Assembly: GCA_963730675.1 (NCBI GenBank)
Contig: CAVSSY010000012.1
Coordinates: 99,008-163,007, forward strand
Direction of reading: 5' to 3'
Source: an uncultured delta proteobacterium
GTDB lineage: Bacteria > Desulfobacterota > Desulfobacteria > Desulfobacterales > UBA5852
Length of the DNA stretch: 64,000 bases
Shown here: positions 1 to 64,000 of the stretch, piece by piece
Layout of the letters: the number at the start of each line of letters is the position of its first letter
Numbering within the stretch: position 1 is the first letter of the stretch
Position numbers and translations under genes: made by a program
The notes under the pieces: generated by a model
Seen by the model: the letters and a program-made list of their open reading frames with translations, nothing else
Told to the model about the DNA's origin: nothing
Database searches by the model: none

Positions 1-255
1 TCCGAAGAAAGCCCAGCCCGTCAGGGCAATTACCACAACCAATGCCGACACGATCAGCCCCGTCGCGCTTTTTCTTCCGGCCTTCAAAGCCCGCATCCTC
101 GAGATCACCGGATTGACGGCGAGCGAGATCAACAGAATCATCAGAAACGAAAACAGAATAGGAGACAGCAGCGAGAACGTTTGGATAAACGCAAATAGCG
201 CCGCTCCCAGTATCAAATAGGGCCCAAGACGCTTCTGTATCCGAGGACTCGACAT
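1..255 (-). CDS. AI-2E family transporter (PerM-like), N-terminal 85 codons only; gene runs off the left edge
   Basis: ATG at 253-255 (minus) opens a frame that stays open to position 1. Translation MSSPRIQKRLGPYLILGAALFAFIQTFSLLSPILFSFLMILLISLAVNPVISRMRALKAGRKSATGLIVSALVVVIALTGWAFFG is two TM helices around a basic loop, typical of the AI-2E N-terminus. Confidence 0.5.
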   Translation of the reverse strand, partial: MSSPRIQKRLGPYLILGAALFAFIQTFSLLSPILFSFLMILLISLAVNPVISRMRALKAGRKSATGLIVSALVVVIALTGWAFFG

Positions 256-443
256 TTTGTTTTCAGACGGATTTCGGCGCATTTCAGAATCAATTATGTT
301 TCGGTCATTTTACAATTGGTTGAGTTAGAGCAATATAACGGTTGAGCTCAACGCGTTTCTTTGTCGGCTGGAGCGCCTCGTTAGGCGAAGCAACCCTGAA
401 AGGGTGTGCTTGATCGTAGAACAAAAAATGTAGCGCTTGCAGA

Positions 444-1619
444 TTATGAAGTGCTGATAGACCCAGGATACTCCAGAACGACCCGGTACGCATCCATCCC
501 GCGACTGAGGAATGCCTCTGCTGAGCCCCAGAGATACAGTCGAAAACGACGATAAAGCACGTCTCCCCAGCGGTTGATAATTTCATCCCGAGCGGCTTCC
601 AGATTCTCAGCCCAGGCCTTGCAGGTGAGGTAGTAATTTCGCCGGTCGTTATAGACCTCCAACACCTCCCACGGGCTTTTCGCCACTTCGGCCAGGAACG
701 CGTGCAGGCAGAAGTAGGCATGGTCGCCAGGAAAGATGTAGCGGGACACGAAAGTGGGCTTGGAATACTTTTCGCGGAAGGCGCTGGCATCGAGGTAGAC
801 GCGCCCTCCGGGTTTCAGTAACTTCTGAAGATGCCGCAGCACGGCCGGATAGTCGGGCAGGTGCTCCATCACCCCGAGAATGACAATGGCATCGTAAGGA
901 GCGGGGGAACGGTGCTCCCAGAAGTCCTGGTTGAGCACGCTGCAGGGAAGGTGTTGCTTTGCTATCAAGTCGGTCAGAAAGTTCATGGACTGCTGTGAAA
1001 TGGTCAAGGAAGTGACCTGAATGCCGCGTCGTCCGGCATGTTCTGTGAAACTGCCCCAGCCACCCCCAACATCCAGGACGCGATCTCCCGATTTCAGCCG
1101 GCAGGCGTCGATGGCAAAATCAAGTTTGCGTCGTTGGGCGGTTTCCAGGCTCTCATCGTCTCTTTTGAAAACGGCTTGCGAATAGCAGCGGGTCGGGTCC
1201 ATGAACTTGAGATAAAATTCGTTGCTGAAGTCATAGTGCCCTGCAATGGCCTGCCGGTCGGTCCGCACCCGGCCGACAAAGTATGGCGCAATTCGCTGCC
1301 ACAGGGTGTGCAGTGGATGGCGGTCGCTCAATAGCCCGCGGAGACTGGCAAACCCCAGCATGTCACCAGCAACATCCAAGCTGCCGGCCATGTAGGCTTC
1401 ACAAATCTTCACCTCATCCAATTTGAGCAGCGCCGCCAGGCCCTGACGATCCTGCACCAGGATCTTGACTGAGGGGTCACCTTTTCCCAGACGATAGACG
1501 CGCCCGCCCCATAGCTGGATCTCAATCGGGAGCCGTAGCTTGTCGGCGATCCGTTTTTGAATCCGCTGTAAGATTCTGTCATAACGCGTGGCCAATGAAA
1601 CCTCGGAAATTTGTTCCAT
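444..1619 (-). CDS. cfa: cyclopropane-fatty-acyl-phospholipid synthase family SAM-dependent methyltransferase
   Basis: 391-aa ORF with SAM-binding motif VLDVGGGWGSF and the CFA-family block HYDFSNEFYLKFMDPTRCYSQAVF. Confidence 0.85.
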   Translation of the reverse strand: MEQISEVSLATRYDRILQRIQKRIADKLRLPIEIQLWGGRVYRLGKGDPSVKILVQDRQGLAALLKLDEVKICEAYMAGSLDVAGDMLGFASLRGLLSDRHPLHTLWQRIAPYFVGRVRTDRQAIAGHYDFSNEFYLKFMDPTRCYSQAVFKRDDESLETAQRRKLDFAIDACRLKSGDRVLDVGGGWGSFTEHAGRRGIQVTSLTISQQSMNFLTDLIAKQHLPCSVLNQDFWEHRSPAPYDAIVILGVMEHLPDYPAVLRHLQKLLKPGGRVYLDASAFREKYSKPTFVSRYIFPGDHAYFCLHAFLAEVAKSPWEVLEVYNDRRNYYLTCKAWAENLEAARDEIINRWGDVLYRRFRLYLWGSAEAFLSRGMDAYRVVLEYPGSISTS

Positions 1620-1743
1620 CTTTTATTCTTTCAGAAAATGCTTCTTCAGCCGAATCTGTGGGTAGAGGGACTCTTCTAACAACTCCTGGTTTAGATCACC
1701 GTTATTCCATAAGATTATTCTTCTACTGTTTTCTCAAAAACGC

Positions 1744-2136
1744 TTATTTCATAGCTTTCTCATTCAATGAAAACATGTTGACAATCGTTTTGACAATTTC
1801 GCCAATCACCAGGGCATACTTTGCCAGATAATCAGCGGTCTCATTGATCGTCAATACGGTATCGGTGGTTTCATGAGAAATGGTTCTGATGGCCTCACCC
1901 GCCTCACCAACGCTTTTTTTGACCTCTTCGCTGATTCTTGCGGTATTCTCTGAGATCGCATTAATGTTGGGAATGATTTGATTTAAATGATCTTGGTTTC
2001 TTTGCAGCGTGGCTGAAGCCACTTTAATCAAACCATTAATGTTTTTCAGCGTCACGATGGCGTATCCACCGGCCACGACAATTAGTGCAAAAACGATGAA
2101 TATGCCCAATTCATTCAAAGTAATGGATCCTTGCAT
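1744..2136 (-). CDS. DUF948-like membrane-anchored stress protein
   Basis: N-terminal TM helix (LGIFIVFALIVVAGGYAIV) followed by a coiled-coil region. Start moved to ATG 2134-2136 (MQGSITLNE); the track start is a TTG. Confidence 0.55.
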   Translation of the reverse strand: MQGSITLNELGIFIVFALIVVAGGYAIVTLKNINGLIKVASATLQRNQDHLNQIIPNINAISENTARISEEVKKSVGEAGEAIRTISHETTDTVLTINETADYLAKYALVIGEIVKTIVNMFSLNEKAMK

Positions 2137-2181
2137 AGGGCGGTCCTTTTTTGCATTTTGAAAATTAATTATTATCAAACG

Positions 2182-2544
2182 CTATTCATTGGCTTCTTTT
2201 TTCTTATCTTCATTTGATTTTTTCAAAGTTTCTTTTACGGCCTCAACGCCTTTTTGACCGGCTTCGCGCAAACGAGAGCCTTTTTCCGCGGCTGAGGCCG
2301 ATATTTTGGCTTTGGTCGCGGACACATTATCTTTAAAATGCTTCACGGTTTCGCTAGTTTTATCAACAATGATTTGCCGGGTTTCTTGGCCTGATTTGGG
2401 GGCGAACAGGATTCCGGTCGCAACCCCCACTGCGGAGCCGATGCCGACCCCTATGACCATATTTTTAGTCCTGTTTCGTCGCAGATCCATTGCTCGCGAA
2501 CGCCTGGCTTTTTTCACTTGATTTGCCAATTCATTTAAAATCAT
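2182..2544 (-). CDS. YtxH domain-containing general-stress-type protein
   Basis: Motif GVGIGSAVGVATGILFAPKSGQETR followed by a Lys/Glu-rich helical tail. Start set at ATG 2542-2544 (MILNEL), preceded by GGAGGA. Confidence 0.75.
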   Translation of the reverse strand: MILNELANQVKKARRSRAMDLRRNRTKNMVIGVGIGSAVGVATGILFAPKSGQETRQIIVDKTSETVKHFKDNVSATKAKISASAAEKGSRLREAGQKGVEAVKETLKKSNEDKKKEANE

Positions 2545-2696
2545 GATGGATCCTCCTATTTTGATGATGTTCGCCAACATCGTTGAATCCCCCCTTTTGC
2601 TAAATTTCGAAAGTTCAGCAAACTTTTCTGCCGTCTTTCAGATCGAGTTTTTGGACTGCGGTAACAGTTCGCCTCCCTTGTAGTCGTTTACCCAGG

Positions 2697-2722
2697 CAAA
2701 AAGGCGGCCCCTCGTGGCCGCC
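2697..2722 (-). terminator. rho-independent terminator downstream of the 28-codon ORF
   Basis: Minus strand reads GGCGGCC-ACGAGG-GGCCGCC followed by TTTTT (7-bp GC stem, 6-nt loop, U-run). Confidence 0.6.
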
Positions 2723-2769
2723 AATCGCCAATGTAAAGTCCCAAGATGCGAGAAACAGCACCGAAGCAC

Positions 2770-2856
2770 CTACCGTCGTCTTTTCCAATAGAAGCCTCCG
2801 CCCCCGAACAATAGAACCAACACTACGATGAGAATGATGAGACCTGTCGTACTCAT
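2770..2856 (-). CDS. 28-aa hydrophobic small protein (MSTTGLIILIVVLVLLFGGGGFYWKRRR)
   Basis: ATG 2854-2856 is preceded by AAGGAAGGA. One TM helix plus a basic C-terminus, stop TAG 2770-2772, own terminator at 2697-2722. Below the 60-aa cut-off of the supplied track. Confidence 0.45.
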   Translation of the reverse strand: MSTTGLIILIVVLVLLFGGGGFYWKRRR

Positions 2857-3069
2857 GGCAATTTCCTTCCTTTAATTTGTTGCCTTTTTGGTAGTTCCCG
2901 GAATACATTTTCCGAGCGATTCAGTTTTAGTACTCTTTATGCTTCTACTAACTACAATTTATGTGCCAGACATCCAACATTTCGCGTCTTGTCGCCTAAC
3001 ACTTAGATTTATTAGAATAATCAGTTAAAATATCATTTACATGGCGGTCATTAACTGCCGTATGAGAAG

Positions 3070-3100
3070 GGTTATATTTAACCACTGGTCATATTTGACA
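3070..3100. promoter_or_regulatory. copy 1 of a conserved 31-nt motif (GGTTATATTTAACCACTGGTCATATTTGACA)
   Basis: Aligns without gaps to 6343-6373 and 15488-15518. Lies in the intergenic region upstream (minus-strand sense) of the small-ORF/YtxH/DUF948 genes. Confidence 0.5.
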
Positions 3101-3224
3101 ATTTTTGGTTTCTTTAAATAATGATAGTCGATTTGTAATCGCAGCTTCCCCGGACGCGGAACGGTTGCAGAAGTAGTGATGTTTAGCGGCTTCGCTCTGG
3201 TTGGGTGTCTTTTCTGTTCCACAA

Positions 3225-4694
3225 TTATGGGCTCCGGTCCTTCCTTCTGGAAGAAACCTGCAAGAGATTCTCTCCTTGTTTCAATAGTATTGCTTGCCGT
3301 GCCTGTTCCTCGATGACGACGGCTTCGCTGTATAGGCCGGCTTCCGCTTTCGTGGACACTACATCGAGTTCTTTGTGCGGCGATTCAGCAAGGAGCCGCT
3401 TTGTTGGCATCGCACCGTCTGCATCGGCCGCTTTCCCGTCGAGCACGGTAACGGGGACGCCCTGAGGAAACACAACCTCTCGGGCCTCGTCGGGCATCGA
3501 GATGCCATGTTTCTGAAAGGCCCGTTTCACCAGCCGGATCACCGAAGAGCGCACCTTCAACCAACTGTGTTCGCGGCCGTCGAGCCAAAAGTAGATGCGT
3601 AAGTTAACCGTAGACCTTCCCAGGCTGTCCGCCAATACCGAGGGCTCGGGGTCGTTCAGAACGGCGGGGTGGTCCGCCAGCACTTTCCGTGCTATCTCCT
3701 GAGCCTCGTTGATCGCATCGTCATAGCCGATGCCGACGACAAAGTCCTCCCGCCGGTTGGAGTTGGTCGTGAAGTTGGAGAGGTTGCTCTTGTAAACCAT
3801 GGCGTTTGGGATTTGCACGAGATTCCCTTCGAGGGTCATCAAGATCGTCGTACGCATGTTCAACTGCTGCACGTACCCTGTCACACCGGACACCTCGACC
3901 AAGTCGCCGGTCTCGAACGGCCGCTGCAAGCTGAGGAAGATGCTGGCCAAAAAGTTCTCGGTGATTTCCCGGAATGCGATACCAACGACCAGACCGATCA
4001 GGCCTGTGCCGCCGACCACCGTCAATGCCAGTTGAGTCAGGCCAGAGACTCTCAGAATGAGATAGGCCCCGCAGAGAAAAACGAGCATGCCTGCCCCACG
4101 AGCGATCACATTTTGCAGGAGTTTCGTCCTAATCCGTCGGCGAAGAAACGCCAGGGCTCCTCTGGTTGCCAGCATGCCGGCGCCCACCGATAGCGATAGG
4201 ATGAGCAGTCCAAACGCAATAAAGGGAAGCAAGCGGATGACGTCGTGCCATAATAGCAACAGCCCGCTCCACGCCGGACGGAAGTCCCATACCGGAGGCT
4301 CGAGTACCTCCATCCGGTTGGCCACGGCGACAACGTCCTGGGTGTTGCGTGCAAGATCGCCGGCCCATTTCTTGAGCTCATCGGATTCCACCTGGCCGTT
4401 GAGAAAAACGACTCCTTCCTCAACACGGACTTGTGGGTCGATGAACCAGTCAGTGGCATCCAGGACATTCTGGAGTCGCTTGCGAATTTCTTCATCGCGC
4501 GCAACCGGGTTTACGTCCACCTTCGCGGGTGCCGGAGAGAACTCTTCTTTGGCGGGAGTGGTCAGTTTCTGCGGTTCGCCGGCCTGGCCGACGGGTTCCT
4601 GTGCCATGGCCGCCGAGATCAGCGCGCTGCACACAGAACCGAGCAGCACCGCCCACAGAACCAGTTTATAGCCGCGATAGGCTGAGCGCTGCAC
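3225..4694 (-). CDS. mechanosensitive ion channel (MscS family) with N-terminal periplasmic BON domain
   Basis: Signal peptide, then a BON-like segment (LQNVLDATDWFIDPQVRVEEGVVFLNGQVESDE...DVVAVANRMEV), TM helices, and the MscS beta-domain block GDLVEVSGVTGYVQQLNMRTTILMTLEGNLVQIPN. Confidence 0.85.
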   Translation of the reverse strand: MQRSAYRGYKLVLWAVLLGSVCSALISAAMAQEPVGQAGEPQKLTTPAKEEFSPAPAKVDVNPVARDEEIRKRLQNVLDATDWFIDPQVRVEEGVVFLNGQVESDELKKWAGDLARNTQDVVAVANRMEVLEPPVWDFRPAWSGLLLLWHDVIRLLPFIAFGLLILSLSVGAGMLATRGALAFLRRRIRTKLLQNVIARGAGMLVFLCGAYLILRVSGLTQLALTVVGGTGLIGLVVGIAFREITENFLASIFLSLQRPFETGDLVEVSGVTGYVQQLNMRTTILMTLEGNLVQIPNAMVYKSNLSNFTTNSNRREDFVVGIGYDDAINEAQEIARKVLADHPAVLNDPEPSVLADSLGRSTVNLRIYFWLDGREHSWLKVRSSVIRLVKRAFQKHGISMPDEAREVVFPQGVPVTVLDGKAADADGAMPTKRLLAESPHKELDVVSTKAEAGLYSEAVVIEEQARQAILLKQGENLLQVSSRRKDRSP

Positions 4695-4919
4695 GGGGAC
4701 CCCTTTCCCTTAGAACCGGCAGGCCTCGGTTTTCCCGTCGGTGCTTGCATGCCGACTTCTCGATATGTCCGCCAAACGCGTACCTCATCGCGGACAACTG
4801 CTTGCCGGAAAATTCCGCTTGGCCGCACGAGGTGTCTCGGCCGATATTCGGAGCGGCGCGAGTTACATCGTGCGGACGACGGATTGATAATCAAGGATTA
4901 CCGGATCCTTCACTCCCCA

Positions 4920-5489
4920 CTATGAAATGTACTGATTTAAATCCTTTTCCAATGAATCGAGCCTGCGGGTGATGTCGGCTTGCTCCTCGTATGTCGGGTA
5001 TCGCCCTCCTTCCGTCATTCGCAAATATTCTCGGCGGATAGAGTCCAGACGGTATTGGTATTCATCCTCCTCTTTCTGAGGCAAACGTCGGTTGATTCTT
5101 CCATCATCGATTCTTTTTTGTAAGGCGGCAATCCTCTCCCCATTGTTGTATTCTTCAATTCTTTCAGGTCGCGCATACGCTCTGTCGATTTCCTCTTCAA
5201 GCGTATCCAGTCGGCGATTGAGTTTGTCCCACTCATCCCGGTACACTTTTTTGTCTCTTAGCTTGGTATAGTCTGTTCGGATACCTTTCAGCGTCGTCAA
5301 AAACATCTGTGACTGATCAGGGGTAAGCGTGCCGGTTTTCAACCCTTCCCCGATTTTTTCCTGGACCACGATCATCTTGTTCTCGGCGCTCCTTTCGGAA
5401 TCAGGCCACGTTTGAGGCATCGTGGCGCAACTTGCAAGTAGCACCCCTATACAAACTGCTAATGCCGTCGATATGACTGTGCTTTTCAT
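4920..5489 (-). CDS. hypothetical lipoprotein, charged coiled-coil
   Basis: Lipobox signal MKSTVISTALAVCIGVLLASC. No family recognised. Confidence 0.6.
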   Translation of the reverse strand: MKSTVISTALAVCIGVLLASCATMPQTWPDSERSAENKMIVVQEKIGEGLKTGTLTPDQSQMFLTTLKGIRTDYTKLRDKKVYRDEWDKLNRRLDTLEEEIDRAYARPERIEEYNNGERIAALQKRIDDGRINRRLPQKEEDEYQYRLDSIRREYLRMTEGGRYPTYEEQADITRRLDSLEKDLNQYIS

Positions 5490-5544
5490 TTCGTCACTTC
5501 CTTTTTAGTGTATACCACGCCTTGTCCGGCGAAGGGTCGGCGGG

Positions 5545-5694
5545 TCACACCCGTCTTCGTCCTTGAAGCACCTGGATCACCACCACAATGATGGCAATGA
5601 CCAGCAGGACATGAATGGCGCCGCCCATGGTGGTGCCGGTCAACAATCCCAATCCCCACAGAACAAGAAGAATAACAAATAGTGTCCAAAGCAT
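5545..5694 (-). CDS. lmo0937-family small membrane protein (49 aa)
   Basis: Translation MLWTLFVILLVLWGLGLLTGTTMGGAIHVLLVIAIIVVVIQVLQGRRRV. The overlapping 67-aa track ORF is in a different frame and looks spurious. Confidence 0.6.
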   Translation of the reverse strand: MLWTLFVILLVLWGLGLLTGTTMGGAIHVLLVIAIIVVVIQVLQGRRRV

Positions 5695-5744
5695 GGTGGA
5701 CTCCTTTCCCAGGCCGTCAAATTGCCTTTGACATGCGTCTATGT

Positions 5745-5924
5745 TTACTTCCCAACGACATCCTTGATCTCGCCGATCTTTTCCTGAACCTTCCCGTCAA
5801 CATTTTCGGCCCTGCCTTCAGCCGCCAAGTCGCGGTTCCCGACTGCTTTTCCGGCGACCTCCTTGATCTTGCCCTTCACTTTGTGCAACGAGCCCTCTGC
5901 CTTGTCCTGGGTGCTTGATTTCAT
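5745..5924 (-). CDS. CsbD family stress protein (59 aa)
   Basis: MKSSTQDKAEGSLHKVKGKIKEVAGKAVGNRDLAAEGRAENVDGKVQEKIGEIKDVVGK. AGGAGG lies upstream of ATG 5922-5924. Below the track cut-off. Confidence 0.8.
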   Translation of the reverse strand: MKSSTQDKAEGSLHKVKGKIKEVAGKAVGNRDLAAEGRAENVDGKVQEKIGEIKDVVGK

Positions 5925-6342
5925 GGTAGACCTCCTGTTGAATAACGGTGGTACTGAAGTTCCCGTGCAAAAGACCGATGGGGCTTTTTTCGGAACTTAT
6001 CTTAATTCTCCACCGGTTGAAGATTGATTAGCCGGTAAGAGTCGATTTTCGGACGGCGCGAATGTCGGGCCAACGCGGAAATGAATTCGAGAAACAAGGC
6101 ATCACGAACGTCAGAGGGAGGTGATACTGCGGTCGCCAGCGGTTCACAGGCAGCGCCATCGCGTATCGGAAGATGAAAGAGAATGCGGACGGAAATCGGC
6201 TTGCCGATATCTTCTACTGTAGGATATTCAATCTTTGTGCCAGGTTTCCGATACGCAGCGCAATGTCACCCATTGTGCTGATTCTTAAGCGCAACTTGTT
6301 TGAATGGCATTCAGAGTGTGGTCAAGGACCGCCCCATAAAGA

Positions 6343-6373
6343 GGTCATATCTGACCGGTGGTCATATTTGGCC
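6343..6373. promoter_or_regulatory. copy 2 of the conserved 31-nt motif (GGTCATATCTGACCGGTGGTCATATTTGGCC)
   Basis: Ungapped alignment to the copies at 3070 and 15488. Intergenic, upstream (minus sense) of csbD and the lmo0937-like gene. Confidence 0.5.
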
Positions 6374-6651
6374 CTCTTTGCGGTTCCTCAAGTGCCCTTG
6401 GTGGCAGTGATATAGGCGGGATTTTTATTGATTCAGCTGTTTCTGCGCCTCGGCGTGACTGCGGCCGCCAAGCGACGTACCAGCTTCGCTAGCCGCTCCG
6501 ACATGGGCAGGGATTTTAAGTCGTTCTTCCCATGGGGTTTCGATGCTGGTTTGGATTAGGGGGCCTCAGGCGATCGGCGCTGGCGTTGGTCTCTTGTGGG
6601 GAATGAATCGGAGGCACGCCTGCCCGGGTTTTTCAAGAATCATAATCGGAC

Positions 6652-8250
6652 TCAATCGCCGTCCTTGGCAGCGGGCTGCTCTTCGGTTGTTTTTTCCTCT
6701 TCGCCCGATTCCAGCCGCAACAGCCGGGCATCGATGTCCGCCAGCAACTTCTCGTAAACCGCCTGGTCGAGAATGCCTTGCCGGAAGGCATCGGTCACAT
6801 GGTTTTTTTCCGTGAGCAACAGATGCCGGCGGGCCCATTGGGATTCCTGGGCCACAATCGCCGTGCGATCGAGTTCCAAGGCACCCATCTGGCCTTGCTC
6901 CGCCGCAATCCGCTGGGTATATTCATCCTTGAGTCGGGCACGAACGTCATCGCGAAAGAAATGGACGTGCGACATGCGCTCGAGTTCTTCGAGCGCCGCA
7001 CTGGCCGCCTGCAACTTGCCGCGGGCGAACTCGTATGCTTCGCGGTGCTCACTCCCTTTGACGATGCCCAGCCAGCGCAGCAGGTGCGAAACCGTCATGC
7101 CGTGCACCAGTATCGAGATCATCACCACCCCGAAGGTCATCGTCACCAGAAGATCCCGATGGGGAAAATCCTTTGCCAGGCTCAACACGAGCACCATCGG
7201 CAACCCCCCGCGCAATCCGCCCCACGTCAGCACCACGCTCCACGACCACGGGATTTTCTCACGGGTCTTTCGCAGCAAAGCGGACACTGCGAAGATCACC
7301 AGCCCTCGGCCAGTGGTAACCACCAGGTAGGCGACGAGAATTACCTTCCACGAGGTGAACAGCGCATCGAGGTGCACCTCCAGACCGATGAGCAGGAACA
7401 CAAACGAGTTCAGCGCAAAGGCCACGTATTCCCAAAAGGTTTCCACGGCGACCCGCGTGGAGGGCGTCATGCCGAAGCGCGCGCCGTAGTTGCCGCAGAG
7501 CACCCCGGCCACCACCACCGCGATGACGCCCGAAAAATGAAAGTGCTCGGCCGTCACAAACGAGCCGTAGGCCGCGATGGTCGTCAACGTGATCTCGATC
7601 ATCGCATCATCGATCTGTTTGATCACCTGCGAGGCGGCCAAGCCGACCGCCGCGCCGATCAGACCGCCGAAACCGACAATCTTGAGGAAGTCCGTCACTA
7701 TGTGGCCCGTCGTGGCGCTGGCGCCGGTTACAAGGGACAGGCTGAGCGTGAAAAATACGATTGCCGTGCCGTCGTTGAGCAGGCTTTCGCCTTCGAGTAA
7801 GACCGACAAGCGACGCGGTACGCCGAGGCTTCGAAACACCGCCACCACTGCGATCGGGTCAGTCGCCGCGATCAGCGCCCCGAAGACCAGCCCGTACGGC
7901 AATGTAAAATCCTGTTCCAGATGCAGCGTGCCCACGACGGGGGTCAGGATCATGGCCGTCAACGCAACCGCCGCGGCCACACCCGGCACGGCCAGCGACG
8001 CGACTGTCAACCGGTTGCGCCAGAAATCCCGGAACTCGATGTGAAACGCGGCCTCAAACAGCAAACCCGGCAGGAATACCGAGAAAAGCAGTTCCTTCGT
8101 CAAATGAGGTGGGGTGAAAAGGTTAAGGATACCGAGCGCCAACCCGCTTAGCACCAGTGCCACGGTGTAAGGCACATTCAATTGGCGCACCGCGATCGCC
8201 ACCGCCGCGGCGACCGAAAACAACAGGATCAAAATGGTCTCAGTTTGCAA
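6652..8250 (-). CDS. Na+/H+ antiporter, CPA1 (NhaP-type) with cytoplasmic C-terminal domain
   Basis: 532 aa, polytopic. Contains ATDPIAVVAVFRSLGVPRRLSVLLEGESLLNDGTAIV, the CPA1 signature region. Confidence 0.85.
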   Translation of the reverse strand: MQTETILILLFSVAAAVAIAVRQLNVPYTVALVLSGLALGILNLFTPPHLTKELLFSVFLPGLLFEAAFHIEFRDFWRNRLTVASLAVPGVAAAVALTAMILTPVVGTLHLEQDFTLPYGLVFGALIAATDPIAVVAVFRSLGVPRRLSVLLEGESLLNDGTAIVFFTLSLSLVTGASATTGHIVTDFLKIVGFGGLIGAAVGLAASQVIKQIDDAMIEITLTTIAAYGSFVTAEHFHFSGVIAVVVAGVLCGNYGARFGMTPSTRVAVETFWEYVAFALNSFVFLLIGLEVHLDALFTSWKVILVAYLVVTTGRGLVIFAVSALLRKTREKIPWSWSVVLTWGGLRGGLPMVLVLSLAKDFPHRDLLVTMTFGVVMISILVHGMTVSHLLRWLGIVKGSEHREAYEFARGKLQAASAALEELERMSHVHFFRDDVRARLKDEYTQRIAAEQGQMGALELDRTAIVAQESQWARRHLLLTEKNHVTDAFRQGILDQAVYEKLLADIDARLLRLESGEEEKTTEEQPAAKDGD

Positions 8251-8335
8251 AGTCTTCTACTCCATAGTACAACGACCGGAATGATTTCTGCACCGATGAT
8301 AATTGCAGCCCTTATTATATTGAATTGCACCTGTT

Positions 8336-9177
8336 TCACAACCTGTGCTTAAGGAAAAATCCGCTGATGGCATCAACCACCGGTTTCAGCATATCGTAAG
8401 GGCTCTGACCTTCCGCCAGCCCGCCAAGGTAGTAGACCCACCCGCCTGATTTGGCCGCCATCCGTTCGATGCCGTTCCTACCGAGTTCATCCCAGTCGTA
8501 GGCCACAATGAAGTGCTCGATGTCGAGGCTCTTGAGAATGGCGGCCGCCTCAGGGGTGATATAAGAACCCAAGGTGGACACCACCACCGCTTTGTCCTGG
8601 TCCCGGAGCAGGTTGTAGAAGGTAAAATAATCGAAAATGCCCTCTACCAGGATGATGGTCCGGTACTGACGGATATAGCGCTTTGCCTTGTCCAAACCAT
8701 AGAGCCAACTCCTGGCGGAAAGGGGAACTTCTCGGGCCTGGTGCTTGAGCCAGCGGACGCCCCTATCGCCCGGGCGTCTGCCGACCAATCCGACCGGGCC
8801 GGCATCGGCATCATCAATGGGAAACACCATTCGGCCGGCAAAAAAATCACCGTAATTTCTTGAAAACAGGTTTTTGCGTTTGAAATCGATCTGCCGGCAA
8901 TAGTACCCGACCGATAGTTCTTGCGCAGCATGATCAGGTCATATATGCCCCAATCCCCTTTGCAGGCCCCGAAGCAATGGAACCGGACCTCATCATCTTT
9001 GTTGACGTACGCCATGAAGCGGTCCTGGGTATCGGCGTGGAACGGGCACCGGGCGTTGTACCGATTTTTTCTGACGCGCGTGAAACGAATCCCCAGAAGC
9101 GTTTCCGCATAGTGGATCATGGCATCGATGGTCGCTGCCGATTTTAAATCCTGATATTGTCCGAGCCCCTGCAACAT
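8336..9177 (-). pseudogene. DnaG-like primase-family gene (CHC2 zinc finger + Toprim) split by a frameshift
   Basis: ORF 8644-9177 carries CPFHADTQDRFMAYVNKDDEVRFHCFGACKGDWGIYDLI (CHC2 finger). ORF 8336-8830, open upstream to 8948 in another frame, carries NYGDFFAGRMVFPIDDADAGPVGLVGRR and ILVEGIFDYF (Toprim). The two frames overlap. Confidence 0.6.
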
Positions 9178-9238
9178 TTCTCCTTGATCAGCTCCCGATG
9201 CTGTTTGGCCCTCATCGTCTCATTTTTTAACAAAGGCT

Positions 9239-9439
9239 TTATCCTTTGATCCGCTCTAATGTACCGTTTTCCAGCAATTCTTGTAGCTGGCTGAGCAGTC
9301 GCTGTTCATGATCATCCGTTATCCCGTCATTGCTTGCCGCCTTCATTATTTCCACATACTCGCTGTTGGTAATGACGTGATCGCTAATTGCTTTTTCGAT
9401 CACCTCTTTTAATTCCAATCCCGATTGGGTCAGTTTCAT
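9239..9439 (-). CDS. hypothetical small acidic protein (66 aa)
   Basis: Start moved to MKLTQSGLELK, which has an upstream GGGAGA. No family recognised. Confidence 0.4.
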   Translation of the reverse strand: MKLTQSGLELKEVIEKAISDHVITNSEYVEIMKAASNDGITDDHEQRLLSQLQELLENGTLERIKG

Positions 9440-9604
9440 GATGTTCTCCCTTTTGGGTTTTCCCCATTGTGACCGCCTATAAGCCAAATCCGCGCCGCCG
9501 GATTTTAGGTGTAATCTACCTGATTCTGGGCGGCCTGCCGGGTTTCAACTCATTTGCGATGATATCAATGATCCTCTCTTCTCCTGTGACTAACGTATTG
9601 ATCT

Positions 9605-10801
9605 TCATTCTGAATGATCCATCGGCACTGCCCGGCCAGGGCGTTTACCCGGGGCATACCCCGCGATTCCGATCATGAATCGCACCACGCCGTAACTCAG
9701 CCAACTCGCCAGGCGCTGTCCGATGGATTGGGTTCTCCAGTTGTTCGCATTGATCCGCTGTGCCCCCGTCGCCATGGCCTGCTCCAGGCTGGACTTTAAT
9801 TCTTTGGCAAAGCCTTCATCGTCAACAACCACATTGGCTTCAAGTGACAGCAGCATGCTAAAGGGGTCGAGATTGGAAGAGCCCACCGTGGCCCAATGGC
9901 CATCGATCACGGCAACTTTGGCGTGCAGAAGACTTTGGTGATATTCATAGATCTCAATGCCTGCCGAGAGAAAACTGCCGTAGAGGGCATGGGAGGCATA
10001 ATGCAGCAATGGGTGATCCATCCTGCCCTGCAGCAGCAATACGACACGGACCCCGCGGCCGGCGGCGTCCACAAGTGCGTGACGGAAATTCAATCCGGGT
10101 AAAAAGTAGGCATTGGCAAGAATGATTTCACGCTGCGCCTGCTCGATTGCCTGCAGATAGGCTTCTTCGATATCGCGGCGGTGCAGGATATTGTTGCGTA
10201 CCAGAAAAGCCGCCTGCATCACCCCCGTGGATTCGGTTGAGGGTTTATATCTGCCATTTTCTCTGCCCCGGCCGGGAAGCCAGCGCATCCAGGCCACGCG
10301 CGACCATACCTGGCGGACAGCGTTATGAATGGCGATAACAAGAGGCCCTTCCACGCTTACCGCATAGTCCAAGCGCGTCGATGTCCGACCCTGAATGTCC
10401 ATATTGTCGATGATATTGATGCCGCCGACAAATGCGATCGTCCGGTCCACGACCACGATTTTGCGGTGCAGGCGACGCAGCCGGCGGCGCTTAAGCGTCC
10501 AGGGGGATGTCTTGGGGCGGAATTTCATCACCCATACGCCGGCCGCCTCAAGGTCCTCGACCATGGTTGGCGGCAAACCCATCGAGCCGAATCCATCGAT
10601 CAACAGGCGGGTTTTTACTCCCCGCAAGGCCGCCCGCTTGAGGACGCCTGCAATGCGCCGCCCGGTCGTGTCATCATTGAAGATATAGGTTTCCAGATAA
10701 ATGTCATGCTTTGCCCGATCCAAGGCCGCTTCGATGGCCGGGAAATAGGCCTGGCCGTTTTGCAGGAGACGGATGTGATTGTTTGAAATCATGCGGGTCA
10801 C
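9605..10801 (-). CDS. clsB: cardiolipin synthase ClsB-type (phospholipase D superfamily)
   Basis: Two HKD motifs (LHRKIVVVD...; LHAKVAVIDGHWATVGSSNLD). Colinear with my recollection of E. coli ClsB (LLQNGQAYFPA, ANAYFLPG, LEANVVV). Confidence 0.85.
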   Translation of the reverse strand: MTRMISNNHIRLLQNGQAYFPAIEAALDRAKHDIYLETYIFNDDTTGRRIAGVLKRAALRGVKTRLLIDGFGSMGLPPTMVEDLEAAGVWVMKFRPKTSPWTLKRRRLRRLHRKIVVVDRTIAFVGGINIIDNMDIQGRTSTRLDYAVSVEGPLVIAIHNAVRQVWSRVAWMRWLPGRGRENGRYKPSTESTGVMQAAFLVRNNILHRRDIEEAYLQAIEQAQREIILANAYFLPGLNFRHALVDAAGRGVRVVLLLQGRMDHPLLHYASHALYGSFLSAGIEIYEYHQSLLHAKVAVIDGHWATVGSSNLDPFSMLLSLEANVVVDDEGFAKELKSSLEQAMATGAQRINANNWRTQSIGQRLASWLSYGVVRFMIGIAGYAPGKRPGRAVPMDHSE

Positions 10802-10837
10802 AGCGGGCTTTTCCGTTCATGATACGCAAGATGCCTA

Positions 10838-11029
10838 TCACCCCCCAATACGAATCCCTTGGAGAGAGCCAATGATCCCGAAGACACTCAACAGCCAAAG
10901 GACTACGCCTCCAATCACGACGACATTGAGGATTTTCTTTATCGTGCTCTGCATCGGTATGTAGTTGTTGATGACCCATAGAATCACCCCAACGACAACC
11001 AGGACAATGAGCAATTGAAGTAACGGCAT
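10838..11029 (-). CDS. Thivi_2564-like small membrane protein (63 aa)
   Basis: MPLLQLLIVLVVVGVILWVINNYIPMQSTIKKILNVVVIGGVVLWLLSVFGIIGSLQGIRIGG. AGGAGA lies upstream of ATG 11027-11029. The longer track ORF would overlap the RNB gene. Confidence 0.5.
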   Translation of the reverse strand: MPLLQLLIVLVVVGVILWVINNYIPMQSTIKKILNVVVIGGVVLWLLSVFGIIGSLQGIRIGG

Positions 11030-11078
11030 CGTAATTCTCCTTTGATTTAAGGTTATCTCATGCGAATGTTTTTTATCA

Positions 11079-12566
11079 TCATGGATTTGATGATGTTTTC
11101 TTGAAATCGATATACCCTTTCTGCACATCCGTACGAACCAGTTGCACCTTGAGCCGCTGGCCCACATCGACGCCTTCAAACCCATCGATCAGCCGGCCTT
11201 CGATGGCTGGCTGAAATATGCGGACCCAGGTCCCTTTTCGGGCGGCACCCGTGCAGATGGCGTCAAACCGTTCTCCAATTCTGGAAGAGAGCAGCATGGC
11301 CGCCGCAGATTTCGCAACGAGCCGCTCGACTTTGTTGGCATCATTTTCCTTCTGGGTGCAGTGAAGGGCCAGTTCCGTCAATTCGTCCCGGCGGTAAGGC
11401 GCGTGCGCCCCCTCCATGACCGCCTTCAGGATGCGCTGGGTGATCAGGTCCGGAAACCGCCGGTTGGGCGCGGTCGAATGCATGTAATCTTTGACAGCCA
11501 AACCGAAGTGGCCGGGAGGTTCCTCGTCCTGGTCTTCGACGACATACTCGCCCGGCCCGAGCAGTTTGATGACGGCCAGCGACAGGTCGGGAAAGCGCAG
11601 CGGGTCGGCGGCTTTCCGCTCGACCAGGAACCCTTCGAGTGACTTGGCATCGGGCTGCGCCGGAAGCTTGAAATTGTGCTGCGCCGCGATCTCGACGATC
11701 CGATCCCAACGCTTGGGAGAGCGGACCATGCGCCGCAAGGCGGCGACCTTCTTACCGTGGAGAAAACGCGCGGTCACGCCGTTGGCCGCAATCATAAAAT
11801 CCTCGATGATCTCTTTGGCCCGGTTGCGCTCCTCCGCCCGCAGATCCTGGATTTCGTTTCCGGCAAAGACAGGGCGGGCTTCGCGTGTTTCCAGGTCCAG
11901 GGCCCCGTGTGCATGCCGCAGGCTTTTCAACTGTTGGGCCGCCCGGTCCTGGAGCCGGAGATTATCGGCCAGTCCCGGCACGGCCGCCACGGCCGCCGGC
12001 ATGGAACCTTTGCCTTCCAGCCAGGCGGCCACGCTGTCATAGGCGAGCTTGGCCTGGTTGCGCACCCGGGCGCGATAGATCGTCGCGTCCAGCAGCACAC
12101 CCCCGTCGTCCATCACCATTTCGATGACCATGGCCGGGCGGTCCTGATGGTAATTGAGCGAGGTAAGGTCCGTTGAGAGCTGCTCCGGCAGCATGGGAAA
12201 GATCCCGCCGGCGGTGTAAACCGAGGTCGTATTGTGGCGGGCATGCGCATCGATGGCCGAGTTCTTGCTGACGAGATCTCCCACGTCGGCGATGGCCACC
12301 AACACTTTTATCTGGTTATCCGCTGATAGAACTTCGGCCACGGTCAATTGGTCCAGATCCAGAGAATCATCGTTGTCAATGGATGACCAGAGCAGGTGGC
12401 GCAGGTCTATCCCGGCAGGTTCCGACCCACGACCGCCGTTCCGGACCGTCTCCAGTTCGCCGAGGGCATCCCGCGAAAAATCAGGCAGAAAGCCATATTC
12501 CTGCATTGCCCGGCGGGCGATCTGTTCCAGGACACCTTTTCGTCTTGTCTCTGACGGAGTTGCCAT
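11079..12566 (-). CDS. RNB-domain exoribonuclease (RNase II/R family) with C-terminal S1-like domain
   Basis: 495 aa. RNB motif HSTAPNRRFPDLITQR, and C-terminal GTWVRIFQPAIEGRL (S1 fold). Confidence 0.85.
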   Translation of the reverse strand: MATPSETRRKGVLEQIARRAMQEYGFLPDFSRDALGELETVRNGGRGSEPAGIDLRHLLWSSIDNDDSLDLDQLTVAEVLSADNQIKVLVAIADVGDLVSKNSAIDAHARHNTTSVYTAGGIFPMLPEQLSTDLTSLNYHQDRPAMVIEMVMDDGGVLLDATIYRARVRNQAKLAYDSVAAWLEGKGSMPAAVAAVPGLADNLRLQDRAAQQLKSLRHAHGALDLETREARPVFAGNEIQDLRAEERNRAKEIIEDFMIAANGVTARFLHGKKVAALRRMVRSPKRWDRIVEIAAQHNFKLPAQPDAKSLEGFLVERKAADPLRFPDLSLAVIKLLGPGEYVVEDQDEEPPGHFGLAVKDYMHSTAPNRRFPDLITQRILKAVMEGAHAPYRRDELTELALHCTQKENDANKVERLVAKSAAAMLLSSRIGERFDAICTGAARKGTWVRIFQPAIEGRLIDGFEGVDVGQRLKVQLVRTDVQKGYIDFKKTSSNP

Positions 12567-12615
12567 ACACCACCTTCTCTTATAGAGTCTCTTGCCTGTA
12601 ACAGTCAGCGTTCGC

Positions 12616-12930
12616 CTATTTCACGATCAGATCATTCTTGACCGATTTGACCCCCTTGACGCTAGACGCGATTTGACTGGCCTTATCGACGGCCTGCCGG
12701 GAATTGACAAAACCGCTCAGTTGAACGATGCCCTTGTAGGTCTCGACACCGATCTGGAAGGACTTGAGAAAATCATCCTCTGCCAGCAGGGATTTGACCT
12801 TGGTCGTGATGACCGAATCGTCCACGTATTCCCCCGTGCTTTCTTTTTTGGAGGTCGATGCGCAGGCCACCAAGGCGGCCACAAACATGATGAGTACGCA
12901 ATAGCCCACAACCCTACGTTTCGTTTTCAT
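12616..12930 (-). CDS. BON domain-containing lipoprotein (OsmY-like)
   Basis: Lipobox LVAC, then DDSVITTKVKSLLAED...GIVQLSGFVNSRQAVDKASQIASSVKGVKSVKNDLIV. Confidence 0.8.
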   Translation of the reverse strand: MKTKRRVVGYCVLIMFVAALVACASTSKKESTGEYVDDSVITTKVKSLLAEDDFLKSFQIGVETYKGIVQLSGFVNSRQAVDKASQIASSVKGVKSVKNDLIVK

Positions 12931-12947
12931 AGCCGTTACTCCTTTTT

Positions 12948-13169
12948 CTAATGGTTTTTCTCCGATGGTATTGTCTTGATTTTACGAAAGCTGCCGTGCA
13001 GCAACCAGCCCAGGAGAATGCCGATGGATAAAATCAGGAACATCAGTAAGGCCCTGGACATCGACAGTGTCCAGAACAAAAACGTCAGCTCCATGGTGGT
13101 GACATTCTGGAGAATGAATAAGGCGACCACGGCAGCCAGAATCAATCCAATTATGAGTTTAAAACTCAT
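12948..13169 (-). CDS. LapA/DUF1049-family small membrane protein
   Basis: Two TM helices with FILQNVTTMELTFLFW, typical of the family. Confidence 0.65.
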   Translation of the reverse strand: MSFKLIIGLILAAVVALFILQNVTTMELTFLFWTLSMSRALLMFLILSIGILLGWLLHGSFRKIKTIPSEKNH

Positions 13170-13190
13170 CGCAAGTCCTCCACATTCAAC

Positions 13191-13367
13191 CTATTCTTTT
13201 ACGCGCGAAGCATAGCAAATGGGACGATGTTGCCCTTCCCGCGGCGCTTCCGTATAGAATGGTTGGTTTCCTAATTGATCCTTTCCCTCGATGCGGTTCG
13301 ATTCGAAATCCGTTTCGATCAGCGCCCTGACATAGGTCTGAACATCATCTTGCAGGATATTCGCCAT
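13191..13367 (-). CDS. hypothetical 58-aa protein
   Basis: ATG 13365-13367 lies 5 nt after AGGAGG. MANILQDDVQTYVRALIETDFESNRIEGKDQLGNQPFYTEAPREGQHRPICYASRVKE. No family recognised; below the track cut-off. Confidence 0.35.
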   Translation of the reverse strand: MANILQDDVQTYVRALIETDFESNRIEGKDQLGNQPFYTEAPREGQHRPICYASRVKE

Positions 13368-13428
13368 GTGAGCCTCCTGTAATATTTACTCAGGGTAGAA
13401 CGCCTTGCCGACGATCCCATTTCGATGA

Positions 13429-15327
13429 TCAGGCGGCAAGGGACGGTGCGGCGGACGACAGCATCTTTCTGAGCTCGTCGCCCTGGACACTTTCCTGTTG
13501 GGAGAGGAGATGTGCCAGAGCATCGAGGACGGTGCGTCGCTCCGCTAGGATCTTGCGCACCCGTTGATGGGCTTCATCGACGAACCGTGCGACCTCGTCA
13601 TCGATCTGCGCGGCTTTGGCTTCGCTGTAGACTTTGCCGTTCGAAAAACTTTCGGGCAAAAACATCGGCTGACGTGACCGTTCGTAGTTCACCAGTCCCA
13701 TGGCTTCGCTCATGCCATATTCCGTGACCATGGCCCGGGCAATGTCCGAGGCGCGCTGCAGATCGTTCTGGGCGCCGGTTGATATTTCATTGAACACCAG
13801 TTCCTCCGCGACACGCCCTCCCAGAAGGACGGCCAGCCGGTCGAGCAGTTCCGAACGGGTCAACAGATAGCGGTCTTCCGTGGGCTGCTGCTGGGTATAG
13901 CCGAGCGCCGCAATTCCGCGCGGAATGATGGAAATTTTGTGCACCGGGTCGGCATGTTCCACAGATTCGGCCACAATGGCATGTCCCGACTCGTGGAAGG
14001 CGACAATTTCTTTTTCCTGCGAATTCATCACCCGGTTCTTTTTCTGAAGACCGGCCACCACCCGATCGATGGCCTCGTCGAAATCCACTGCCTCGACCTG
14101 TTCCTTATTGTTGCGGGCCGCCAGCAAGGCCGCTTCATTGATGATATTGGCCAGGTCCGCGCCGACAAAGCCCGGCGTGCGGCCGGCGATCCCGCGCAGG
14201 TCGACTTCCGGACCCAACAGAACATTTTGGGAATGGATTTTCAGGATGGCTTCCCGCCCATTGATGTCCGGGCGGTCCACCAGGACCTGCCGGTCCAAAC
14301 GCCCCGGCCTTAACAGGGCCGGATCCAGAATTTCAGGCCGGTTGGTGGCGGCCATGATGATGACCCCTTGATTCGTTTCGAAGCCGTCCATCTCCACCAG
14401 GAGTTGGTTGAGCGTCTGCTCCCGTTCGTCATGCCCGCCCATGACGTTCATACCCCGGGCTTTGCCGAGGGCGTCCAGTTCGTCGATGAAGATGATGCAC
14501 GGCGCCTGAAGAGCGGCTTGCGAGAACAGATCGCGGACGCGGGCCGCCCCCACGCCGACAAACATTTCTACAAACTCGGATCCGCTGATGCTGAAGAAGG
14601 GCACTTGGGCCTCTCCGGCCACGGCCTTTGCCAGAAGCGTTTTCCCGGTTCCCGGCGGACCGACCAGAAGCACTCCCTTGGGGATCCGGCCCCCCAATTT
14701 CTGAAATTTTTCGGGCGTCTTTAGAAATTCGACTACTTCCTGGAGTTCTTCCTTGGCCTCATCGATCCCCGCCACATCATCGAACGAAACCCTGGTATCG
14801 GTCTGTGCGAAAATTTTGGCTTTGCTCTTGCTGAAAGACATGACCCCCAATCCAGAGCCCATCTTTTTCATGACAAATCGCCAGAGCAGGAAAAATATGC
14901 CAATGGGCAGAATCCACCCGAGAAGGCCGCTCAGAAATTTGTTTTCATATTGTCCCGAATAGTTGACTTTGCCTTCATCGAGGACTTTGACCAGATCGGG
15001 GTCGTTCACACGAACCGTTGTAAACTCACGCGCAGGGGTACCTTTCAGGGTTCCCCTGATATTGTCGGGGCCGATGGTCACCTTGTCGACGGTGCCTTCA
15101 TCGAGGTATTGTTTAAATTGGCTGTAGGGAATGGTTTCCACTTTGCCGGAGAAGAGATATTGCTGCATATACATGACAAAAAGCATGGTGATGAGAAAAT
15201 ACCAAATGCTGAAACGCGCTTTGGGCGGCAGCGCCCCCTCAGTGTTTTTCGGGGCACTGGAAACGAAGAGGGAACGAAGCTTCCCCATCAGGTTGTCCAG
15301 AAGCTCTTTTTTCTTGTCATTTGCCAT
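13429..15327 (-). CDS. ftsH: ATP-dependent zinc metalloprotease FtsH
   Basis: Walker [19 protein letters not shown], second region of homology, and zinc motif HESGHAIVA. 632 aa with two N-terminal TM helices. Confidence 0.95.
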
Positions 15328-15487
15328 TTTCGATTACCCTCTTTGAGCTGCGATACGCCGCTATCTGTAAATACAATCTTTATGCCAGGCTTCTATATCT
15401 CGCCTTAGCATTGGCCATCATATTGAATTAATGTGTTATTTAGATTTTATAGGGATCCTGCACCGGTATGGGCAGACCTTTATAAAA

Positions 15488-15518
15488 GGTCATATATGAT
15501 CTATGGCCACATATGACC
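15488..15518. promoter_or_regulatory. copy 3 of the conserved 31-nt motif (GGTCATATATGATCTATGGCCACATATGACC)
   Basis: Ungapped alignment to the copies at 3070 and 6343. Lies 161 nt upstream (minus sense) of the ftsH ATG. Confidence 0.5.
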
Positions 15519-15595
15519 TGACTTTTGGATCATTTGTCATGGGGTAAATGGCGGGTATAAATAGGAAGGAACAGTCGAATTTCGGAGAAGGGAGT

Positions 15596-17077
15596 TTATG
15601 GCTTGCGGATATCGAGCTTGCGGATGCGGGCGCGCAGGGTACTGCGATTAAGTCCCAGAATTTCCGCCGCGCTGTTTTCCCCGCTCACTTTCCATTGGGT
15701 TTGTTCAAGCACCCGAACGATGTGCGCCCGTTCGACATCCGCCAGGCTTCGATTGGCTTCGGTCGAATCTTTGCTGGGTTTTTTCAGTTCGTCCACCAGG
15801 TGCAGTTTGGGCCCCGAGGAATTGATCACCGCGCGCTCGAGAACGTTTTCAAGCTCGCGGATATTCCCGGGCCAATGATAGTTCTCCAGCGTGCTCATCA
15901 CACTGACCGGAACCACCCCGATGGATTTACCGAGTCTTTTCGAAATTTTGTCGACGAAAAAATGAACGAGCAGCGGAATGTCTTCCCTGCGTGCTCTGAG
16001 GGGCGGCAGGGTGATCGGGAAAATATTGAGCCGGTACCAGAGATCCTCCCGGAACGTGCCCCTGCGCACCTCCGCCTCCAGATTGCGATTGGTGGCCGCA
16101 ATAATGCGTACATCGGCCTTGATCGTTTCGGAACTGCCCAGGCGTTCGAACTCACCGGTTTCGATGACTTGCAGAAGTTTGGGCTGCAAATCCAGGGGCA
16201 GTTCGCCGATCTCATCCAGGAACAGGGTGGTGCCGTTGGCAACCTCGAAGCGCCCCAGCCGTCGGGAATGCGCATTGGTGAAGGCCCCTTTCTCATGGCC
16301 GAAAAGTTCGCTTTCAATCAGATTCGAAGGCAACGCGGCACAATTCATTTTAACCAGAGCGCGATCCTTACGCTGGCTCAAGCCATGAATGGCCCGCGCC
16401 ACCAGTTCCTTGCCGGTTCCGGTTTCACCGAGAACGAGGACATTGGTATCCGAGGACGCGATCTGCTCGACCTTGTAAAACACATATTTTATTTCATCGC
16501 TGCGGCCGATAATATTCTCGTGGTTAAATTCCAGTTTGATTTCTTCTTGCAAATAGGCGCGTTCGGCTTCGAGTTGGTCCTTTAATTGCCGTATTTCTTC
16601 CAGCGCGTTTTCAGCCGTCTGCTTGCTGTTTTCAGCCTCTTGCTTTGCGGCAATGAGTTCGGCTGTCCGCGTTTCGACCATTCCCTCAAGATCTTTTTTG
16701 TAGTATTCACGCTCGGTAACATCCTCGACGGCCAAAAGAATCAGTTGGGTTTGGTTTTCGTTACTATATATCCGCCTGGCATTCAGATGCATGATCTTGG
16801 GGCCGATCGTTTCGAAGTTGTGTTCCACTTCAAAATCATTGAAAGTGGTGTTCTGCGGAAGGATGTCTTCAAGCAATTCTCTCAGTTTGGGAATATCCCA
16901 TTGCCGGTTGCCCAACTCATATATCAGCACCCCCTCTGTGTGCTCGGGCGACGCGTCAAAGGTGCGGTAAAATGAATCGTTGGCCATTACAACGATCAGG
17001 TCGGCGTCGAGCACCAGCAATGGCTCTCGAATCGAATCCAAGATGCTGTCAAATAGTTTAAGAAAGTCTTGTTTCAT
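15596..17077 (-). CDS. sigma-54-dependent transcriptional activator, PAS sensor + AAA+ + Fis-type HTH
   Basis: N-terminal PAS, Walker [15 protein letters not shown] loop (GAFTGA variant), and C-terminal HTH AAEILGLNRSTLRARIRKL. Confidence 0.9.
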   Translation of the reverse strand: MKQDFLKLFDSILDSIREPLLVLDADLIVVMANDSFYRTFDASPEHTEGVLIYELGNRQWDIPKLRELLEDILPQNTTFNDFEVEHNFETIGPKIMHLNARRIYSNENQTQLILLAVEDVTEREYYKKDLEGMVETRTAELIAAKQEAENSKQTAENALEEIRQLKDQLEAERAYLQEEIKLEFNHENIIGRSDEIKYVFYKVEQIASSDTNVLVLGETGTGKELVARAIHGLSQRKDRALVKMNCAALPSNLIESELFGHEKGAFTNAHSRRLGRFEVANGTTLFLDEIGELPLDLQPKLLQVIETGEFERLGSSETIKADVRIIAATNRNLEAEVRRGTFREDLWYRLNIFPITLPPLRARREDIPLLVHFFVDKISKRLGKSIGVVPVSVMSTLENYHWPGNIRELENVLERAVINSSGPKLHLVDELKKPSKDSTEANRSLADVERAHIVRVLEQTQWKVSGENSAAEILGLNRSTLRARIRKLDIRKP

Positions 17078-17599
17078 TCACTAAACCCGCGCGCGCCGTC
17101 CGCCTGATTGTCGGGTCATTTCCAGGCCGATGCTGTTTGTCCATCATCACGTTTCCAATTTAGGTTCGTTGTCACAACAATGCAACCGGAGCAAGGACAT
17201 GTAAGGGGGAGGTGATGAATCGAATATGGCAGGTTGTCAAAATCGATAGTTTGTTTACGACATAGTAGTATCACAAATTTGATGGTTTCGCAAAAAGTTC
17301 GAGATCAAGGCTTGCGAATCTCGAGGAATACCGCAGTCGCGGGAGCTGAAGGCCGCGTAACGCCGCTATCGGATTTTTTACAAAACTGTCAAGCTTGTCT
17401 TCCGATCCGACCCGCTCACAACTTCCGGACCTTCCGTTAGCAGAAGACGTCGATAAAGGTCTGTGAGAATTCACCCGCCGTCAATGGTGCCATAGCGCCG
17501 GTTCAATGGGGGGAGCTCCTTCCGGCATATTCCTTGTGGAACATGTATCGACGGCCAATTTCAAATTCGAAGCTGTAAATCACTGACCCAATGGGCGGG

Positions 17600-19552
17600 T
17601 TAGAACGGCTGCGCCTCGAGATGCTCCAGAAGAATGCGCCGCACTTCCTCGATGGTGAGCGGGTTGTCCTGGGATGAGTGACCGCTGCGAACGATGAATT
17701 CCGAGGCTACGCCCTCCAGGTGGGCGCTCCGATACGCCACCACGCCATCGTCGCCTTCCGTGGGATCGCCATCCCCCTCGACGGCGATGATGGAATGCGC
17801 CGTGACACCGCTCTCGATGGGAATCGCGGCCAGGGCGTTCAGGATCGGATTGTCCGGGGACATCCCGTCCAGACTGGTCGGGATGCGCCCTTCCAATTGG
17901 TAGGGCAACTTTAGCTTGTCGGAGATCTTCAGGATAGAGGCGAACCCGGTGAACATGTCGGCGGGAAGGTCCAAAATGCGGCGAAACAGGTTCCCAATTT
18001 TTCGGCCGGCCAGGAAACTGCCGCGATGGGGCGTGGAAATAAAAACGACACGCTTGACGAAGGGCAGCGGTTCGATGAAGAGCCACCTCCGAAGCAGTTC
18101 TTGGCCTTCCGGGGACAGATCCGCTTGCTCGAAGGGGGTATCGCTCAACGAGCGCCAGAGAAGGTCGCCGGTTCGCACCACCGTCGTTTTGGCCAGCAGC
18201 CCCCCCTGGCTGTGACCGATGACCACCATCTGATTCATGGCCGGGTCTGTCCCCCCGGGGTCACAGGCGCGCCGTGTTGCGGTCAGGGACCTGCGCAGGG
18301 CATCGGCCGAATCCAGGATGGGGCGGCTGCTGTTGTAACGGAAGAACCAGAACTGGTACCGCTTGCGTAGTTGCGGGTCCCCGCGCAGGGTGTTGAGCAT
18401 TTCCGCCCACCAGACCAGGTCGCTGGCGGTCCCATGCACAAAGACCACCGGAATTCGACCCCGCTGGTAAGGCTGGCTCATCACAAGCTGCGGCTTGATC
18501 TGCTCTCTGATCCGCAAGAACCGCCACATCCCCTGGGACCAAACATCCGGGTCATCCAGGGCATAGGCGATGGCCGCGGTGACATCGCTTTCCAGCGGCA
18601 CGGATCGGCCGTCGACGCTTACCTCGGAGGCGTCGTACGTGGCGTGCAATTCCAATACGGCCTGAAGCCCGCCGCTCCCAAATTTGCTGCCGCCGGTGAG
18701 ACGGAAAAAGGCCGTCAGCGGGACCACCCGCTTGCCGGAAAATCGTTTTTCGCTTGAATTCACGGCGATCAGTGGCAATCCCAGACCGGCCGTTCGATTG
18801 CGGACGGTGAAGCCATGCACCAGGTAGTCGTCGGAACACAGAATCTGGTCAAACTGGTCCAAATCCCATTCAAAGGCGCTGGTGTCGATGGACAGCGACA
18901 AAGGCCCGCTGGGCAGGTTCCGGACGCCGTCCCGCAGCACGACCCGGCCGCCTTCTCCGGTGGCCAGGCCTTTTCCCAGGGCCCGGTTGTGGATGTCACA
19001 GGCTTGGCGGAAGCGGTCGTCATAGGGGCTGGGGGTTGCCTCCCGGCTGTCTCCCATCAAAAACAGATAGGCGTAGAGGGCCGCGCTGAGGTAATAGTCC
19101 GGCGCCTGGGCTTTTTGTTCGAGAGAAGCTCTCTTTTCTAGGGCCTCGCCATACAGAAAGCTCAATTCCGCCAGGGCGAAACGCAGATCCCGCCGGTCAT
19201 CGCCGCCCGTCACCTTCTGCTGCAACGTGTCGAGGACGGCTTCAGGGTCCTGTTTGAAGCGTTCCAAAAGACCGTAGCGTAGTAAAACAACTTTGGTATT
19301 GTAGCTGGGCGTGGGCCCCGAAAGGGCGTAGGCGCTTACTTCCAGGTACGCACCCCGCAGGCCGGCCGGTTTGAGACCCACGGGGGTGGCGCAGCCGGCC
19401 AGCACAGCCGCCAGCATGACCCCTAGGGCGAAAGCCCGCCGCCAGCGGGGCGGCGACCCGTCGCGCTTGATGCGGCAACGTCCGGGTGGCGGCCCGGGGT
19501 GGCCGGGCCCGGCCATCTTTGCTGTCGTGCCACGATTGGCAAGGCTGCTCAC
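17600..19552 (-). CDS. alpha/beta-hydrolase-fold lipoprotein (putative esterase/lipase); true start uncertain
   Basis: Lipobox LAAVLAGC near the N-terminus. Nucleophile elbow VVIGHSQGGLLAK in the C-terminal half. Confidence 0.6.
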   Translation of the reverse strand: MSSLANRGTTAKMAGPGHPGPPPGRCRIKRDGSPPRWRRAFALGVMLAAVLAGCATPVGLKPAGLRGAYLEVSAYALSGPTPSYNTKVVLLRYGLLERFKQDPEAVLDTLQQKVTGGDDRRDLRFALAELSFLYGEALEKRASLEQKAQAPDYYLSAALYAYLFLMGDSREATPSPYDDRFRQACDIHNRALGKGLATGEGGRVVLRDGVRNLPSGPLSLSIDTSAFEWDLDQFDQILCSDDYLVHGFTVRNRTAGLGLPLIAVNSSEKRFSGKRVVPLTAFFRLTGGSKFGSGGLQAVLELHATYDASEVSVDGRSVPLESDVTAAIAYALDDPDVWSQGMWRFLRIREQIKPQLVMSQPYQRGRIPVVFVHGTASDLVWWAEMLNTLRGDPQLRKRYQFWFFRYNSSRPILDSADALRRSLTATRRACDPGGTDPAMNQMVVIGHSQGGLLAKTTVVRTGDLLWRSLSDTPFEQADLSPEGQELLRRWLFIEPLPFVKRVVFISTPHRGSFLAGRKIGNLFRRILDLPADMFTGFASILKISDKLKLPYQLEGRIPTSLDGMSPDNPILNALAAIPIESGVTAHSIIAVEGDGDPTEGDDGVVAYRSAHLEGVASEFIVRSGHSSQDNPLTIEEVRRILLEHLEAQPF

Positions 19553-19593
19553 CGGTTGAAACCCCTCTGAAAACGGTCGCTCGTGACGGCCCG

Positions 19594-20706
19594 TCAGATA
19601 CCCGGAATACCCTCGCGGATGCGCCGTGAAAATTGGGCATCGATTTTCCCGGAGCGGGCCCGCTGGTTGATGTGGCTTTGGCGCTTCAGCTCCGGAAACG
19701 GCAGGGCCTGGTCCAACAGCCCCTTCTCATAAGCCATTTCATCGACGTAGCCGTTGACCAGAACGCGCCAATCCCAGGAGGCATTCGGATTATAGGGCCG
19801 GGTGTGGCCGCGGATGTTGGTGGTGCAGTTGCTGGTCAGGGCGTTGTACCATTCCGGGCGGTCTTTCAACTGGTTCACGGTTTTCAGGTAATCCAGAAAG
19901 ACCGTCCGGATCATGGCGGTCGGGGCTTTCAGGCGGTAAAGGTAGACGTCCTCGTTGCGATAGTTGGTCCGCAGCCCCACCAGATCGCGCTCGTCGCCGA
20001 CCACATAGGTCAGCTCGTACTGCTTGAAGAAGCCCCTGATGGCCGAGTATGTCTGGCCCTTGCGCTTGCGCGTCTCGATGGAAAAACAGACATAGTCGCC
20101 GCCATCGAACCCGAAACTGAACATGGTATGCGCAATCGCGGGCGAACCCCAGTATACCAGAAAAAGATCCACACTGCGCAGCTTGTTCAGATCATAGGTC
20201 TTGTCGTAATGACGGACCGTGTACTGGGTCTCGCTGCGGTAGTCACAATTGCGGATGTGATGCAGCCTCACCTGGTTGCCGTTGATTTCCGCCCAGGGAA
20301 GCAGCGCCACGTCCGCCTGCCAGTCCCGATGGTTGGACGGCGGTATGGTCAGCCACCAGGCCACCAGGATAACACCGATGACGGCAAAGAGCGCGATCGA
20401 TCGGGAGGCCGGCCGCACCCGCAGCAGGATGAAGAGGTTTACCAGCACGATGGCCCCGGCACTCCAGGGGCGCAGCGCCTCGGGCAGGTTGGAATAGAAA
20501 ACAGCCAGTGCTTCCCAGCCTGTGAAGGCGGCCAGAACCGGCACCCCGATCAGCCAGCCGGCCAGGCGCCGACGGTGCTTGCCGGTGCTTTTCCCAAAAT
20601 TTTGCGCTTTTCCCGCATGGTTGGCAGGCAAATCCTTTGCCCTCCTTAGGATTTTCCAGCGGCCCTGCATGTCTACAAAACCCTGCTGGCCCTCTTGGGG
20701 GCCCAC
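19594..20706 (-). CDS. DUF4105 (Lnb N-terminal domain-like) membrane protein
   Basis: N-terminal TM helices, then the block HTMFSFGFDGGDYVCFSIETRKRKGQTYSAIRGFFKQYELTYVVGDERD, which I recognise as DUF4105-like. Confidence 0.55.
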   Translation of the reverse strand: MGPQEGQQGFVDMQGRWKILRRAKDLPANHAGKAQNFGKSTGKHRRRLAGWLIGVPVLAAFTGWEALAVFYSNLPEALRPWSAGAIVLVNLFILLRVRPASRSIALFAVIGVILVAWWLTIPPSNHRDWQADVALLPWAEINGNQVRLHHIRNCDYRSETQYTVRHYDKTYDLNKLRSVDLFLVYWGSPAIAHTMFSFGFDGGDYVCFSIETRKRKGQTYSAIRGFFKQYELTYVVGDERDLVGLRTNYRNEDVYLYRLKAPTAMIRTVFLDYLKTVNQLKDRPEWYNALTSNCTTNIRGHTRPYNPNASWDWRVLVNGYVDEMAYEKGLLDQALPFPELKRQSHINQRARSGKIDAQFSRRIREGIPGI

Positions 20707-20791
20707 TGCAGCCGCCCGACAGTTTATTGATTGCGCCGGGTGAAGATCGTTTATGCTGAAAAACGATTTTCCAGGGCCAGCCGCCGCCCCT

Positions 20792-21349
20792 TTACTTCGG
20801 GTTGATAGGGCTGATTTTGGAGCCCTGCAAGCCCAGGCCGGCCATCAAGCCCTCCTGGTTAAAAATGAAGGCGTAGACATCCTCCTTGGCGGTGGTGGTC
20901 GTCAGGGATTTCGCCATGCCCTCGTCGACCACCACGAAGCTTGGGCCCACGCCGATTTCGAAGCCCTCGGAGGTGTCGAGGTAGGCCAGCGCGTCGTCGG
21001 TCAGCAGGAACATGGCATAGCCGAAGGTCTGGGCCCCTATCTGTAGGCCGTAGGAGGCCGCCACGCTGTTATAGAAACCCGTGCATTTTCCGTTCTTGAA
21101 AAGGGCGCCTTCACCATACTGCCCGCCGATGATCAAACCGCCCTTGACAATGCGCGGAAAGACCAGGATACCCTTGGCCGTGGTCGACAATTTTTTAGCG
21201 GCCGGTGAACGATCGTAGAGTTTCTGCAGGGCCATTTCCGCATCGCCCTGGAGCTCAGCCGCCGTGCCCGCCAGCGCCGGGCCGGCGGCGACAGCCATCG
21301 TCAGAGCTGCCAGCAGCATCCATTGAATCCTATATTTTCCTGTCATCAT
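20792..21349 (-). CDS. SYLF (Ysc84/DUF500) lipid-binding domain protein, secreted
   Basis: Signal peptide, then GILVFPRIVKGGLIIGGQYGEGAL...SYGLQIGAQTFGYAMFLLTDDAL...GFEIGVGPSF. Confidence 0.75.
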   Translation of the reverse strand: MMTGKYRIQWMLLAALTMAVAAGPALAGTAAELQGDAEMALQKLYDRSPAAKKLSTTAKGILVFPRIVKGGLIIGGQYGEGALFKNGKCTGFYNSVAASYGLQIGAQTFGYAMFLLTDDALAYLDTSEGFEIGVGPSFVVVDEGMAKSLTTTTAKEDVYAFIFNQEGLMAGLGLQGSKISPINPK

Positions 21350-21378
21350 GGTTCACCTCCATTCAGGTATAGTGGACA

Positions 21379-21861
21379 TCATTTCATCAATGGAATCCGA
21401 CCGGCCAGTTCGTAGTTGACGATGGCCCGGATCTTGTTCTCGATCTGGTAGTAGCGGGTCACCTTTTTCTCCGGTACGGCCGCTCGGAACTTGGGCAGGT
21501 AGTCCTGGCGAAGGGCGAGATACTCGGCCTCGTAGCCCATGAGTTGGTTGAGAAGATCCTTCGCCTTGGCGTCGGTCATGTCCTGGTAATGACGGGCGAA
21601 ATCGTCGATGAGGTAAGCGCCCTTGGCACCGAGCTTCTGCAAGTCCTGGACGTATTCGTCGTAGATCGGCCAGAAGGCTTTGCCTTCCGCTTCGGTCAAT
21701 TCCATGTTGTCCGCCACGAACAGCTTGCGGTCGGCGAGGAGTTTCTCCCGAACGATCTGCATGTTGTTCGATGTGTCCTGGGCCATGGTGGCAGCCGGCA
21801 GCATCCATATGCCGATCAGCAGGCCGATTAAAACGCCAAACAGAAGGTGATGTGTTTTCAT
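21379..21861 (-). CDS. hypothetical secreted protein (160 aa)
   Basis: Start moved to MKTHHLLFGVLIGLLIGIWMLPAATMAQ (signal peptide), with AAGGAGA upstream. Confidence 0.55.
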   Translation of the reverse strand: MKTHHLLFGVLIGLLIGIWMLPAATMAQDTSNNMQIVREKLLADRKLFVADNMELTEAEGKAFWPIYDEYVQDLQKLGAKGAYLIDDFARHYQDMTDAKAKDLLNQLMGYEAEYLALRQDYLPKFRAAVPEKKVTRYYQIENKIRAIVNYELAGRIPLMK

Positions 21862-22028
21862 TGGGATTCTCCTTGTCTTCGAAATTAGGCTCCCCAGCTT
21901 GCCGCCGACCGCCTCCGACCGGAGGCTCGGGGAGCCTCCCTGCGGGGTGTCGTCGGCCATGATGGCGTTTTTGGCGCCTTCCCGGAATGATTAAGCCCTG
22001 GCTGTAAGAGGGCGGAATTGATGAAAAT

Positions 22029-22073
22029 GGCCTACCAGGCTTTGGGACGTATTGAAATAGGACCTTGGTCCTA
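22029..22073. repeat. intergenic repeat, copy a; core palindrome TAGGACCTTGGTCCTA at 22058-22073
   Basis: GGCCTACCAGGCTTTGGG...ATTGAAATAGGACCTTGGTCCTA. About 45 nt similar to 28101-28145; the core is also at 45930-45945. Confidence 0.7.
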
Positions 22074-22152
22074 CGATCTCCAAGATTCCTTGAGGTCCCC
22101 TTTCTTCCTAAAAGCGACACGCTCATCTTGCAGGGAATAAGCGGGGGGCTTC

Positions 22153-22512
22153 TCATAAGCGCCATTCGATGCCAAGCGTCACGACATGCAGGGCCGCGTC
22201 TTCATAGGTGCCGGAGACCCGCCCCGCCAGCGGCCCCCGCGCCACGCCCATGTCGATGTCACCGCTCCAGGCCAGCTCGTAGGCCCCGCGAGAGTCACGT
22301 TTCCCGACCAGGCGCAGCGGGTCCCCAGGCCGAAACGCCGGGTTGGTGAAAACCGTGGCGGCGTCCTCGGCACGGTCGGCATAGCCGGCCCCGGCCAGCC
22401 CCACGTCGGAGCGGCCGACCTCTTAGAGGTAAAGGACGCCGGCGCAGACGCCGGGTACCCATGCGAGGGAAAACAGGATGACGTTAAGAATAAAATATCG
22501 GTATCGTGGCAT
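22153..22512 (-). pseudogene. small secreted/outer-membrane-like protein interrupted by an in-frame TAA
   Basis: ATG 22510-22512 with AAGGAG upstream encodes signal peptide MPRYRYFILNVILFSLAWVPGVCAGVLYL, then TAA. The same frame continues EVGRSDVGLAGAGYADRAED...TLGIEWRL to 22153. Confidence 0.4.
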
Positions 22513-22527
22513 GGTGGCAATTGCTCC

Positions 22528-23577
22528 TTAGATTTTGGAAAACTGAATGACGACCTTGATGTCATCCGGCTTTCTCTCCAGTGCCCGCATGAAATGTTCA
22601 GGCTGTTCGCGCCGGGTGATGAGTTTCGACAACCAAGCGCGGTCCGCTCGGGCAAGATACTGGCCGGCCCTGTACCAGTGCCGCTTATTGGCGTTGACAC
22701 TCCCCACAATCACATTGTTCCGAAGCACCACGGCGGAAGCGACATCGGCGATGGTGGCCGAGGTGGCCGCGCCGCCATGACCGATACCGGCTAAACACAC
22801 AATCCCGTTCGCCCCGATCTTCCGGATGGATTCGGCGATGACTTGGCCCACGCCCGTGCATTCGATGATGGTATCCGGCTCGAAATCAAGATCCTTCACA
22901 CGGCCGGCGTGATACGTTCCGCCAAGTTCCCGCACCAGATCCGCCTTGAGGCCACCCTCGGCCCGGCTGAGCACGTGCACATCCAACCCGTATATTTTGG
23001 TGAAGAGCGCCGCGAGCAGCGCAATCGGCCCGGCGCCTGTAATCAACGCGGTCCGGGGTTCCCAAAACGATCGCCGGCCAATCATGCCGACCTGCTCTAA
23101 GGCCTTGGCCACCACTGTGGCGGGCTCCAGCAGCACACCGAGGATCCCCAGGGCAGGATCGACCTTGATGGCGTATTCGGGCTCGATCCGCCAGCGCTCC
23201 GACATGAACCCGTGAATTTGTTTGATGCCGCGTTCGGTGTACTGTCCGTTGCGGCACATGTCCCATTCGCCCACGGCGCAGTTCGGGCAGGGCACCGGGT
23301 CGGGGCGGCGGACGATTCCGACCACCAGGTCGCCTTTTTTAAATGCGCCCCCTGGACCCGGTTCGATGACGCGGCCAAGGGATTCGTGCCCGAGCACGAG
23401 GCGCGTCTGGCCCGGTGGGGCCCAGCCGTACTTGCCCTCCACGATTTCGACGTCCGTCCCGCAAACGCCGACGGCGACGGCTTCCACCAGGATCGAACCC
23501 TCGTGCACAGCGGGCTCCGGAATATCTTCGAGCCGGGTCGTCCCGGGCTTTAACGGTTCTACCGTAATCGCTTTCAT
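22528..23577 (-). CDS. zinc-dependent medium-chain dehydrogenase (glucose 1-dehydrogenase/threonine dehydrogenase-like)
   Basis: Start MKAITVEP with GGAGG upstream. Contains VGVCGTDVEI and GHESLG zinc/catalytic motifs and the GAGPIALL Rossmann motif. ATGA overlap with the upstream GH13 gene. Confidence 0.8.
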   Translation of the reverse strand: MKAITVEPLKPGTTRLEDIPEPAVHEGSILVEAVAVGVCGTDVEIVEGKYGWAPPGQTRLVLGHESLGRVIEPGPGGAFKKGDLVVGIVRRPDPVPCPNCAVGEWDMCRNGQYTERGIKQIHGFMSERWRIEPEYAIKVDPALGILGVLLEPATVVAKALEQVGMIGRRSFWEPRTALITGAGPIALLAALFTKIYGLDVHVLSRAEGGLKADLVRELGGTYHAGRVKDLDFEPDTIIECTGVGQVIAESIRKIGANGIVCLAGIGHGGAATSATIADVASAVVLRNNVIVGSVNANKRHWYRAGQYLARADRAWLSKLITRREQPEHFMRALERKPDDIKVVIQFSKI

Positions 23578-25094
23578 GAGCTTACCTCCAAAGGTAAAGT
23601 GTGAGGCCTTCCATTTTTCGGCCGCCATCGGATCAGGACATGGTATCCCCAGGGGGGAAGGTCCACATACAATCCCGGGTTGATCATCTCGTTGCCACTG
23701 CATTCATACATTTGGCCGGTAAAGAGGTCGGTCATCTGCCAGGCCTTGCCCGTGGGGTCATCCCAGGGCAGCCGCACGTGCCCCTGGGCACCCGCGTCTG
23801 AGAAATTTACCACGATCAGGTAATGCGCTCCGGCGCTGCGCCAGCACCAGGCAACAAGGTCTCGGTAAGTTGCATTATCCGGCCAGCCGGTTCGCTCACA
23901 GAGCTGCCAGTTACCGTTCCTCATCCCTTCAGAGGAAGCGGCGTTTAGAAGCGTGTGGTAAAAACCCGGGAGGTCAGGGTCGACGGGCTCCATAGGACGG
24001 CGACCGAGGAAGACAGGAACCCTGGCTTGTCTTCCCTCGAACTGACCTTCATGAAAGAGTTTTGCCCCCGGAATCGTCGCAATGATCACGGCGGCGGCGC
24101 GCTCCTTTTGGGGAGCAAAGACTGCAAGGGCCCGGTGTTCGTCATGGTTTTCGATGAAACGGACCAGCTTTTCCTGGTAGGCGAGGTCGGCGCAAAGATG
24201 CCGTCGCACGTTCTCCGCGGAGTCGTGCTCCAGACGGTCGTACAGGCGTTTGTCGTAACAGTAGTCAAACCCCTGCTGCTGGAGCTCCCAAGCGAGATCC
24301 CAATAAGCCTCTGCCATAAAGAGGAAATCCGGATGCGCTTTCTTGACGGCGACAATCACCTCAGGCCAGTACTCGGTTGCCGGCCGTCGACCCGCGCGGT
24401 GACCCCAGGTGCGTTCGAAAACCTGGTTCAGCACGAGCATCGCCATATCGCAGCGCACGCCATCGCTCTGGCCAGCGATATCCGCAAGGGTCGCGATCAC
24501 CGCCTGCCGGAGCCCCGGCTGAAAGGCGTTGAGCTGGAGCACATCCGGCCATGCCGGGAAGAAAGGATCCCGACCACAGGCGAATACCTTCCCTCCCACC
24601 TCGATGAAGGACGCCGGATCATTCCGCGCATCGTCAACGTTCCCCTGAACGAAGTATTCGGGGTAATCGATGACCCATGGATGGTCCGGCGCCACGTGGT
24701 TGGGAACAAAGTCAAGGATAAGCCGCAGCCCGCGTTTACGGAGCATGCTTCGTGCGGTGGCAAGTCCCTTTGGCCCTCCGAGATTTTCATCGACGACATA
24801 TCGCCGCACGCAATAGGGCGAGCCGACATTGTCCTCCGCCGCATAGTCAGGCAAGGCTCTGCGGAAATCCTCGAGAAGTTCTTGGTTTCGCAAGGAGATC
24901 TCGATTCCGGCCGGGCTCCGCTCCCACACCCCCATGAACCACACGGCGTCAAATCCATGTGAGGCAATCTGATCCCACTCCTCCATCGGCATCGTGGCGA
25001 GATCTACCGGCCTCTTGTATTTCCAGCCGAGTTCGCGCAGCCAGACCCAGGTGTTGATTTCATAGATAACCGGATGTTTCGGCCATGGGTTCAT
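23574..25094 (-). CDS. alpha-amylase family (GH13) glycoside hydrolase
   Basis: Conserved GH13 regions DFVPNH, DGVRCDMA, FMAEAYW and FIENHDE. Start moved to MNPWPKHPVIYEINTW. Confidence 0.85.
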   Translation of the reverse strand: MNPWPKHPVIYEINTWVWLRELGWKYKRPVDLATMPMEEWDQIASHGFDAVWFMGVWERSPAGIEISLRNQELLEDFRRALPDYAAEDNVGSPYCVRRYVVDENLGGPKGLATARSMLRKRGLRLILDFVPNHVAPDHPWVIDYPEYFVQGNVDDARNDPASFIEVGGKVFACGRDPFFPAWPDVLQLNAFQPGLRQAVIATLADIAGQSDGVRCDMAMLVLNQVFERTWGHRAGRRPATEYWPEVIVAVKKAHPDFLFMAEAYWDLAWELQQQGFDYCYDKRLYDRLEHDSAENVRRHLCADLAYQEKLVRFIENHDEHRALAVFAPQKERAAAVIIATIPGAKLFHEGQFEGRQARVPVFLGRRPMEPVDPDLPGFYHTLLNAASSEGMRNGNWQLCERTGWPDNATYRDLVAWCWRSAGAHYLIVVNFSDAGAQGHVRLPWDDPTGKAWQMTDLFTGQMYECSGNEMINPGLYVDLPPWGYHVLIRWRPKNGRPHTLPLEVSS

Positions 25095-25111
25095 TGCTTC
25101 GCCTCCGGTTC

Positions 25112-27829
25112 CTATTTTCCGCGAATGAAGGCCGCCGCCTTGCCACCTTCGAGCACCTTTTTTGCATCGAGCAATCCGAAGAGTTGGATCGTCTTCGCTA
25201 CCACACCTGTCCATCCCGTCTGGTGGCTGGCACCCAACCCCGCCCCGTTATCCCCTTGGAAATACTCGAAGAACAGGATGTGATCGCGCCAGTGGGGGTC
25301 GGTTTGAAACTTCTCGGTGCCACCGTAGACAGGACGCTTGCCCTCCGCGTTCCGCAGGAAGATCCGGCTGAGCCGATCGGCAATTTCCTTGGCGACCTCG
25401 AAGAGATTCATCATTTTTCCCGATCCCGTGGGGCATTCGACCTTGAAGTTGTCGCCGTAGTAAAGGTAGAAGTTCAGCAGCCCCCTGATGAGGATGACAT
25501 TGACCGGCATCCAGACGGGTCCCCGCCAGTTGGAGTTGCCGCCGAACATGCCGGTGTTCGATTCGGCCGGCAAGTAGTCGACGCGGTAGTTCTGACCGCC
25601 CGCCTGGAAGACGTAAGGGTGCTGCGCGTGGAACTTGGAGAGCGAGCGGATGCCGTAAGGACTCAGAAACTCGTTTTCATCCAGCATCTTCGCGAGGATC
25701 CGACGCAGCCGCTCCGGGTTGACCAGGGCGATCAGCCCCCGTTCGGCCACCCCAAAATGACCGGGACCCGTGGGGTGGATGGACTCCAGGAGTTCCGGCA
25801 TCTGGCGCATGCGTGCCAGGAGACCGGCCATTGCCTGCGGAACGCGCTCGCGCTGCCATTTCTCGATCACCGTCGTGGCGCACAGGGGCAACAACCCCAC
25901 CATCGAGCGGACCTTGAGCCGGGTCCCGCTGCCGTCGGGGAGCCGCAACAGGTCGTAGTAGAAGCCGTCCTCCTCATCCCACATGCCATCCTGCCCGGAT
26001 GTGTTCATGGCGGCGGCGATATAGAGAAAATGCTCCACGAACTTGAAAACCATGTCCTCATAGACGTGGTCATGGCTGGCGAGCTCAACCGCGAGCTCGA
26101 GCATGTTCTGGGTGAAGAGCGCCATCCAGGCTGTGCCGTCCGCCTGTTCCAGATAGCCTCCCGTCGGAAGGGGGGCACTGCGGTCGAAGACGCCGATGTT
26201 GTCGAGGCCGAGAAAACCGCCTTCGAACACATTCTTCCCGAAGCGGTCCTTGCGGTTCACCCACCAGGTGAAATTCAGCAGGAGCTTGTTGAACGCCGAC
26301 TTGAGGAAATCGACGTCCGCCTCGCCGCGCAGGGCCTGCTCGGTGCGGTGCAGGAAAAGCGTCGCAAAGGCGTGGACCGGGGGGTTCACGTCGCTGAAGT
26401 TCCACTCGTAGGCGGGGAGCTGGCCGCTGGGATGGAGGTAGAGCCCGCGGAGCATCAGTTCCAACTGCTCCTTAGCGAAGTCGGGATCCACGATCGAGAT
26501 CGGCAGCGTGTGGAAGGCAAGGTCCCAGGCCGCGTACCAGGGGTACTCCCACTTGTCGGGCATCGAGATGACATCGTCGTTGATCATGTGGAACCACTCC
26601 CGGTTCCGGAATTTGCGACTTCCGTGATGGAGGGGATGGGCGCGGTGCTCCTCCAGCCACGAATCGGCGTCGAAGTAATAATACTGTTTGGACCAGAGCA
26701 TGCCGGCAATGGCCTGCCGCATCACGTTGGCAGCGTCTGGGGAGACCGAGGGCGGGGTAACGGAGCGGTAGAACTCATCCGCCTCCCGCAACCGCGCGGC
26801 CAGGATTTCGTCAAAGTCCGGCCCGAAGGGGGATTTCTTATCCTTACCGGAGGGAGGCTGGCCGGTGAGCCGGAGCCGCACCGTCGCCGATTGGCCGGGG
26901 TCGACGGTGAGCCGATAGTGCGCCGCGGCCTTGGTGCCGAGCCGGTCGGGGTTCACCGTATCCCGGCGGCCCTGGACCACGTAATTGTTGATACCGTCTT
27001 TGAGGTAAGGACCCACGTCCGGGTAGTCGAGGCGAAGTTGGGCGTGGTTGGTTGAGTTCTCGGTAAAAAGCAGCGGCGCATCCCCTTCGCAATACAGGTC
27101 GTACACCCCGAGTACGGGATGCATTGCTGCAATCGCGCGGGTGCCTGACGGGCCCTCGACCTGCTTGAGCGTCGGTTTTTCGGAAGGCTTGGTGATCCAT
27201 GACGCCCAGTCGTTTCGGAACCACAGGGTCGGCAGCACGTGCAGCTCGGCGGCCTCCGGCCCCCGGTTGGCCGCCGTGATCGCGATCAGGATATCCTCCG
27301 GGCCGGCCTTGGCGTATTCCACGAATACATCGAAGTAGCGGTCTTCCTTGAAGACACCCGTGTCAAGAAGCTCGTACTCCATTTCGTTGCGGGTGCGGCG
27401 CCGGTTCGTCTCCACCAAGTCGGCATAGGGATAGGCCGCTTGGGGATACTTGTAGAGGTATTTCATGTAGGCGTGGGTCGGCGTGTTGTCGAGATAAAAG
27501 TAATATTCCTTGACGTCTTCGCCGTGGTTGGCCTCGCTGTTGGTAAGCCCAAAGAGGCGTTCCTTGAGAATGGAATCCTTGCCGTTCCACAGCGCAACGG
27601 CAAAACAGAGTCGCTGCTTGTCGTCGGAGATCCCTCCCAGGCCGTCTTCGCCCCAACGATACGCCCGGGAACGAGCGTGATCATGGGTGAAAAAGTCCCA
27701 GGCGTCGCCGTTTTCGCTGTAATCCTCGCGGACGGTTCCCCATTGACGTTCGCTCAGGTAAGGACCCCACTTCTTCCAGGGAATTTTTCCCGTTCGGCTT
27801 TCTTCAAGACGAGATTGTTCGGTATTCAT
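25112..27829 (-). CDS. GH63-like glucosidase (MGH1/mannosylglycerate-hydrolase-like)
   Basis: 905 aa. The N-terminus WKKWGPYLSERQWGTVREDYSENGDAWDFFTHDHARSRAYRWGEDG is typical of bacterial GH63-like glucosidases. Confidence 0.75.
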   Translation of the reverse strand: MNTEQSRLEESRTGKIPWKKWGPYLSERQWGTVREDYSENGDAWDFFTHDHARSRAYRWGEDGLGGISDDKQRLCFAVALWNGKDSILKERLFGLTNSEANHGEDVKEYYFYLDNTPTHAYMKYLYKYPQAAYPYADLVETNRRRTRNEMEYELLDTGVFKEDRYFDVFVEYAKAGPEDILIAITAANRGPEAAELHVLPTLWFRNDWASWITKPSEKPTLKQVEGPSGTRAIAAMHPVLGVYDLYCEGDAPLLFTENSTNHAQLRLDYPDVGPYLKDGINNYVVQGRRDTVNPDRLGTKAAAHYRLTVDPGQSATVRLRLTGQPPSGKDKKSPFGPDFDEILAARLREADEFYRSVTPPSVSPDAANVMRQAIAGMLWSKQYYYFDADSWLEEHRAHPLHHGSRKFRNREWFHMINDDVISMPDKWEYPWYAAWDLAFHTLPISIVDPDFAKEQLELMLRGLYLHPSGQLPAYEWNFSDVNPPVHAFATLFLHRTEQALRGEADVDFLKSAFNKLLLNFTWWVNRKDRFGKNVFEGGFLGLDNIGVFDRSAPLPTGGYLEQADGTAWMALFTQNMLELAVELASHDHVYEDMVFKFVEHFLYIAAAMNTSGQDGMWDEEDGFYYDLLRLPDGSGTRLKVRSMVGLLPLCATTVIEKWQRERVPQAMAGLLARMRQMPELLESIHPTGPGHFGVAERGLIALVNPERLRRILAKMLDENEFLSPYGIRSLSKFHAQHPYVFQAGGQNYRVDYLPAESNTGMFGGNSNWRGPVWMPVNVILIRGLLNFYLYYGDNFKVECPTGSGKMMNLFEVAKEIADRLSRIFLRNAEGKRPVYGGTEKFQTDPHWRDHILFFEYFQGDNGAGLGASHQTGWTGVVAKTIQLFGLLDAKKVLEGGKAAAFIRGK

Positions 27830-27932
27830 CGATCGTCCTCCTTTAATGACCCTTCCGGGCTTGCCGGATCAGGTCGCAAAGAAAAAAATGCTATCTTGGT
27901 GCAATGTATAAAAAAGACGGCCGAGGCCCATA

Positions 27933-27948
27933 TGGCACCACGCATGCA
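27933..27948 (+). promoter_or_regulatory. sigma-54-type -24/-12 element TGGCAC-CACGC-ATGCA with no downstream ORF
   Basis: GG at 27934-27935 and GC at 27946-27947, at the canonical 11-nt G-to-G spacing. Intergenic, plus strand. Confidence 0.3.
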
Positions 27949-28100
27949 TGGCGGCATCGATCCTTGGTCGATGGCCCCTTCCGTCCGGGGGTTTCGGGTA
28001 GTCCCTCGGGGGGCGTCCTTTCCCATGCTATCGTTGGTGTCGTCGTGTCAGAAGGGAGCGACCCGGGCCGGATCGATCGAAGGCAAGTATTCGCGATGAC

Positions 28101-28145
28101 GGCCTACCAGTCTTTGGGGGATTTGAAAATAGGACCTTGGTCCTA
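28101..28145. repeat. intergenic repeat, copy b; core palindrome at 28130-28145
   Basis: GGCCTACCAGTCTTTGGGGGATTTGAAAATAGGACCTTGGTCCTA. Confidence 0.7.
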
Positions 28146-28195
28146 TTGCTTGCAGGCCGTCTTCCGGACGGGAGGGGTTTCTCGACGCCGCCCTT

Positions 28196-30550
28196 TCATG
28201 ATCGGCCGAGGAGCCGGCTGTTGCTGACTTGCCTGCCGACCATTTCCCTGATGATCGTGATGGTTTCGTGGGCCGCCTCTTGGGGGTCCAGGGCCGTATC
28301 GGCAATATTGCAGACCAGTTTCGTAATATCATGATTGATTTTCTTGGCCGTCCAGGTCGTGCCCTTGGTAACCGTAATGTAGACGGAATAGGAGTGATGC
28401 ATGGTCCCCGGCCGTTCACCGATGATGTGAAGAATCCCTCGAAAAGCATGGGGATCCGCGTTCTCGAACAGCAGCTCGCCGATCCGGTAGCCGGCCCGGA
28501 CCCGTCCGCCGGTGACCACGATGTTTTTCTCGCTCATGGGTACATTGGCCTCGGCCAGCAATTTCCGCAGTTCATCGACATAGGGCATCAGATGATTTTT
28601 ATCCATTAGGGCCTTGGCGTTCAGGCCGTCGGAGATCACGATCTGGCCCTTGGGAAGATTGGCGCCCCATGAATTTCTCAGCTTTTCCAGTATTTCGATG
28701 GATTCGGGCGTCAGCTTTTCACCGGAGGCAGGCTGGGCGATATAGTCTTCCCGGTCCCTGGACAATGTGCTGACCGGCACGGCATTGGGGATGGTCTTGA
28801 CAAATCCCGGGGTGAACTCGGCCCAGAGGGACACCTTGGCGTCATCGTAATAGGACTTCACTTTGGCTTCGAGCTGCGGGTTGAGATCCCAGAGTTGCTT
28901 GCCGTGGCCGGTGGCCAGATCGACGCCCCGATCCTCGACTTCTTTCATTTTCTTCCGGCCTTCGGCATAGATGGCGTCCTTGGAACGCTTGTCGCCCTTG
29001 GCCTGGCAGTACCGGTAATAGACCCAGAGGGGATCGCCGAAGTGCTCGGTATAGGCGTTGTTGGCATCGACGATCCCGAGCCGTTGATAGAACTCCCACA
29101 TCGCATCGTTGACCTTGTAGCCGAACTTCTCCCGGATGCGCACATGGTCCTGAAAGGCCGTTGAAAGGTAGCTCAACATGGGGTCGTTCTTGGTGGGCAG
29201 CGCAATCAGGTAGGCGGGATTGGCCGGCATGATCTGGTCCTGGCACCAATCCAGGTCGTCCAGGGTGACGTCCATGTGCAAGGTGGAGCAGATATCGAGA
29301 CCGATGGTCAATCCATGCAGTTTCCCCATGGCGATATCCTCCAGGCAGCAGCGCACCAGTTGCTCGCGGGTCTTGAAGACCTCCGGCCCGATGAAACCGG
29401 CCACGTCATTGACATGGAGCCACGCGCCCTGGGACTGCCCTTTTGCCAATTCCATCGCCACCGCCCGGCTGAAGCCGTACTTCCGGGATTCGAGCACCAT
29501 CATGTCCACACCGTTCTCAGCCCCATTGGTGAACTCGGACCCCTGGCCGGTCTCAAAATAGAGCCCGTAGCGTTGGCCTTCCTTGGATTTGGCATACTTC
29601 AAGATCTTATCAATGGTGACATCGAACGTCTGGTTGCATTCATCGGTTCCGGCCAGGCTCTGGAACATCGTTTCGACCGATCCCGGATATTGATCGGCGA
29701 CTTCCGCCTGGACATCGATGTGGGAAAGGACGCACCAGGGGATGATATCGTTCAGCTGGAAGGTGTCGACCACGTCCTTGAGCGCTTCTTCAACGGCCGC
29801 GACACTGGCGACCTGGCTGTCCACGGGGTTGGTCCCGATGACGATGTCGCCGGTGGCATAGGCAAAGGCGTTAAATGTCTGCCACTGGACGTCGTCGGGA
29901 TGGTCGGTGGGAGAGTTGGGCTGGATACGGGCGCCCATATAGCCTTTGGCCCCCATTTGGGTGCCCGGCAGGGGGTTGAATATCTTTCGATCGAGCGCGA
30001 TCAACTCGTCGTTGGTCATCAGTTTCGGGACGCAGCCGATGGTGTCGCTGGTCAGGCCATACATGACGCCTTTGATGTCCGATTCGGATTGGGTCAGGAG
30101 GAATTCCTTGAGCGCCCCCATGGTCCAGTCTTTGACCTTCTCGTACTGGGCCTGGTCCGTGGTCTTCCAGAGCAACTTCTGCAAATCGTCCACAAACACG
30201 GGATGGGCATAGAGATCCTTGATCGTCGTATTGGCCAGAAGCTCCCGGGCGATGTTCCGGGTGGCGTCATCCCTGGCGCCCACCCCGATGGTCAGATCGC
30301 CTTCCTTGAAATCGTTGGCGGCGCCGATCACCTGCTGATAGAGCGTCTGATCGAATTTCCCTTTTGTGCGCTTGATATAGGCAAAAACGTCCTCGCCCTT
30401 CTTCATCTCCTGAAGTTTAACAGGCTCGGCAAGGGCTCGCCTCGCAGCCAGCGACAAACCTGCAAGGGCAGCGCCGGCAGCACCCATCATAACAAGAAAC
30501 GTTCGACGGTGAATGCCTTCATGCTCATTCGGCAACCAATTCTTATCCAT
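28196..30550 (-). CDS. ethanolamine ammonia-lyase-like EutB-EutC fusion protein with twin-arginine (Tat) signal peptide
   Basis: N-terminus MDKNWLPNEHEGIHRRTFLVMMGAAGAALAGLSLAARRALA/EP. EutB blocks LYFETGQGSEF, VAGFIGPEVF, LEDIAMGKLHG. EutC blocks IVISDGLNAKA, GGRVRAGYRIGELL, IIGERPG. ATG 30548-30550 has AAAGGGGA upstream. Confidence 0.85.
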   Translation of the reverse strand: MDKNWLPNEHEGIHRRTFLVMMGAAGAALAGLSLAARRALAEPVKLQEMKKGEDVFAYIKRTKGKFDQTLYQQVIGAANDFKEGDLTIGVGARDDATRNIARELLANTTIKDLYAHPVFVDDLQKLLWKTTDQAQYEKVKDWTMGALKEFLLTQSESDIKGVMYGLTSDTIGCVPKLMTNDELIALDRKIFNPLPGTQMGAKGYMGARIQPNSPTDHPDDVQWQTFNAFAYATGDIVIGTNPVDSQVASVAAVEEALKDVVDTFQLNDIIPWCVLSHIDVQAEVADQYPGSVETMFQSLAGTDECNQTFDVTIDKILKYAKSKEGQRYGLYFETGQGSEFTNGAENGVDMMVLESRKYGFSRAVAMELAKGQSQGAWLHVNDVAGFIGPEVFKTREQLVRCCLEDIAMGKLHGLTIGLDICSTLHMDVTLDDLDWCQDQIMPANPAYLIALPTKNDPMLSYLSTAFQDHVRIREKFGYKVNDAMWEFYQRLGIVDANNAYTEHFGDPLWVYYRYCQAKGDKRSKDAIYAEGRKKMKEVEDRGVDLATGHGKQLWDLNPQLEAKVKSYYDDAKVSLWAEFTPGFVKTIPNAVPVSTLSRDREDYIAQPASGEKLTPESIEILEKLRNSWGANLPKGQIVISDGLNAKALMDKNHLMPYVDELRKLLAEANVPMSEKNIVVTGGRVRAGYRIGELLFENADPHAFRGILHIIGERPGTMHHSYSVYITVTKGTTWTAKKINHDITKLVCNIADTALDPQEAAHETITIIREMVGRQVSNSRLLGRS

Positions 30551-30748
30551 AACGTATCCCCTTTTGATTAGAGGTGCTAAATCCAATTTTCCTTGGTGCT
30601 GCCCTTTGTCAGAGCCGTCTCCAGCGGACCTTGGGTGACCTATTAGCCCTCATCGTTTCAACATTGCCAATTTTATCTGTTGACGACGTCCGTTGCCTGG
30701 CATCCTTAGTAGAATTCCCTGCAGCACAAGACCTGGGCTTTCTCCCGG

Positions 30749-31915
30749 CTACCCGAGCCGTGTGCCTTCTACCTCGAGCCCACCGCCTTGAGGAAGCTTG
30801 CTCCAGCTTCTTTTTTCCCATTCTTCCTTGAGCACTTCCGTCGCCGCCTGCTCCAGGAACTCCGGAGCTGCCCATTCATCCACATCAAAGTCGTTCTTGA
30901 TGTAGCCGTGGCTCTTCATGAAATCCTTTCCGATCTTGACGCACTGCAGGTTCTGCGCACTCAGGCTCGGCACCATGTCGACGTCCTTGATCCCCCGGTA
31001 GGTGTGCTCGGCGTCCAGGTAGAACGTCTGCCGGTTAAGGATTTCTGCGGCGGCGTGCTTGTTCCTGTTTGCCCAGCGGCCGACCTTGATCATGGCCTTC
31101 ATGTAAGCGACGACCAGCTCAGGGTGTTCCTTGGCCATCACGTCGGTACAGGTGATGACGGCGGGAGTGTTGGCAACCTGCACGGTCCAGTCAGGGTGCT
31201 TGGACAGGTCGAAGATGGCCTTAATTTCGCCCGTGGCCTCCGAAAGCTGTCCTAATTGTCCCATCTGGTTGTAGATGGCATCAACGGTTCCGTCGAGCAG
31301 TGCCTTTTCCAATGGCCGGAAGGCATAATCGTGCTTGTGGTCACGGCGCATCCACAGCTCGGATGGGTTGTTCATGGGCGGGACCAGCATCTCGGGCTTG
31401 TCGTACCAGTCATCCGGGTACGGAAACTCGACAAGCTCAATCTCATCCACGGTCATGTCGTTTAACATCAGAATATTCTCGATGCCCATGTGCTCCTGGA
31501 TGCGCCACCAGTCGTTCTTGATAGTGTTCAGGCTTTTGGTGATGCCGATCTTCGTGCCCTTCAGATCCTTTACACGGAAGATCTTGTCGCGGGCGCGTAC
31601 CTGCATCACCCCTCCCTCGTAGACCCACGTCGACCCAAGCAGTACGGTGCGGCGGAGGTCGGCGTGCACCTGGATCGGCGGGTACAGGCCACCGAAGCGG
31701 ATGAGGTTGTCGAGATTATGGATGTAGTGCGGGTACCAGTTGTTCTCGGGTGCGTGACGGAAGTAGGCGTACTCGACGCCGATCTTCTTGTACTCCTCGC
31801 GGCACCAGCCCAGTTCCTGGTCGACATTGTTGGCGGATACCATGGGGCAGTTGGTGAACCACACCTCTTTCCAATTCAATGCCACTGTTGTACTCACGCG
31901 TTTCTGTTGGGTCAT
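30749..31915 (-). CDS. NMT1/SsuA-fold protein without signal peptide, DszB (2-hydroxybiphenyl-2-sulfinate desulfinase)-like
   Basis: 388 aa, no signal peptide. FTNCPMVSA, IRFGGLYPPI and C-terminal DEWAAPEFLEQA resemble (from memory) DszB YSNCPVPNA, TRFGGEIPPL and DQWAAPEFLNNS. Confidence 0.45.
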   Translation of the reverse strand: MTQQKRVSTTVALNWKEVWFTNCPMVSANNVDQELGWCREEYKKIGVEYAYFRHAPENNWYPHYIHNLDNLIRFGGLYPPIQVHADLRRTVLLGSTWVYEGGVMQVRARDKIFRVKDLKGTKIGITKSLNTIKNDWWRIQEHMGIENILMLNDMTVDEIELVEFPYPDDWYDKPEMLVPPMNNPSELWMRRDHKHDYAFRPLEKALLDGTVDAIYNQMGQLGQLSEATGEIKAIFDLSKHPDWTVQVANTPAVITCTDVMAKEHPELVVAYMKAMIKVGRWANRNKHAAAEILNRQTFYLDAEHTYRGIKDVDMVPSLSAQNLQCVKIGKDFMKSHGYIKNDFDVDEWAAPEFLEQAATEVLKEEWEKRSWSKLPQGGGLEVEGTRLG

Positions 31916-32051
31916 GGTTAACTCCCTTCTGGTGAAGTTCCCGGGCTACAGCCGCAGGCTGTGGCTTTCCCGGTCTTTGTCGTTGCGTTCGTCATAGTCA
32001 CACGCCGCAAGTTATTCTGTTGCTCATTACCGGAACAGTGGTGACCAGAGC

Positions 32052-32121
32052 TTCTTTAAAGACAGGCCCGACCGTCTGGGCCTACCTGATTGATACTCTT
32101 TCCGCTGCCAGATATCCCAGG
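32052..32121. repeat. direct repeat, copy 1 (TTCTTTAAAG.C.GGCCCGACCG ... TTTCCGCTGCCAGATATCCCAGG)
   Basis: Matches 33803-33872 in two blocks (about 20/22 and 24/25 nt) separated by a variable spacer. In the analogous minus-strand frame it reads ..DRRNLGYLAAERVSIR*. Confidence 0.7.
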
Positions 32122-32167
32122 TTCCTCCGATCGAATACCGGATCTGGATGAACCTTTTTCGGCGCTA

Positions 32168-32881
32168 TCAATACCCCGATGGCGGGTCACTGACCATGTA
32201 AACGACGGTACCGCTCTCGTAACCGCGGCTGTACCATGTGGTCCCGCATTGGTAGAAGATGGCACCGTTGACGGTCACCGTCGTTGCGGAACAGGGGAGC
32301 ACCGTCACGGTGTTCACATAGACGGTGTGTGAATGATAGTCGTCCTCCCTGTTCGCCCTGACAGCGGCTCCCACGGCGGCCCCGACAACAAACGCCGCCG
32401 CCTCGTCGTTATGGTGGTGCCAGTGGTTGTCCCAATCGCCCTCATCCTCGATAAAGTCCTGCCGGTCCTCCCGGTTTTGATTCTGGTGGTCCTGCCAGTC
32501 TTCGCGGGCATCATCGCGATTGCCCTCCCGATTCCCCTGTCGATCGCCGCCGGCTTCCTGTCGCTGCCCCTGGCGTTGAGATGCTGTTTCCCGCTGGCCG
32601 GCTGATGGCTGTGCTTGGCGCTGTGACACTTTTGCCTGACTGGTCGAGGGCTGCGCTTTGCGCTGCGAGACTCCCGCCTGACTGGCTGTTGGTCGTGACG
32701 CCGAGCGGGACGAGAAGCTGCCGCCACTGGCGGCGCTGCTGCGTGAGAAACCGCCTCCGCCGGAACGACCACCACCACCCCGCCCGCCACCTCGGCCGGC
32801 TTCGGCCATGCCGGAAAAGGTGGTCACAACCAGGAACATTGCTCCGATAAACAGTGCGAACGCTTTAAACTTGGGCGTCAT
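32168..32881 (-). CDS. secreted low-complexity (Gly/Arg/Ser/Gln-rich) protein with conserved C-terminal domain
   Basis: Start MTPKFKAFALFIGAMFLVVTTFSGMAEA, with AAAGGAGA upstream and an ATGA overlap with the DUF2092 gene. GRGGGRGGGGRSGGGG and QAxVSQRxAQPS repeats; C-terminus YQCGTTWYSRGYESGTVVYMVSDPPSGY. Confidence 0.6.
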   Translation of the reverse strand: MTPKFKAFALFIGAMFLVVTTFSGMAEAGRGGGRGGGGRSGGGGFSRSSAASGGSFSSRSASRPTASQAGVSQRKAQPSTSQAKVSQRQAQPSAGQRETASQRQGQRQEAGGDRQGNREGNRDDAREDWQDHQNQNREDRQDFIEDEGDWDNHWHHHNDEAAAFVVGAAVGAAVRANREDDYHSHTVYVNTVTVLPCSATTVTVNGAIFYQCGTTWYSRGYESGTVVYMVSDPPSGY

Positions 32882-33714
32882 TGTTGATCTCCTTTCGGCA
32901 TGGGCAGGGAACCCTTCTGGCGCACGGGGGCCAGGAACGGGATCTGCTCCGCACTTGCCGTCGGGTTGAATGCAAAACTGTTTGCGGCAACCTTGGGCGA
33001 TAGGTCCCAATCCAACAAATCGGCCCGAAACTGAGGGTCTCCCGGCGCATTCTTGTAGGTCAGGATGATCCGACGCGGCAACGGCTGCTCGCCCTGAGCG
33101 ATCCATATTTGCAAATCGACATCCGCGGAACGGACCGCCAGGTGGTCGGTGGGGACGTCGAAGAGGAAATTTTCTTCCACGTAATCGATGGATGTCACCT
33201 TCTTCTTCATATCCTTTGGAAAGCTGGTAAGGAACATCCGCGCCAGGGGCAGGGTAATCTGAAGATCCCTGACCAGATAGACAATGGCATCATCCACCGT
33301 GCCGGCTTTTTCCACGCGGGCGTATACATTGTCGTCGGCCTTGAAGACAGTGAGGCTCTCGCCGTCGAACAGGACCAGTCCCCGATCGCCGTCGCTGCGT
33401 TCGGCATCTACTCGCAAACGGTCAGGACGTTGAAGCAGCACCTGGTGCTTCCCGCCGAACTCGATCCGCTGGCCGTTGGGCTGGATCGCATCGTAGCCGC
33501 TGCGAATGGTCACGCTGAAAACCCGCGCCTTGGCGATGAAGTCAGCCATTTTATAAAAAATCGCCGTTGCTTCCGGATCCTGTTCCGCCGAGGTTGCCGC
33601 CGGCATCTTATCGGCAGCCAGCGCCGGGCCTGCGCCGAGTGCCAGAACAACCGCCAAGGCTGAAAATACGACCCACAGCGGACCAATAAGTCCGAAACGT
33701 ATGATCGGTTTCAT
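32878..33714 (-). CDS. DUF2092-like periplasmic protein (LolA-like fold)
   Basis: Signal peptide ...GAGPALA. Sequence pattern (FSVTIRSGYDAI...RLRVD...LFDGESLTVF) recalls DUF2092. Confidence 0.6.
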   Translation of the reverse strand: MKPIIRFGLIGPLWVVFSALAVVLALGAGPALAADKMPAATSAEQDPEATAIFYKMADFIAKARVFSVTIRSGYDAIQPNGQRIEFGGKHQVLLQRPDRLRVDAERSDGDRGLVLFDGESLTVFKADDNVYARVEKAGTVDDAIVYLVRDLQITLPLARMFLTSFPKDMKKKVTSIDYVEENFLFDVPTDHLAVRSADVDLQIWIAQGEQPLPRRIILTYKNAPGDPQFRADLLDWDLSPKVAANSFAFNPTASAEQIPFLAPVRQKGSLPMPKGDQQ

Positions 33715-33802
33715 TGCTGCGTTCCTTTCTTATCTTCCTTCGACATCATCACTTTCCCCCTTTCATTCGGTTTCGCGCAACCGTACTGGCGGTGATGGCG
33801 GT

Positions 33803-33872
33803 TTCTTTAAAGTCCGGCCCGACCGCACAGCTCCATCGGCCGGATTACTTTTCCGCTGCCAGATATTCCAGG
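33803..33872. repeat. direct repeat, copy 2; overlaps the 3-prime end of the Fe-S protein gene
   Basis: See 32052-32121. Here the minus-strand frame encodes the genuine C-terminus ..EERRLEYLAAEK*. Confidence 0.7.
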
Positions 33873-34987
33873 CGCCGCTCTTCCCATTCCGCCATGCTGG
33901 TGGGCGTATGGAACCACTCTTCCGCAGACACCGGCTCAAGCTCGATGGCATCGGTTGGGCAGCCAGTCACGCAGACGCCGCATCCGATGCACTTTGCTCT
34001 TTCAACCAGTGATTTATTTTCATTCTTCGCATCTTCAGTGATGGCCTCGGCCGGGCATCGCTCGATGCACGCACCGCAGACTATGCATTCATCCGGATCG
34101 ATGACGGCACGGTAGTTCGATCTCTGCGCCCCCTCTGACACACCGGCGAGTTTCTGACCGTGAAGCACCCCGCAGCAGCAACCGCAGCAGTTACAAGTAC
34201 CGACAAACTGAGGCGTCTCCGCTTCCATGACGTAGCCATAGACCGCGAGGTGAATGTGCCCCATCTGCTCGAGTTCACCAAAAAGTTTTAACGCCGCCTC
34301 CCGGTCAAGTACGTTTTCCGAAAGTGGCGTCTGGGGTGGGACGCCTACAAAACCGCAACGCTTCATCGGCATATCGCAACTGTGGCCGTGCAATAACTCC
34401 CTCTCCCTTTTACATACGCAGGGCAACACCACAAATCGTTCGTGCCGTTTGAAATGCGCATCGATGTCGAGGTGGGACTCCATCACGGCCATCTGCTCCG
34501 GCTTGAGCGAGCCGCGCACCGGAACGACGCCCAGTACGCCGGGTCGCGGTGATAATATCCGCTCGCCACCGCCCTCGATCACGTATTGCTCGAAGAGCTC
34601 GGCAAATTCCTTGCCCAGCAGCCGCATATTGGCTTCGTACCAGCCCACCAGGAACGGGCCCAGCCGGTACTTCTTCGCGCCATCGACCTGAAGCGTCACG
34701 CCGGGAAGTGCATGTCCGGGTGCGTCCAAGCGAACCAGGCGCCGGGGTATCAGGCTTTCGCACAACACCGTTACGTCGGCCTCATCCATGCCGACCCGCT
34801 TCGCAATTTCGGCAGCGGTCTCGGGAAATCGGGTCAATTGGCCGGCAAGAGCAACCTCCTCCGGGCTGAACGCCATCTTAATCAGTTTTATTTCCACCCC
34901 GGATTTCGTCCTGGGAAAACCATGGGGAAGCGCCTCCTGCGCAGCCGCAAGGCGTTCGTAGATATCGACTGTTTCCGTATCGCTCAT
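33845..34987 (-). CDS. 4Fe-4S dicluster domain protein with Cys-rich CNCCGCCCG motif
   Basis: 380 aa. Contains VLPCVCK, GTCNCCGCCCGVLHG, and two ferredoxin motifs CIVCGACIERCP and CIGCGVCVTGCP. Confidence 0.8.
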   Translation of the reverse strand: MSDTETVDIYERLAAAQEALPHGFPRTKSGVEIKLIKMAFSPEEVALAGQLTRFPETAAEIAKRVGMDEADVTVLCESLIPRRLVRLDAPGHALPGVTLQVDGAKKYRLGPFLVGWYEANMRLLGKEFAELFEQYVIEGGGERILSPRPGVLGVVPVRGSLKPEQMAVMESHLDIDAHFKRHERFVVLPCVCKRERELLHGHSCDMPMKRCGFVGVPPQTPLSENVLDREAALKLFGELEQMGHIHLAVYGYVMEAETPQFVGTCNCCGCCCGVLHGQKLAGVSEGAQRSNYRAVIDPDECIVCGACIERCPAEAITEDAKNENKSLVERAKCIGCGVCVTGCPTDAIELEPVSAEEWFHTPTSMAEWEERRLEYLAAEK

Positions 34988-35029
34988 TGATCATCCCCTT
35001 CGCATATTGTTTTCCTGTGCGGAAAAATG

Positions 35030-36001
35030 TCATTTCTTATCATTGTCTATCCTCCCGCTGCGTCCAAACGATTCGTCGATGATGGTCTGTAACCGTTGAA
35101 CCAAATCATCGGACGGGGTTTTGTAATCGTCCAGTTCATACACCACGCCCAGCATCTCGTACTTGCCCAGGCCGAAGCGGTGATACGGCAGCAGCTCGTA
35201 GTCGATCACATTCTTGTGCGGGCGTATGAATTTCAACACCGCCCGGATGTGCGCCTCATCGGCGTTTACGCCGGGGATCAGCGGCGTGCGGGCGATGAAG
35301 TCGATGTCGGGAAACGTATCGTAGGCTTTTTTGAAGTTCGCCAGGATCCGCTTGTTCTCCGCCCCGGTCCACTTCTTGTGCCGCTCCGGGATCGTCAGCT
35401 TGTGGTCGTGCAGCATCGTATCCACGTGAGGCAGTACCTTTTCCAGATTGGCCCACGGCACATTGCAGGCGGTTTCGATGGCCGTATTGATGCCGCGCTT
35501 GTGCGCGCCTTCCAGCAATGCGGCGCTGAAGTCCGGCTGCAGTAAACACTCGCCGCCGCTCAGGGTAATCCCGCCCCCGGTATTGCGATAGAAGGAGCTG
35601 TCCTTCTCCACCTCGTCCAGCACTTCGTCCACCGTCATTCGTTTGCCGAACATCTCGAGCGCGCCTGTCGGACAGAGCGAGGCATGGGTCTCGTCGCAGT
35701 CCATGGCCAGCTGCCAGTTGACCTTCACGTGGTCATCGTCGCCCTCCACGAAGTAGAAAGCGCCTTCCGGAAAAGGTGGCTCCAGGCAGAGGCCGCACTT
35801 CCTGCCGGTGCACTTTTTGGGATCGTAGGCAATTTCGGGCTTTATCCGGATGCTTTCGGGATTGCCGCACCATTTGCAGCGCAGCGAGCACCCTTTCAGG
35901 AAAACCGTCGTTCGGATGCCAGGGCCGTCATGGCTGCAATAGCGTTGGATATTCAGCACGGTGCCTGTTATTTCGGCTGGTTTTTTGGGTTGCTTCTTCA
36001 T
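35030..36001 (-). CDS. glycyl-radical enzyme activating protein (radical SAM, with auxiliary ferredoxin-like insert)
   Basis: CSHDGPGIRTTVFLKGCSLRCKWCGNPES (CX3CX2C) followed by extra Cys clusters (CTGRKCGLC, CDETHASLCPTG). 323 aa. Confidence 0.9.
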   Translation of the reverse strand: MKKQPKKPAEITGTVLNIQRYCSHDGPGIRTTVFLKGCSLRCKWCGNPESIRIKPEIAYDPKKCTGRKCGLCLEPPFPEGAFYFVEGDDDHVKVNWQLAMDCDETHASLCPTGALEMFGKRMTVDEVLDEVEKDSSFYRNTGGGITLSGGECLLQPDFSAALLEGAHKRGINTAIETACNVPWANLEKVLPHVDTMLHDHKLTIPERHKKWTGAENKRILANFKKAYDTFPDIDFIARTPLIPGVNADEAHIRAVLKFIRPHKNVIDYELLPYHRFGLGKYEMLGVVYELDDYKTPSDDLVQRLQTIIDESFGRSGRIDNDKK

Positions 36002-36013
36002 TGTTCGGCCCCC

Positions 36014-37183
36014 TTATTTTCCACAGTAAATACCCAGTGAATCGGCAATCTTCAGGAATTCACTGTCGGCAGACACCGTTCTGATTTTGTTGATGGCTTC
36101 CGCCAGCGGTACGAACTTGATCTCCGGAGGAACAAACGCCACCATAGCGCCGCTTTTCCCGGCTTTCAGGGCCTGCAATGCCCCGGCGCCGTAGGCCATC
36201 CCCAGTTGCCGGTCGACGGCGGTTGGTTTCCCGCCCCTGACCCAGGGACCGATCACGAGGGGATAGGTTTCCTCGGCGATCAGCAGCTGCAGCTCCGTTG
36301 CCACGGCCTCGGCGGCCTGGCCTGACCGATGAATGACATGCTCGCTAGCTTCACCGGTTGCCAGCGGCGAAAGCGACGCTTTCAGTGAGGATGGACGCTC
36401 CTTTTTTTGCGCTTTTTTGATGAATTTGGCGCCTTCGGCCACCACCACCAGTCCATAGGGCCTTCGGGGTGAGATCTTGTCTTTCAATCTCCCGGCCAAG
36501 ATTTTAAGGTCGCAGGAAATTTCGGGCATCAGCACGGCATCGGCGCAAGCGGCAATACCGGCCTGCAATGCCACCCATCCGGCCTGCGCTCCCTGTACCT
36601 CCACGACCGCAATTCTGCGGGCCGACTGGGCGGCCTGACGGGCACGGTCGAGCATTTCGATGGTGAAACTCAGCGCGCTGTTAAACCCGAAGGAGACCGC
36701 GGTCGACGCGATATCGTTGTCGATGGACCTGGGAACGCAAACCGCATTGAGACCCTTCCGATGGAGCTTGTAAAGAATGCTCAGGCCCTGCACCCCAACG
36801 ACGGAAATCAATCCATCGATATTTTCCGTCTTCAACCGTTTCAACAATTCATCGGACATGTCCACTTCTTCAACCATGTCGTCCTCATTGACCTGACGCA
36901 CATGAAACGGATCTACCCTGGCCGACTGGCCAAGGACACCCCCGGCGGAGGGATCGAGGTTTTCAATCAGCTGCGGGCTGAGGGTAACCAGTCCGCCATC
37001 GGAGTAGCGCTCCGGGTGCAGCACCCCCTCAAACCCATCCCGGATGCCGACCATCTCCCACCCCATTCTACCGGCCGCCATGGCGGCGCCGGTAATTACG
37101 GCATTTATTCCCGGAACAAAGCCGGCACCCACAATGATGGCAATCCGTCTGTGGAAACTGCCATGTCCTATTTCTGTTGTCAT
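36014..37183 (-). CDS. PfkA-fold (6-phosphofructokinase family) protein with degenerate nucleotide-binding motifs
   Basis: Colinear with E. coli PfkA as I recall it. IAIIVGAGFVPGINA aligns to IGVLTSGGDAPGMNA, VVGVQGLS to IGGDGS, PRSIDNDI to PGTIDNDI, and VVEVQGAQAG to VVEVMGRYCG. Confidence 0.7.
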   Translation of the reverse strand: MTTEIGHGSFHRRIAIIVGAGFVPGINAVITGAAMAAGRMGWEMVGIRDGFEGVLHPERYSDGGLVTLSPQLIENLDPSAGGVLGQSARVDPFHVRQVNEDDMVEEVDMSDELLKRLKTENIDGLISVVGVQGLSILYKLHRKGLNAVCVPRSIDNDIASTAVSFGFNSALSFTIEMLDRARQAAQSARRIAVVEVQGAQAGWVALQAGIAACADAVLMPEISCDLKILAGRLKDKISPRRPYGLVVVAEGAKFIKKAQKKERPSSLKASLSPLATGEASEHVIHRSGQAAEAVATELQLLIAEETYPLVIGPWVRGGKPTAVDRQLGMAYGAGALQALKAGKSGAMVAFVPPEIKFVPLAEAINKIRTVSADSEFLKIADSLGIYCGK

Positions 37184-37295
37184 AATTGACCCCCATTACT
37201 GATTATTTTTGTTTTATCGCTGTGGCTCATATCAAGTAAACTCGGTACGGCATGATCAAAACGTCACGCCGTACCGATCCACTCTCAGTTCAACA

Positions 37296-39725
37296 TTATT
37301 CGCATCTCTGCAAGGTCCGTTCAATGACCTCGTTCTGCACGCCCACATGCAGCTGGGTGAAGAACGCGCTGAAACCGGCGACACGAACCACGAGATCGCG
37401 GTAGTTTTCCGGGTGTTTCTGTGCGTCCCTGAGCATCTCCGTATCCAGCACATTGAACTGAATGTGATAGCCACCGTTTTCGAACAAGGTCCTGACCAGA
37501 CTCAGCATGCTGTCCCGGCCCTTGCGCGTTTTCAACTGATCCGGCGGGAGCTTCATATTCATGTGCGTGGCGCACCACTTGACGGGATCATTACCTTTCG
37601 TTGCAGACATTATCAGCGCCGTAGCTCCGTTGACATCGGTTCCCCGCGTGGCGGACAGGCTGCCATCGGTAAGCGCCACTCCGGCCTTCTTGCCAGTGGG
37701 CAATGCGCCAGTCACCAGGCCCATCAGGTTGTGGACACTCTTGGTGTACTGGTCCAGCGATACCTTCATGTCCTTGGTAATGTAGCAACCGCCGCCATCC
37801 ACGTTGTTGAAAGCCGCCAAAACACTGTCATTCACCCTGCGAACCAAAAAGTCCACTTCATCAATGTCGTTGCCATATTTGGGCGCTTCCTCGTAGCACA
37901 TCTTGTGGACCTTCTCGTATTCACCTTCGAAATTGGCCGCCAGGGCTTTCTTGAGTTCCGCCATGGTCAGCTTCTTCTTGTCGAATACGAGATCCTTCAC
38001 GGCCATCAGTCCGTTCCCGGCATCCACACCACCTACCGAGATCTGGGCGACCGTGTAGTAGTTAGCGCCACCTTTCCAGGTTTCGGTGCCTGTTTCAATG
38101 CACCCCTTGGTCAGAATGGATCGCCAGGTACACGGCAGGAAATCTGCATTCAGCATGCTCGCAATCCAGGCCCCCCGGCGGAGGACATCTTCAGCGAATT
38201 GAAGCTGCCCTTCAAAAGCCGCATACAGTTCTTCGAAGTCCTTGAAGGTCTCCGGATCTCCTGTCTTGGGACCGACCTGCGTTTGGGTGCGCGGATCAAA
38301 GCCGTTGTTCAGGGTCAGTTCGAGCACTTTTCCCAGGTTGGGCTGTCCCTCAACCGGGTGGCCGGTTTCGTAGGGGATGTAGCTTCCCACGCAGGCACCG
38401 ACACAGGTGCGTCTGGCTTTTTCCAGCGGCAGAGCGCCCATCCTCTCGTTATGGCCCCAGAGATACAGGGCCCGCTTCATCATCACGTCGGCATTGACAA
38501 ACTGGGGCATGCCGACACCCGTAGCGATACAATCGAGGACTTTTTCAAGGAACCTGCCCGGCGTCTTCGAGGTGAGCGCACATGACAGCGGTGGCTGGGG
38601 GAAAGACAGGTAGGTACATGCATCGAGGATCACATAGTCCATCTCCGCAGTGGCGTCTTCGCCATCCTCGGTATAGCCCGCGAGGGTAATGCTCTGTCCC
38701 AGGTCGGCGGAGTTCTGCAGGGCGACCTTCTCGCCATAGTAGTAGTTGATCTCATTCAGCCTGACAATGAGGTTCTGGAACATAAAGACGGCGTCGTCAT
38801 AGTCGATCAGCCCGGCCGCCTTGTCAGCCTGCAAGTAGGGATCGAAGTTCTGCCCCAGGTAGGCCTCGGAGTAGCCGCAGCCGACCTGTTCAAGCTCTGC
38901 CGCCAGGTGACAGAAGAAATGGCACTGCATGGCCTCCCGCAGGTTGCGCGCAGGATGCTCGGGCACGTGTTCGCAAGTCTCGGCAATGGCAATCAGCTCC
39001 GCCTTGCGGCCTTTGTCCTTCTCTTTTGCTGCCATCTCGCGAGCCAACTCGGCATAACGGTTGGCCCAGCGGATCACCGCTCGCATCACAATGAGACTGG
39101 CCTGGTAAAAGTAGAGTTTGTCTGTGTTCTCCAAACGCATTTCCAGGGACATCATCCGCTCTTTGACGTCCTTGATCGCACTGGCGAGGCCCTGCTGGTA
39201 AACCATCGGGTAGTTGAGGTTGCCGCCGCCACCCGGCCAGTCATGGAACGGGACAACGAGACCGGATTGGTAGGACGGGGTCGGATCGAAACCATAGCGC
39301 TGTTGGAATATCGCTTCCGTCCGGCTCTTCAGCCCACGCTTGTCCCAGTAATCGAGCGCCCATGCATTGGCTTCTTTGTCTGCCTTGGTTTTCGAATTCT
39401 CAACGGTTTTCTCTTCCTTCATCCACAGGACGTTCCACTCGGGATTGGGATAGATCGCCTTGTAGCTGCCTGCCATGGCACCCACGAAGAGGTTGTCATC
39501 GATGAACAGCTTCTTACGTTCCAGCAGAGCCGCCAGGAACTTGGCCCGCCGGAGGATCTGTACGTCACCCACCGTCTCTTCATATACCTCTTTCATGATC
39601 CTGATCCGCTCGAAATCGAGCTCCTGAGGTGTACTTCTCTGCCGTTCTTTCAGGCGATCGATCCGTGCGGTATCGGCCTTGACTTGTGCAGTTGAAATCT
39701 TCTTTGTTTCTTTCTTCTCTGCCAT
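37296..39725 (-). CDS. glycyl radical enzyme (PFL2/glycerol-dehydratase-like superfamily), specificity unknown
   Basis: 809 aa. Glycyl motif VVRVAGFSAFF (G784; codons 37371-37385). Cys loop RTCVGACVGSY (C445; 38382-38405). ILTKGCIETGTETWKGGANYY block. Activase 2 genes downstream. Confidence 0.9.
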   Translation of the reverse strand: MAEKKETKKISTAQVKADTARIDRLKERQRSTPQELDFERIRIMKEVYEETVGDVQILRRAKFLAALLERKKLFIDDNLFVGAMAGSYKAIYPNPEWNVLWMKEEKTVENSKTKADKEANAWALDYWDKRGLKSRTEAIFQQRYGFDPTPSYQSGLVVPFHDWPGGGGNLNYPMVYQQGLASAIKDVKERMMSLEMRLENTDKLYFYQASLIVMRAVIRWANRYAELAREMAAKEKDKGRKAELIAIAETCEHVPEHPARNLREAMQCHFFCHLAAELEQVGCGYSEAYLGQNFDPYLQADKAAGLIDYDDAVFMFQNLIVRLNEINYYYGEKVALQNSADLGQSITLAGYTEDGEDATAEMDYVILDACTYLSFPQPPLSCALTSKTPGRFLEKVLDCIATGVGMPQFVNADVMMKRALYLWGHNERMGALPLEKARRTCVGACVGSYIPYETGHPVEGQPNLGKVLELTLNNGFDPRTQTQVGPKTGDPETFKDFEELYAAFEGQLQFAEDVLRRGAWIASMLNADFLPCTWRSILTKGCIETGTETWKGGANYYTVAQISVGGVDAGNGLMAVKDLVFDKKKLTMAELKKALAANFEGEYEKVHKMCYEEAPKYGNDIDEVDFLVRRVNDSVLAAFNNVDGGGCYITKDMKVSLDQYTKSVHNLMGLVTGALPTGKKAGVALTDGSLSATRGTDVNGATALIMSATKGNDPVKWCATHMNMKLPPDQLKTRKGRDSMLSLVRTLFENGGYHIQFNVLDTEMLRDAQKHPENYRDLVVRVAGFSAFFTQLHVGVQNEVIERTLQRCE

Positions 39726-39813
39726 TTTTTTTCTCCTTTTGTTTTTTGTTTAAAGAATTAAAAGTCAGCCGGTTATGGCACGGTTTTTAAAGCCCAGACC
39801 CGGGTTAATATTT

Positions 39814-39827
39814 TCCGTGCGCACGGA
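39814..39827. promoter_or_regulatory. perfect 14-bp palindrome TCCGTGCGCACGGA, 89 nt upstream of the GRE start codon
   Basis: The sequence equals its own reverse complement and sits in AT-rich flanks within the 159-nt intergenic region. Confidence 0.4.
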
Positions 39828-39884
39828 TTAATCCTTATTTTTAAATTTTCTTCTCAGGGCGGTCACTGCGACGGGAACTTCCCA

Positions 39885-41732
39885 TTAGACACCATACAAT
39901 ACTGAAAGCATCCCGACCTGGATAATCAAATACAAAAGGGTCATTCCACTCCCCGCCTTGATAAAGTCGATGGTTTTATACCCGCCGGGACGCATAAAAA
40001 GTGCATTGACCTGATGGGTAGGCAGGATAAACGTATTGGAAGCGGCTATCCCTACAGTCAACGCCATTATTTTCGGATCGGCGCCGATCTGCATCGCCAT
40101 ATTCATGGCGAGGGGCACCATGAGCACTGTTGCACCAACATTGGAAGCGACAAGAGCAAACATGGAAGTAAGCAAAGCAACGACGACCATTAAAATTAGC
40201 GGGGTTAGGTCTCCCAAACTCCCCAGGAGGTTCAGAGCGATATAGCTGGCCGCCCCTGTTTTTTCAAAAGCTGCGCCAAGGGGAATCAGGCCGGCCAGCA
40301 GAAAGATGGTCATCCAATCCACTGACTTGTAGGCCTCATCGATGTGGAGAACCCCGGAGAGGATCATTCCCAGCGCGCCGGTGAGAAGCGCAATAGATAG
40401 TTTAACCTTGAAGCCCAGAGCAAGAACAAGGGCTACCGCTAAAAAGAAAAGAGCAAACCCCACTTTTTCAGGAATGGTTGACTCGCCACGCAACTCCTCT
40501 GTAAACAGTATATTCACATTTTTCTTGAGAATATGAAATTTCTCCCAAGGTGCTGCGAGTAAAAGTGCATCGCCAATTTTCAGCTCGGTCCTGTTGATAT
40601 CTTCCAGCAGGATTTCATCTCCTCGATAGATTGCCAAAGGGTTCACCTGGTACTTCTCTCGGAAATCAAGCGCATCCATTGTATGGCCGGTTAACTCAGA
40701 ATGTGGAGGGACAATCGCTTCTACCACTCCGGCATTTGCCGGAGAAAACTCCTCTGCAAAGACTTTCATTCCTTCTCGAATTGTCCAGTCAAGGTCTTTC
40801 GCTAATTGATTAGCCTGAGCATGGGTGGAAACAATTGCCATAACATCACCTGGGCCGATTTCTGATTCTCTTGTCGGAGCGAGATTTTTGCTTCCGCTCC
40901 CTGTTTTAGAAATCCCTACAACTGTGGAAAAGTATTTTTGTCGTATTTCAAGCTGCCCAAGAGTAACGATTAGAAATCCTTTAGGAACTGTCAGTTCAAA
41001 GCTGCGATCTACCTTATCTTTATAAATTGATTTGAGATGGGCGCTGGCAACCCCCACTTCTTCAGAGCGTTCGGCCTTTGGTAGAATAAAACGGCCAAGC
41101 AGAACAAAATAGATGAGTGCGCCGGCAAGCAGGGCGACCCCAACCGGCGTTACCGTAAACAAGTTGAATGGTTCGAATTGTTGACCACCAAGACTCCCGG
41201 CGTTATTCTGCCACCAGGATCCCATCAGGTCATTCAGCATAATGAGAGGGCTGGAACCGATAAGGGTGAGGCAACCGCCTATTATCGCACAGAAACCCAT
41301 CGGCATCAGGATCTGTGAAACCGGGACTTTCAGTTGCTGGCTGATCCGCTTTGTGGGTGGAAGAAAAAGAGCAGCAGCTCCAATATTTTGCATGAAGCTT
41401 GAGATAAAAGAGACCGTGGCGGAAATGACCACCATAATGCGGGATTCGGTGGTTCCGGCAACCTTGACAATCTGTCTGGCCAGAATATTCATTATGCCGG
41501 TACGATTGAGACCGGCTCCGATAATCATGACGGCAATGATTGAAACCACAGCATTGGAACTGAGTCCCATGATCGCTTCCGCTCCGGTAAGCACGCCGGT
41601 CAGCGGTAAGAGAACCATCATGAGCATCCCCACAAGATCCACTCGCAGCCATTCAAATATAAAAAGAAGAATCGCCATACCGAGTAGGGCGAAAACAATG
41701 ATAATTTCACTGGTTAGGACAGGTTCAACCAT
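39885..41732 (-). CDS. SLC13/DASS-family anion permease with two central TrkA-C (RCK-C) domains
   Basis: Polytopic halves flank two TrkA-C-like segments (..LEIRQKYFSTVVGISK..GDVMAIVS.. and ..LDFREKYQVNPLAIYRGDE..GDALLLAAP..). Start set at MVEPVLTSE. Confidence 0.8.
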   Translation of the reverse strand: MVEPVLTSEIIIVFALLGMAILLFIFEWLRVDLVGMLMMVLLPLTGVLTGAEAIMGLSSNAVVSIIAVMIIGAGLNRTGIMNILARQIVKVAGTTESRIMVVISATVSFISSFMQNIGAAALFLPPTKRISQQLKVPVSQILMPMGFCAIIGGCLTLIGSSPLIMLNDLMGSWWQNNAGSLGGQQFEPFNLFTVTPVGVALLAGALIYFVLLGRFILPKAERSEEVGVASAHLKSIYKDKVDRSFELTVPKGFLIVTLGQLEIRQKYFSTVVGISKTGSGSKNLAPTRESEIGPGDVMAIVSTHAQANQLAKDLDWTIREGMKVFAEEFSPANAGVVEAIVPPHSELTGHTMDALDFREKYQVNPLAIYRGDEILLEDINRTELKIGDALLLAAPWEKFHILKKNVNILFTEELRGESTIPEKVGFALFFLAVALVLALGFKVKLSIALLTGALGMILSGVLHIDEAYKSVDWMTIFLLAGLIPLGAAFEKTGAASYIALNLLGSLGDLTPLILMVVVALLTSMFALVASNVGATVLMVPLAMNMAMQIGADPKIMALTVGIAASNTFILPTHQVNALFMRPGGYKTIDFIKAGSGMTLLYLIIQVGMLSVLYGV

Positions 41733-41914
41733 GGTTCGACCCCTTAGTGGTCTTGTCAGCACTTGAAGCGAAGACCTTCGCCATAAAGAACCAGACGATC
41801 ACCGGCACGGGAACCGCCGCAAAATCGTCACCAGCAATTTCGGGTCGAGGTTCGGAAAGGCGGTGATCGCCACGGCGTAGAACATGGCCACGATACCGAA
41901 GGCGTCCTGAATGT

Positions 41915-42811
41915 TCATGCCGTATCGCCCGTATCGATCTTGCCAGCCTGTTTGGCAAATATTCTGGCGCCAATGGCTGCGAGGACAATTGACCACAAAG
42001 TCCACATGATGGTCATCGTCACGATAAGCGGATCCGCGTTCGGAATGGCAAGCGCCGCCGCCAATACCGCGGCGACGTTCCGTGTGCCCATCCCCAACGC
42101 CATGACGCTGCGCTGATTCTGTTTCAGACCAAAACCGAAGCGATAGGTGATCAGACCCATCCCGACCATGAACAGGGTCATTGAAAGGAGGGCAAATTCG
42201 CCCGCCGTGTTGAGCATCCCCCGACCGTAGATCACAAGACACAAAACGATCAACGTCAATGTGGTCAACATGGCGATCAACTTGACTACCGGGAAAATCC
42301 TGTTTGCCGCACTGTCGGCATAATGCCGAATGGCGGCTCCGATTATCAGTGGCAGGAGGATTGTCAGGAGGAGCGGCTTTGCGAGAGCCCAAGTGCTGAT
42401 CGTGAGGCCCTGGATCAACAAGGGCGCCATCAATGGCATCAACACCACCGTGCCGATCGCCACCAGCGGTATGAAAGCTCCTGCGAAGCCAATGTCTCCG
42501 CGGGATTTTCCCACCATCTGTTGGAGGAATGGCGCGCATGGCGCCAGGCTGGCGAGGAGCACCACGATGACGTAAGGTTCGGCCAGGGGAAGGACCCGGG
42601 TGATCAGGTAGCCGATCGCTGGCCCCACCACCCAGCCCCACACGAAGATCAGGGCCAGGGCTTTCTTGTTCCGCAACGCCGTGACCACCTCGGGCATCCT
42701 CACCTGGAGACCCATGGCCGCCAGGTTAAACACGGTAAAGATTAATACCAATGGAGAGAATATTATCTGAAGAAATTGCATGATAGTGCTCATAGCTCGT
42801 TTCCCTGCCAC
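41915..42811 (-). CDS. bile acid:Na+ symporter (BASS/SBF) family transporter
   Basis: 298 aa, about 9-10 TM helices. The pattern (LASLAPCAPF, MALGMGTRNVAAVLAAAL) recalls the SBF-like family. Confidence 0.65.
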   Translation of the reverse strand: MAGKRAMSTIMQFLQIIFSPLVLIFTVFNLAAMGLQVRMPEVVTALRNKKALALIFVWGWVVGPAIGYLITRVLPLAEPYVIVVLLASLAPCAPFLQQMVGKSRGDIGFAGAFIPLVAIGTVVLMPLMAPLLIQGLTISTWALAKPLLLTILLPLIIGAAIRHYADSAANRIFPVVKLIAMLTTLTLIVLCLVIYGRGMLNTAGEFALLSMTLFMVGMGLITYRFGFGLKQNQRSVMALGMGTRNVAAVLAAALAIPNADPLIVTMTIMWTLWSIVLAAIGARIFAKQAGKIDTGDTA

Positions 42812-42854
42812 TTCAGCCCGTATTGCTTTTGTGGTTGTTCACATCGGAAGCTTT

Positions 42855-44561
42855 TTAATAGATTAATTCACCCAGAGAATACATGGCCCGCGACAGCATG
42901 CCGCCGGAGATATTTTTTACTTTGAATCCGTTCTGCAAAAGGATGCGCGTGGCGTAGTAGGCGCGCTGGGCCGAACGGCAGTTGATATGGATCTCGCGGT
43001 CCCGGGGCAGCTCGTCCAGGCGGGCGCGGAGTTCCGGCAGCGGGATATTGACCGCGCCCGGAACGCTCTCCACGACCAGTTCCGCCGGCTGGCGCACGTC
43101 CAGGATGAAGGCGCCGGCCAGCGTGTCCCAGTGACTGACCGGCATGTCGCCCCGCAGAACGTTGGCGGCGATCATCCCGGCGAAGTTGACCGCATCCTTG
43201 GCGCTGCCGAACTGGGGCGCGTAGCAAAGTTCCGCTTCTTCCAGGTCGTAGATGGTGGCCCCCATCTGGATGGCCACGGCCAGGGCGCTGATCCGTTTGT
43301 CCACCGCCGGACCGTCCTGGCCCAGCGCCTGCGCGCCGAGGACTTTTCCGTTGGATTTCCGGAAAAGGACCTTCAAGCCGAGCATCTTGGCGCCCGGATA
43401 GTATCCGGCATGTGAATTCGGGAAGAGATAGATCTTCTCGTAGTCCTGGTCGCCGAGCTGCTTGAGGGTTTTCTCGCTGACCCCGGTCCAGGCGGCAGCG
43501 CCGCCAAACAGACCGATGATGGCGGTGCCCTGGCTGCCCCGGTAGCGGGAATCCCGCCCGCAAATCACGTCGGCGGCAATCCGGCCCTGGCGGTTGGCCG
43601 GCCCGGCCAGCGCAATCAGGCTCCACTGACTGGTTCCGAAGTCCTTGACTTCAACGGCATCGCCCACGGCCAAGATGTCCGGATCGCTGGTGCACATGTG
43701 CGCGTCCACGCGAATACCGCCGCGGTCGCCGATCGTGAGCCCGGCCGTCTTGGCCAGGGCCGTGTCCGGCCGCACACCGATGGCCAGAATCACGATGTCC
43801 GCCGGATACGTTTTCCCGGAACTCGTCTGGACCTCGATCGCGCCGCCGTCCAACGGCTTGAATCCGACCACGCCGTCGTTGGCCGCAACCCGCACGCCAT
43901 GACGGATGATATGGCCCTGGACGAGGACCGCGATCTCCGGGTCCAGCGGGGTCAGGACATGATCGGGCTTCTGGATGAGGGTCACCTCAAACCCGAGGTG
44001 GATCAGGTTCTCCGCCGTCTCGAGGCCGATGAACCCGCCGCCCACCACGACTGCGCGCCGCACGGGTTTCACCATCTGAATACCGGAGTAGTTGGACATT
44101 CCCGCCAGAAACGTGGTGCCGCCTCCGATCCACTCCCGTATCGTGCGCGCGTCCGGAACGGTACGCACATGAAAGATCCCCGGCAGATCGATGCCGGGCA
44201 GCTGTGGATGGACCGACGCCGCGCCGGGCGACAGCACCAGCTTGTCGTAGGATTCGGTCGTGATCTCGCCGGTCGTTACATCACGAAGGTCCACGGTCTT
44301 TTTTTTCGCAGAAATGGAAACCGCCTCGCAGTTGGTCCGCACATCGATCCCGAACATCACGCGAAACATCTGTTCCGACGCCACCAGAAGGCTCGCTTCT
44401 TTTTCAATCACGCCCCCGACATGGTAGGGCAGCCCGCAATTGGCATACGAAACGTACGGTCCGCGCTCCACTATGAGAATTTCCGCTTTTTCATCCAACC
44501 GGCGCAATCGCGCCGCGCACGAAGCGCCGCCGGCCACGCCGCCAACGATGATGACTTTCAT
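42855..44561 (-). CDS. CoA-disulfide reductase-family flavoprotein fused to a C-terminal rhodanese domain (persulfide/polysulfide reductase-like)
   Basis: MKVIIVGGVAGGASCAARL (FAD motif), redox Cys in VSYANCGLPYHVGG, and rhodanese loop INCRSAQRA near the C-terminus. 568 aa. Confidence 0.85.
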   Translation of the reverse strand: MKVIIVGGVAGGASCAARLRRLDEKAEILIVERGPYVSYANCGLPYHVGGVIEKEASLLVASEQMFRVMFGIDVRTNCEAVSISAKKKTVDLRDVTTGEITTESYDKLVLSPGAASVHPQLPGIDLPGIFHVRTVPDARTIREWIGGGTTFLAGMSNYSGIQMVKPVRRAVVVGGGFIGLETAENLIHLGFEVTLIQKPDHVLTPLDPEIAVLVQGHIIRHGVRVAANDGVVGFKPLDGGAIEVQTSSGKTYPADIVILAIGVRPDTALAKTAGLTIGDRGGIRVDAHMCTSDPDILAVGDAVEVKDFGTSQWSLIALAGPANRQGRIAADVICGRDSRYRGSQGTAIIGLFGGAAAWTGVSEKTLKQLGDQDYEKIYLFPNSHAGYYPGAKMLGLKVLFRKSNGKVLGAQALGQDGPAVDKRISALAVAIQMGATIYDLEEAELCYAPQFGSAKDAVNFAGMIAANVLRGDMPVSHWDTLAGAFILDVRQPAELVVESVPGAVNIPLPELRARLDELPRDREIHINCRSAQRAYYATRILLQNGFKVKNISGGMLSRAMYSLGELIY

Positions 44562-44643
44562 TTGGTTTGTCCCCTATCTTTGCCCAGCGGTTGTTTTCCC
44601 TGCTCCGGGCTGGTTCCGGTGCATCTTCATTTGATCAAGTTCA

Positions 44644-45321
44644 TTATTTCTTAATGCCACGCGCCTGATCCAAATAGAGCTTGACCCGTTCGGCCCAAAA
44701 TTTGAAAGCGTCCTCCGCCGATCCCCACTTCGAGAACCGATCGGTGAAGCCGGCCGTTTTATCATCCTGGGCCACCGCGAGCACCTCGTTGGTCAGGGAG
44801 TCGAGGGCCATCATATCCCCGCTGGTGGCTCCCGAACCTGTCCAAGAATCCGTGGCGCCTTTCTTGATGATGCTGATGGCCAGTCCAACAGGGACCACCG
44901 TGGTGATGCCGCTTAAGACCGGGCTGCTCTGCTTGAGATCGGTGATGGCAAAACGAATCCGGAGGACGTCGGGCCCGGGCTCGGCCACAATGGGATAGGA
45001 CCCCTTGAGGGTCTCGACGAACTGCTTGTCGAAACCGTCGGCCAGTTCTTTCAATGCGTTGGGCTCGATGCCCTTGTATTGGGAATCGTCAGCAAAGAAG
45101 AAGACCACGCTGTCCAGCATGACCTTGTCGTACTTGGCCCAATCCACGCCCGGCTTGAGCCAGCGCATTTTGGCCCCATCTTTGGGCCCCGGTTCCAGCT
45201 TGGCGGCATACGCTCCGAGAAAACCTTGCGGGGCCGTTCCCATATCGGTTATAGCGCCATTGCCGGTGGCGCATCCCACGACCAACAACAAGCCGACGAT
45301 CAACAACATACTTTTTTTCAT
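44644..45321 (-). CDS. DUF3313-like lipoprotein
   Basis: Lipobox LLVVGC, 225 aa. Family call from general resemblance only. Confidence 0.5.
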   Translation of the reverse strand: MKKSMLLIVGLLLVVGCATGNGAITDMGTAPQGFLGAYAAKLEPGPKDGAKMRWLKPGVDWAKYDKVMLDSVVFFFADDSQYKGIEPNALKELADGFDKQFVETLKGSYPIVAEPGPDVLRIRFAITDLKQSSPVLSGITTVVPVGLAISIIKKGATDSWTGSGATSGDMMALDSLTNEVLAVAQDDKTAGFTDRFSKWGSAEDAFKFWAERVKLYLDQARGIKK

Positions 45322-45322
45322 T

Positions 45323-45784
45323 TTACTTGCGCTCCTTTGTTATGGGTTGTTCCTGTTTCACCGCTTGCCCAGCAGGTTTGCGGCGCTCCTCGGTGCCGCG
45401 ACGGATCAAGGCGACCATGGTGCAGTCGCTGAAGGGTTTGCGCAGAAAACCGATCGCCCCTGCTTTCAACGCCCGTTCTTCCACGCCTTCCGTCTCGTGT
45501 CCGGTAATGAAGATAATAGGGATGTCGGACCCGGCCTGGTTCATGCGTGCCTGCACTTCCAGACCGGTCATTCCGGGCATCTGGATATCGAGCACCACAC
45601 AATCCGCGGCAGGCAAGTCAAGCGCTGCGGATAAAAACGCCTCCCCGGAGGAGAAGGTGCGCACCTGCATCCCCCAGGAGCGCAGCAAACGCTTTAATGC
45701 CAGAACCACGGAGGGGTCGTCATCGACGACATGGATGAGCGGCGAACCGCCCGCAAGAGAACCTTCTTTTGGCTTTGCTTTCAT
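45323..45784 (-). CDS. single-domain response regulator (CheY-like receiver)
   Basis: VVDDDPSV...VLDIQMPGMTGLEV...IIFITGH...KAGAIGFLRKPF. Confidence 0.85.
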   Translation of the reverse strand: MKAKPKEGSLAGGSPLIHVVDDDPSVVLALKRLLRSWGMQVRTFSSGEAFLSAALDLPAADCVVLDIQMPGMTGLEVQARMNQAGSDIPIIFITGHETEGVEERALKAGAIGFLRKPFSDCTMVALIRRGTEERRKPAGQAVKQEQPITKERK

Positions 45785-45920
45785 ACCGGTGACCTCGGAG
45801 GGCGCGGCACGGTGCCTTTCGCCGCGGCATGGATGGTGGATGAACCGAAATCGATCGTTTCTGAATGGAAAATGCTTAGCGGCACATGACGCTGTTTAGG
45901 CCTTTAGTCGGTATCGCTGC

Positions 45921-45945
45921 TTTTGAAAATAGGACCTTGGTCCTA
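45921..45945. repeat. intergenic repeat, copy c (TTTTGAAAATAGGACCTTGGTCCTA)
   Basis: Core identical to copies a and b. Confidence 0.7.
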
Positions 45946-46153
45946 CAACGCGGCCAAGAGGGCATCAAACGAGGGGGAAAGGTGGGTCCTTCAGGAGGGA
46001 GGAAAGCTTAACAGGCCGTGGATAAACAAGAATAAGGTTGAAAGGCAAGGCGTAGCCCGAAGCGAAAAGCGCAGCAACCACAGGGGTTGTGAGCAGTTTC
46101 GCGAGGGCTGCAACGCCGCATTTCGGTCTTAGGCGCCGTTTATCCACGGCCTG

Positions 46154-46777
46154 TTAAAGCGGCCGAATGCCGATCTTCTCGGCGGCCCGCACCAGATCGG
46201 GGACGGAATCGGCCTTCATTTTTTTCATCACCCGTCCGCGGTGGATTTTGATGGTCTTCTCGCTGGCCCCCAGATCGAAGGCGATCTGCTTGTTGAGCAT
46301 CCCGCGAACCACCAGGGCCATCACTTGGCGCTCCCGCGGCGTCAATGTCGCATAGCGTTTTGCTACAGCGGCGTTGGCCGCGTGTTCGGCCCGCGCATGG
46401 CGATCGCGCTGAAGGGCCTCCTGAACCGCTTCGAGCAGGTCTTCCGCTTTGAACGGCTTGGGGAAGAAATCCACCGCGCCCGCTTTCATGGCTTTTACAC
46501 TGGAGGGAATGTCGCCGTGGCCGGTGATGAAAATGATGGGAATACCCTGGGCGGCGGTCTGCAGCCGGTCTTGAAGCTGGAGTCCGTCCAGTCCGGGCAT
46601 CTGCAAGTCCAGCAACACGCAGCCCGGGCGCGGATCTTGCTCCCAGCACACGAGAAATTCGTCGGCGGAGGCGAAGCTTTCGGCCTGGTAGCCGGCGGAT
46701 TTCAGAAGGCGCAGCAGGCTTTTGCGAACCCCGGGGTCGTCATCCACCACAAACACGATTGAGGCGTTTTCAGTCAA
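46154..46777 (-). CDS. FixJ/NarL-type response regulator (receiver + LuxR HTH)
   Basis: VVDDDPGVRKSL, DLQMPGLDGL, and LTPRERQVMALVVRGMLNKQIAFDLGASEKTIKIHRGRVMKKM. Confidence 0.9.
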   Translation of the reverse strand: MTENASIVFVVDDDPGVRKSLLRLLKSAGYQAESFASADEFLVCWEQDPRPGCVLLDLQMPGLDGLQLQDRLQTAAQGIPIIFITGHGDIPSSVKAMKAGAVDFFPKPFKAEDLLEAVQEALQRDRHARAEHAANAAVAKRYATLTPRERQVMALVVRGMLNKQIAFDLGASEKTIKIHRGRVMKKMKADSVPDLVRAAEKIGIRPL

Positions 46778-46791
46778 TCCGGCCTCGCGAT

Positions 46792-48978
46792 TCAGGTGTC
46801 TACCGGTACGGGCAGGCTGAAATGAAACGTCGCGCCGCCCTCGGGATTGGTCTCGGCCCAGATGCGCCCCTGATGGCGCTTGACGATGGTGCGGCAGATG
46901 GACAATCCCAGGCCGAGTCCCCGTGGTTTGGATGTATAATAGGGGTCGAAGATCGCCTCGGTTTCACCGGGCGGAATGCCCTTCCCGCTGTCCGTCACCG
47001 AAGAGCGCAGCTGGGCGTCTTGCAGGGCGGTGCGGATCCATACCCGGCGCTCACCCTGGGTGGGTTCATCCATGGCTTCCAAAGCGTTCAACATCAGGTT
47101 CAAGACGATCTGCTGCAACTGAATCCGGTCACCCCACACCAGAGGGAGTTGGGGGTCGAGTGCCAAGGAAACCTCGACATTGCGTATCACGGCATTGCTG
47201 CGCAGAAGACCGAGGACCTCGCGATGAATCGCATTGAGATCCAGGAGTTCATTCACGGTCTTTGTTTTTTTTAAATGCGCCCGCAGACGGTTGATGATTT
47301 CGCCGGCCCGGGCATCGTCCTTGACAATGTCGCCCAGGATCTCCTGCACCTCTTCCATGTCGGGCGACGGCACCTGCAGAAAGCGTAGGGCCGCCTGGGC
47401 ATTGCTCATGATGGCGCTCAAGGGCTGATTGATTTCGTGTGCCAGCGTCCCCGCCAATTCACCCATGGTGGCGAGACGCCCGGCATGCAACAGCTCCTCC
47501 TGCAGGCGCCGGGACTCCTGCCGGGCCTGATTCCGCTCCGAAACGTCCACCGCCAGGGTATAGATACCGCGCACCACGCCTCCCTGGTCCGCATCCGGAA
47601 CGTAAATCGCCTCCACCGCAATATGGCGTCCGTCCACCAGTTCCACATCCTGGCTGAAAGTCACCTTCTCTCCGGACAGGGCCTTTTCGATATGGGGTGC
47701 AATGTCATGGTAGATGCGGTCGCCGATTACTTCCCGGATGGTGCGTCCGGCGGCCTCCTCCGGGCGGAAGCCAAACCATGCTTTATAGGCCTGGTTGTTG
47801 AAACGGTAGCGCTGATCGGCATCGATATAGCCAATCAGGGCCGGCAGGGCGTTCGCGATCATGCGCAGGCGTCGTTCGCTTTGGGCAAGTTCGCGCTCCG
47901 CACGTTCGCGGGCGATCGCGTTGGCGAAGATCTGCGAGACCAGCTGAAGCCGCTTTACCAGCGCGTCCGGCCAGTTGCGTTCCGCCCGCGTGGTATTAAA
48001 ACCTAAGAAGCCAATGGGCGGATTACCCCCCACTGAAAGCGGTATGGTCAAATTCGATTTGATGCCGAAAAGGCCGCAGCTTTCCCGGTCCCGGGCGGCC
48101 TCCGGCGGCAGTTCCTCCAGTGAAGAAAAGCCAGCAATCCGCCCGGAGAGTATTTGCTGTAGGTACCAGGGAAAATGATCTTGGTTCACCGCGGAAGGCT
48201 CAATATCGCCCTCGGCACTGTATACGTGATTAGGCGTGAATAAACCCGGAACCTCGTCCGACCTCTGCCAAAGCGCCGCCAGATCCAGCCCGAGGCATTC
48301 GCATATCCGACAAAGGGCATCTTCGATTGCGCCGTCCACCTGATCTGACGGCAGGTTGACAAAGCGTGCGGAGATATCGGTCAGCAGTATTTCGAATTGC
48401 AGGCGTTCTTTTAGGGACTTTTCGGCCTGCTTGCGGGCGAGCGCATTGGCAAATATCTGCGCCACCAGTTTAAACTGCTGCACGACTGCCTTCGGCCAGT
48501 CGCGTTCCTCCCGCATGACAGCGAAGGTCAACAAGCCAAATACATTCCTTCTTCCTACCGATAGAGGAACGACCACGACGGACCGGGTGCCAAAGAGATC
48601 AAAAGTCGCCCTATCGCGGCCGGCTTCCGCCGGGAGATCGGTCATTTTCGAAATCGTGATGGTTTCCCCGCCCAGGATCTTCTGCTGTGCCCAGGGAAAG
48701 AATTCCCTTAAACTCATCCGCTCAGACGGTATCCGAGTTCCCGGAGGCTGATACGTATGTGTCAGCAGCAGCGACTCGGTTTCTCCTTCAAAAACCTGGA
48801 AAAGCGAGGAGCGATCGAGATCGAGGAGCTCGCAAACCCGGCGTTGGGCGACTTTAATCTCGTTATCGATCCGGTCGGCGGGAAGATTTATGAACAACGT
48901 CGAAATATCAGCCAGCAGTCTTTCAAACGATGACGTTTGGCGGCGTGCGGTATGTGGTGTGATCCTTGATGGCGACAT
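46792..48978 (-). CDS. sensor histidine kinase, GAF-GAF-PAS-HisKA-HATPase
   Basis: Two tandem GAF-like modules, a PAS domain, H-box LAHEINQPLSAI, and a C-terminal ATPase (DSGKGIPPGE, GLGLGLSICRTIV). Confidence 0.9.
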   Translation of the reverse strand: MSPSRITPHTARRQTSSFERLLADISTLFINLPADRIDNEIKVAQRRVCELLDLDRSSLFQVFEGETESLLLTHTYQPPGTRIPSERMSLREFFPWAQQKILGGETITISKMTDLPAEAGRDRATFDLFGTRSVVVVPLSVGRRNVFGLLTFAVMREERDWPKAVVQQFKLVAQIFANALARKQAEKSLKERLQFEILLTDISARFVNLPSDQVDGAIEDALCRICECLGLDLAALWQRSDEVPGLFTPNHVYSAEGDIEPSAVNQDHFPWYLQQILSGRIAGFSSLEELPPEAARDRESCGLFGIKSNLTIPLSVGGNPPIGFLGFNTTRAERNWPDALVKRLQLVSQIFANAIARERAERELAQSERRLRMIANALPALIGYIDADQRYRFNNQAYKAWFGFRPEEAAGRTIREVIGDRIYHDIAPHIEKALSGEKVTFSQDVELVDGRHIAVEAIYVPDADQGGVVRGIYTLAVDVSERNQARQESRRLQEELLHAGRLATMGELAGTLAHEINQPLSAIMSNAQAALRFLQVPSPDMEEVQEILGDIVKDDARAGEIINRLRAHLKKTKTVNELLDLNAIHREVLGLLRSNAVIRNVEVSLALDPQLPLVWGDRIQLQQIVLNLMLNALEAMDEPTQGERRVWIRTALQDAQLRSSVTDSGKGIPPGETEAIFDPYYTSKPRGLGLGLSICRTIVKRHQGRIWAETNPEGGATFHFSLPVPVDT

Positions 48979-49125
48979 TGGTTATCTCAATCCGACGATA
49001 GCGAGGTTAACCGCCGGTCAATCCAAGACAATCGTCTGGACTCGAGGCAGATAAGGCTTTTTGCATCCGATGGCCCATGATGACGGTCATGGCAGTGAAA
49101 CGCCTCCCCTGGGCAGTGATGAAGC

Positions 49126-50772
49126 TTACCAGTCCGGCCATTGCCAATCCCGGCGATCCTTCTCGTCAGCAGGCGACTCCAGCCCCTGAGGATCCAGCAG
49201 GTCGCCCCAGTTGGTGCGCTCGATCATTTGGTTGCGGTTGGCGGCCGAAAGCGGGTCTTCGCCTTCCCTGATTTGCCAGCCCCCCCCCAGGGCCTTGTAG
49301 GTGGCCACCAGATTCGTGCTCACCTGGCCGCTCACGTCGGTCAAAAGATCTTCCTGTGAAACCAGGAACCGCAGGGAGTCCAATACGCGCTGGTAGTCAG
49401 TGACTCCTTCGCGATATTGCACCAGCGAAAGCTCCACCGAACGTTGGGCGGCCGCGACGCTGTCTTTCAAGAACCACTCTTCTTCCTTGGACCGCGTATA
49501 CGCCACCAGGGCATCCTCGACTTCCCGTTGGGCGTTCAGCACCGTATTGCGGTAATTGACCACAAGCTCCTGAAGGCGCGCATCCTCGACCCGCACACGG
49601 TTGCGGATGCGCCCGTAATTCAGAATATCCCAGCTGAAACCGGGACCGGCGGTCCAGAACATACTGTTATGGTCGAATAAATCCCCCAGATCACGGTTGC
49701 CGGATGCCGAACTGGCATCGGTCGAGCTCCATCCAATGCTTCCGGCCAGGAAAAAATGCGGATACAGGTCGGCCTTGGCGATCCCGATCTGAGGGCTCTG
49801 GGCGGCGATGCGCAGCTCATTGAGCCGAATGTCGGGTCGACGTCGGAGAAGATTGTTGGGGATGTCGATAACGACGGCCTCCGCGGCTGTCGGAATCTCC
49901 GCCGGCCCATCCAACACGTCCTTCAGTTCCCCCGGCAGCACCCCCAGCAGGATGGCCATGGCGTTGCGGGCTTGACGCAGGCCGATCTCCAAGCGGGGAA
50001 TCGAGGCCTGGGTGTTGCGCAGCAACGTCCGGGCCTGGGTCACATCCAACTCCGAAACGGCGCCCTCCTTGAAGCGGACTTCGGCAATCTGCAGTGATTG
50101 CTCCTGGGCCTTCACGTTCTGGCCGGCGATCACCAGGCGTTTCTGCAAGGTGCGGACGACGATATAGGTGCGCGCAACTTCCGCTGTCAGCGAGACGAGC
50201 AGGTCGTCATAACCGGCGACCGTGGCCTCCAGGTTGGCAGTGCCGGATTGCACCGAACGGCGGAACTTGCCCCAGACATCCAACTCCCAGGCCGCATCGA
50301 ACCCCAGGCTGAGGGCATTGAAATGATCGTCGTAAATAGGGCTGTCGCCACCGGTGCTGAGTTTGTTGTTGGTGAGATCTCCGCCGGCCGACTGCTGCTG
50401 CGGGTACAGGGTGCCCACCGCAATCCCCAGCTGCGCGCGCGCTTCATAAATGCGGATGCCCGCGATCTGCAGGGAAAGGTTCTGCCGATAGGCCTTTTCA
50501 ATCAGGGTGTCGAGCACGGGATCGTCAAACACCCGCCACCAGTCGCCATAGTCGGCCTTACCGACCGTCAGGCCGGGCGCCCGGGCCTCAGTCCAGTCGT
50601 CCAGCAGGGGTGCTTCCGGCTTTACAAAATCCGGTCCGACCATGGTGCAGCCGCTCATGATCAATACCATGGCAACTCCCGCCAGCCACGACGTCATCGA
50701 TGGTTGGGGCCGTCTTCCAAAACGTCCCGTCCGGTTTTGATCGCTTAGCGCATCGCCTGTGCCTGTATTCAT
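49126..50772 (-). CDS. RND efflux outer-membrane factor lipoprotein (NodT family)
   Basis: Lipobox LIMSGC followed by TMVGPDFVKPEAP. Two TolC-like repeats. Confidence 0.85.
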   Translation of the reverse strand: MNTGTGDALSDQNRTGRFGRRPQPSMTSWLAGVAMVLIMSGCTMVGPDFVKPEAPLLDDWTEARAPGLTVGKADYGDWWRVFDDPVLDTLIEKAYRQNLSLQIAGIRIYEARAQLGIAVGTLYPQQQSAGGDLTNNKLSTGGDSPIYDDHFNALSLGFDAAWELDVWGKFRRSVQSGTANLEATVAGYDDLLVSLTAEVARTYIVVRTLQKRLVIAGQNVKAQEQSLQIAEVRFKEGAVSELDVTQARTLLRNTQASIPRLEIGLRQARNAMAILLGVLPGELKDVLDGPAEIPTAAEAVVIDIPNNLLRRRPDIRLNELRIAAQSPQIGIAKADLYPHFFLAGSIGWSSTDASSASGNRDLGDLFDHNSMFWTAGPGFSWDILNYGRIRNRVRVEDARLQELVVNYRNTVLNAQREVEDALVAYTRSKEEEWFLKDSVAAAQRSVELSLVQYREGVTDYQRVLDSLRFLVSQEDLLTDVSGQVSTNLVATYKALGGGWQIREGEDPLSAANRNQMIERTNWGDLLDPQGLESPADEKDRRDWQWPDW

Positions 50773-50853
50773 AGTGCGTTCCCCTATAAAACGTGCGGAT
50801 CCTGAATGGTATCGGCGTCTCGTGGCGTCTTTCCCGTGTGGTTGTGTCGGGGG

Positions 50854-53800
50854 TCAGCCGGAGACATGGTCGGCCGGCGGCTTGACCCGGAAAAAGACAC
50901 TGTAGAGGGCCGGAACAAAGTTGAGCGTAAACATGCTGCCGATACCCAGGCCGAAGAACATGATGCACGCCATCCCATAGAAGAGGGGGTCATGATTGAT
51001 GATCAACGGCGTGAACCCCAGCATGGTGGTTGAAACCGATAGCAGGATCGGTCGGAAGCGGCTGACGGCCGAATTGACCACCGCATCGTAGGGCGTCTGA
51101 CCCTCGCGCCGGTTTTCCTCGATTTTATCGATCATCACGATACCGTTGTTCACGATGGATCCGGCCAGGGCCAACAGCCCGAGGATGACCATAAACCCGA
51201 AATCGGCCTGCATCACCAACAGGCCCACCACGGACCCCACGACGACCAGGGGCATGGTCAGGATGATGATGGCGGCCCGACGGATGGAGTTGAACTGCCA
51301 TACCAGCAGGAAGATAATGCCGCCAAAGCATGGCAGCAGCCATTTGGCGAGGTTCTTCTGGGCCTTGGCGGAGTCTTCCAATTCGCCGCCCACCTCCCAC
51401 TTGTAATTTTTGGGGAAAGCCATCCCGGCCAGCGTAGGCTTCAGGGCGGCAAAGATCTCGGAGGCCTTCAATACCTGGTTTTTAGCGCTGACGGTGATGG
51501 TGCGCTCCTGATTGTAGCGCACGATCCGGTTCAGCTCGCCTACGACATACACATTCGCCACCTGGCTGAGCGGCACGCTGCCCCCGGAAGACGAACGGAT
51601 GCCGAGCGTGCGCAGGCTTTCGGGAGAATCCCTTTCCGCCTTGACGCCGCGCCCGACAATGGGGATTTGAACATTGCCCGTGTGGTACGTGGTCGCCGTC
51701 ACGCCGTCCACAAAGAAATTCAGGGTATCGGCCACATCCTTCGATGTCACCCCGGCACGCAGCGCGCGGGTCTGATCGACATCCGCCTTGACCGCAATCA
51801 CCCGATTGTTCCAATCCTGCTTGATGTCCATGGTGCCGGGGATGTTGCGCAGCCCGGCCATCAACTGCGCGGCCTGTTCCTCCAGCACGGCGGTATCCGG
51901 TCCGCTGAGGCGGATTTCCATCAGGCCGGTTTCGCTGCCGCCCAGCCACATGGATTTCACCCGGCCGCGGACGTTGGGGTAATGATTGCTCAGGTATTGT
52001 CGGGTGCGCTGGACGAGTTCGGGCACCTGCTGGCTGGTTTCGGTGTTGACGATCAAAAATCCGACAAAGGGATCCGGGTCCACCGGCGACAGGGAGAGGA
52101 AAAACCGCGGCCCGCCGTTGCCCACATAGGCAATCGTGCTGGTGATTTCGGGGTTGGCCTGCTTGTCCTGCAGCCAGGCACCGACTTCTCTTACGGTCCG
52201 GTCGGTTTCCGCGATGGCCGTGCCGGCCGGCAGGTCGAGATAGATCAAATACTGGTTGCGGTCCCCGCTCGGAAAAAAGGCCTGGGGGATAAACGTGGCC
52301 GCATACAATGCGGCCGCAAACGCGCCCCCCGCAAAGGCCAGCACCAGCACCCGATTGCGCAGGGAAAAATGCAGGACCTTGCGGTAGATCCCATAGAATT
52401 TCCCTTGGTAGGGATCACGGTCCTGTTTCTGATCACCGCTGCCGGCCGGTTCGGTCTTTAAAAACCAGTAGCACATGCTGGTGGAGGAGAACATGGAGAG
52501 GAACCAGGACCCCATGAGCAGAATGATCATCACCGAGCCCAGCGAGGAGGTGTAATCCCCGGTGGAGCCGATTTGCAGCAGGATCGGTCCGAAGGCGAAC
52601 ACCGTCGTCAGCGTGCTGGTGAGCAGCGGGACGGAAAGGGAGCTGCCGGTCTTCAAAACGGCCTCCCTGCGGTCCAGGCCCCTTTCCATATTGACCTTGA
52701 TGTCGTCGGAGACCACGATGGCGTTGTCCACGAACATCCCCAAGGCAATGATCATCGTGGCCAACGACATGCGCTCCAGATCGATGCCCAGCGCCTGCAT
52801 CGCCACGAGACCGAAAAGCATGACCAGGGGGATGAACGAGCCGACGATCAATCCGGTTCTAAGCCCCAGCAGCAGCATGACCACCACCAGGACGATGGCC
52901 ACGCTTTCGATCACGTTGATCACCATGCCGTTGACGGCTTTGTCGATGAGTTCCGGCTGGTAGGTCGCAAATTCGAGCACATAGCCCCACGGCAGGGACT
53001 GCTCCATTGCGTGCACTTCCTTCTGCAGCCGCTCGCCGAACGCCACGGCATCGACCCCTCGGAGGATAAAGACGCTCAGGACGATGGCCTGGTGCCCATT
53101 GTAGTAGGCCGGATTGTTGATGGGCTCCACGTAAGCTTTGCGAACGGTGGCGATATCCCGCAGCGGAATCGAGGCCTGGGTGCCCGCAACGGGGATCAGG
53201 ACTTCCTCGATCTCTTCGATGGACGTGAACCGGCCTTCGGTTTCCACGATCAATTCCACATCGTCGATGTCGATCCGGCCGCCGGGCAAAAGGATGTTCT
53301 GGGCCCGCAAACTTTTCCCGATATCGGCGGGATCGACTCCCAGCTGCGCCATCTTGGCATTGGACACCTCGAGATAGATGCGCTCGTCCTGCACGCCGGT
53401 GAGATCGACCTTCTGGATGCCCTTCAGCAGGTTGAGGCGCTCTCTGATCTGCCGGGCCGTTTCCTGCATTTCCGCCATGCTGAAGCCATCGCTCCACAGG
53501 GCGATGGTGGCCACCGACGTATCGCCGAAGGTATCGTTGACCATCGGTCCGACGGTGCCCTCCGGCAGTTCGGGTTTGACATCGTTCATCCGGTTGCGCA
53601 GCAGTTTCCATGTCGCCGGGAGCTGTTCGGCGGGCACTTCATCCTTGATGGTCACATGGATCAGGCATTCGCCGACCTTGGAGGTGGAATTCTTGATCTT
53701 GTCCACTTCGCCCATGCTCCGGATCTGCTCTTCGATGGGCCGGGTGATCAGGCGTTCCACCTGTTCCACGGGCATGCCCGGATTTTTTGCAACCACCACG

Positions 53801-53937
53801 GCCTCGCGGATCGTAATGAAGGGGTCTTCCAGTTTCGGGAGGTTTATAAACGCATACACGCCTCCCACGACGAGCAGCACCATCGACATGATGACGGTTC
53901 GCGAGTTGTTCAGAGCAAATGCGGTGATTCCCTTCAT
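50854..53937 (-). CDS. RND efflux transporter permease (AcrB/HAE family)
   Basis: 1027 aa with 12-TM/large-loop architecture and typical blocks (LGMFVDNAIVVSD, GSIVNNGIVMIDKIEE). Confidence 0.9.
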   Translation of the reverse strand: MKGITAFALNNSRTVIMSMVLLVVGGVYAFINLPKLEDPFITIREAVVVAKNPGMPVEQVERLITRPIEEQIRSMGEVDKIKNSTSKVGECLIHVTIKDEVPAEQLPATWKLLRNRMNDVKPELPEGTVGPMVNDTFGDTSVATIALWSDGFSMAEMQETARQIRERLNLLKGIQKVDLTGVQDERIYLEVSNAKMAQLGVDPADIGKSLRAQNILLPGGRIDIDDVELIVETEGRFTSIEEIEEVLIPVAGTQASIPLRDIATVRKAYVEPINNPAYYNGHQAIVLSVFILRGVDAVAFGERLQKEVHAMEQSLPWGYVLEFATYQPELIDKAVNGMVINVIESVAIVLVVVMLLLGLRTGLIVGSFIPLVMLFGLVAMQALGIDLERMSLATMIIALGMFVDNAIVVSDDIKVNMERGLDRREAVLKTGSSLSVPLLTSTLTTVFAFGPILLQIGSTGDYTSSLGSVMIILLMGSWFLSMFSSTSMCYWFLKTEPAGSGDQKQDRDPYQGKFYGIYRKVLHFSLRNRVLVLAFAGGAFAAALYAATFIPQAFFPSGDRNQYLIYLDLPAGTAIAETDRTVREVGAWLQDKQANPEITSTIAYVGNGGPRFFLSLSPVDPDPFVGFLIVNTETSQQVPELVQRTRQYLSNHYPNVRGRVKSMWLGGSETGLMEIRLSGPDTAVLEEQAAQLMAGLRNIPGTMDIKQDWNNRVIAVKADVDQTRALRAGVTSKDVADTLNFFVDGVTATTYHTGNVQIPIVGRGVKAERDSPESLRTLGIRSSSGGSVPLSQVANVYVVGELNRIVRYNQERTITVSAKNQVLKASEIFAALKPTLAGMAFPKNYKWEVGGELEDSAKAQKNLAKWLLPCFGGIIFLLVWQFNSIRRAAIIILTMPLVVVGSVVGLLVMQADFGFMVILGLLALAGSIVNNGIVMIDKIEENRREGQTPYDAVVNSAVSRFRPILLSVSTTMLGFTPLIINHDPLFYGMACIMFFGLGIGSMFTLNFVPALYSVFFRVKPPADHVSG

Positions 53938-54081
53938 AATGGCTTCCTTCGGTTCCGCAGGGTGATGAAGATCGGGCCGAGACCGCCGGAATGCGTCGCG
54001 CCGGAATCGCCATCACCTTTGAATGCGGGCGGTTGGAGGGCACCCAAGGGTGTCGACGGGCGGATGAATCCCATCAGCCCT

Positions 54082-55194
54082 TTACGGCTGCATCAGTTTG
54101 ACTTTCATGCCATCGGCCAGAAAACTCACACCGGCCACGGCAATGATGTTTCCCGGTTCAAGCCCTTCGGTTGCAACGGCATTTTTTCCCTGCAGGCTGC
54201 CGAAGCGGATCAGCGTCTTTTTGACCATGGATGTCTGGGGGTCATAGACGAAGACGTACCCCTGGTTCGCTTCCGCGGCGGGCAAAATGGCCTGGAGGGG
54301 CAGCGTGTATCCGGGTGTCTGTTTTCTGCCGCCTATCGTCAGCGTTGCTTCAGCGGTCATGCCGGGCTTGATTTTGGCGTTCGGCTCCAGCAGATCCACT
54401 TTGACCGGGAAGGCATTGGCCTGGACAGCGGCGGAACCGATGTAGGAGATACGTCCTTGGACGGAGGTGTCCGGCAGTGTGGGGAAGGCGATCGTCGTCG
54501 GGTCATCGATGCTGATCTGGTCGATGGTGGTCTCCGGAACCGCCAGCTGGACTTCCATCTTCCCGGAGGCATTGATTTCGAAGACCTTCTGCCCGGTCTG
54601 CACCTCCTCGTTCGGCTGCACCGAGCGCCAGGCGATGGTGCCGTCATAGGGCGAGAGCAGTTTCGTTTTGCGCAGATTGCGCTCGGCCTGCGCCAGTCGG
54701 GCCACCTGATAATCGACCGCGCTCTTGGCCGCCTTGTAATTGTAGTCGGCGATATCCAAACGGCTTTTGACCCCCGCCCCCTGATCGAAAATCCGTTTTT
54801 CGCGATCATACTGGGACTTCGATTCATTGACATAGTCCCTGGCCTTTAGCAGCTCCGCCTGGATCGCCGTAACATCGAGCTGATAGGGCTCCGGATCGAG
54901 CACGGCAAGAACCTGCCCTTTCTCCACGCGATCGCCGATATCGACGGCCACCGACGCCACCTGCCCGCCGACCTGAAAACTGAGGTCGGCGGAATCGACG
55001 GCGGCGACAACCGCGGGGAATTTCCGCACCTGCGCGACCGCCTGCTCACTGACCTTCATGGTCTTGATCGCCCGGACGACATCCACAACCTCGGCTTTTT
55101 CTTTGCAGGCGGTCAGGGCGACCGGCAGGCAAAGAAGCCAGACCATCCGCTTTAACGTCTTTTTGGGCATCTTAAACCTCATCTTTATAAGCAA
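54082..55194 (-). CDS. RND efflux periplasmic adaptor (membrane fusion protein)
   Basis: Lipobox LTAC, then barrel-sandwich/coiled-coil pattern (GQVLAVLDPEPYQL...LLSPYDGTIA). Confidence 0.85.
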   Translation of the reverse strand: MLIKMRFKMPKKTLKRMVWLLCLPVALTACKEKAEVVDVVRAIKTMKVSEQAVAQVRKFPAVVAAVDSADLSFQVGGQVASVAVDIGDRVEKGQVLAVLDPEPYQLDVTAIQAELLKARDYVNESKSQYDREKRIFDQGAGVKSRLDIADYNYKAAKSAVDYQVARLAQAERNLRKTKLLSPYDGTIAWRSVQPNEEVQTGQKVFEINASGKMEVQLAVPETTIDQISIDDPTTIAFPTLPDTSVQGRISYIGSAAVQANAFPVKVDLLEPNAKIKPGMTAEATLTIGGRKQTPGYTLPLQAILPAAEANQGYVFVYDPQTSMVKKTLIRFGSLQGKNAVATEGLEPGNIIAVAGVSFLADGMKVKLMQP

Positions 55195-55559
55195 TTGCTG
55201 TTATCGGGTTCAGGGACGACACGTCGCCGATCAAGACAAGTCCGGCCAACCAAGCCGCCCGCGTCCGTTCACGACACGTAGCGCTTCAGCAAATTCTTCC
55301 ATTGGGATGATTCCATAAAACGCGGCGGCCCGTCCATGACCCCCACCCTCAATGGCTGCGACAATGCCGGCGCATCCTGGGGAAACGCCTCTTCCAGGCA
55401 AAGCAAAGGAAGCCAGAACCCAATGAACCGGCATAGGATGAGGCGCGTTATCCTGGGTTGCGGTGGCATACGCGGATTCTCCCAAAAGGGGGCTGTCCAG
55501 AAGACGTTACGGTGAAGCCGGCCGTTTTAGCGTCCTGGGCCACCGTGATCACCCGGCAT

Positions 55560-55979
55560 TCACAATCCACCTCGGGCCTTTTTAATCGTACTGATGCCGG
55601 TTGAATGGGCAATCGTGTCGAATCGAATTTCGGGCGCTTCGGCCGCCATCTCGATCACCAGGAGCACCGTACGGAATTTGTCGCTCTGCAGATGGCGGTG
55701 CAGCGCTTGTTCACTCATCCAGATTTCTTCGAGCATGAAAACACCCTTCGCAAGGATGTCCTGATACAGTCGACAGCTGATGCAGCCCTCCTCGAATTGG
55801 GTCTGTTCGATGATCGAGCCGAGAATCAGACGCGCTTCCTGACGCTTTTTAGCCCCTATGTGCACCCGGATGGAAACGTGGATGTGGATTTCAGCGTCTT
55901 GGCCTTCATCCATCACGGTCGGCACCGACAGTTCTTCAGGCAAGGGACTCACCTCCGGAGAGTTCGTGTTGAGCGACAC
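55560..55979 (-). CDS. ABM (antibiotic-biosynthesis-monooxygenase-like) domain protein
   Basis: GCISCRLYQDILAKGVFMLEEIWMSEQALHRHLQSDKF resembles the ABM/YgiN-like fold signature. Confidence 0.5.
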   Translation of the reverse strand: MSLNTNSPEVSPLPEELSVPTVMDEGQDAEIHIHVSIRVHIGAKKRQEARLILGSIIEQTQFEEGCISCRLYQDILAKGVFMLEEIWMSEQALHRHLQSDKFRTVLLVIEMAAEAPEIRFDTIAHSTGISTIKKARGGL

Positions 55980-56153
55980 AGCGGCAGGGCATATAGGCCA
56001 TAGACTGCGAAAACCATTCCAAAAATGCAGCTGGATGAAACGGCCGTCCCACTCATTGGAATCAAACGAGAATCACGGATGGGATCAACTTTTGAAGGGA
56101 AGATGATAAAAGGCTGGATGCCGAAATATCGGCAAAATGCCGCTAATTCGGCT

Positions 56154-57710
56154 TTATCCGGTGGGGCGTTTGATACCGAGTTTTTTCATTTTCGATTGGA
56201 GCGTCGTGCGCTTCAACCCCAGAATTTTGGCGGCGCCTTGGGCGCCCGTGACCCGCCAGCCGGTTTTCTCGAGGACGCTTCGGATATGCCGGCGCTCGAC
56301 ATCCTCCAGTGTGCGCGCCGGCGCCCCGTCATCGGCTCTATACGCCGGCGGTTGCGGGTGCAGGGTGCTTCCGTTGCTAAGGATCATGGCGTGTTCGATG
56401 ATGTTTCGCAGTTCCCGGGCGTTCCCCGGCCAGGCGCAGCCCTGCAGGGCCTCCATGTTCCGGCGGGGGATGTGGTCGATGCGTTTGTTCAATTTTTTCT
56501 CGTTTTGTTTGACGAACATCCAGATCAGTGGGGGGATGTCCTCGACGCGCCCCCTGAGCGGCGGAATTGAAATGGGAAACACATTCAGCCGGTAGAAAAG
56601 GTCGCTGCGAAATTCTCCCGCGGCCACCTCCTGGTCCAGGTCGCGATTGGTGGCAGCGATGATGCGAACATCGACCTTCAGGGATTGGGTGGACCCCAGT
56701 CGCTCAAAGCGCCCCTCCTCGATGACGCGCAGCAGTTTCGCCTGCAGGTCAGGGGGCAATTCGCCGATCTCGTCCAGAAAAAGGGTGGACTTGTCAGCTA
56801 CCTCGAAGCGGCCGGCCATGCGGGTCAGAGCCCCGGTGTAGGCGCCTTTCTCCCGTCCGAAAAGTTCGCTTTCGATCAGTGTGGGGGGCAGGACGGCACA
56901 GTTGATGGTGATGAGCGGTCGTTCTTTCCGGTTGCTCAGGTTATGGATGGTGCGGGCCAGGAGTTCCTTGCCGGTGCCGGTCTCCCCTGTAAGCAGGACG
57001 GTGGCATCGGTACGGGCCACCTGTTCCACTTGGGCGAGCACCTGCTTCATGGCCGCGCTGCGACTGACAATCTCCGCGTGCCCATATTGCAGCATGATTT
57101 CATCCCGCAGGTAGACGTTCTCCTGCTCCAGATGCCGCTTCAACTGCTCGATCTCCGCAAATTGGTCGCCAAGCGCCTGCTCCGCCTGCTTGCGGGCAAG
57201 CGCATTGGCAAATATCTGGGCCACCAGTTGAAACTGTTGCACAACCGCCTCCGGCCAGGCCCTTTCCTTCCCCAGAACCGCAAAAGTCAGCAAGCCGAAT
57301 ACTTCCCCCCCGCCGACCGACAACGGAACGCCCACCATGGATTGGGTACCATAGTGGATGAAACTCTGCCGGTCGCGGTCTGCTTCCGCCGGAAGGTCGC
57401 GCATTCCCGAAATAACGAGCGTTTCCCCTTGCAGCACTTTTCGCAACGACCAGGGCCAGAAATCCTGGATGCTCATTTTCTCAGGTGGCCTGACACTTTC
57501 CGGCGGCTGATGCAAGTGGGTCAACTGCAGCGTCCCGGGTTTTCCCCTGGAGACTTGAAAGAGGGAGGAGCGATCAAGATGGAGCCGCTCGCAGACGCGG
57601 CGTTGGGCGGTTTCAATTTCACTGTCGATCCGATCGGCCGCGAGATTGATAAAAAAGGTCGATATTTCAGCCAGCAATCTCTCGAATTCCATTACGGTAT
57701 CCTGTCGCAC
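56154..57710 (-). CDS. sigma-54-dependent transcriptional activator, GAF sensor + AAA+ + Fis-type HTH
   Basis: GAF module paralogous to those of the kinase at 46792-48978. Walker [15 protein letters not shown] loop, [22 protein letters not shown]. Confidence 0.9.
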
Positions 57711-57928
57711 AACTGTTTAGACCGGACTCAACAAGGCCGCCGAACGCTTTGCGGAGTTTGTAGAGGGCTCGGTGGGCTCGTGAAAGGCCTTGGCGTCCTC
57801 CGGTGTAACCTGGCGGCTAAAAGCCAAATCGGTTTCATAGAAGATTTCCGCAAGCTCGGTGGAGAGCGTTCCGCTTTCGAGAACCACGGCCGTGACGCTC
57901 TCCCTGGTGGGGCCATGGCTGCGGCTCT

Positions 57929-58594
57929 CTAATCCTTTGTGTCGGCCTGTTTGGGCTGCCAGCGTTCCTTCAATTCCGGCAGGTGTTCGCTGTGGGTCAA
58001 CAGGACGATTTCGTCGCCTTTTTTGAAACGGGTCTCTTCATCGATAAAGTTGAAGCCGTCGTCGCGGTAGTAAAACAGGGCCCGGGTATTTTCGGGCAGG
58101 TCCAGGGCGCCTTTCTCGTCCACCTCCTCTTTGCCGGCCACGAAGGTAAACAGGCGGGCATCGCTTTTCAGGACGGTGGACAGTTCCACACTGTCCAGAC
58201 CGCGCACCATATTTTCCAGGTGCCGGCTCATGGTGCGCACCGGGATGATGGTGTCTTCCAACCCCAGTTCGCGGCACAGCTGCTGGAGTTCGGCATTTTC
58301 GATGCTGGGCACCACCCGTTTGAAGCCCATGGAGCGCCCCAGAAGGGCAGTGATGACATTGACCTCGTCGCTGCTGGTGAGGCAGAACAGAAAGTCACAG
58401 TCCTTGGGATTCACCTGTCTGAGGATGTCCGGCTTGGCAGCGTCCCCGTGCACGAGACTGGCGTCCATGTCCTCCGCCAGGCGATCGATCGAGGCTTTGT
58501 CGTTTTCGATGATGATGACGTCGTGCCCTTCTTCGATCAAAGACCGGGCCGTGATCACGGTCATGGGGCCCGCGCCGCAGAATACGATGCGCAT
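57929..58594 (-). CDS. trkA: Trk potassium uptake system NAD-binding component TrkA (TrkA-N + TrkA-C)
   Basis: MRIVFCGAGPMT Rossmann start and a C-terminal RCK-C. Abuts trkH. Confidence 0.85.
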   Translation of the reverse strand: MRIVFCGAGPMTVITARSLIEEGHDVIIIENDKASIDRLAEDMDASLVHGDAAKPDILRQVNPKDCDFLFCLTSSDEVNVITALLGRSMGFKRVVPSIENAELQQLCRELGLEDTIIPVRTMSRHLENMVRGLDSVELSTVLKSDARLFTFVAGKEEVDEKGALDLPENTRALFYYRDDGFNFIDEETRFKKGDEIVLLTHSEHLPELKERWQPKQADTKD

Positions 58595-58595
58595 G

Positions 58596-60047
58596 TCATT
58601 CCTCCATTCGTTTGCCGAACCAGGTGCCGGGGGCCAGCAGGATCAGCCAGGCCATGATTTCAAGCCGCCCCAGCAGCATGTCGAGACATAGCACTGTTTT
58701 CAGAAAAGGGTGCAATTCCGGGCCGGCCACGCCCGCCGAAAGGCCCACCGTACCCATGGCCGAAACGACCTCGAAGAGCGCATCGAAGGGGTCGCTCCCC
58801 AATATGACGAACGGCAGCCAGGAGGCGGCCGTGAACAATACGAACACCAGCACGAGACAAAGGGCGTTCTGAATTTCATCCGTCTCGAGGCGCCGTCCGC
58901 CCAGGCGTGCCTCGACCAAGACATTCCGCGGTATGCCGACCCGCTTAATCAAGAGCTGAAGCAATCGCAGGAAAATCAGCAGGCGCAGAACCTTGATCCC
59001 GCCGGCCGTCGAGCCGATGCTGCCGCCGATAAACATGGAGGCTATCAGGACGAGTTTCGAGCCGGCATCGACGTTTGCCAGGTCGAGGGATGAAAACCCG
59101 GCCGTGGACTGGGCCGAAAGACCGTTCAAAGCGCCGTGCGTCAGGGCCTGCTGCCAGGAGTAGTGGCCACCGAGCAGGAGGGTGCCTGACAGGGCCAGGG
59201 TGGTGACCAGGCCCAGGACCAGATAGCCCTGGAGCTGACGATCCCGGGCGGGCACGCGTATCCCCTCACGGAAGGCGCGCTGATACAGCAGCAGCGAAAC
59301 GCCGCCGGCCACCGAGATCAGGATGACCGCAGCCTGGGCGGGAAGCCCCGGCAGGTTGCCCAGGCTGGCATCGTGCGGGGCGAAGCCCCCGGTGGAGATG
59401 GCGGCGAACGTATAAAGGACAGCCTCGAACCAGTCCGTTCCGAGCGCTCCCAGAAGGAGAATGCCCATGCCGGTGAGAACGGCGTAGACGATAAAGACCA
59501 GGCGGGCGCGCGCCCGGGTGCCCCCCGCCAGATCGTCTTCGTAGTTTTCGTGATCCCCCAGACGCTTGGCCACCAGGCCCGGCTGGATCAAGGTGGCCAG
59601 GGAGAGCACCACGATGCCGAGCCCGCCGATCCACTGCATCCAGGCCCGGGCAAACAGAAAGGCCGGCGACTTGCCGCTCATGGTCGCCGTAACGCTCAAA
59701 CCGGTGGTCGTGACGGCCGAGATCGTTTCAAACAAAGCATCCAGGAAATTCAGCCCGGAGGCCATCGTGGGCCAGGTCATGACCAGGGGGGTGAAGAGAA
59801 ACACCAAGGCCGTTATGACGATGGCCTCGTTGGTCTGCAACTGCTTGGGGGCCGGCAGGCGTTTGAGGCCGAACCCCAGGGCCAGAACCGCCGCGATCAC
59901 GACGCCGTAGCGCCAGCTCACCTGAAAATCCGCCGCCAGCAGGGCCACGCCGAGCGGCACGCACATCAAGAGCGCCAGAACAAAACACAGCTGACCGAAG
60001 TATTTCAGCACCGGCCGCGGGCGAACGGCATATCGCAGGGTGCGCAT
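58596..60047 (-). CDS. trkH: TrkH-family potassium transporter
   Basis: 483 aa polytopic, with repeated selectivity-filter-like TTGG/STGG/SAGV loops (VTTTGLS, ISTGGFA, STAGFS, MGTVGLS). Confidence 0.85.
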   Translation of the reverse strand: MRTLRYAVRPRPVLKYFGQLCFVLALLMCVPLGVALLAADFQVSWRYGVVIAAVLALGFGLKRLPAPKQLQTNEAIVITALVFLFTPLVMTWPTMASGLNFLDALFETISAVTTTGLSVTATMSGKSPAFLFARAWMQWIGGLGIVVLSLATLIQPGLVAKRLGDHENYEDDLAGGTRARARLVFIVYAVLTGMGILLLGALGTDWFEAVLYTFAAISTGGFAPHDASLGNLPGLPAQAAVILISVAGGVSLLLYQRAFREGIRVPARDRQLQGYLVLGLVTTLALSGTLLLGGHYSWQQALTHGALNGLSAQSTAGFSSLDLANVDAGSKLVLIASMFIGGSIGSTAGGIKVLRLLIFLRLLQLLIKRVGIPRNVLVEARLGGRRLETDEIQNALCLVLVFVLFTAASWLPFVILGSDPFDALFEVVSAMGTVGLSAGVAGPELHPFLKTVLCLDMLLGRLEIMAWLILLAPGTWFGKRMEE

Positions 60048-60160
60048 GGCTCTCCTCGTATCCGTTGGGGGCGGTGATCAGGGACGGCCGCTGTGACGTC
60101 AGGTCACAACCGGACAGCCGACAGCGGCCCAGGCCGCCATCGATCCCAAGCTGCTTTCAA

Positions 60161-60625
60161 CTACTCGAATTCCGCCTTGGCCTTGTCGAAGGCCGTGTCC
60201 AGCTTTTTCATGGCCGCATCCATGCCGGCCTTGAGCTCGTTCCAGGCTTGTCCGCCGGACGTTTTCAATTTCTCGTACTGTTGGGCGGCGGCATCTTTTT
60301 CGGTCCGCAAGGTCTTCAAACTCGCTTCCAGCTTGGCCCGGCCTTCGGCCGTCATCTCATCCGCACCGGTCTGGATTTTGTCCCCCAGGGCGCCGATGTC
60401 GCGGTCCAGTTCTTCCAGCCGGGCGTCGATCTTCTGCATATAGGCCTCTTTTTGCTCCATCGTGTAATCGGCAGCGGTATCCACTGCTTCGGCCGCTTTG
60501 TTTTTGACATCTTCGGCCGTAACCTTGGTTTTGGGTTTGGGGGTTTCTTCCTGGCTGCTGCAAGACACTGCAAAGGCCAGGGCCAAGATAATGCATGTGG
60601 CGATAAGGCCTGTTCTCGTTTTCAT
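60161..60625 (-). CDS. hypothetical helical lipoprotein (154 aa)
   Basis: Start moved to MKTRTGLIATCIILALAFAVSC (lipobox), with AAGGAGA upstream. Charged helical remainder. Confidence 0.6.
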   Translation of the reverse strand: MKTRTGLIATCIILALAFAVSCSSQEETPKPKTKVTAEDVKNKAAEAVDTAADYTMEQKEAYMQKIDARLEELDRDIGALGDKIQTGADEMTAEGRAKLEASLKTLRTEKDAAAQQYEKLKTSGGQAWNELKAGMDAAMKKLDTAFDKAKAEFE

Positions 60626-60750
60626 GATGGTTCTCCTTGCATGACACTGTTCGTAGAACGTCGTGCCGCTTCGTGTTTGCAGCGCTCCAGCCGCAAACGA
60701 ACTTTTAAACCAACGATATTCAACGCCGTACGGTTGCGCCGATTTGCAGA

Positions 60751-60921
60751 CTATGCCCGCGGTCTTGCGCGCATGCCGAAGATGAGGGAGATGATAAACA
60801 GCACGACAAAAATGAAGAAGAGAATCTTGGCGATCCCGGCCGCTGCGACGGCAATGCCCGTAAAACCGAAGATGCCGGCGATCAGGGCAATGACGAAAAA
60901 TACCAGGGCCCAATATAACAT
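60751..60921 (-). CDS. DUF1328 (UPF0391/YtjA-like) small membrane protein (56 aa)
   Basis: [56 protein letters not shown], with GGAGG upstream. Below the track cut-off. Confidence 0.7.
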
Positions 60922-61317
60922 GGTGACCTCCTTTAGCCTTTTTAAGGTTTCAGAATCGCGCCCCGGCCTCGGAAACAGACCGCGCGACGCAAATGCCGAT
61001 AGAGGTTATGTTAAGCAAGGGATTTATGGCCGACAATGAGGTCAATTGCTGATCTTGCGGCTGCAAACCGCTACTCTTCATAACATCTGAAGGCCTCACC
61101 GCGTGGGATATATAATTTCACTTGCAACGCCTTTCGCCAGACGGGTGGGGTTTCTGCCGAAAGCGATCTCATCATATCCCCAAGATCGGCAACCGTGTCT
61201 CGAATATGGTCTGCTTTCATCCCGAATACAGGACCTACCTGATTGGAAGTCCATCCCAGGTGATCGATAATAACATTTCGTACCTAATGCCATCTTAACC
61301 GGAGAAGGAGCGCCGCT

Positions 61318-61365
61318 ATGGCCTTCGGGAGCAGTCGGCTGCACCTGCCAGGCCGTTTCCGTTGA
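61318..61365 (+). CDS. 15-codon upstream ORF (MAFGSSRLHLPGRFR) ending inside the mgtC ribosome-binding region
   Basis: GAAGGAG lies 7 nt upstream of ATG 61318. Stop TGA at 61363-61365 overlaps by one base (61365) the AAAGGAG (61365-61371) that serves mgtC. Confidence 0.3.
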   Translation: MAFGSSRLHLPGRFR

Positions 61366-61378
61366 AAGGAGTTTGAGG

Positions 61379-61846
61379 ATGATCGGATCGCAACTGGCGG
61401 ACATTCAATGGTGGGAGATCCTGGAGCGCCTCTGGCACATGCTCGGCGCCTATATCCTGGCCATTCCCATCGGCCTCGACCGGGAAAAGAGCCGCCGGCA
61501 GTTCGGTCTGCGCACCTTTCCGCTCGTGGCGGTGGTGTCCTGCGGGTTCATGATGGCGGGCATGTCCGTCATCGGGGGCGCCGACGGCGAGGCCCGGATT
61601 TTTCAGGGCGTTGTCACCGGTATCGGATTCATCGGCGGCGGGGCCATCTTCAAGGGCGAAGACAAGGTGTCCGGCACGGCCTCGGCCGCCAGTATCTGGA
61701 ATTGCGGCGCCATCGGTTTGGCCGTGGCCTACAGCCGCTTCGAAATCGCCATCGCCTTGAGCGTTCTGAACGTCCTGACCCTCTGGCTGTTCGGCCGGGT
61801 CAAACGCGAAGTCATTCACGAAAACGATGATGACGAAACTTCATAA
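61379..61846 (+). CDS. mgtC: MgtC/SapB family membrane protein
   Basis: GLDREKSRRQFGLRTFPLVAVVSCGFMM...GVVTGIGFIGGGAIFK...GTASAASIWNCGAIGLAV. Start set at ATG 61379, 7 nt after AAAGGAG. Confidence 0.85.
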   Translation: MIGSQLADIQWWEILERLWHMLGAYILAIPIGLDREKSRRQFGLRTFPLVAVVSCGFMMAGMSVIGGADGEARIFQGVVTGIGFIGGGAIFKGEDKVSGTASAASIWNCGAIGLAVAYSRFEIAIALSVLNVLTLWLFGRVKREVIHENDDDETS

Positions 61847-62053
61847 GGGTTCAGGACCTCAGATCGCGTTTTTTGCAAGGCGCCGCTTGATGGAGAAGGG
61901 AAGCCTATTCAAAAAATGGGTGGGCGTTTTGAAGATCGCCGCATCACCGCCATAGGGCCTTGGATGGGGGTTTGAAACTTATCATCGATGACCAACCCGG
62001 AAGCCGCCCTTGCCGACAGGGGCGGCGTGCCAGACAAAAGAAAGTGAGGCGTC

Positions 62054-62263
62054 ATGAAACGTTCCAAGATATTGAGCGTGTTGTTAATCGTGCTGTTGAT
62101 CGCGGCCTTCGTGTCCTGCGAGCAGGAAGGACCCGCCGAGAAAGCCGGGAAGAAGATCGATGAAACCATGGAAAAAGCCGGCGACAAGATGGAAGAAGCC
62201 GGCGAGGCGGTCCAGGAAAAAACCGAAGAAATGAAGGAGAAGGCCAAAGAGGCCGTCCAATAG
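62054..62263 (+). CDS. small Lys/Glu-rich lipoprotein (69 aa)
   Basis: Lipobox IAAFVSC, then repeated EKAG.K..E helices. Confidence 0.5.
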   Translation: MKRSKILSVLLIVLLIAAFVSCEQEGPAEKAGKKIDETMEKAGDKMEEAGEAVQEKTEEMKEKAKEAVQ

Positions 62264-62266
62264 CCG

Positions 62267-62431
62267 ATGGCTGACAAGGGGCGCCATAGCGGCAAGCGCG
62301 GTTCGGGAGAGCGCCGCGGCGGGCCGGGCCCCTTCGGCCGTGTTTTGCTGATCCTGTTGCTGGTGGGGTTGGTGTGGCTGGTCGGAAAGGGGGTTCTCAC
62401 CCTGTGGCGCATGCTGTCGGCCGGGCTCTGA
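62267..62431 (+). CDS. possible 54-aa membrane protein
   Basis: ATG lies 3 nt after the preceding stop. Basic N-terminus plus one TM helix (VLLILLLVGLVWLVG). No RBS seen; weak call. Confidence 0.25.
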   Translation: MADKGRHSGKRGSGERRGGPGPFGRVLLILLLVGLVWLVGKGVLTLWRMLSAGL

Positions 62432-62551
62432 GGGGGTTGGGCCTGGTGCCGTTGGCCGGATTTACTCCCGCAGGCGGGATCGTCCATCCGGCGCAACGAG
62501 TCCTCCGACCGGCTTCGTTGCAACAACTGCCGGCCGTCGTTAGCACGGCGC

Positions 62552-64000
62552 TCAGGAAGATACAGGGCGGCCGTCGCTACGGCGATGAAAAAGGGAATAG
62601 ACCACCGGGATCAGGACCAGTGTTATCAGGGTGGAGCCGGTAAGACCCCCCACCACGGCGCGCGCCAACGGGGCCTGGGCGTCGGAGCCTTCACCAATGC
62701 CCAGCGCCAGGGGCAGCAGGCCCAGGATGGTGGTCAGGGTGGTCATCAAAATCGGGCGCAAACGGCGGCGGCCGGCTTCGATAAGGGCTTCGCGGGTGGG
62801 GTGGCCTTCCTGGATCAGGCGTCCGGCCTGGTCCACCAGGAGGATGGCGTTGTTCACCACGATGCCCCCCAGCATGATGCAGCCGATATAAGACTGCACA
62901 TTCAGCGTCGTGCCCGTCAGGAACAGGGTCACCAGGACCCCGATAACGGCCAGGGGAACCGAAAACATGACCACCAGCGGATCCCGCAGGGATTCATACT
63001 GGCAGGCCAGGACCATGTAGACCAGGACCAGGGCCAGGACGAGGGAAATCACCAGTTCCCGGAACGCTTTCTGCTGTTCTTCGAACTTGCCGGCCACGCT
63101 CAGGTCGTAGCCCACGGGGCGAGGGATCCCATCGAGCAGGGCCTGCACCTCCGTGGCCACCGACCCCAGGTCGCGTCCGGCGACATTGGCCGTCACCGTC
63201 ACCTGCCGCTGCTGGTCCTTGCGTTCGATCAGGACCGGACCCCGGCTGGCTTGGGCGGCGACGACATTGCGCAGGGCCACTTTTTCCCCGGAATCGGTGG
63301 TCAGGGCAAGATCGAGAATTTCATCCAGGCTGCGCTTCTCCGCATCCTTGAGCTGGACCAGGATGCGGTAGGAATGGCCCTCCCGGCGGAATTCGCCGGC
63401 CTTGGAGCCCGCCACCGCGGTTTGCAGCATTTCGGTGACATCGCGAATGCTCAGTCCGAGATCGGCCACTTTAGCGCGGTTGACCCGGATGTCCTGCTGC
63501 GGGATGCCGGCTTCGAGACTGGTATCCAAATCCGTAACGCCCGGCACCGCCTTGATGAGGGCCGCGGCCCGCCCGGCCAGCGCATCGAGGGTCGCCAGGT
63601 CGTAGCCGCGAATCTCGACCGTCAAGCCCTCATCGCCGCCCAGGATGCGGTCCAGAATAAACTGCCCCTGGGGCGCCCGGACGCGGATTTCCATACCGGG
63701 CACGCGGCCCGCCAAGCGCCGCCGCAAATCTTCGGCGATGGCCACATTGGAGCGCTCGCGCTGGGCGGCCGGCACCAGGGACAGGCGGATTTCCCCCTCG
63801 GCCCCGGCGTTTGCCCGCCAGCCGGTGGCGCCCACACGGACCACCCAGGCCGAAGCCTCCGGCACGGCCGGCAGGACGATCTGTTCCATGCGGCGGGCCT
63901 GCCGGTCTACCAGTTCGAGGCGGGTGCCGACTTCCATCTTGCCGGTGACGCGCACCTCGCCTTCATCGCTGGGGGGGAGAAATTCCGTACCGATCAGGGG
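62552..64000 (-). CDS. RND efflux permease (AcrB/HAE family), C-terminal part; continues beyond the right edge
   Basis: C-terminal TM bundle with [19 protein letters not shown] and [17 protein letters not shown]. The frame is still open at 64000. Confidence 0.8.

Follow-up and report, generated by a model that had tools for sequence, protein, structure and literature searches.

Gene structure and domain architecture

The window (the whole 64-kb stretch of DNA analyzed here) encodes on its minus strand a single 784-aa chain that joins the large (EutB) and small (EutC) subunits of ethanolamine ammonia-lyase (EAL, EC 4.3.1.7, Table 1), which are two separate proteins in the (alpha-beta)6 EutBC enzyme. 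Such a fusion had been claimed in a preliminary description of this DNA. Pfam finds both domains, and all motifs quoted there are present in the translation. The EutB domain (PF06751, residues 71-502) is matched with 473.7 bits (E 7e-142) and the EutC domain (PF05985, residues 568-777) with 105.5 bits against a cut-off of 25.8 (E 4e-30). The NCBIfam EutB subfamily model NF011649 gives 635 bits (cut-off 554), and the EutC equivalog NF003971 gives 78 bits, which is below its cut-off of 230.

Table 1. Features of the fused eutBC gene and its product, in window coordinates.
Feature	Position	Strand	Description and evidence
eutBC fusion gene	28196..30550	(-)	784 codons and stop; ORF listing, Pfam, NCBIfam, AF2
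Ribosome-binding site, purine-rich (AAAAGGGGA)	30557..30565	(-)	6 nt 5' of ATG 30550; read from sequence
Twin-arginine codons R15 R16 (CGT CGA)	30503..30508	(-)	Invariant leader columns
Predicted Tat signal peptide, residues 1-41	30428..30550	(-)	n-region MDKNWLPNEHEGIH, h-region TFLVMMGAAGAALAGLSLAA, c-region RRALA, predicted cleavage ALA/EP; Tat HMMs as top matches
EutB (large-subunit) domain, residues 71-502	29045..30340	(-)	TIM barrel with substrate site R208, Q210, N241, E333, D419; Pfam, alignment, Foldseek
Inter-domain linker, residues 503-567	28850..29044	(-)	Three confident AF2 helices; outside the Pfam domains
EutC (small-subunit) domain, residues 568-777	28220..28849	(-)	Motifs VISDGLN, GRVRAGY, IGERPG; Pfam, Foldseek

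The open reading frame extends from 28196 to 30586 and would yield 796 aa if counted from a TTG codon, as compared with 784 aa from the ATG at 30550. Homologue alignments start exactly at MDKNW and not at the TTG 30586. A start at this TTG or at Met21/22 is ruled out by the ribosome-binding site, by conservation from residue 1, and by the codons of the twin-arginine (RR) pair, whose synonymous variation is described below. The same evidence rejects a true start downstream of the RR motif, which the preliminary description had named as a possible objection. An Rfam scan of the whole window gave zero matches, so no riboswitch or structured RNA was found near eutBC, and a promoter and terminator scan gave no signal above the shuffled background.

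Active site and predicted structure

The AF2 model of the fused protein (pLDDT 82.9, pTM 0.83) strongly resembles the E. coli EAL structure in Foldseek comparisons, with a TM of 0.87 to EutB (3abo_A) and of 0.72-0.76 to the EutC chains (3abo_D/5ysr_D). The substrate-binding residues of E. coli EutB, which are reportedly R160, Q162, N193, E287, and D362 (Shibata 2010, Mori 2014), align with R208, Q210, N241, E333, and D419 of the window protein. All five are thus kept in the comparison with E. coli EutB that the preliminary description had proposed, and they are invariant in the homologue alignments A1 and A3. F245 and F329 of E. coli EutB are also kept, in the window protein as well as across the clade. 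M392, a pocket-lining residue, is replaced by I449; the position is Ile throughout the clade with Tat-type leaders and Met in a sister clade with Sec signals and in the canonical enzymes. The overall identity is only ~31% to E. coli EutB (tblastn) and 27% to E. coli EutC (E 5e-11). The window protein presumably shares the adenosylcobalamin (AdoCbl) radical chemistry of canonical EAL.

The two domains are connected by linker helices at residues 507-517, 524-540, and 558-574, which are modeled with pLDDT means of ~84-97 over 10-residue blocks, and many linker columns are invariant in A1 and A3. The linker takes the place of the free N-terminus of EutC. The enterobacterial EutC N-terminus holds a microcompartment-targeting peptide.

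The leader of the window protein

The N-terminus follows the layout MDKNWLPNEHEGIH-RR-TFLVMMGAAGAALAGLSLAA-RRALA/EP. Its motif HRRTFLV fits the S/T-R-R-x-F-L-K scheme and is followed by a weakly hydrophobic h-region of 20 residues (best 12-residue Kyte-Doolittle (KD) hydropathy 2.07), a basic RR, and an AxA site. This site reads A-L-A and precedes E-P, and the leader contains no cysteine. In the AF2 model, the leader has low pLDDT, and its single helix spans residues 15-34. Of the window's 155 six-frame ORFs with a length of 100 aa or more, only eutBC passes a simple Tat rule, which is defined as RR.[hydrophobic]2 followed by an uncharged hydrophobic stretch. The leader reaches 14.6 bits with TIGR01409 (cut-off 16.7) and 17.8 bits with PF10518 (cut-off 22.7); both scores are sub-threshold, yet these two models are its best matches. 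The window N-terminus is predicted to behave as a Tat signal.

Leaders across the family

Among the leaders of 86 distinct relatives, no columns other than R15 and R16 are invariant, and the mean column identity is 37% in the leader as compared with 79% over the whole protein. Across 58 loci, all six Arg codons are used for the RR pair, and 22 different codon pairs occur. TIGR01409 is the top family in 70 of the 86 leaders (best E 6e-7) and PF10518 in 61 of the 86, both counted at E <= 1, and as a control TIGR01409 matches none of 40 leaders from the Sec clade. Additionally, 81 of the 86 Tat-clade leaders carry K/R in the c-region, and the small-subunit model of methylamine dehydrogenase (MADH) is found among the weak leader matches. 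The RR motif together with a hydrophobic stretch is present in 109 of the 120 closest homologues, the remaining 11 being mostly shorter N-terminal gene calls. Several database gene calls begin after the RR motif, which hides the signal.

Tat-type leaders are found in 57 of 77 full-length related loci. Most relatives have AxA-type cleavage sites, whereas 10 of 167 Tat-type members harbor a lipobox cysteine instead, in several cases followed by a Gly/Ser/Lys-rich tether. In the sister clade, the leader is replaced by a classic Sec signal (16 loci, and 113/113 homologues of one of its members, L079). Leaders of the Tat clade are longer than those of the Sec clade (52 versus 32 residues) and less hydrophobic (KD 1.98 versus 2.73). 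Most Sec-type members in alignment A3 are 57-63% identical to the window protein. Fused EutBC forms without a signal also exist.

Judging from the invariant RR pair, its codon turnover, the Tat HMM matches, the lipobox variants, and the Sec sister clade, every clade member carries an export signal. The comparative evidence agrees with the Tat-like leader of the preliminary description and raises the likelihood of export well above what the window sequence alone had indicated, with the location remaining a prediction.

Distribution

In species-representative genomes, the clade is matched by at least 513 stretches, and it spans Desulfobacterota, Geobacteraceae, and cultured rhizobia (Sinorhizobium meliloti pSymA). 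Cultured carriers include S. meliloti Rm41, SM11, and GR4, Ensifer adhaerens, and Geomonas sp. RF6, with Geomonas being of the Sec type. A survey of fused, Tat-tagged homologues and their neighbors, as suggested in the preliminary description, thus reveals a large, horizontally mobile family that includes rhizobia, and the fused exported-type EutBC is not a one-off. pSymA of S. meliloti 1021 is not among the plasmid matches, and this reference strain apparently lacks the fused gene.

Genomic neighborhood

In tblastn searches of the window with E. coli K-12 proteins (E <= 1e-3), no match was found to eutA, eutH, eutJ, eutE, eutK/L/M/N, eutT, or eutR, and eutG and eutD gave no tblastn match either. 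The shell genes covered by these queries were eutK, eutL, eutM, and eutN. The preliminary description had pointed out that eutA, the shell genes, eutE, and eutG are missing, which holds for this query set. The absence of eutA and the shell is not unusual in itself, since microcompartment genes are also missing from short eut loci such as that of Pseudomonas aeruginosa, whose four listed genes do not include eutA (PMC5821096). In 80 related loci, taken with as much as 10 kb of flanking DNA, tblastn likewise gave no match to eutA, eutH, eutJ, eutE, eutK/L/M/N, or eutT; EutG is matched in one of these loci, and EutD-like matches occur in four.

No operon partner is universally conserved among the 80 loci, and the neighborhoods are highly variable. 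Aldehyde-handling genes recur: a zinc alcohol-dehydrogenase family lies near eutBC in 28 loci, mostly of rhizobia, and is annotated as AdhP on S. meliloti pSymA, and an aldehyde:ferredoxin oxidoreductase is encoded directly 5' of eutBC in four Desulfobacterota loci. Both types of neighbor lack a signal peptide. The loci of the Sec clade contain a BtuFCD-type ABC transporter. In the window, the genes next to eutBC are glycoside hydrolases and an uncharacterized glycyl-radical enzyme (GRE) cluster.

Two further genes of the window were considered and set aside. The gene at 22528-23703 joined the rhizobial AdhP family by single-linkage clustering; by Pfam, it belongs to the glucose-dehydrogenase-type medium-chain dehydrogenases/reductases (MDR), and it was not counted as an AdhP neighbor. 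The upstream, signal-less SsuA/NMT1-like gene (30749-31915) was rejected as a partner of EutBC, be it a Tat hitch-hiker or a chaperone. Its family is present in only three sources of the clustering, and in the loci L004 and L006 it follows the GRE cluster and not eutBC (DNA matches).

Proposed function and alternative explanations

The explanation favored here, which we regard as fairly probable, is a functional AdoCbl-dependent EAL in a single polypeptide that is exported by Tat and set free in the periplasm when its leader is cleaved after ALA41. The parts that we infer are export itself, the cofactor state while the protein is exported, the substrate, and the physiological reason for this arrangement. 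The protein would fold, and probably also load its cofactor, in the cytoplasm before Tat export. The cofactor site is located where EutB and EutC meet and is contained entirely in one chain, so that a single signal peptide would export a complete active unit. In the periplasm, the enzyme would turn ethanolamine, or a vicinal amino alcohol much like it, into acetaldehyde and ammonia. Both products would pass the inner membrane, and a dedicated ethanolamine permease would not be needed. The acetaldehyde would then be handled by cytoplasmic alcohol/aldehyde oxidoreductases, and the placement of the aldehyde-forming step outside of the cytoplasm may substitute for a microcompartment. An ATP-dependent reactivase could not act in the periplasm.

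Several points stand against this explanation. The window leader is sub-threshold for both Tat HMMs, and to our knowledge no AdoCbl-dependent radical enzyme has been shown outside of the cytoplasm. For E. coli EAL, an alpha6beta6 assembly of roughly 500 kDa is reported. A complex that large would probably not get through Tat intact, and oligomerization would then need to take place after export. With no reactivase at hand, turnover would be limited by suicide inactivation. The Sec clade, moreover, implies loading of the cofactor in the periplasm, which weakens the case that Tat is needed for cofactor-loaded export. A wider form of the proposal covers both clades, and its chances appear evenly balanced: AdoCbl radical catalysis may take place in the periplasm of many bacteria, which the fused clade would use instead of a microcompartment, with Tat-type members, among them the window protein and those of rhizobia, exported as B12-loaded holoenzymes and Sec-type members, encoded beside BtuFCD-like genes, exported unfolded and picking up AdoCbl in the periplasm, all without an ATP-dependent reactivase. 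If true, coenzyme B12 would have to be available in the periplasm, as a pool or by hand-off, and Tat cargo would gain a new cofactor class. A literature search found no paper that discusses export of EAL or EutBC.

The exported enzyme may also stay attached to the periplasmic face of the inner membrane, by a leader that is uncleaved or, in some lineages, lipid-modified. Uncleaved Tat anchors are known, e.g. in Rieske proteins, and the lipobox of 10/167 Tat-type relatives, the pairing of an RR/RK motif with a lipobox in P0121 and P0130, the anchor-like N-terminus of P0124, and the 20-residue helix at 15-34 in the AF2 model are consistent with such an attachment. It is nevertheless unlikely, as the A-L-A site of the window protein is a good one with E-P right behind it, its leader has zero cysteines, and AxA-type sites prevail in the relatives. 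Another in vivo substrate of the exported enzyme, such as 2-amino-1-propanol, 1-amino-2-propanol, or another small vicinal amino alcohol, or some other compound, is quite unlikely. The exchange of M392 for Ile in the whole Tat clade, the identity of only ~31% to E. coli EutB, the EutC equivalog score (78 bits versus the cut-off of 230), the absence of an ethanolamine-specific regulator or permease nearby, and the glycoside hydrolases and the uncharacterized GRE cluster next to the gene would fit such a substrate. However, the five hydrogen-bonding substrate residues are all invariant, aldehyde-handling neighbors recur, and Pelobacter carbinolicus ferments ethanolamine with fused eutBC genes only (PMC3543383).

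Least probable of all, and improbable in our judgment, is a cytoplasmic enzyme whose RR leader is vestigial or a chaperone-binding remnant, as in NarG, or whose real start is Met21 or Met22. The database calls P0027, P0055, and P0105 from Syntrophus gentianae begin at an internal Met past the RR pair, the window leader falls below the HMM cut-offs, and the characterized EALs known to us are all cytoplasmic. Vestigial motifs decay, yet the RR pair is invariant in 86/86 leaders across phyla, and it is kept together with the preceding residues at the protein level with synonymous codon turnover. The ribosome-binding site sits before Met1, and a start at Met21 would leave an uncharged hydrophobic N-terminus. 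Lastly, neither the lipobox variants nor the change to Sec signals would make sense without functional export.

EAL is a textbook coenzyme-B12 radical enzyme, and studies of it have dealt only with cytoplasmic or microcompartment forms that have an ATP-driven reactivase. If the proposed export is true, EAL chemistry would also run in the periplasm, which would offer a microcompartment-free answer to acetaldehyde toxicity and would illustrate how a radical enzyme gets by when it is not repaired. It would also raise a question of B12 trafficking, namely holo-export via Tat versus loading after export via Sec. Annotation would be affected as well, as metabolic reconstructions assume a cytoplasmic reaction and an ethanolamine transporter. 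The prediction is directly testable, since genetically tractable organisms carry the gene, such as Ensifer adhaerens and those S. meliloti strains in which it lies on pSymA.

Comparison with known systems

The canonical EutB/EutC of E. coli and Salmonella (PDB 3ABO) has the same two folds and the same substrate-binding residues as the window protein. The latter differs by its single polypeptide, by an export signal in place of the microcompartment-targeting peptide of EutC, by the exchange of M392 for Ile, by an identity of only ~27-31%, and by the lack of shell genes, eutA, eutH, and eutE nearby. Compared with the microcompartment system of the long eut operon, the window lacks the EutK/L/M/N shell, EutA, EutE/EutD, and EutH, and a linker replaces the EutC N-terminus.

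The short eut operon of P. aeruginosa (PA4022-eat-eutBC) has no microcompartment components, and eutA is not among the four genes listed (PMC5821096). Acinetobacter baumannii likewise has a short eut locus without a microcompartment (PMC9426561). Like the window, these loci do without a microcompartment, and they encode an aldehyde-oxidizing partner nearby. They encode separate, signal-less subunits and the ethanolamine permease Eat, and catalysis is thus cytoplasmic there, whereas the window locus lacks a permease and encodes an export signal.

The EutBC fusion itself is not new, as it was reported for P. carbinolicus (Pcar_0491, Pcar_0467) by Aklujkar et al. in 2012 (PMC3543383). This organism grows on ethanolamine by fermentation with fused eutBC genes only, and eutA is found nowhere in its genome; a signal peptide or Tat motif of EutBC is not mentioned in that paper (PMC3543383). 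The P. carbinolicus proteins lie outside of the 80 loci kept and of the named homologues. The genes flanking its eutBC (a solute-binding protein, a multi-transmembrane protein, a corrinoid-type ABC transporter, and MoxR/VWA) match those of the Sec-clade loci L075 and L079, and the gene layout alone suggests that its fused EutBC belongs with the Sec-type sister clade. The window protein, in contrast, is Tat-type and lacks these flanking genes.

A precedent, also brought up in the preliminary description, is given by the corrinoid reductive dehalogenases (RdhA/PceA), which carry a Tat signal and are thought to be loaded with their cofactor before export. Their fold is unrelated, they contain two Fe-S clusters, and no adenosyl radical takes part in their cob(I)alamin chemistry. 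The window protein gave no Fer4 or RdhA Pfam match, and no RdhA structure is among its Foldseek matches, so that the relation is one of analogy only. The periplasmic copper amine oxidase TynA and MADH, whose small subunit has a Tat leader, convert amines to aldehyde and ammonia, and the aldehyde is then oxidized in the cytoplasm. These enzymes are not homologous to EutBC and rely on topaquinone or tryptophan tryptophylquinone oxidation instead of an AdoCbl radical rearrangement, but they follow the same logic of deamination as that proposed for the EutBC of the window.

A single-chain enzyme with the fold and residues of ethanolamine ammonia-lyase

The eutBC gene starts with an ATG at position 30550, has AAAAGGGGA 6 nt upstream, and encodes a product of 784 aa with Pfam EutB (residues 71-502, E 7e-142) and EutC (residues 568-777, E 4e-30) domains, which confirms the single EutB-EutC polypeptide of the preliminary description. 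The NCBIfam EutB subfamily model is exceeded (635 bits, cut-off 554), and the EutC equivalog stays below its cut-off (78 vs 230 bits). Searches of PDB sequences with phmmer return the EutB chains of Listeria (E 3e-63) and E. coli (E 4e-60) as well as E. coli EutC (E 3e-5). The AlphaFold2 model, built from a 47-sequence alignment, has a mean pLDDT of 82.9 and a pTM of 0.83. Its top Foldseek matches in the PDB are 3abo_A for the EutB part (TM 0.87 on target) and 3abo_D/5ysr_D for the EutC part (TM 0.72-0.76), with diol and glycerol dehydratases ranked far lower. The 65-residue linker, which forms three confident helices in the model, occupies the place of the free EutC N-terminus that bears the microcompartment-targeting peptide in enterobacteria (PMC5821096).

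The preliminary description had also suggested a comparison of substrate-binding residues with E. coli EutB, and all five are kept: R160, Q162, N193, E287, and D362 correspond to R208, Q210, N241, E333, and D419 of the window protein (MAFFT). These five we take to be the substrate hydrogen-bonding residues of the E. coli enzyme (Shibata 2010, Mori 2014). Together with F245 and F329 (E. coli numbering), they are invariant throughout the aligned family. The sole differing residue among those compared is M392, which is Ile in relatives with a twin-arginine leader (Tat clade) and Met in their sister clade (Sec clade). Judged by sequence and model, the fold and catalytic residues of ethanolamine ammonia-lyase (EAL) are present, and EAL activity is predicted.

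The leader as a probable export signal

The N-terminus reads MDKNWLPNEHEGIH-RR-TFLVMMGAAGAALAGLSLAA-RRALA, followed by EP after the predicted cleavage site. Of the window's 155 six-frame ORFs with 100 aa or more, eutBC alone satisfies a simple Tat rule (RR, two hydrophobic residues, and an uncharged hydrophobic stretch). In the AlphaFold2 model, residues 1-40 have a pLDDT below 50 and contain a lone helix (15-34) that is detached from the fold. The evidence for an export signal is comparative. Among the 120 closest homologues (75% identity or more), 109 carry [SH]RRxF[LI] and a hydrophobic stretch; most of the remaining 11 are shorter gene calls with a start past the motif, and one, P0036, lacks the RR. 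The public calls of P0027, P0055, P0105 (Syntrophus gentianae), P0031, and P0085 begin at an internal Met just past the RR and are 763-765 aa long instead of about 784 aa; the n-region is thereby removed and the Tat signal hidden from annotation pipelines.

The wider survey covers the best 80 of at least 513 matching stretches in species-representative genomes. Of its 77 full-length loci, 57 have a Tat-type leader (SRRDLL/SRRELL in rhizobia, RRDFLKL in Geobacteraceae), 16 have a classic Sec leader, and four fall outside both classes (a contig-end truncation, an RR leader of low hydrophobicity, and two without a match to the anchor pattern). When 86 distinct Tat-type leaders are aligned, the two arginines are the only invariant columns, and mean column identity is 37%, compared to 79% over the entire protein. 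An invariant RR in a drifting leader is what a functional signal peptide would be expected to show. A start at Met21/22, downstream of the RR, would have left the motif untranslated. Across 58 loci, however, 22 different codon pairs occur at the two positions and each of the six Arg codons is used, so the region must be translated and under protein-level selection, and this synonymous turnover rules the later start out.

The commonest NCBIfam match is TIGR01409 (TAT_signal_seq; 70 of the 86 leaders, best E 6e-7) and the commonest Pfam match PF10518 (61 of 86), the window leader itself lying just below the curated cut-offs (14.6/16.7 and 17.8/22.7 bits, respectively). None of 40 Sec-clade leaders, used as a negative control, matches the Tat model. 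Leaders before the conserved GEDVF anchor measure 52 residues in the Tat clade and 32 in the Sec clade, their best 12-residue Kyte-Doolittle hydropathy is 1.98 +/- 0.22 vs 2.73 +/- 0.26, and 81 of the 86 Tat-clade leaders have K/R in the c-region. Longer, less hydrophobic leaders with a basic c-region are textbook Tat-versus-Sec differences. With its invariant RR, the leader is Tat-like, as had been proposed.

A lipobox cysteine closes the h-region in 10 of 167 Tat-type members, several with a Gly/Ser/Lys-rich tether behind it, and P0121 and P0130, from more distant fused lineages, combine an RR/RK motif with a lipobox. All 113 full-length homologues of the Sec-clade locus L079, cultured Geomonas sp. 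RF6 among them, show MKR, a hydrophobic stretch of ~15-18 residues, and a small-residue cleavage site, typically S-x-A. Most of the Sec clade (L064-L080, L030, L033, L050; P0271-P0390) shares about 57-65% identity with the window protein. A predicted export signal is invariably present in the window protein's clade, and two signal types plus lipoprotein variants on one orthologous enzyme would be hard to explain unless its function is extracytoplasmic.

The fusion is older than the signal, since the homologues include fused lineages that lack one (P0140, P0143, and P0193-P0260, the last ~30% identical) as well as eukaryote-like fused forms. P0122, P0126, P0128, P0132, P0135, P0149, and P0258 look eukaryotic, with long low-complexity insertions and N-terminal extensions (roughly 400 residues in P0122). 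Five of them (P0122, P0126, P0128, P0135, P0149) share 40-49% identity with the window protein, more than E. coli EutB does. The eukaryote-like forms branch between signal-less bacterial fusions and the exported clade.

Distribution and gene neighbourhood

The 80 loci include Desulfobacterota MAGs (Syntrophaceae, Syntrophobacteraceae, Desulfobacterales), Geobacteraceae, Thermodesulfovibrionales, and, at 70-75% identity, cultured aerobic Rhizobiales (Sinorhizobium, Ensifer, Rhizobium, Mesorhizobium, Bradyrhizobium, Phyllobacterium, Microvirga). Over precisely the length of the gene, the eutBC DNA is 99.1% identical to that of L001, a second Desulfobacterota MAG; flanking genes common to both are only 87-88% identical and differently arranged. 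L004 and L006 show the reverse (eutBC 85-86%, glycyl-radical enzyme (GRE) cluster 90-91%). These contrasts suggest a recent gene-sized exchange, which fits the variable neighbourhoods, the Desulfobacterota-Rhizobiales identity, and the megaplasmid location in S. meliloti and S. fredii. The window eutBC is a member of a large, horizontally mobile family.

Features of the window and of related loci
Feature	Locus	Position	Strand	Source
eutBC ORF	window	28196..30586	minus	ORF listing
GRE cluster	window	33845-41762 and 30749-31915	minus	
DUF2092 and Gly/Arg/Gln-rich protein pair	window	32168-33714		
Carbohydrate-active genes	window	22528-27829		
eutBC DNA compared with L001	window	28206-30568		
eutBC DNA compared with window	L001	9983-12346		
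adhP, phosphoketolase, histidine phosphatase, glycosyl transferase, glucoamylase-family protein, eutB (in this order)	S. meliloti pSymA			

With the E. coli K-12 Eut proteins (locus L081) as tblastn queries, EutB and EutC are the only matches in the window; eutA, H, J, E, G, D, K, L, M, N, T, and R are not found in its 64 kb, in agreement with the earlier reading for eutA, eutK/L/M/N, and eutE/G. All 80 related loci, with flanks of up to 10 kb, likewise lack eutA, the shell genes eutK/L/M/N, eutH, and eutE by tblastn. The window eutBC is solitary, with gaps of 198 bp upstream and 366 bp downstream. The GRE cluster lies upstream on the same strand; genes for a GH63/MGH1-like hydrolase, an alpha-amylase-family protein, and a glucose-dehydrogenase-type member of the medium-chain dehydrogenase/reductase (MDR) family follow downstream.

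Gene surroundings vary greatly among the 80 loci. The zinc alcohol-dehydrogenase family f1 is found near eutBC in 28 of them, mostly rhizobia and often directly upstream, its S. meliloti pSymA member being annotated AdhP. An aldehyde:ferredoxin oxidoreductase stands directly upstream in four Desulfobacterota loci. Sec-clade neighbours comprise a Gcw_chp-type putative outer-membrane protein, a PotD-like solute-binding protein, a multi-transmembrane protein, a BtuFCD-type ABC transporter, and MoxR/VWA; in several loci eutBC is followed by the multi-transmembrane protein, transporter, and MoxR/VWA genes. Signal peptides are absent from the aldehyde-handling neighbours; the product of an exported enzyme must therefore cross the membrane, which is plausible for acetaldehyde.

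Carbohydrate-active genes lie beside eutBC in the window and in rhizobia (pSymA locus L082; L020, L031, L036, L048, L052), where the set consists of a 1290-aa glycosyl transferase/phosphorylase-like protein, a glucoamylase-family protein, phosphoketolase, and a CBS+BON protein. They may reflect an island for stress or hypoxia common to both, or lie there by chance. Secreted-protein pairs of obscure role also recur next to eutBC: DUF2092 with a Gly/Arg/Gln-rich protein (window, L005, L009, L066) and DUF3300 with DUF2950 (L002, L010, L051, L060).

The GRE cluster encodes a CitMHS transporter, the GRE (809 aa), a PFK-family kinase, a GRE activase, a 380-aa ferredoxin-domain protein, and a signal-less SsuA/NMT1-like protein, with the DUF2092 and Gly-rich secreted proteins inserted in the window copy. 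The SsuA-like gene is ruled out as a eutBC partner, as it goes with the GRE cluster in L004 and L006. The GRE falls far under the cut-offs of every named GRE family (best HypD, 462 vs 1100 bits). In L003, L004, and L006 the cluster is conserved (78-91% nucleotide identity) and again lies close to eutBC, but is arranged differently.

Proposed mechanism

Tat-type members would fold and bind AdoCbl in the cytoplasm, with the cofactor site between the EutB and EutC parts of one chain. The folded protein would be exported by Tat and cleaved after Ala41, the fusion allowing one signal peptide to export a complete active unit. Ethanolamine would then be deaminated in the periplasm, and acetaldehyde and ammonia would move into the cell; the aldehyde may be handled there by AdhP, aldehyde:ferredoxin oxidoreductase, or a similar enzyme. 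Periplasmic catalysis would need neither permease nor microcompartment, and the location would rule out ATP-dependent reactivation.

One weak point is that no periplasmic AdoCbl radical enzyme is known to have been described before. E. coli EAL has been reported as an assembly of roughly 500 kDa, and one of this size is probably too large for Tat when assembled, which counts against the mechanism. So does turnover-linked inactivation, which would stay unrepaired in the periplasm. A further weak point comes from the predicted Sec signals: Sec-type export would require AdoCbl loading in the periplasm, so that some members must be able to take up the cofactor once exported. On balance, we favor the prediction, with some reserve, that the window protein is an exported and functional EAL.

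Comparison with known systems

The window protein shares domains, residues, and fold with canonical EutBC, which differs in its separate subunits and its cytoplasmic or microcompartment location; the window protein is one chain with predicted export. The short P. aeruginosa eut operon contains no microcompartment components, and eutA is not among its four named genes (PMC5821096), so the lack of eutA and shell genes is by itself ordinary. Pelobacter carbinolicus, which ferments ethanolamine and has eutA nowhere in its genome, carries fused eutBC1/2 genes published in 2012 by Aklujkar et al., in surroundings laid out as in Sec-clade loci; that publication makes no mention of a signal on the fused protein (PMC3543383). 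Literature searches found nothing on export of EAL; an automatic flag for the Tat motif may exist in database records.

Periplasmic amine oxidases and dehydrogenases offer a functional analogy only. The corrinoid reductive dehalogenases, which the preliminary description had invoked, are analogous in being B12 proteins exported by Tat and are not relatives. The reading of a Tat-exported EutB-EutC fusion is supported. As the fusion itself is already published, what would be new is a known enzyme in an unexpected compartment, and tractable hosts exist among the carriers of exported-type eutBC.

Follow-up and report, generated by a model that had tools for sequence, protein, structure and literature searches.

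An oxygen-sensitive glycyl radical enzyme (GRE) of a clade that appears, from its sequence, to be new, with extra invariant active-site cysteines and glycines, is encoded in the window, that is, the whole 64,000-nucleotide stretch of DNA analysed. In many phyla, its radical module is found linked to genes for BASS and SulP transporters, a CoADR-rhodanese, a DszB-like protein and small rhodaneses. Elsewhere, the GRE module is replaced by an ATP-driven radical enzyme of the benzoyl-CoA-reductase/2-hydroxyacyl-CoA-dehydratase (BCR/HAD/double-cubane) type beside the same sulfur, sugar and regulator genes. Our tentative reading, which we hold to be quite possible if slightly short of probable, is that the locus constitutes an island, mobile by horizontal transfer, for sulfur metabolism under anaerobic conditions, in which the GRE would perform the radical step of an organosulfur pathway via a sulfinate. 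It would probably allow many bacteria of sediments and soils to handle an organic sulfur compound in the absence of oxygen. The following features were assigned in the window.

46792..48978, minus strand: sensor histidine kinase (GAF, PAS, HisKA and HATPase domains; Pfam)
46154..46777, minus strand: LuxR/NarL-type response regulator (Pfam)
45323..45784, minus strand: single-domain response regulator (Pfam; counterpart in locus L076)
44644..45321, minus strand: DUF3313 lipoprotein (Pfam; lipoprotein-like N-terminus; not conserved with the island)
42855..44561, minus strand: CoADR-rhodanese fusion, a flavoprotein of the CoA-persulfide/polysulfide reductase type, 568 aa (Pfam and PDB matches)
41915..42811, minus strand: BASS/SBF-family anion transporter, 298 aa (Pfam SBF, 7.9e-20)
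39885..41762, minus strand: CitMHS/DASS permease with TrkA_C domain, 625 aa (Pfam; lineage-specific accessory)
37296..39725, minus strand: GRE, 809 aa (Pfam PFL-like, 1.8e-138, and Gly_radical)
37242..37277, minus strand: stable stem-loop directly 3' of the GRE stop codon (14-bp stem; intergenic fold z=-3.9)
36014..37183, minus strand: PfkA-fold, PFK-like protein, 389 aa (Pfam PFK, 1.2e-61)
35030..36001, minus strand: GRE-activating radical SAM enzyme (activase), 323 aa (TIGR02494, 316 bits against a cut-off of 174)
33845..34987, minus strand: Fe-S protein, 380 aa (N-terminal helical, winged-helix-like domain; Cys-rich middle with C190/192/204/211 and C265-C272; C-terminal 2x[4Fe-4S] ferredoxin domain)
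32878..33714, minus strand: DUF2092 (LolA-like) exported protein (Pfam, 7e-67)
30749..31915, minus strand: DszB-like (desulfinase-fold) cytoplasmic protein with a Cys23/His63/Arg73 triad (remote, full-length match to PDB 2de2, DszB, E=5.6e-9)
28196..30586, minus strand: EutB-EutC fusion of the B12-dependent ethanolamine ammonia-lyase family (lineage-specific neighbour)
25112..27829, minus strand: GH63/MGH1-like glucosidase (sugar module; Pfam)
23574..25214, minus strand: alpha-amylase-family (GH13-like) protein (sugar module)
22528..23703, minus strand: glucose 1-dehydrogenase, MDR type (Pfam; true start probably Met43)

The genes from the CoADR-rhodanese to the Fe-S protein had been reported in a preliminary description as seven co-directional minus-strand genes with short gaps, and this holds for 7/7 open reading frames at the coordinates above, with intergenic gaps of 43, 152, 159, 112, 12 and 42 nt in gene order and with Pfam and NCBIfam assignments that agree with the labels given. 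They are, however, not the whole unit but the centre of a longer co-directional array of about 18 genes, about 22528-48978 (22.5-49 kb). Equally, the DszB-like gene had been placed outside the finding, while it is a core gene. Among the outer genes, the LuxR/NarL-type regulator family recurs in 17 GRE loci and the GH63/MGH1-like glucosidase in 13, which belong to several phyla; identities to the respective products of the Rhizobium plasmid island described below amount to 54% for the regulator, 79% for the glucosidase, 46% for the GH13-like protein and 74% for the glucose dehydrogenase. In L001 and L037, the gene immediately upstream of the GRE is the EutB-EutC fusion.

By its motifs, the 809-aa protein is a true GRE with all superfamily hallmarks, yet outside every characterised class. 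Residues 781-806 satisfy the GRD fingerprint RVxG[FWY]x6-8[FL]x4Qx2[IV]x2R given in a review, with Gly784 in RVAGF, and the thiyl cysteine Cys445 of the loop TC441VGAC445VG447 aligns with the catalytic cysteine of HypD and glycerol dehydratase, followed at position Cys+2 by a glycine. In orthologues of 60-97% identity, spread over at least nine phyla, C283, C445, G447, G166-168, G343, Y660, K662 and H665 are invariant (45/45) and C441 is present in 44/45.

Conservation of the locus was followed through 73 genome loci from Planctomycetota, Bacteroidota, Ignavibacteria, Gamma-, Alpha-, Beta- and Deltaproteobacteria, Acidobacteriota, Verrucomicrobiota, Chloroflexota and Nitrospirota, 35 of which are well flanked, with at least 8 kb on each side of the GRE. 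These 35 loci contain the activase in 97%, the PFK-like gene in 94%, the CoADR-rhodanese in 69%, the DszB-like gene in 60%, BASS in 54% (often as two paralogues), a small rhodanese in 46%, SulP in 34% and the Fe-S protein in 31% of cases, with all counted partner genes on the GRE strand. In 56 independent loci of many phyla (about 95% of orthologues), the genes follow one another as GRE > PFK-like > activase, with compact operons in L074, L157 and L158, and the gene arrangement is not chance; synteny of the PFK-like gene with GRE orthologues extends over at least nine phyla. Against our reading, 31-40% of loci lack the CoADR-rhodanese and DszB-like genes within 10 kb, as does cultured Lutimonas for the latter, and the island holds no conserved carbon-processing genes (aldehyde dehydrogenase, CoA ligase).

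The Fe-S gene was located in the GRE operon with the CNCCGCCCG string and two ferredoxin motifs as described, but at only about 31% of loci, often behind a second PFK-like paralogue, it is an accessory and not a core component; it was not found in BCR/HAD-type islands, and the AF2 model of its product is poor (pLDDT 54). Of the two anion transporters that had been associated with the GRE, BASS is retained, while the DASS permease, found in two loci only (the window and L049), is not core; the usual transporter partners of GRE loci are SulP and a second BASS. Translation of the PFK-like gene is coupled to that of the activase gene, with a gap of median about 2 nt across loci, 4-nt overlaps among called genes and 12 nt in the window. 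An equivalent of the hairpin follows the GRE gene in 53/60 loci. For the activase, which carries the CX3CX2C motif, the nearest equivalog is HpsH (347 against a cut-off of 430).

The CoADR-rhodanese matches 3icr (E=1e-149), 3nta (Npsr) and 8a56 (CoA-persulfide reductase) in the PDB, with redox cysteine (SYANCGLPY) and rhodanese cysteine (NCRSAQR) both aligned. In the DszB-like protein, for which no signal peptide is seen, C23, H63 and R73 align with C27, H60 and R70 of DszB, and this Cys-His-Arg triad is invariant in 24 orthologues. In a Rhizobium plasmid island, BzdO/BzdN/double-cubane-like alpha and beta subunits and two activases surround a DszB-like gene, accompanied by BASS, two rhodaneses, SulP, DUF2092, CoADR-rhodanese, a BoxA-like reductase, GH63, GH13-like and glucose dehydrogenase genes and flanked by the same kinase/regulator trio as in the window. 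This arrangement is repeated in 24 longer loci of soil and wetland metagenomes, and BCR/HAD genes occur in 0 GRE loci, as do GRE genes in 0 BCR/HAD loci. In such islands, CoADR-rhodanese copies are 75-82% identical and DszB-like copies, 60-81% identical, are embedded in the BCR/HAD-type operons, between beta subunit and activases in L076, L131 and L136; in GRE loci, the DszB-like gene directly follows the activase or Fe-S gene. An organosulfur link, earlier called speculation, is strongly supported by these comparative data, namely the frequencies of CoADR-rhodanese, DszB-like and small rhodanese genes and a second radical enzyme with the same sulfur genes. GREs abstract a hydrogen atom while BCR/HAD enzymes inject an electron, and it speaks against our reading that a common reaction of the two is not obvious.

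In the proposed pathway, an anionic organosulfur compound would be imported, for which the sulfonate, sulfone or thiosulfonate class is a candidate. The radical enzyme would carry out a chemically hard C-S or S-O step to a sulfinate, which the DszB-like enzyme would hydrolyse to sulfite. Sulfane-level sulfur may pass via the rhodaneses to the CoADR-rhodanese, which would use NAD(P)H to reduce it to sulfide, and sulfur oxyanions might be exported by the anion carriers. Rhodaneses convert thiosulfonates to sulfinates and a persulfide, and DszB releases sulfite from a sulfinate by hydrolysis. The Fe-S protein, small ferredoxins, FNR/BoxA-like reductases, MetK and a Pfs-like nucleosidase would form a support kit for the radical enzyme, while glucosidase, GH13-like protein and glucose dehydrogenase would supply NAD(P)H. 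The PFK-like protein would not serve as a kinase but act together with the activase when the radical is installed or maintained.

That the GRE is an ordinary HypD, CutC, IslA/HpsG, glycerol/propanediol dehydratase or PFL member with incidental neighbours is contradicted by the evidence and next to untenable. Its top HMM and PDB matches are indeed HypD (the closest solved structure, E=1e-112), CutC and glycerol dehydratase, but no NCBIfam equivalog cut-off is reached and each is missed by more than 2-fold (HypD 462 versus 1100, HpsG 399 versus 1000, CutC 369 versus 1050, PFL 88 versus 994), identity to the nearest characterised enzymes (glycerol dehydratase, HypD) is only about 31%, the CXE motif needed by these classes is CVG in 45/45 orthologues and the neighbours are kept across phyla; as had been proposed, the GRE falls into no clade of known function. 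Highly improbable is also a real kinase function of the PFK-like protein on a substrate such as the sulfosugar 6-deoxy-6-sulfofructose, with the GRE acting on the phosphorylated compound as PflD/YbiW does on sugar phosphates. In favour of it, sulfofructose is phosphorylated in the sulfo-EMP2 pathway by SqiK, a PfkA-family protein (PMC9594981), the PFK-like protein retains R72, D/E127, D129, R162, E222 and R252, glycosidases are present and GREs on sugar phosphates are known. However, the degenerate motifs noted earlier were confirmed, as none of the 60+ orthologues, nor the paralogue, retains GGD, the Mg-ATP-binding GGDGS, R171, R243 or H249, and a protein with such residues cannot, it appears, be a canonical ATP-dependent kinase. 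Isomerase, aldolase and mutarotase are all missing, the coupling partner is the activase gene rather than a catabolic one, and BCR/HAD-type islands lack the PFK-like gene, which places a kinase step outside the shared pathway.

Alternatively, the GRE might resemble class III ribonucleotide reductase, with a substrate radical promoting oxygen loss from an adjacent sulfonate to give the sulfinate, two electrons coming from active-site C283/C441 re-reduced by a thiol system, and the BCR/HAD-type enzyme achieving the same reduction by low-potential electron injection. Extra invariant cysteines in or beside the active site agree with this, as do the specialisation of the alternative module's family in very low-potential reductions (matching benzoyl-CoA reductase and double-cubane reductase models), the island's own NAD(P)H source and NADPH-to-ferredoxin reductases, the sulfinate-specific hydrolase homologue that comes next and the use of thioredoxin-type reductants by some class III enzymes. 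Yet such a mechanism is distinctly improbable: thioredoxin and glutaredoxin are not among the conserved genes, the CoADR-rhodanese also occurs in BCR/HAD-type islands and so is no reductant specific to the GRE, and reduction of sulfonate to sulfinate is biologically unprecedented. We regard it as unlikely that the sulfur genes serve as an electron sink or detoxification unit for polysulfide, thiosulfate or persulfide reduction as in Npsr/NSR, beside a GRE acting on a sulfur-free carbon compound in an anoxia-survival package. In favour of it, relatives of the CoADR-rhodanese are persulfide/polysulfide reductases, the sugar module is conserved, PAS/GAF sensor kinases, envelope proteins and several anion channels are present, and DszB-like and CoADR-rhodanese genes are also paired in loci without any radical enzyme; the conserved sugar module and envelope proteins, which could point to a general anoxia or stress island, also weigh against our own reading. 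Against this, the DszB-like gene lies inside radical-enzyme operons of both island types, and a radical step unrelated to sulfur is hard to reconcile with two unrelated radical enzymes joining the same sulfur genes.

Formation of sulfinates in biology is, to our knowledge, known only by routes that depend on O2 (thiol dioxygenases, DszA/SfnG). It speaks against our reading that DszB, to which the DszB-like protein is only remotely similar (E=5.6e-9), acts on an aromatic sulfinate, and that aliphatic sulfinates are mechanistically harder. In the literature, no paper on this GRE/PFK-like system was found; the GRE review of June 2026 mentions no PFK-like, rhodanese or persulfide-reductase partners, in line with the earlier statement that no characterised GRE system is known to carry a PFK-like protein between enzyme and activase. 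Eliminases and isomerases possess a C-x-E Cys loop with a general-base glutamate, whereas this GRE has C-V-G, the glutamate being replaced by an invariant glycine. Against our reading, the Arg/Gln/Arg sulfonate anchor of IslA/HpsG has no obvious counterpart in this GRE, where the homologous beta-1 loop reads WPGGGGNLNYP.

Seven minus-strand open reading frames had been assigned in a preliminary description to one glycyl radical enzyme (GRE) operon; all of them were recovered at their positions and each gene label was confirmed by Pfam and NCBIfam:

42855-44561, minus strand: CoADR-rhodanese, a flavoprotein of the CoA-persulfide/polysulfide reductase type, 568 aa
41915-42811, minus strand: BASS anion transporter, 298 aa
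39885-41762, minus strand: CitMHS/DASS anion transporter with TrkA_C, 625 aa
37296-39725, minus strand: GRE, 809 aa
36014-37183, minus strand: PFK-like protein of PfkA fold, 389 aa
35030-36001, minus strand: activase, the radical SAM partner of the GRE, 323 aa
33845-34987, minus strand: Fe-S protein, 380 aa

The gaps between these genes amount, in the order from CoADR-rhodanese to Fe-S protein, to 43, 152, 159, 112, 12 and 42 nt. While the genes are real, the co-directional array is longer than the proposed seven and extends both ways, over 22528-48978 (minus strand). On the upstream side, as far as 48978, follow genes for a DUF3313 lipoprotein, two response regulators and a histidine kinase with GAF and PAS domains. 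On the downstream side, as far as 22528, the products are a DUF2092 protein, a desulfinase-fold (DszB-like) protein, a EutB-EutC fusion, two glycosidase-type proteins (a GH63/MGH1-like glucosidase and a GH13-like protein) and a glucose 1-dehydrogenase. Several further long reading frames without family support were rejected as genes, among them 37209-38585 (plus strand), 41799-42641 (minus strand) and 43698-44654 (plus strand); these are Arg/His-rich, cover the GRE, BASS and CoADR-rhodanese genes on the opposite strand or in another frame, and represent GC-rich alternative-frame artefacts. Scanning the window for promoters and terminators gave the same counts as in shuffled sequence. Another reading frame, 32168-33106 (minus strand), overlaps the end of the DUF2092 gene; read from an internal Met, its product starts with a signal peptide and continues as a low-complexity protein rich in Gly, Ser, Gln and Arg, which has no family match and is not kept in other loci. 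Directly upstream of the sensor kinase of the island, an RND efflux system is encoded (49126-55194, minus strand), in which an AcrB-like pump of 1027 aa is joined by an outer-membrane factor and a HlyD-type adaptor.

The 809-aa protein is, judged from its sequence, a genuine GRE outside the characterised classes. It contains the PFL-like domain (PF02901, 1.8e-138) and the glycyl radical domain (PF01228, 3.2e-26), and the superfamily fingerprint of the latter, RVxG[FWY]x6-8[FL]x4Qx2[IV]x2R (GRE review, June 2026), is matched by residues 781-806 (RVAGF-SAFFTQ-L-HVGV-Q-NE-V-IE-R), with G784 invariant among orthologues. Equally, the activase reaches 316 bits with TIGR02494 (cut-off 174) and has HpsH as its closest equivalog (347 bits). 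All equivalog models are, on the other hand, missed by the GRE, each by more than 2-fold.

Table. Scores of the GRE against models of characterised GRE classes.
HypD equivalog model: score 462, cut-off 1100
IAD equivalog model: score 420, cut-off 1100
HpsG equivalog model: score 398.5, cut-off 1000
CutC equivalog model: score 369, cut-off 1050
HPAD equivalog model: score 360, cut-off 1150
HpfG model: score 350.7, cut-off 1000
PFL equivalog model TIGR01255: score 87.7, cut-off 994

The closest solved structure is HypD (PDB 6vxc, E=1e-112), identity to glycerol dehydratase and HypD is ~31%, and the structures of BSS and MASS score below the eliminases. Cys445 aligns with the catalytic cysteine (HypD Cys434, glycerol dehydratase Cys433) within the loop T-C441-V-G-A-C445-V-G447. 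Among 45 full-length orthologues with 60-97% identity, C283, C445, G447, G166-168, G343, H456, V458 and H665 are invariant, while C441, Y660 and K662 are kept in 44. Glycerol dehydratase His164, His281/Ser282, Tyr339 and Asp447 are replaced by Gly167, Cys283/Gly284, Gly343 and Val458, with Gly167 residing in a beta-1 loop of sequence WPGGGGNLNYP. According to the review of June 2026, all eliminases and isomerases keep a CXE motif, in which the Glu serves to bind the hydroxyl group of the substrate and to remove its proton, C-S lyases also have an Arg/Gln/Arg sulfonate anchor (IslA R189, Q193 and R678), and two cysteines in the Cys loop occur in PFL and TdcE only. The GRE has C445-V-G447 instead of CXE in 45/45 orthologues, and C441-x3-C445 instead of the Cys-Cys pair of the formate lyases. 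The anchor region, compared indirectly via glycerol dehydratase H164/HypD H160, contains a loop without Arg or Gln, and the late strand carries Y660, K662 and H665. The GRE thus appears to form a new, distinct clade with a predicted roomier, Cys-rich pocket that lacks the CXE Glu, and the claim that it is unlike the characterised systems agrees with the equivalog scores, the ~31% identity and the CVG loop.

Screening of one genome per species identified 73 GRE loci, carried by Planctomycetota, Bacteroidota, Ignavibacteria, Gamma-, Alpha-, Beta- and Deltaproteobacteria, Acidobacteriota, Verrucomicrobiota/Kiritimatiellia, Chloroflexota and Nitrospirota, and including one cultured carrier, Lutimonas halocynthiae CECT 8444 (Bacteroidota). 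The high identity of the GRE across phyla argues for horizontal transfer. A tblastn search of plasmids with the GRE retrieved distant GREs only. Gene neighbourhoods were compared with tblastn and de novo clustering, and shares were counted over the 35 GRE loci whose flanks each measure 8 kb or more.

Table. Share of the 35 GRE loci that hold the gene on the GRE strand.
Activase: 97%
PFK-like protein: 94%
CoADR-rhodanese: 69%
DszB-like protein: 60%
BASS transporter: 54%
Small rhodanese: 46%
SulP anion transporter: 34%
Fe-S protein: 31%
Glutamate dehydrogenase: 26%
DASS transporter: 3%

In the genome, the radical module is tightly linked with rhodaneses, anion carriers, a flavoprotein of the persulfide reductase type and a homologue of desulfinases. 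Both the PFK-like and the Fe-S gene had been put forward as accessory genes of this GRE; co-occurrence with GRE orthologues holds for the former, whose product is apparently an obligate partner, but the latter is found in just the 31% listed. The few loci seemingly without the PFK-like gene are frameshifted long-read assemblies. Equally, the GRE, PFK-like or activase gene is fragmented in many loci from long-read metagenome-assembled genomes (L016, L037, L045, L055, L057, L062, L065 and others of the compared loci); most likely these are assembly indels and not pseudogenes, by which the apparent synteny counts are lowered. Compact operons are seen in three loci with precomputed Pfam annotation (L074, L157 and L158), with L074 encoding in sequence a sigma-54 activator, ABM, CoADR-rhodanese, BASS, SulP, GRE, Fe-S protein, PFK-like protein, activase, DszB-like protein, ferredoxin-nitroreductase and rhodanese. 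MetK, 2-oxoacid:ferredoxin oxidoreductase, a PNP_UDP_1 (Pfs-like) nucleosidase, FNR-like reductases and small ferredoxins are also encoded recurrently, and all of these look like a support kit for radical SAM enzyme and GRE in mostly aerobic hosts. No small HiPIP-like family conserved near the GRE was found in the clustered neighbourhoods.

The PFK-like protein matches PF00365 (1.2e-61), scores under the cut-off of all NCBIfam PFK models, and deviates from Bacillus and E. coli PFK in motifs which we take to serve nucleotide/Mg binding (GGDxPGxN, GGDGS) and fructose-6-phosphate binding (R171, R243, H249).

Table. PFK motifs and their counterparts in the PFK-like protein.
GGDxPGxN: GAGFVPGIN
GGDGS: VGVQGL
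MGR (R171): QGA
R243: Y
H249: P

Still present are R72, D127 (Glu in most orthologues), D129, R162, E222 and R252. The degenerate pattern is common to all 60+ orthologues and to a second paralogue, and the strong conservation indicates that the PFK-like protein is functional. This second paralogue (~61-68% identical, same degenerate motifs) immediately precedes the Fe-S gene in about 10 loci (L008, at 14673-17032, L029, L031, L032, L035, L052, L056, L059, L062 and L071), which suggests that it forms a functional pair with the Fe-S protein. The Fe-S protein of the window contains the CNCCGCCCG string and two CX2CX2CX3CP motifs, as had been claimed. It has a Cys-rich middle region, and its CCG strings may resemble HdrB-type motifs; a Pfam CCG match was not obtained for the protein, and its AlphaFold2 model is poor (pLDDT 54), with the N-terminal helical domain alone being confident.

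The spacer between the GRE and PFK-like genes measures 45-279 nt (median 97) and harbours, directly 3' of the GRE stop codon, a stable hairpin. Among 60 such spacers (from L001-L074), 53 have this element, with a median z of -4.5; it is located in the window at 37277-37242 (minus strand, z=-3.9) with the GC-rich stem GGTACGGCGTG...CACGCCGTACC. This stem is nearly identical in the window (a delta-proteobacterial lineage), in Planctomycetes (L014, L028, L053) and in a gammaproteobacterium (L007), a cross-phylum likeness unusual for non-coding DNA. The gap between the PFK-like and activase genes has a median of ~2 nt, with 4-nt overlaps among called genes. Hairpin and tight gap together suggest that the GRE might be expressed highly, and PFK-like protein and activase at a low level and coupled. 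From this pattern we infer that the PFK-like protein probably acts with the activase, rather than serving as a kinase in catabolism or joining the GRE as a stoichiometric subunit.

Among the sulfur genes, CoADR-rhodanese has by Pfam the two-domain layout of a pyridine-nucleotide disulfide oxidoreductase with a single redox Cys and a C-terminal rhodanese, and matches Bacillus anthracis CoADR-RHD (3icr, E=1e-149), Shewanella Npsr (3nta) and CoA-persulfide reductase (8a56) with E values between 1e-133 and 1e-149. SYANC42GLPY and NC528RSAQR align with 3icr, so that the redox and the rhodanese cysteine are both there; the score with the NCBIfam CoADR equivalog is 407, below the cut-off of 579. The DszB-like protein (30749-31915, minus strand) aligns over its full length with DszB (PDB 2de2, E=5.6e-9). 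Its C23, H63, R73 and G75-76, invariant in 24 orthologues, align with DszB C27, H60, R70 and G73, of which Cys27, His60 and Arg70 constitute the desulfinase catalytic site; desulfinases of the DszB type have a fold like that of periplasmic binding proteins but carry no export signal. An SsuA/NMT1-like reading of this protein was rejected, as a signal peptide is absent and DszB is the sole PDB match. Less closely related homologues, from rhizobia, Burkholderia and Streptomyces, adjoin flavin monooxygenase-type genes. The small rhodaneses that recur carry a CRSGGRS loop, and a signal peptide is present in part of them only.

Homologues of the DszB-like protein with 63-66% identity are encoded on Rhizobium plasmids. 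On the R. leguminosarum ATCC 14479 plasmid NZ_CP030763.1 (locus L076), the DszB-like gene is located between two gene pairs of an alternative enzyme, annotated as two '2-hydroxyacyl-CoA dehydratase family' and two 'acyl-CoA dehydratase activase' genes. The large subunits match BzdO/BcrB, BzdN/BcrC, HadB/C and the double-cubane reductase model, and the activases match BzdQ/BcrA/BcrD, identifying an ATP-driven enzyme of the benzoyl-CoA reductase/2-hydroxyacyl-CoA dehydratase (BCR/HAD) type. The neighbours include the same kinase/regulator trio as in the window, BASS, two rhodaneses, SulP, a bestrophin-like protein, DUF2092, a BoxA-like ferredoxin-FNR reductase, and GH63 glucosidase, GH13-like protein, glucose 1-dehydrogenase and CoADR-rhodanese with 79%, 46%, 74% and 78.5% identity to those of the window. 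A metagenome scan with the beta subunit retrieved 79 loci (76-90% identical), of which the 24 longer ones have the same partners, namely CoADR-rhodanese (75-82% identical to that of the window), DszB-like protein (60-81%), BASS, both rhodaneses, SulP, GH63 and GH13-like proteins. None of these 24 loci holds GRE, PFK-like or activase genes, and none of 75 GRE loci holds BCR/HAD genes. Shared partners and mutual absence therefore indicate one island with two alternative, unrelated radical-enzyme modules, the GRE module being swapped elsewhere for the other type. The Fe-S protein was rejected as a constituent of the BCR/HAD islands, the matches being ferredoxin-FNR (BoxA-like) fusions that agree in the ferredoxin domain only.

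The four-subunit BCR/HAD/double-cubane-like orphan enzyme (L076, 9484-14912; metagenome loci L078-L156) is abundant in soil and wetland metagenomes, and some of the metagenome loci have two alpha-beta pairs. Near its genes in L076 and L078-L156, neither a CoA ligase nor a CoA transferase was found. A divergent DszB-like (63%)/CoADR-rhodanese (72%) pair without a radical enzyme is present on pRL22b1 of R. leguminosarum bv. trifolii 22B (L077, 12957-17395), adjoining an amino-acid ABC transporter and a homocysteine S-methyltransferase. The EutB-EutC fusion of the window (28196-30586, minus strand, 796 aa), of the B12-dependent ethanolamine ammonia-lyase family, represents a third kind of radical enzyme at the island locus and adjoins the GRE on its upstream side in the two closest relatives (L001, 6712-9084; L037, 2008-4380). 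A sugar module composed of GH63/MGH1-like glucosidase, GH13-like protein and archaeal-type glucose 1-dehydrogenase (22528-27829, minus strand; L076, 21618-25164; L159, 12814-15446) accompanies both types of island and is spread over several phyla; its role might be to provide reductant, or its presence might hint at a glucoside as substrate.

How these components might cooperate can be framed as a general sulfinate pathway, which we consider to have slightly less than an even chance of being correct. The radical enzyme would carry out the difficult reaction of an anionic organosulfur compound, either making a sulfinate or working next to one, because the DszB-like gene is inside both kinds of radical-enzyme operon, because DszB-type enzymes hydrolyse sulfinates to sulfite, and because the biological sulfinate routes known to us need O2 (thiol dioxygenases, DszA, SfnG), with the exception of rhodanese-type thiosulfonate desulfuration, which would explain the sulfane-sulfur enzymes of the island. 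Candidate steps are sulfone cleavage, beta-scission of a carbon radical from which a sulfite or sulfonyl radical departs, and conversion of sulfonate into sulfinate by an RNR-like reduction via the extra cysteines. A reductive or very low-potential step is favoured, since BCR/HAD is the alternative and the island has its own NAD(P)H and ferredoxin supply; the specific variant in which a sulfonate is reduced appears quite unlikely. Against the sulfinate pathway stand the remote similarity to DszB, the sulfonate anchor that is not obvious in the GRE, the differing entry points of hydrogen abstraction by GRE and electron injection by BCR/HAD, and the lack of conserved carbon-processing genes near the GRE.

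Sulfur genes are, moreover, missing within 10 kb in one third of the GRE loci, which also counts against a sulfinate pathway. That the sulfur genes serve as an electron sink for a GRE with a sulfur-free substrate is an unlikely reading beside their presence in both island types. For the PFK-like protein, the loss of the Mg-ATP motifs in every orthologue excludes a canonical Mg-ATP-dependent kinase, and even with its PfkA fold and remaining residues it is very improbable that it is a true kinase. That the GRE, with HypD as full-length relative, has a known function is barely conceivable, its scores and CVG loop being outside all classes. Readings involving arsenic (ACR3), selenium or glucosinolates were discarded, as no ACR3 model matched, supporting genes are absent and the glycosidases do not belong to suitable families.

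Full-text literature searches retrieved no description of this island system of GRE, PFK-like protein and sulfur genes, which as far as can be read from sequence combines a new active-site design with a new partner. Sulfonates are a big fraction of the organic sulfur of sediment and soil, and to our knowledge O2-independent cleavage is restricted to a few activated C2/C3 sulfonates. With a widespread transferred island that joins GRE or BCR/HAD to a desulfinase homologue and a persulfide reductase, unrecognised anaerobic sulfur chemistry might be at hand. Less likely than not, yet realistic, is the more far-reaching view of the GRE and BCR/HAD systems as interchangeable front ends of the first O2-independent desulfinase pathway, a new anaerobic desulfurisation. 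If true, inert sulfonates, sulfones or thiosulfonates would be cleaved or reduced via sulfinate to sulfite and sulfide, so that the O2-dependent routes Dsz, Sfn and Ssu would have a counterpart under anoxia, in sediment, peat, lake and soil bacteria of at least nine phyla. A GRE class functioning without the CXE Glu and a PFK-fold pseudo-kinase co-translated with the activase would be added, the latter as a new kind of GRE partner and the first accessory factor without Fe-S, and the orphan double-cubane/BCR branch would gain a physiological substrate context. The cultured carriers Lutimonas halocynthiae CECT 8444 (GRE) and Rhizobium leguminosarum ATCC 14479 (BCR/HAD) allow direct testing. The June 2026 review of the superfamily does not mention PFK, rhodanese or persulfide, and lists accessory subunits for HPAD, BSS and MASS only.

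Several known systems can be set beside the island. IslA/IseG and HpsG equally combine a PFL-like GRE with a radical SAM activase, an anaerobic organosulfur setting and anion uptake; here, however, CVG replaces the CXE Glu, the Arg/Gln/Arg anchor is not evident, the aldehyde-processing and BMC context is absent, and PFK-like protein, DszB-like protein and CoADR-rhodanese are extra partners. HypD provides the best structure and equivalog model with an alignment over the full length, whereas its Glu436, Asp278 and His160 correspond to Gly447, Cys283 and Gly167. The multisubunit GREs (HPAD gamma; BSS beta/gamma; MASS beta/gamma/delta) equally have extra proteins other than the activase, some with Fe-S, but these are small and HiPIP- or rubredoxin-like, while the genes here predict a constant 389-aa PfkA-fold and an optional 380-aa multi-cluster protein. 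Class III ribonucleotide reductase is a GRE with further redox-active cysteines that performs a net reduction with a thiol reductant; the extra cysteines here offer a possible analogy, although that enzyme belongs to the RNR-like and not the PFL-like branch and a thioredoxin partner is absent here. PfkA kinases, including the sulfofructose kinase SqiK, have the PF00365 fold and some fructose-6-phosphate-site residues in common with the PFK-like protein, which differs in lacking Mg-ATP motifs throughout and in the coupling of its gene to the activase. BCR, 2-hydroxyacyl-CoA dehydratases and double-cubane reductases elsewhere hold the island position of the GRE module, but share neither its fold nor its mechanism, as they work by ATP-driven electron injection. 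CoADR-RHD, Npsr and CoA-persulfide reductase display the architecture and both catalytic cysteines of CoADR-rhodanese; the known setting is a cst-type sulfide-stress operon, in contrast to the radical-enzyme island. Finally, the Dsz '4S' desulfinase DszB, which together with the aerobic Sfn/Ssu sulfur-scavenging clusters is among the closest known systems, shares its fold over the full length and the Cys/His/Arg triad with the DszB-like protein of predicted desulfinase activity, yet its partners are the flavin monooxygenases DszA and DszC, whereas those of the DszB-like protein are O2-sensitive radical enzymes.
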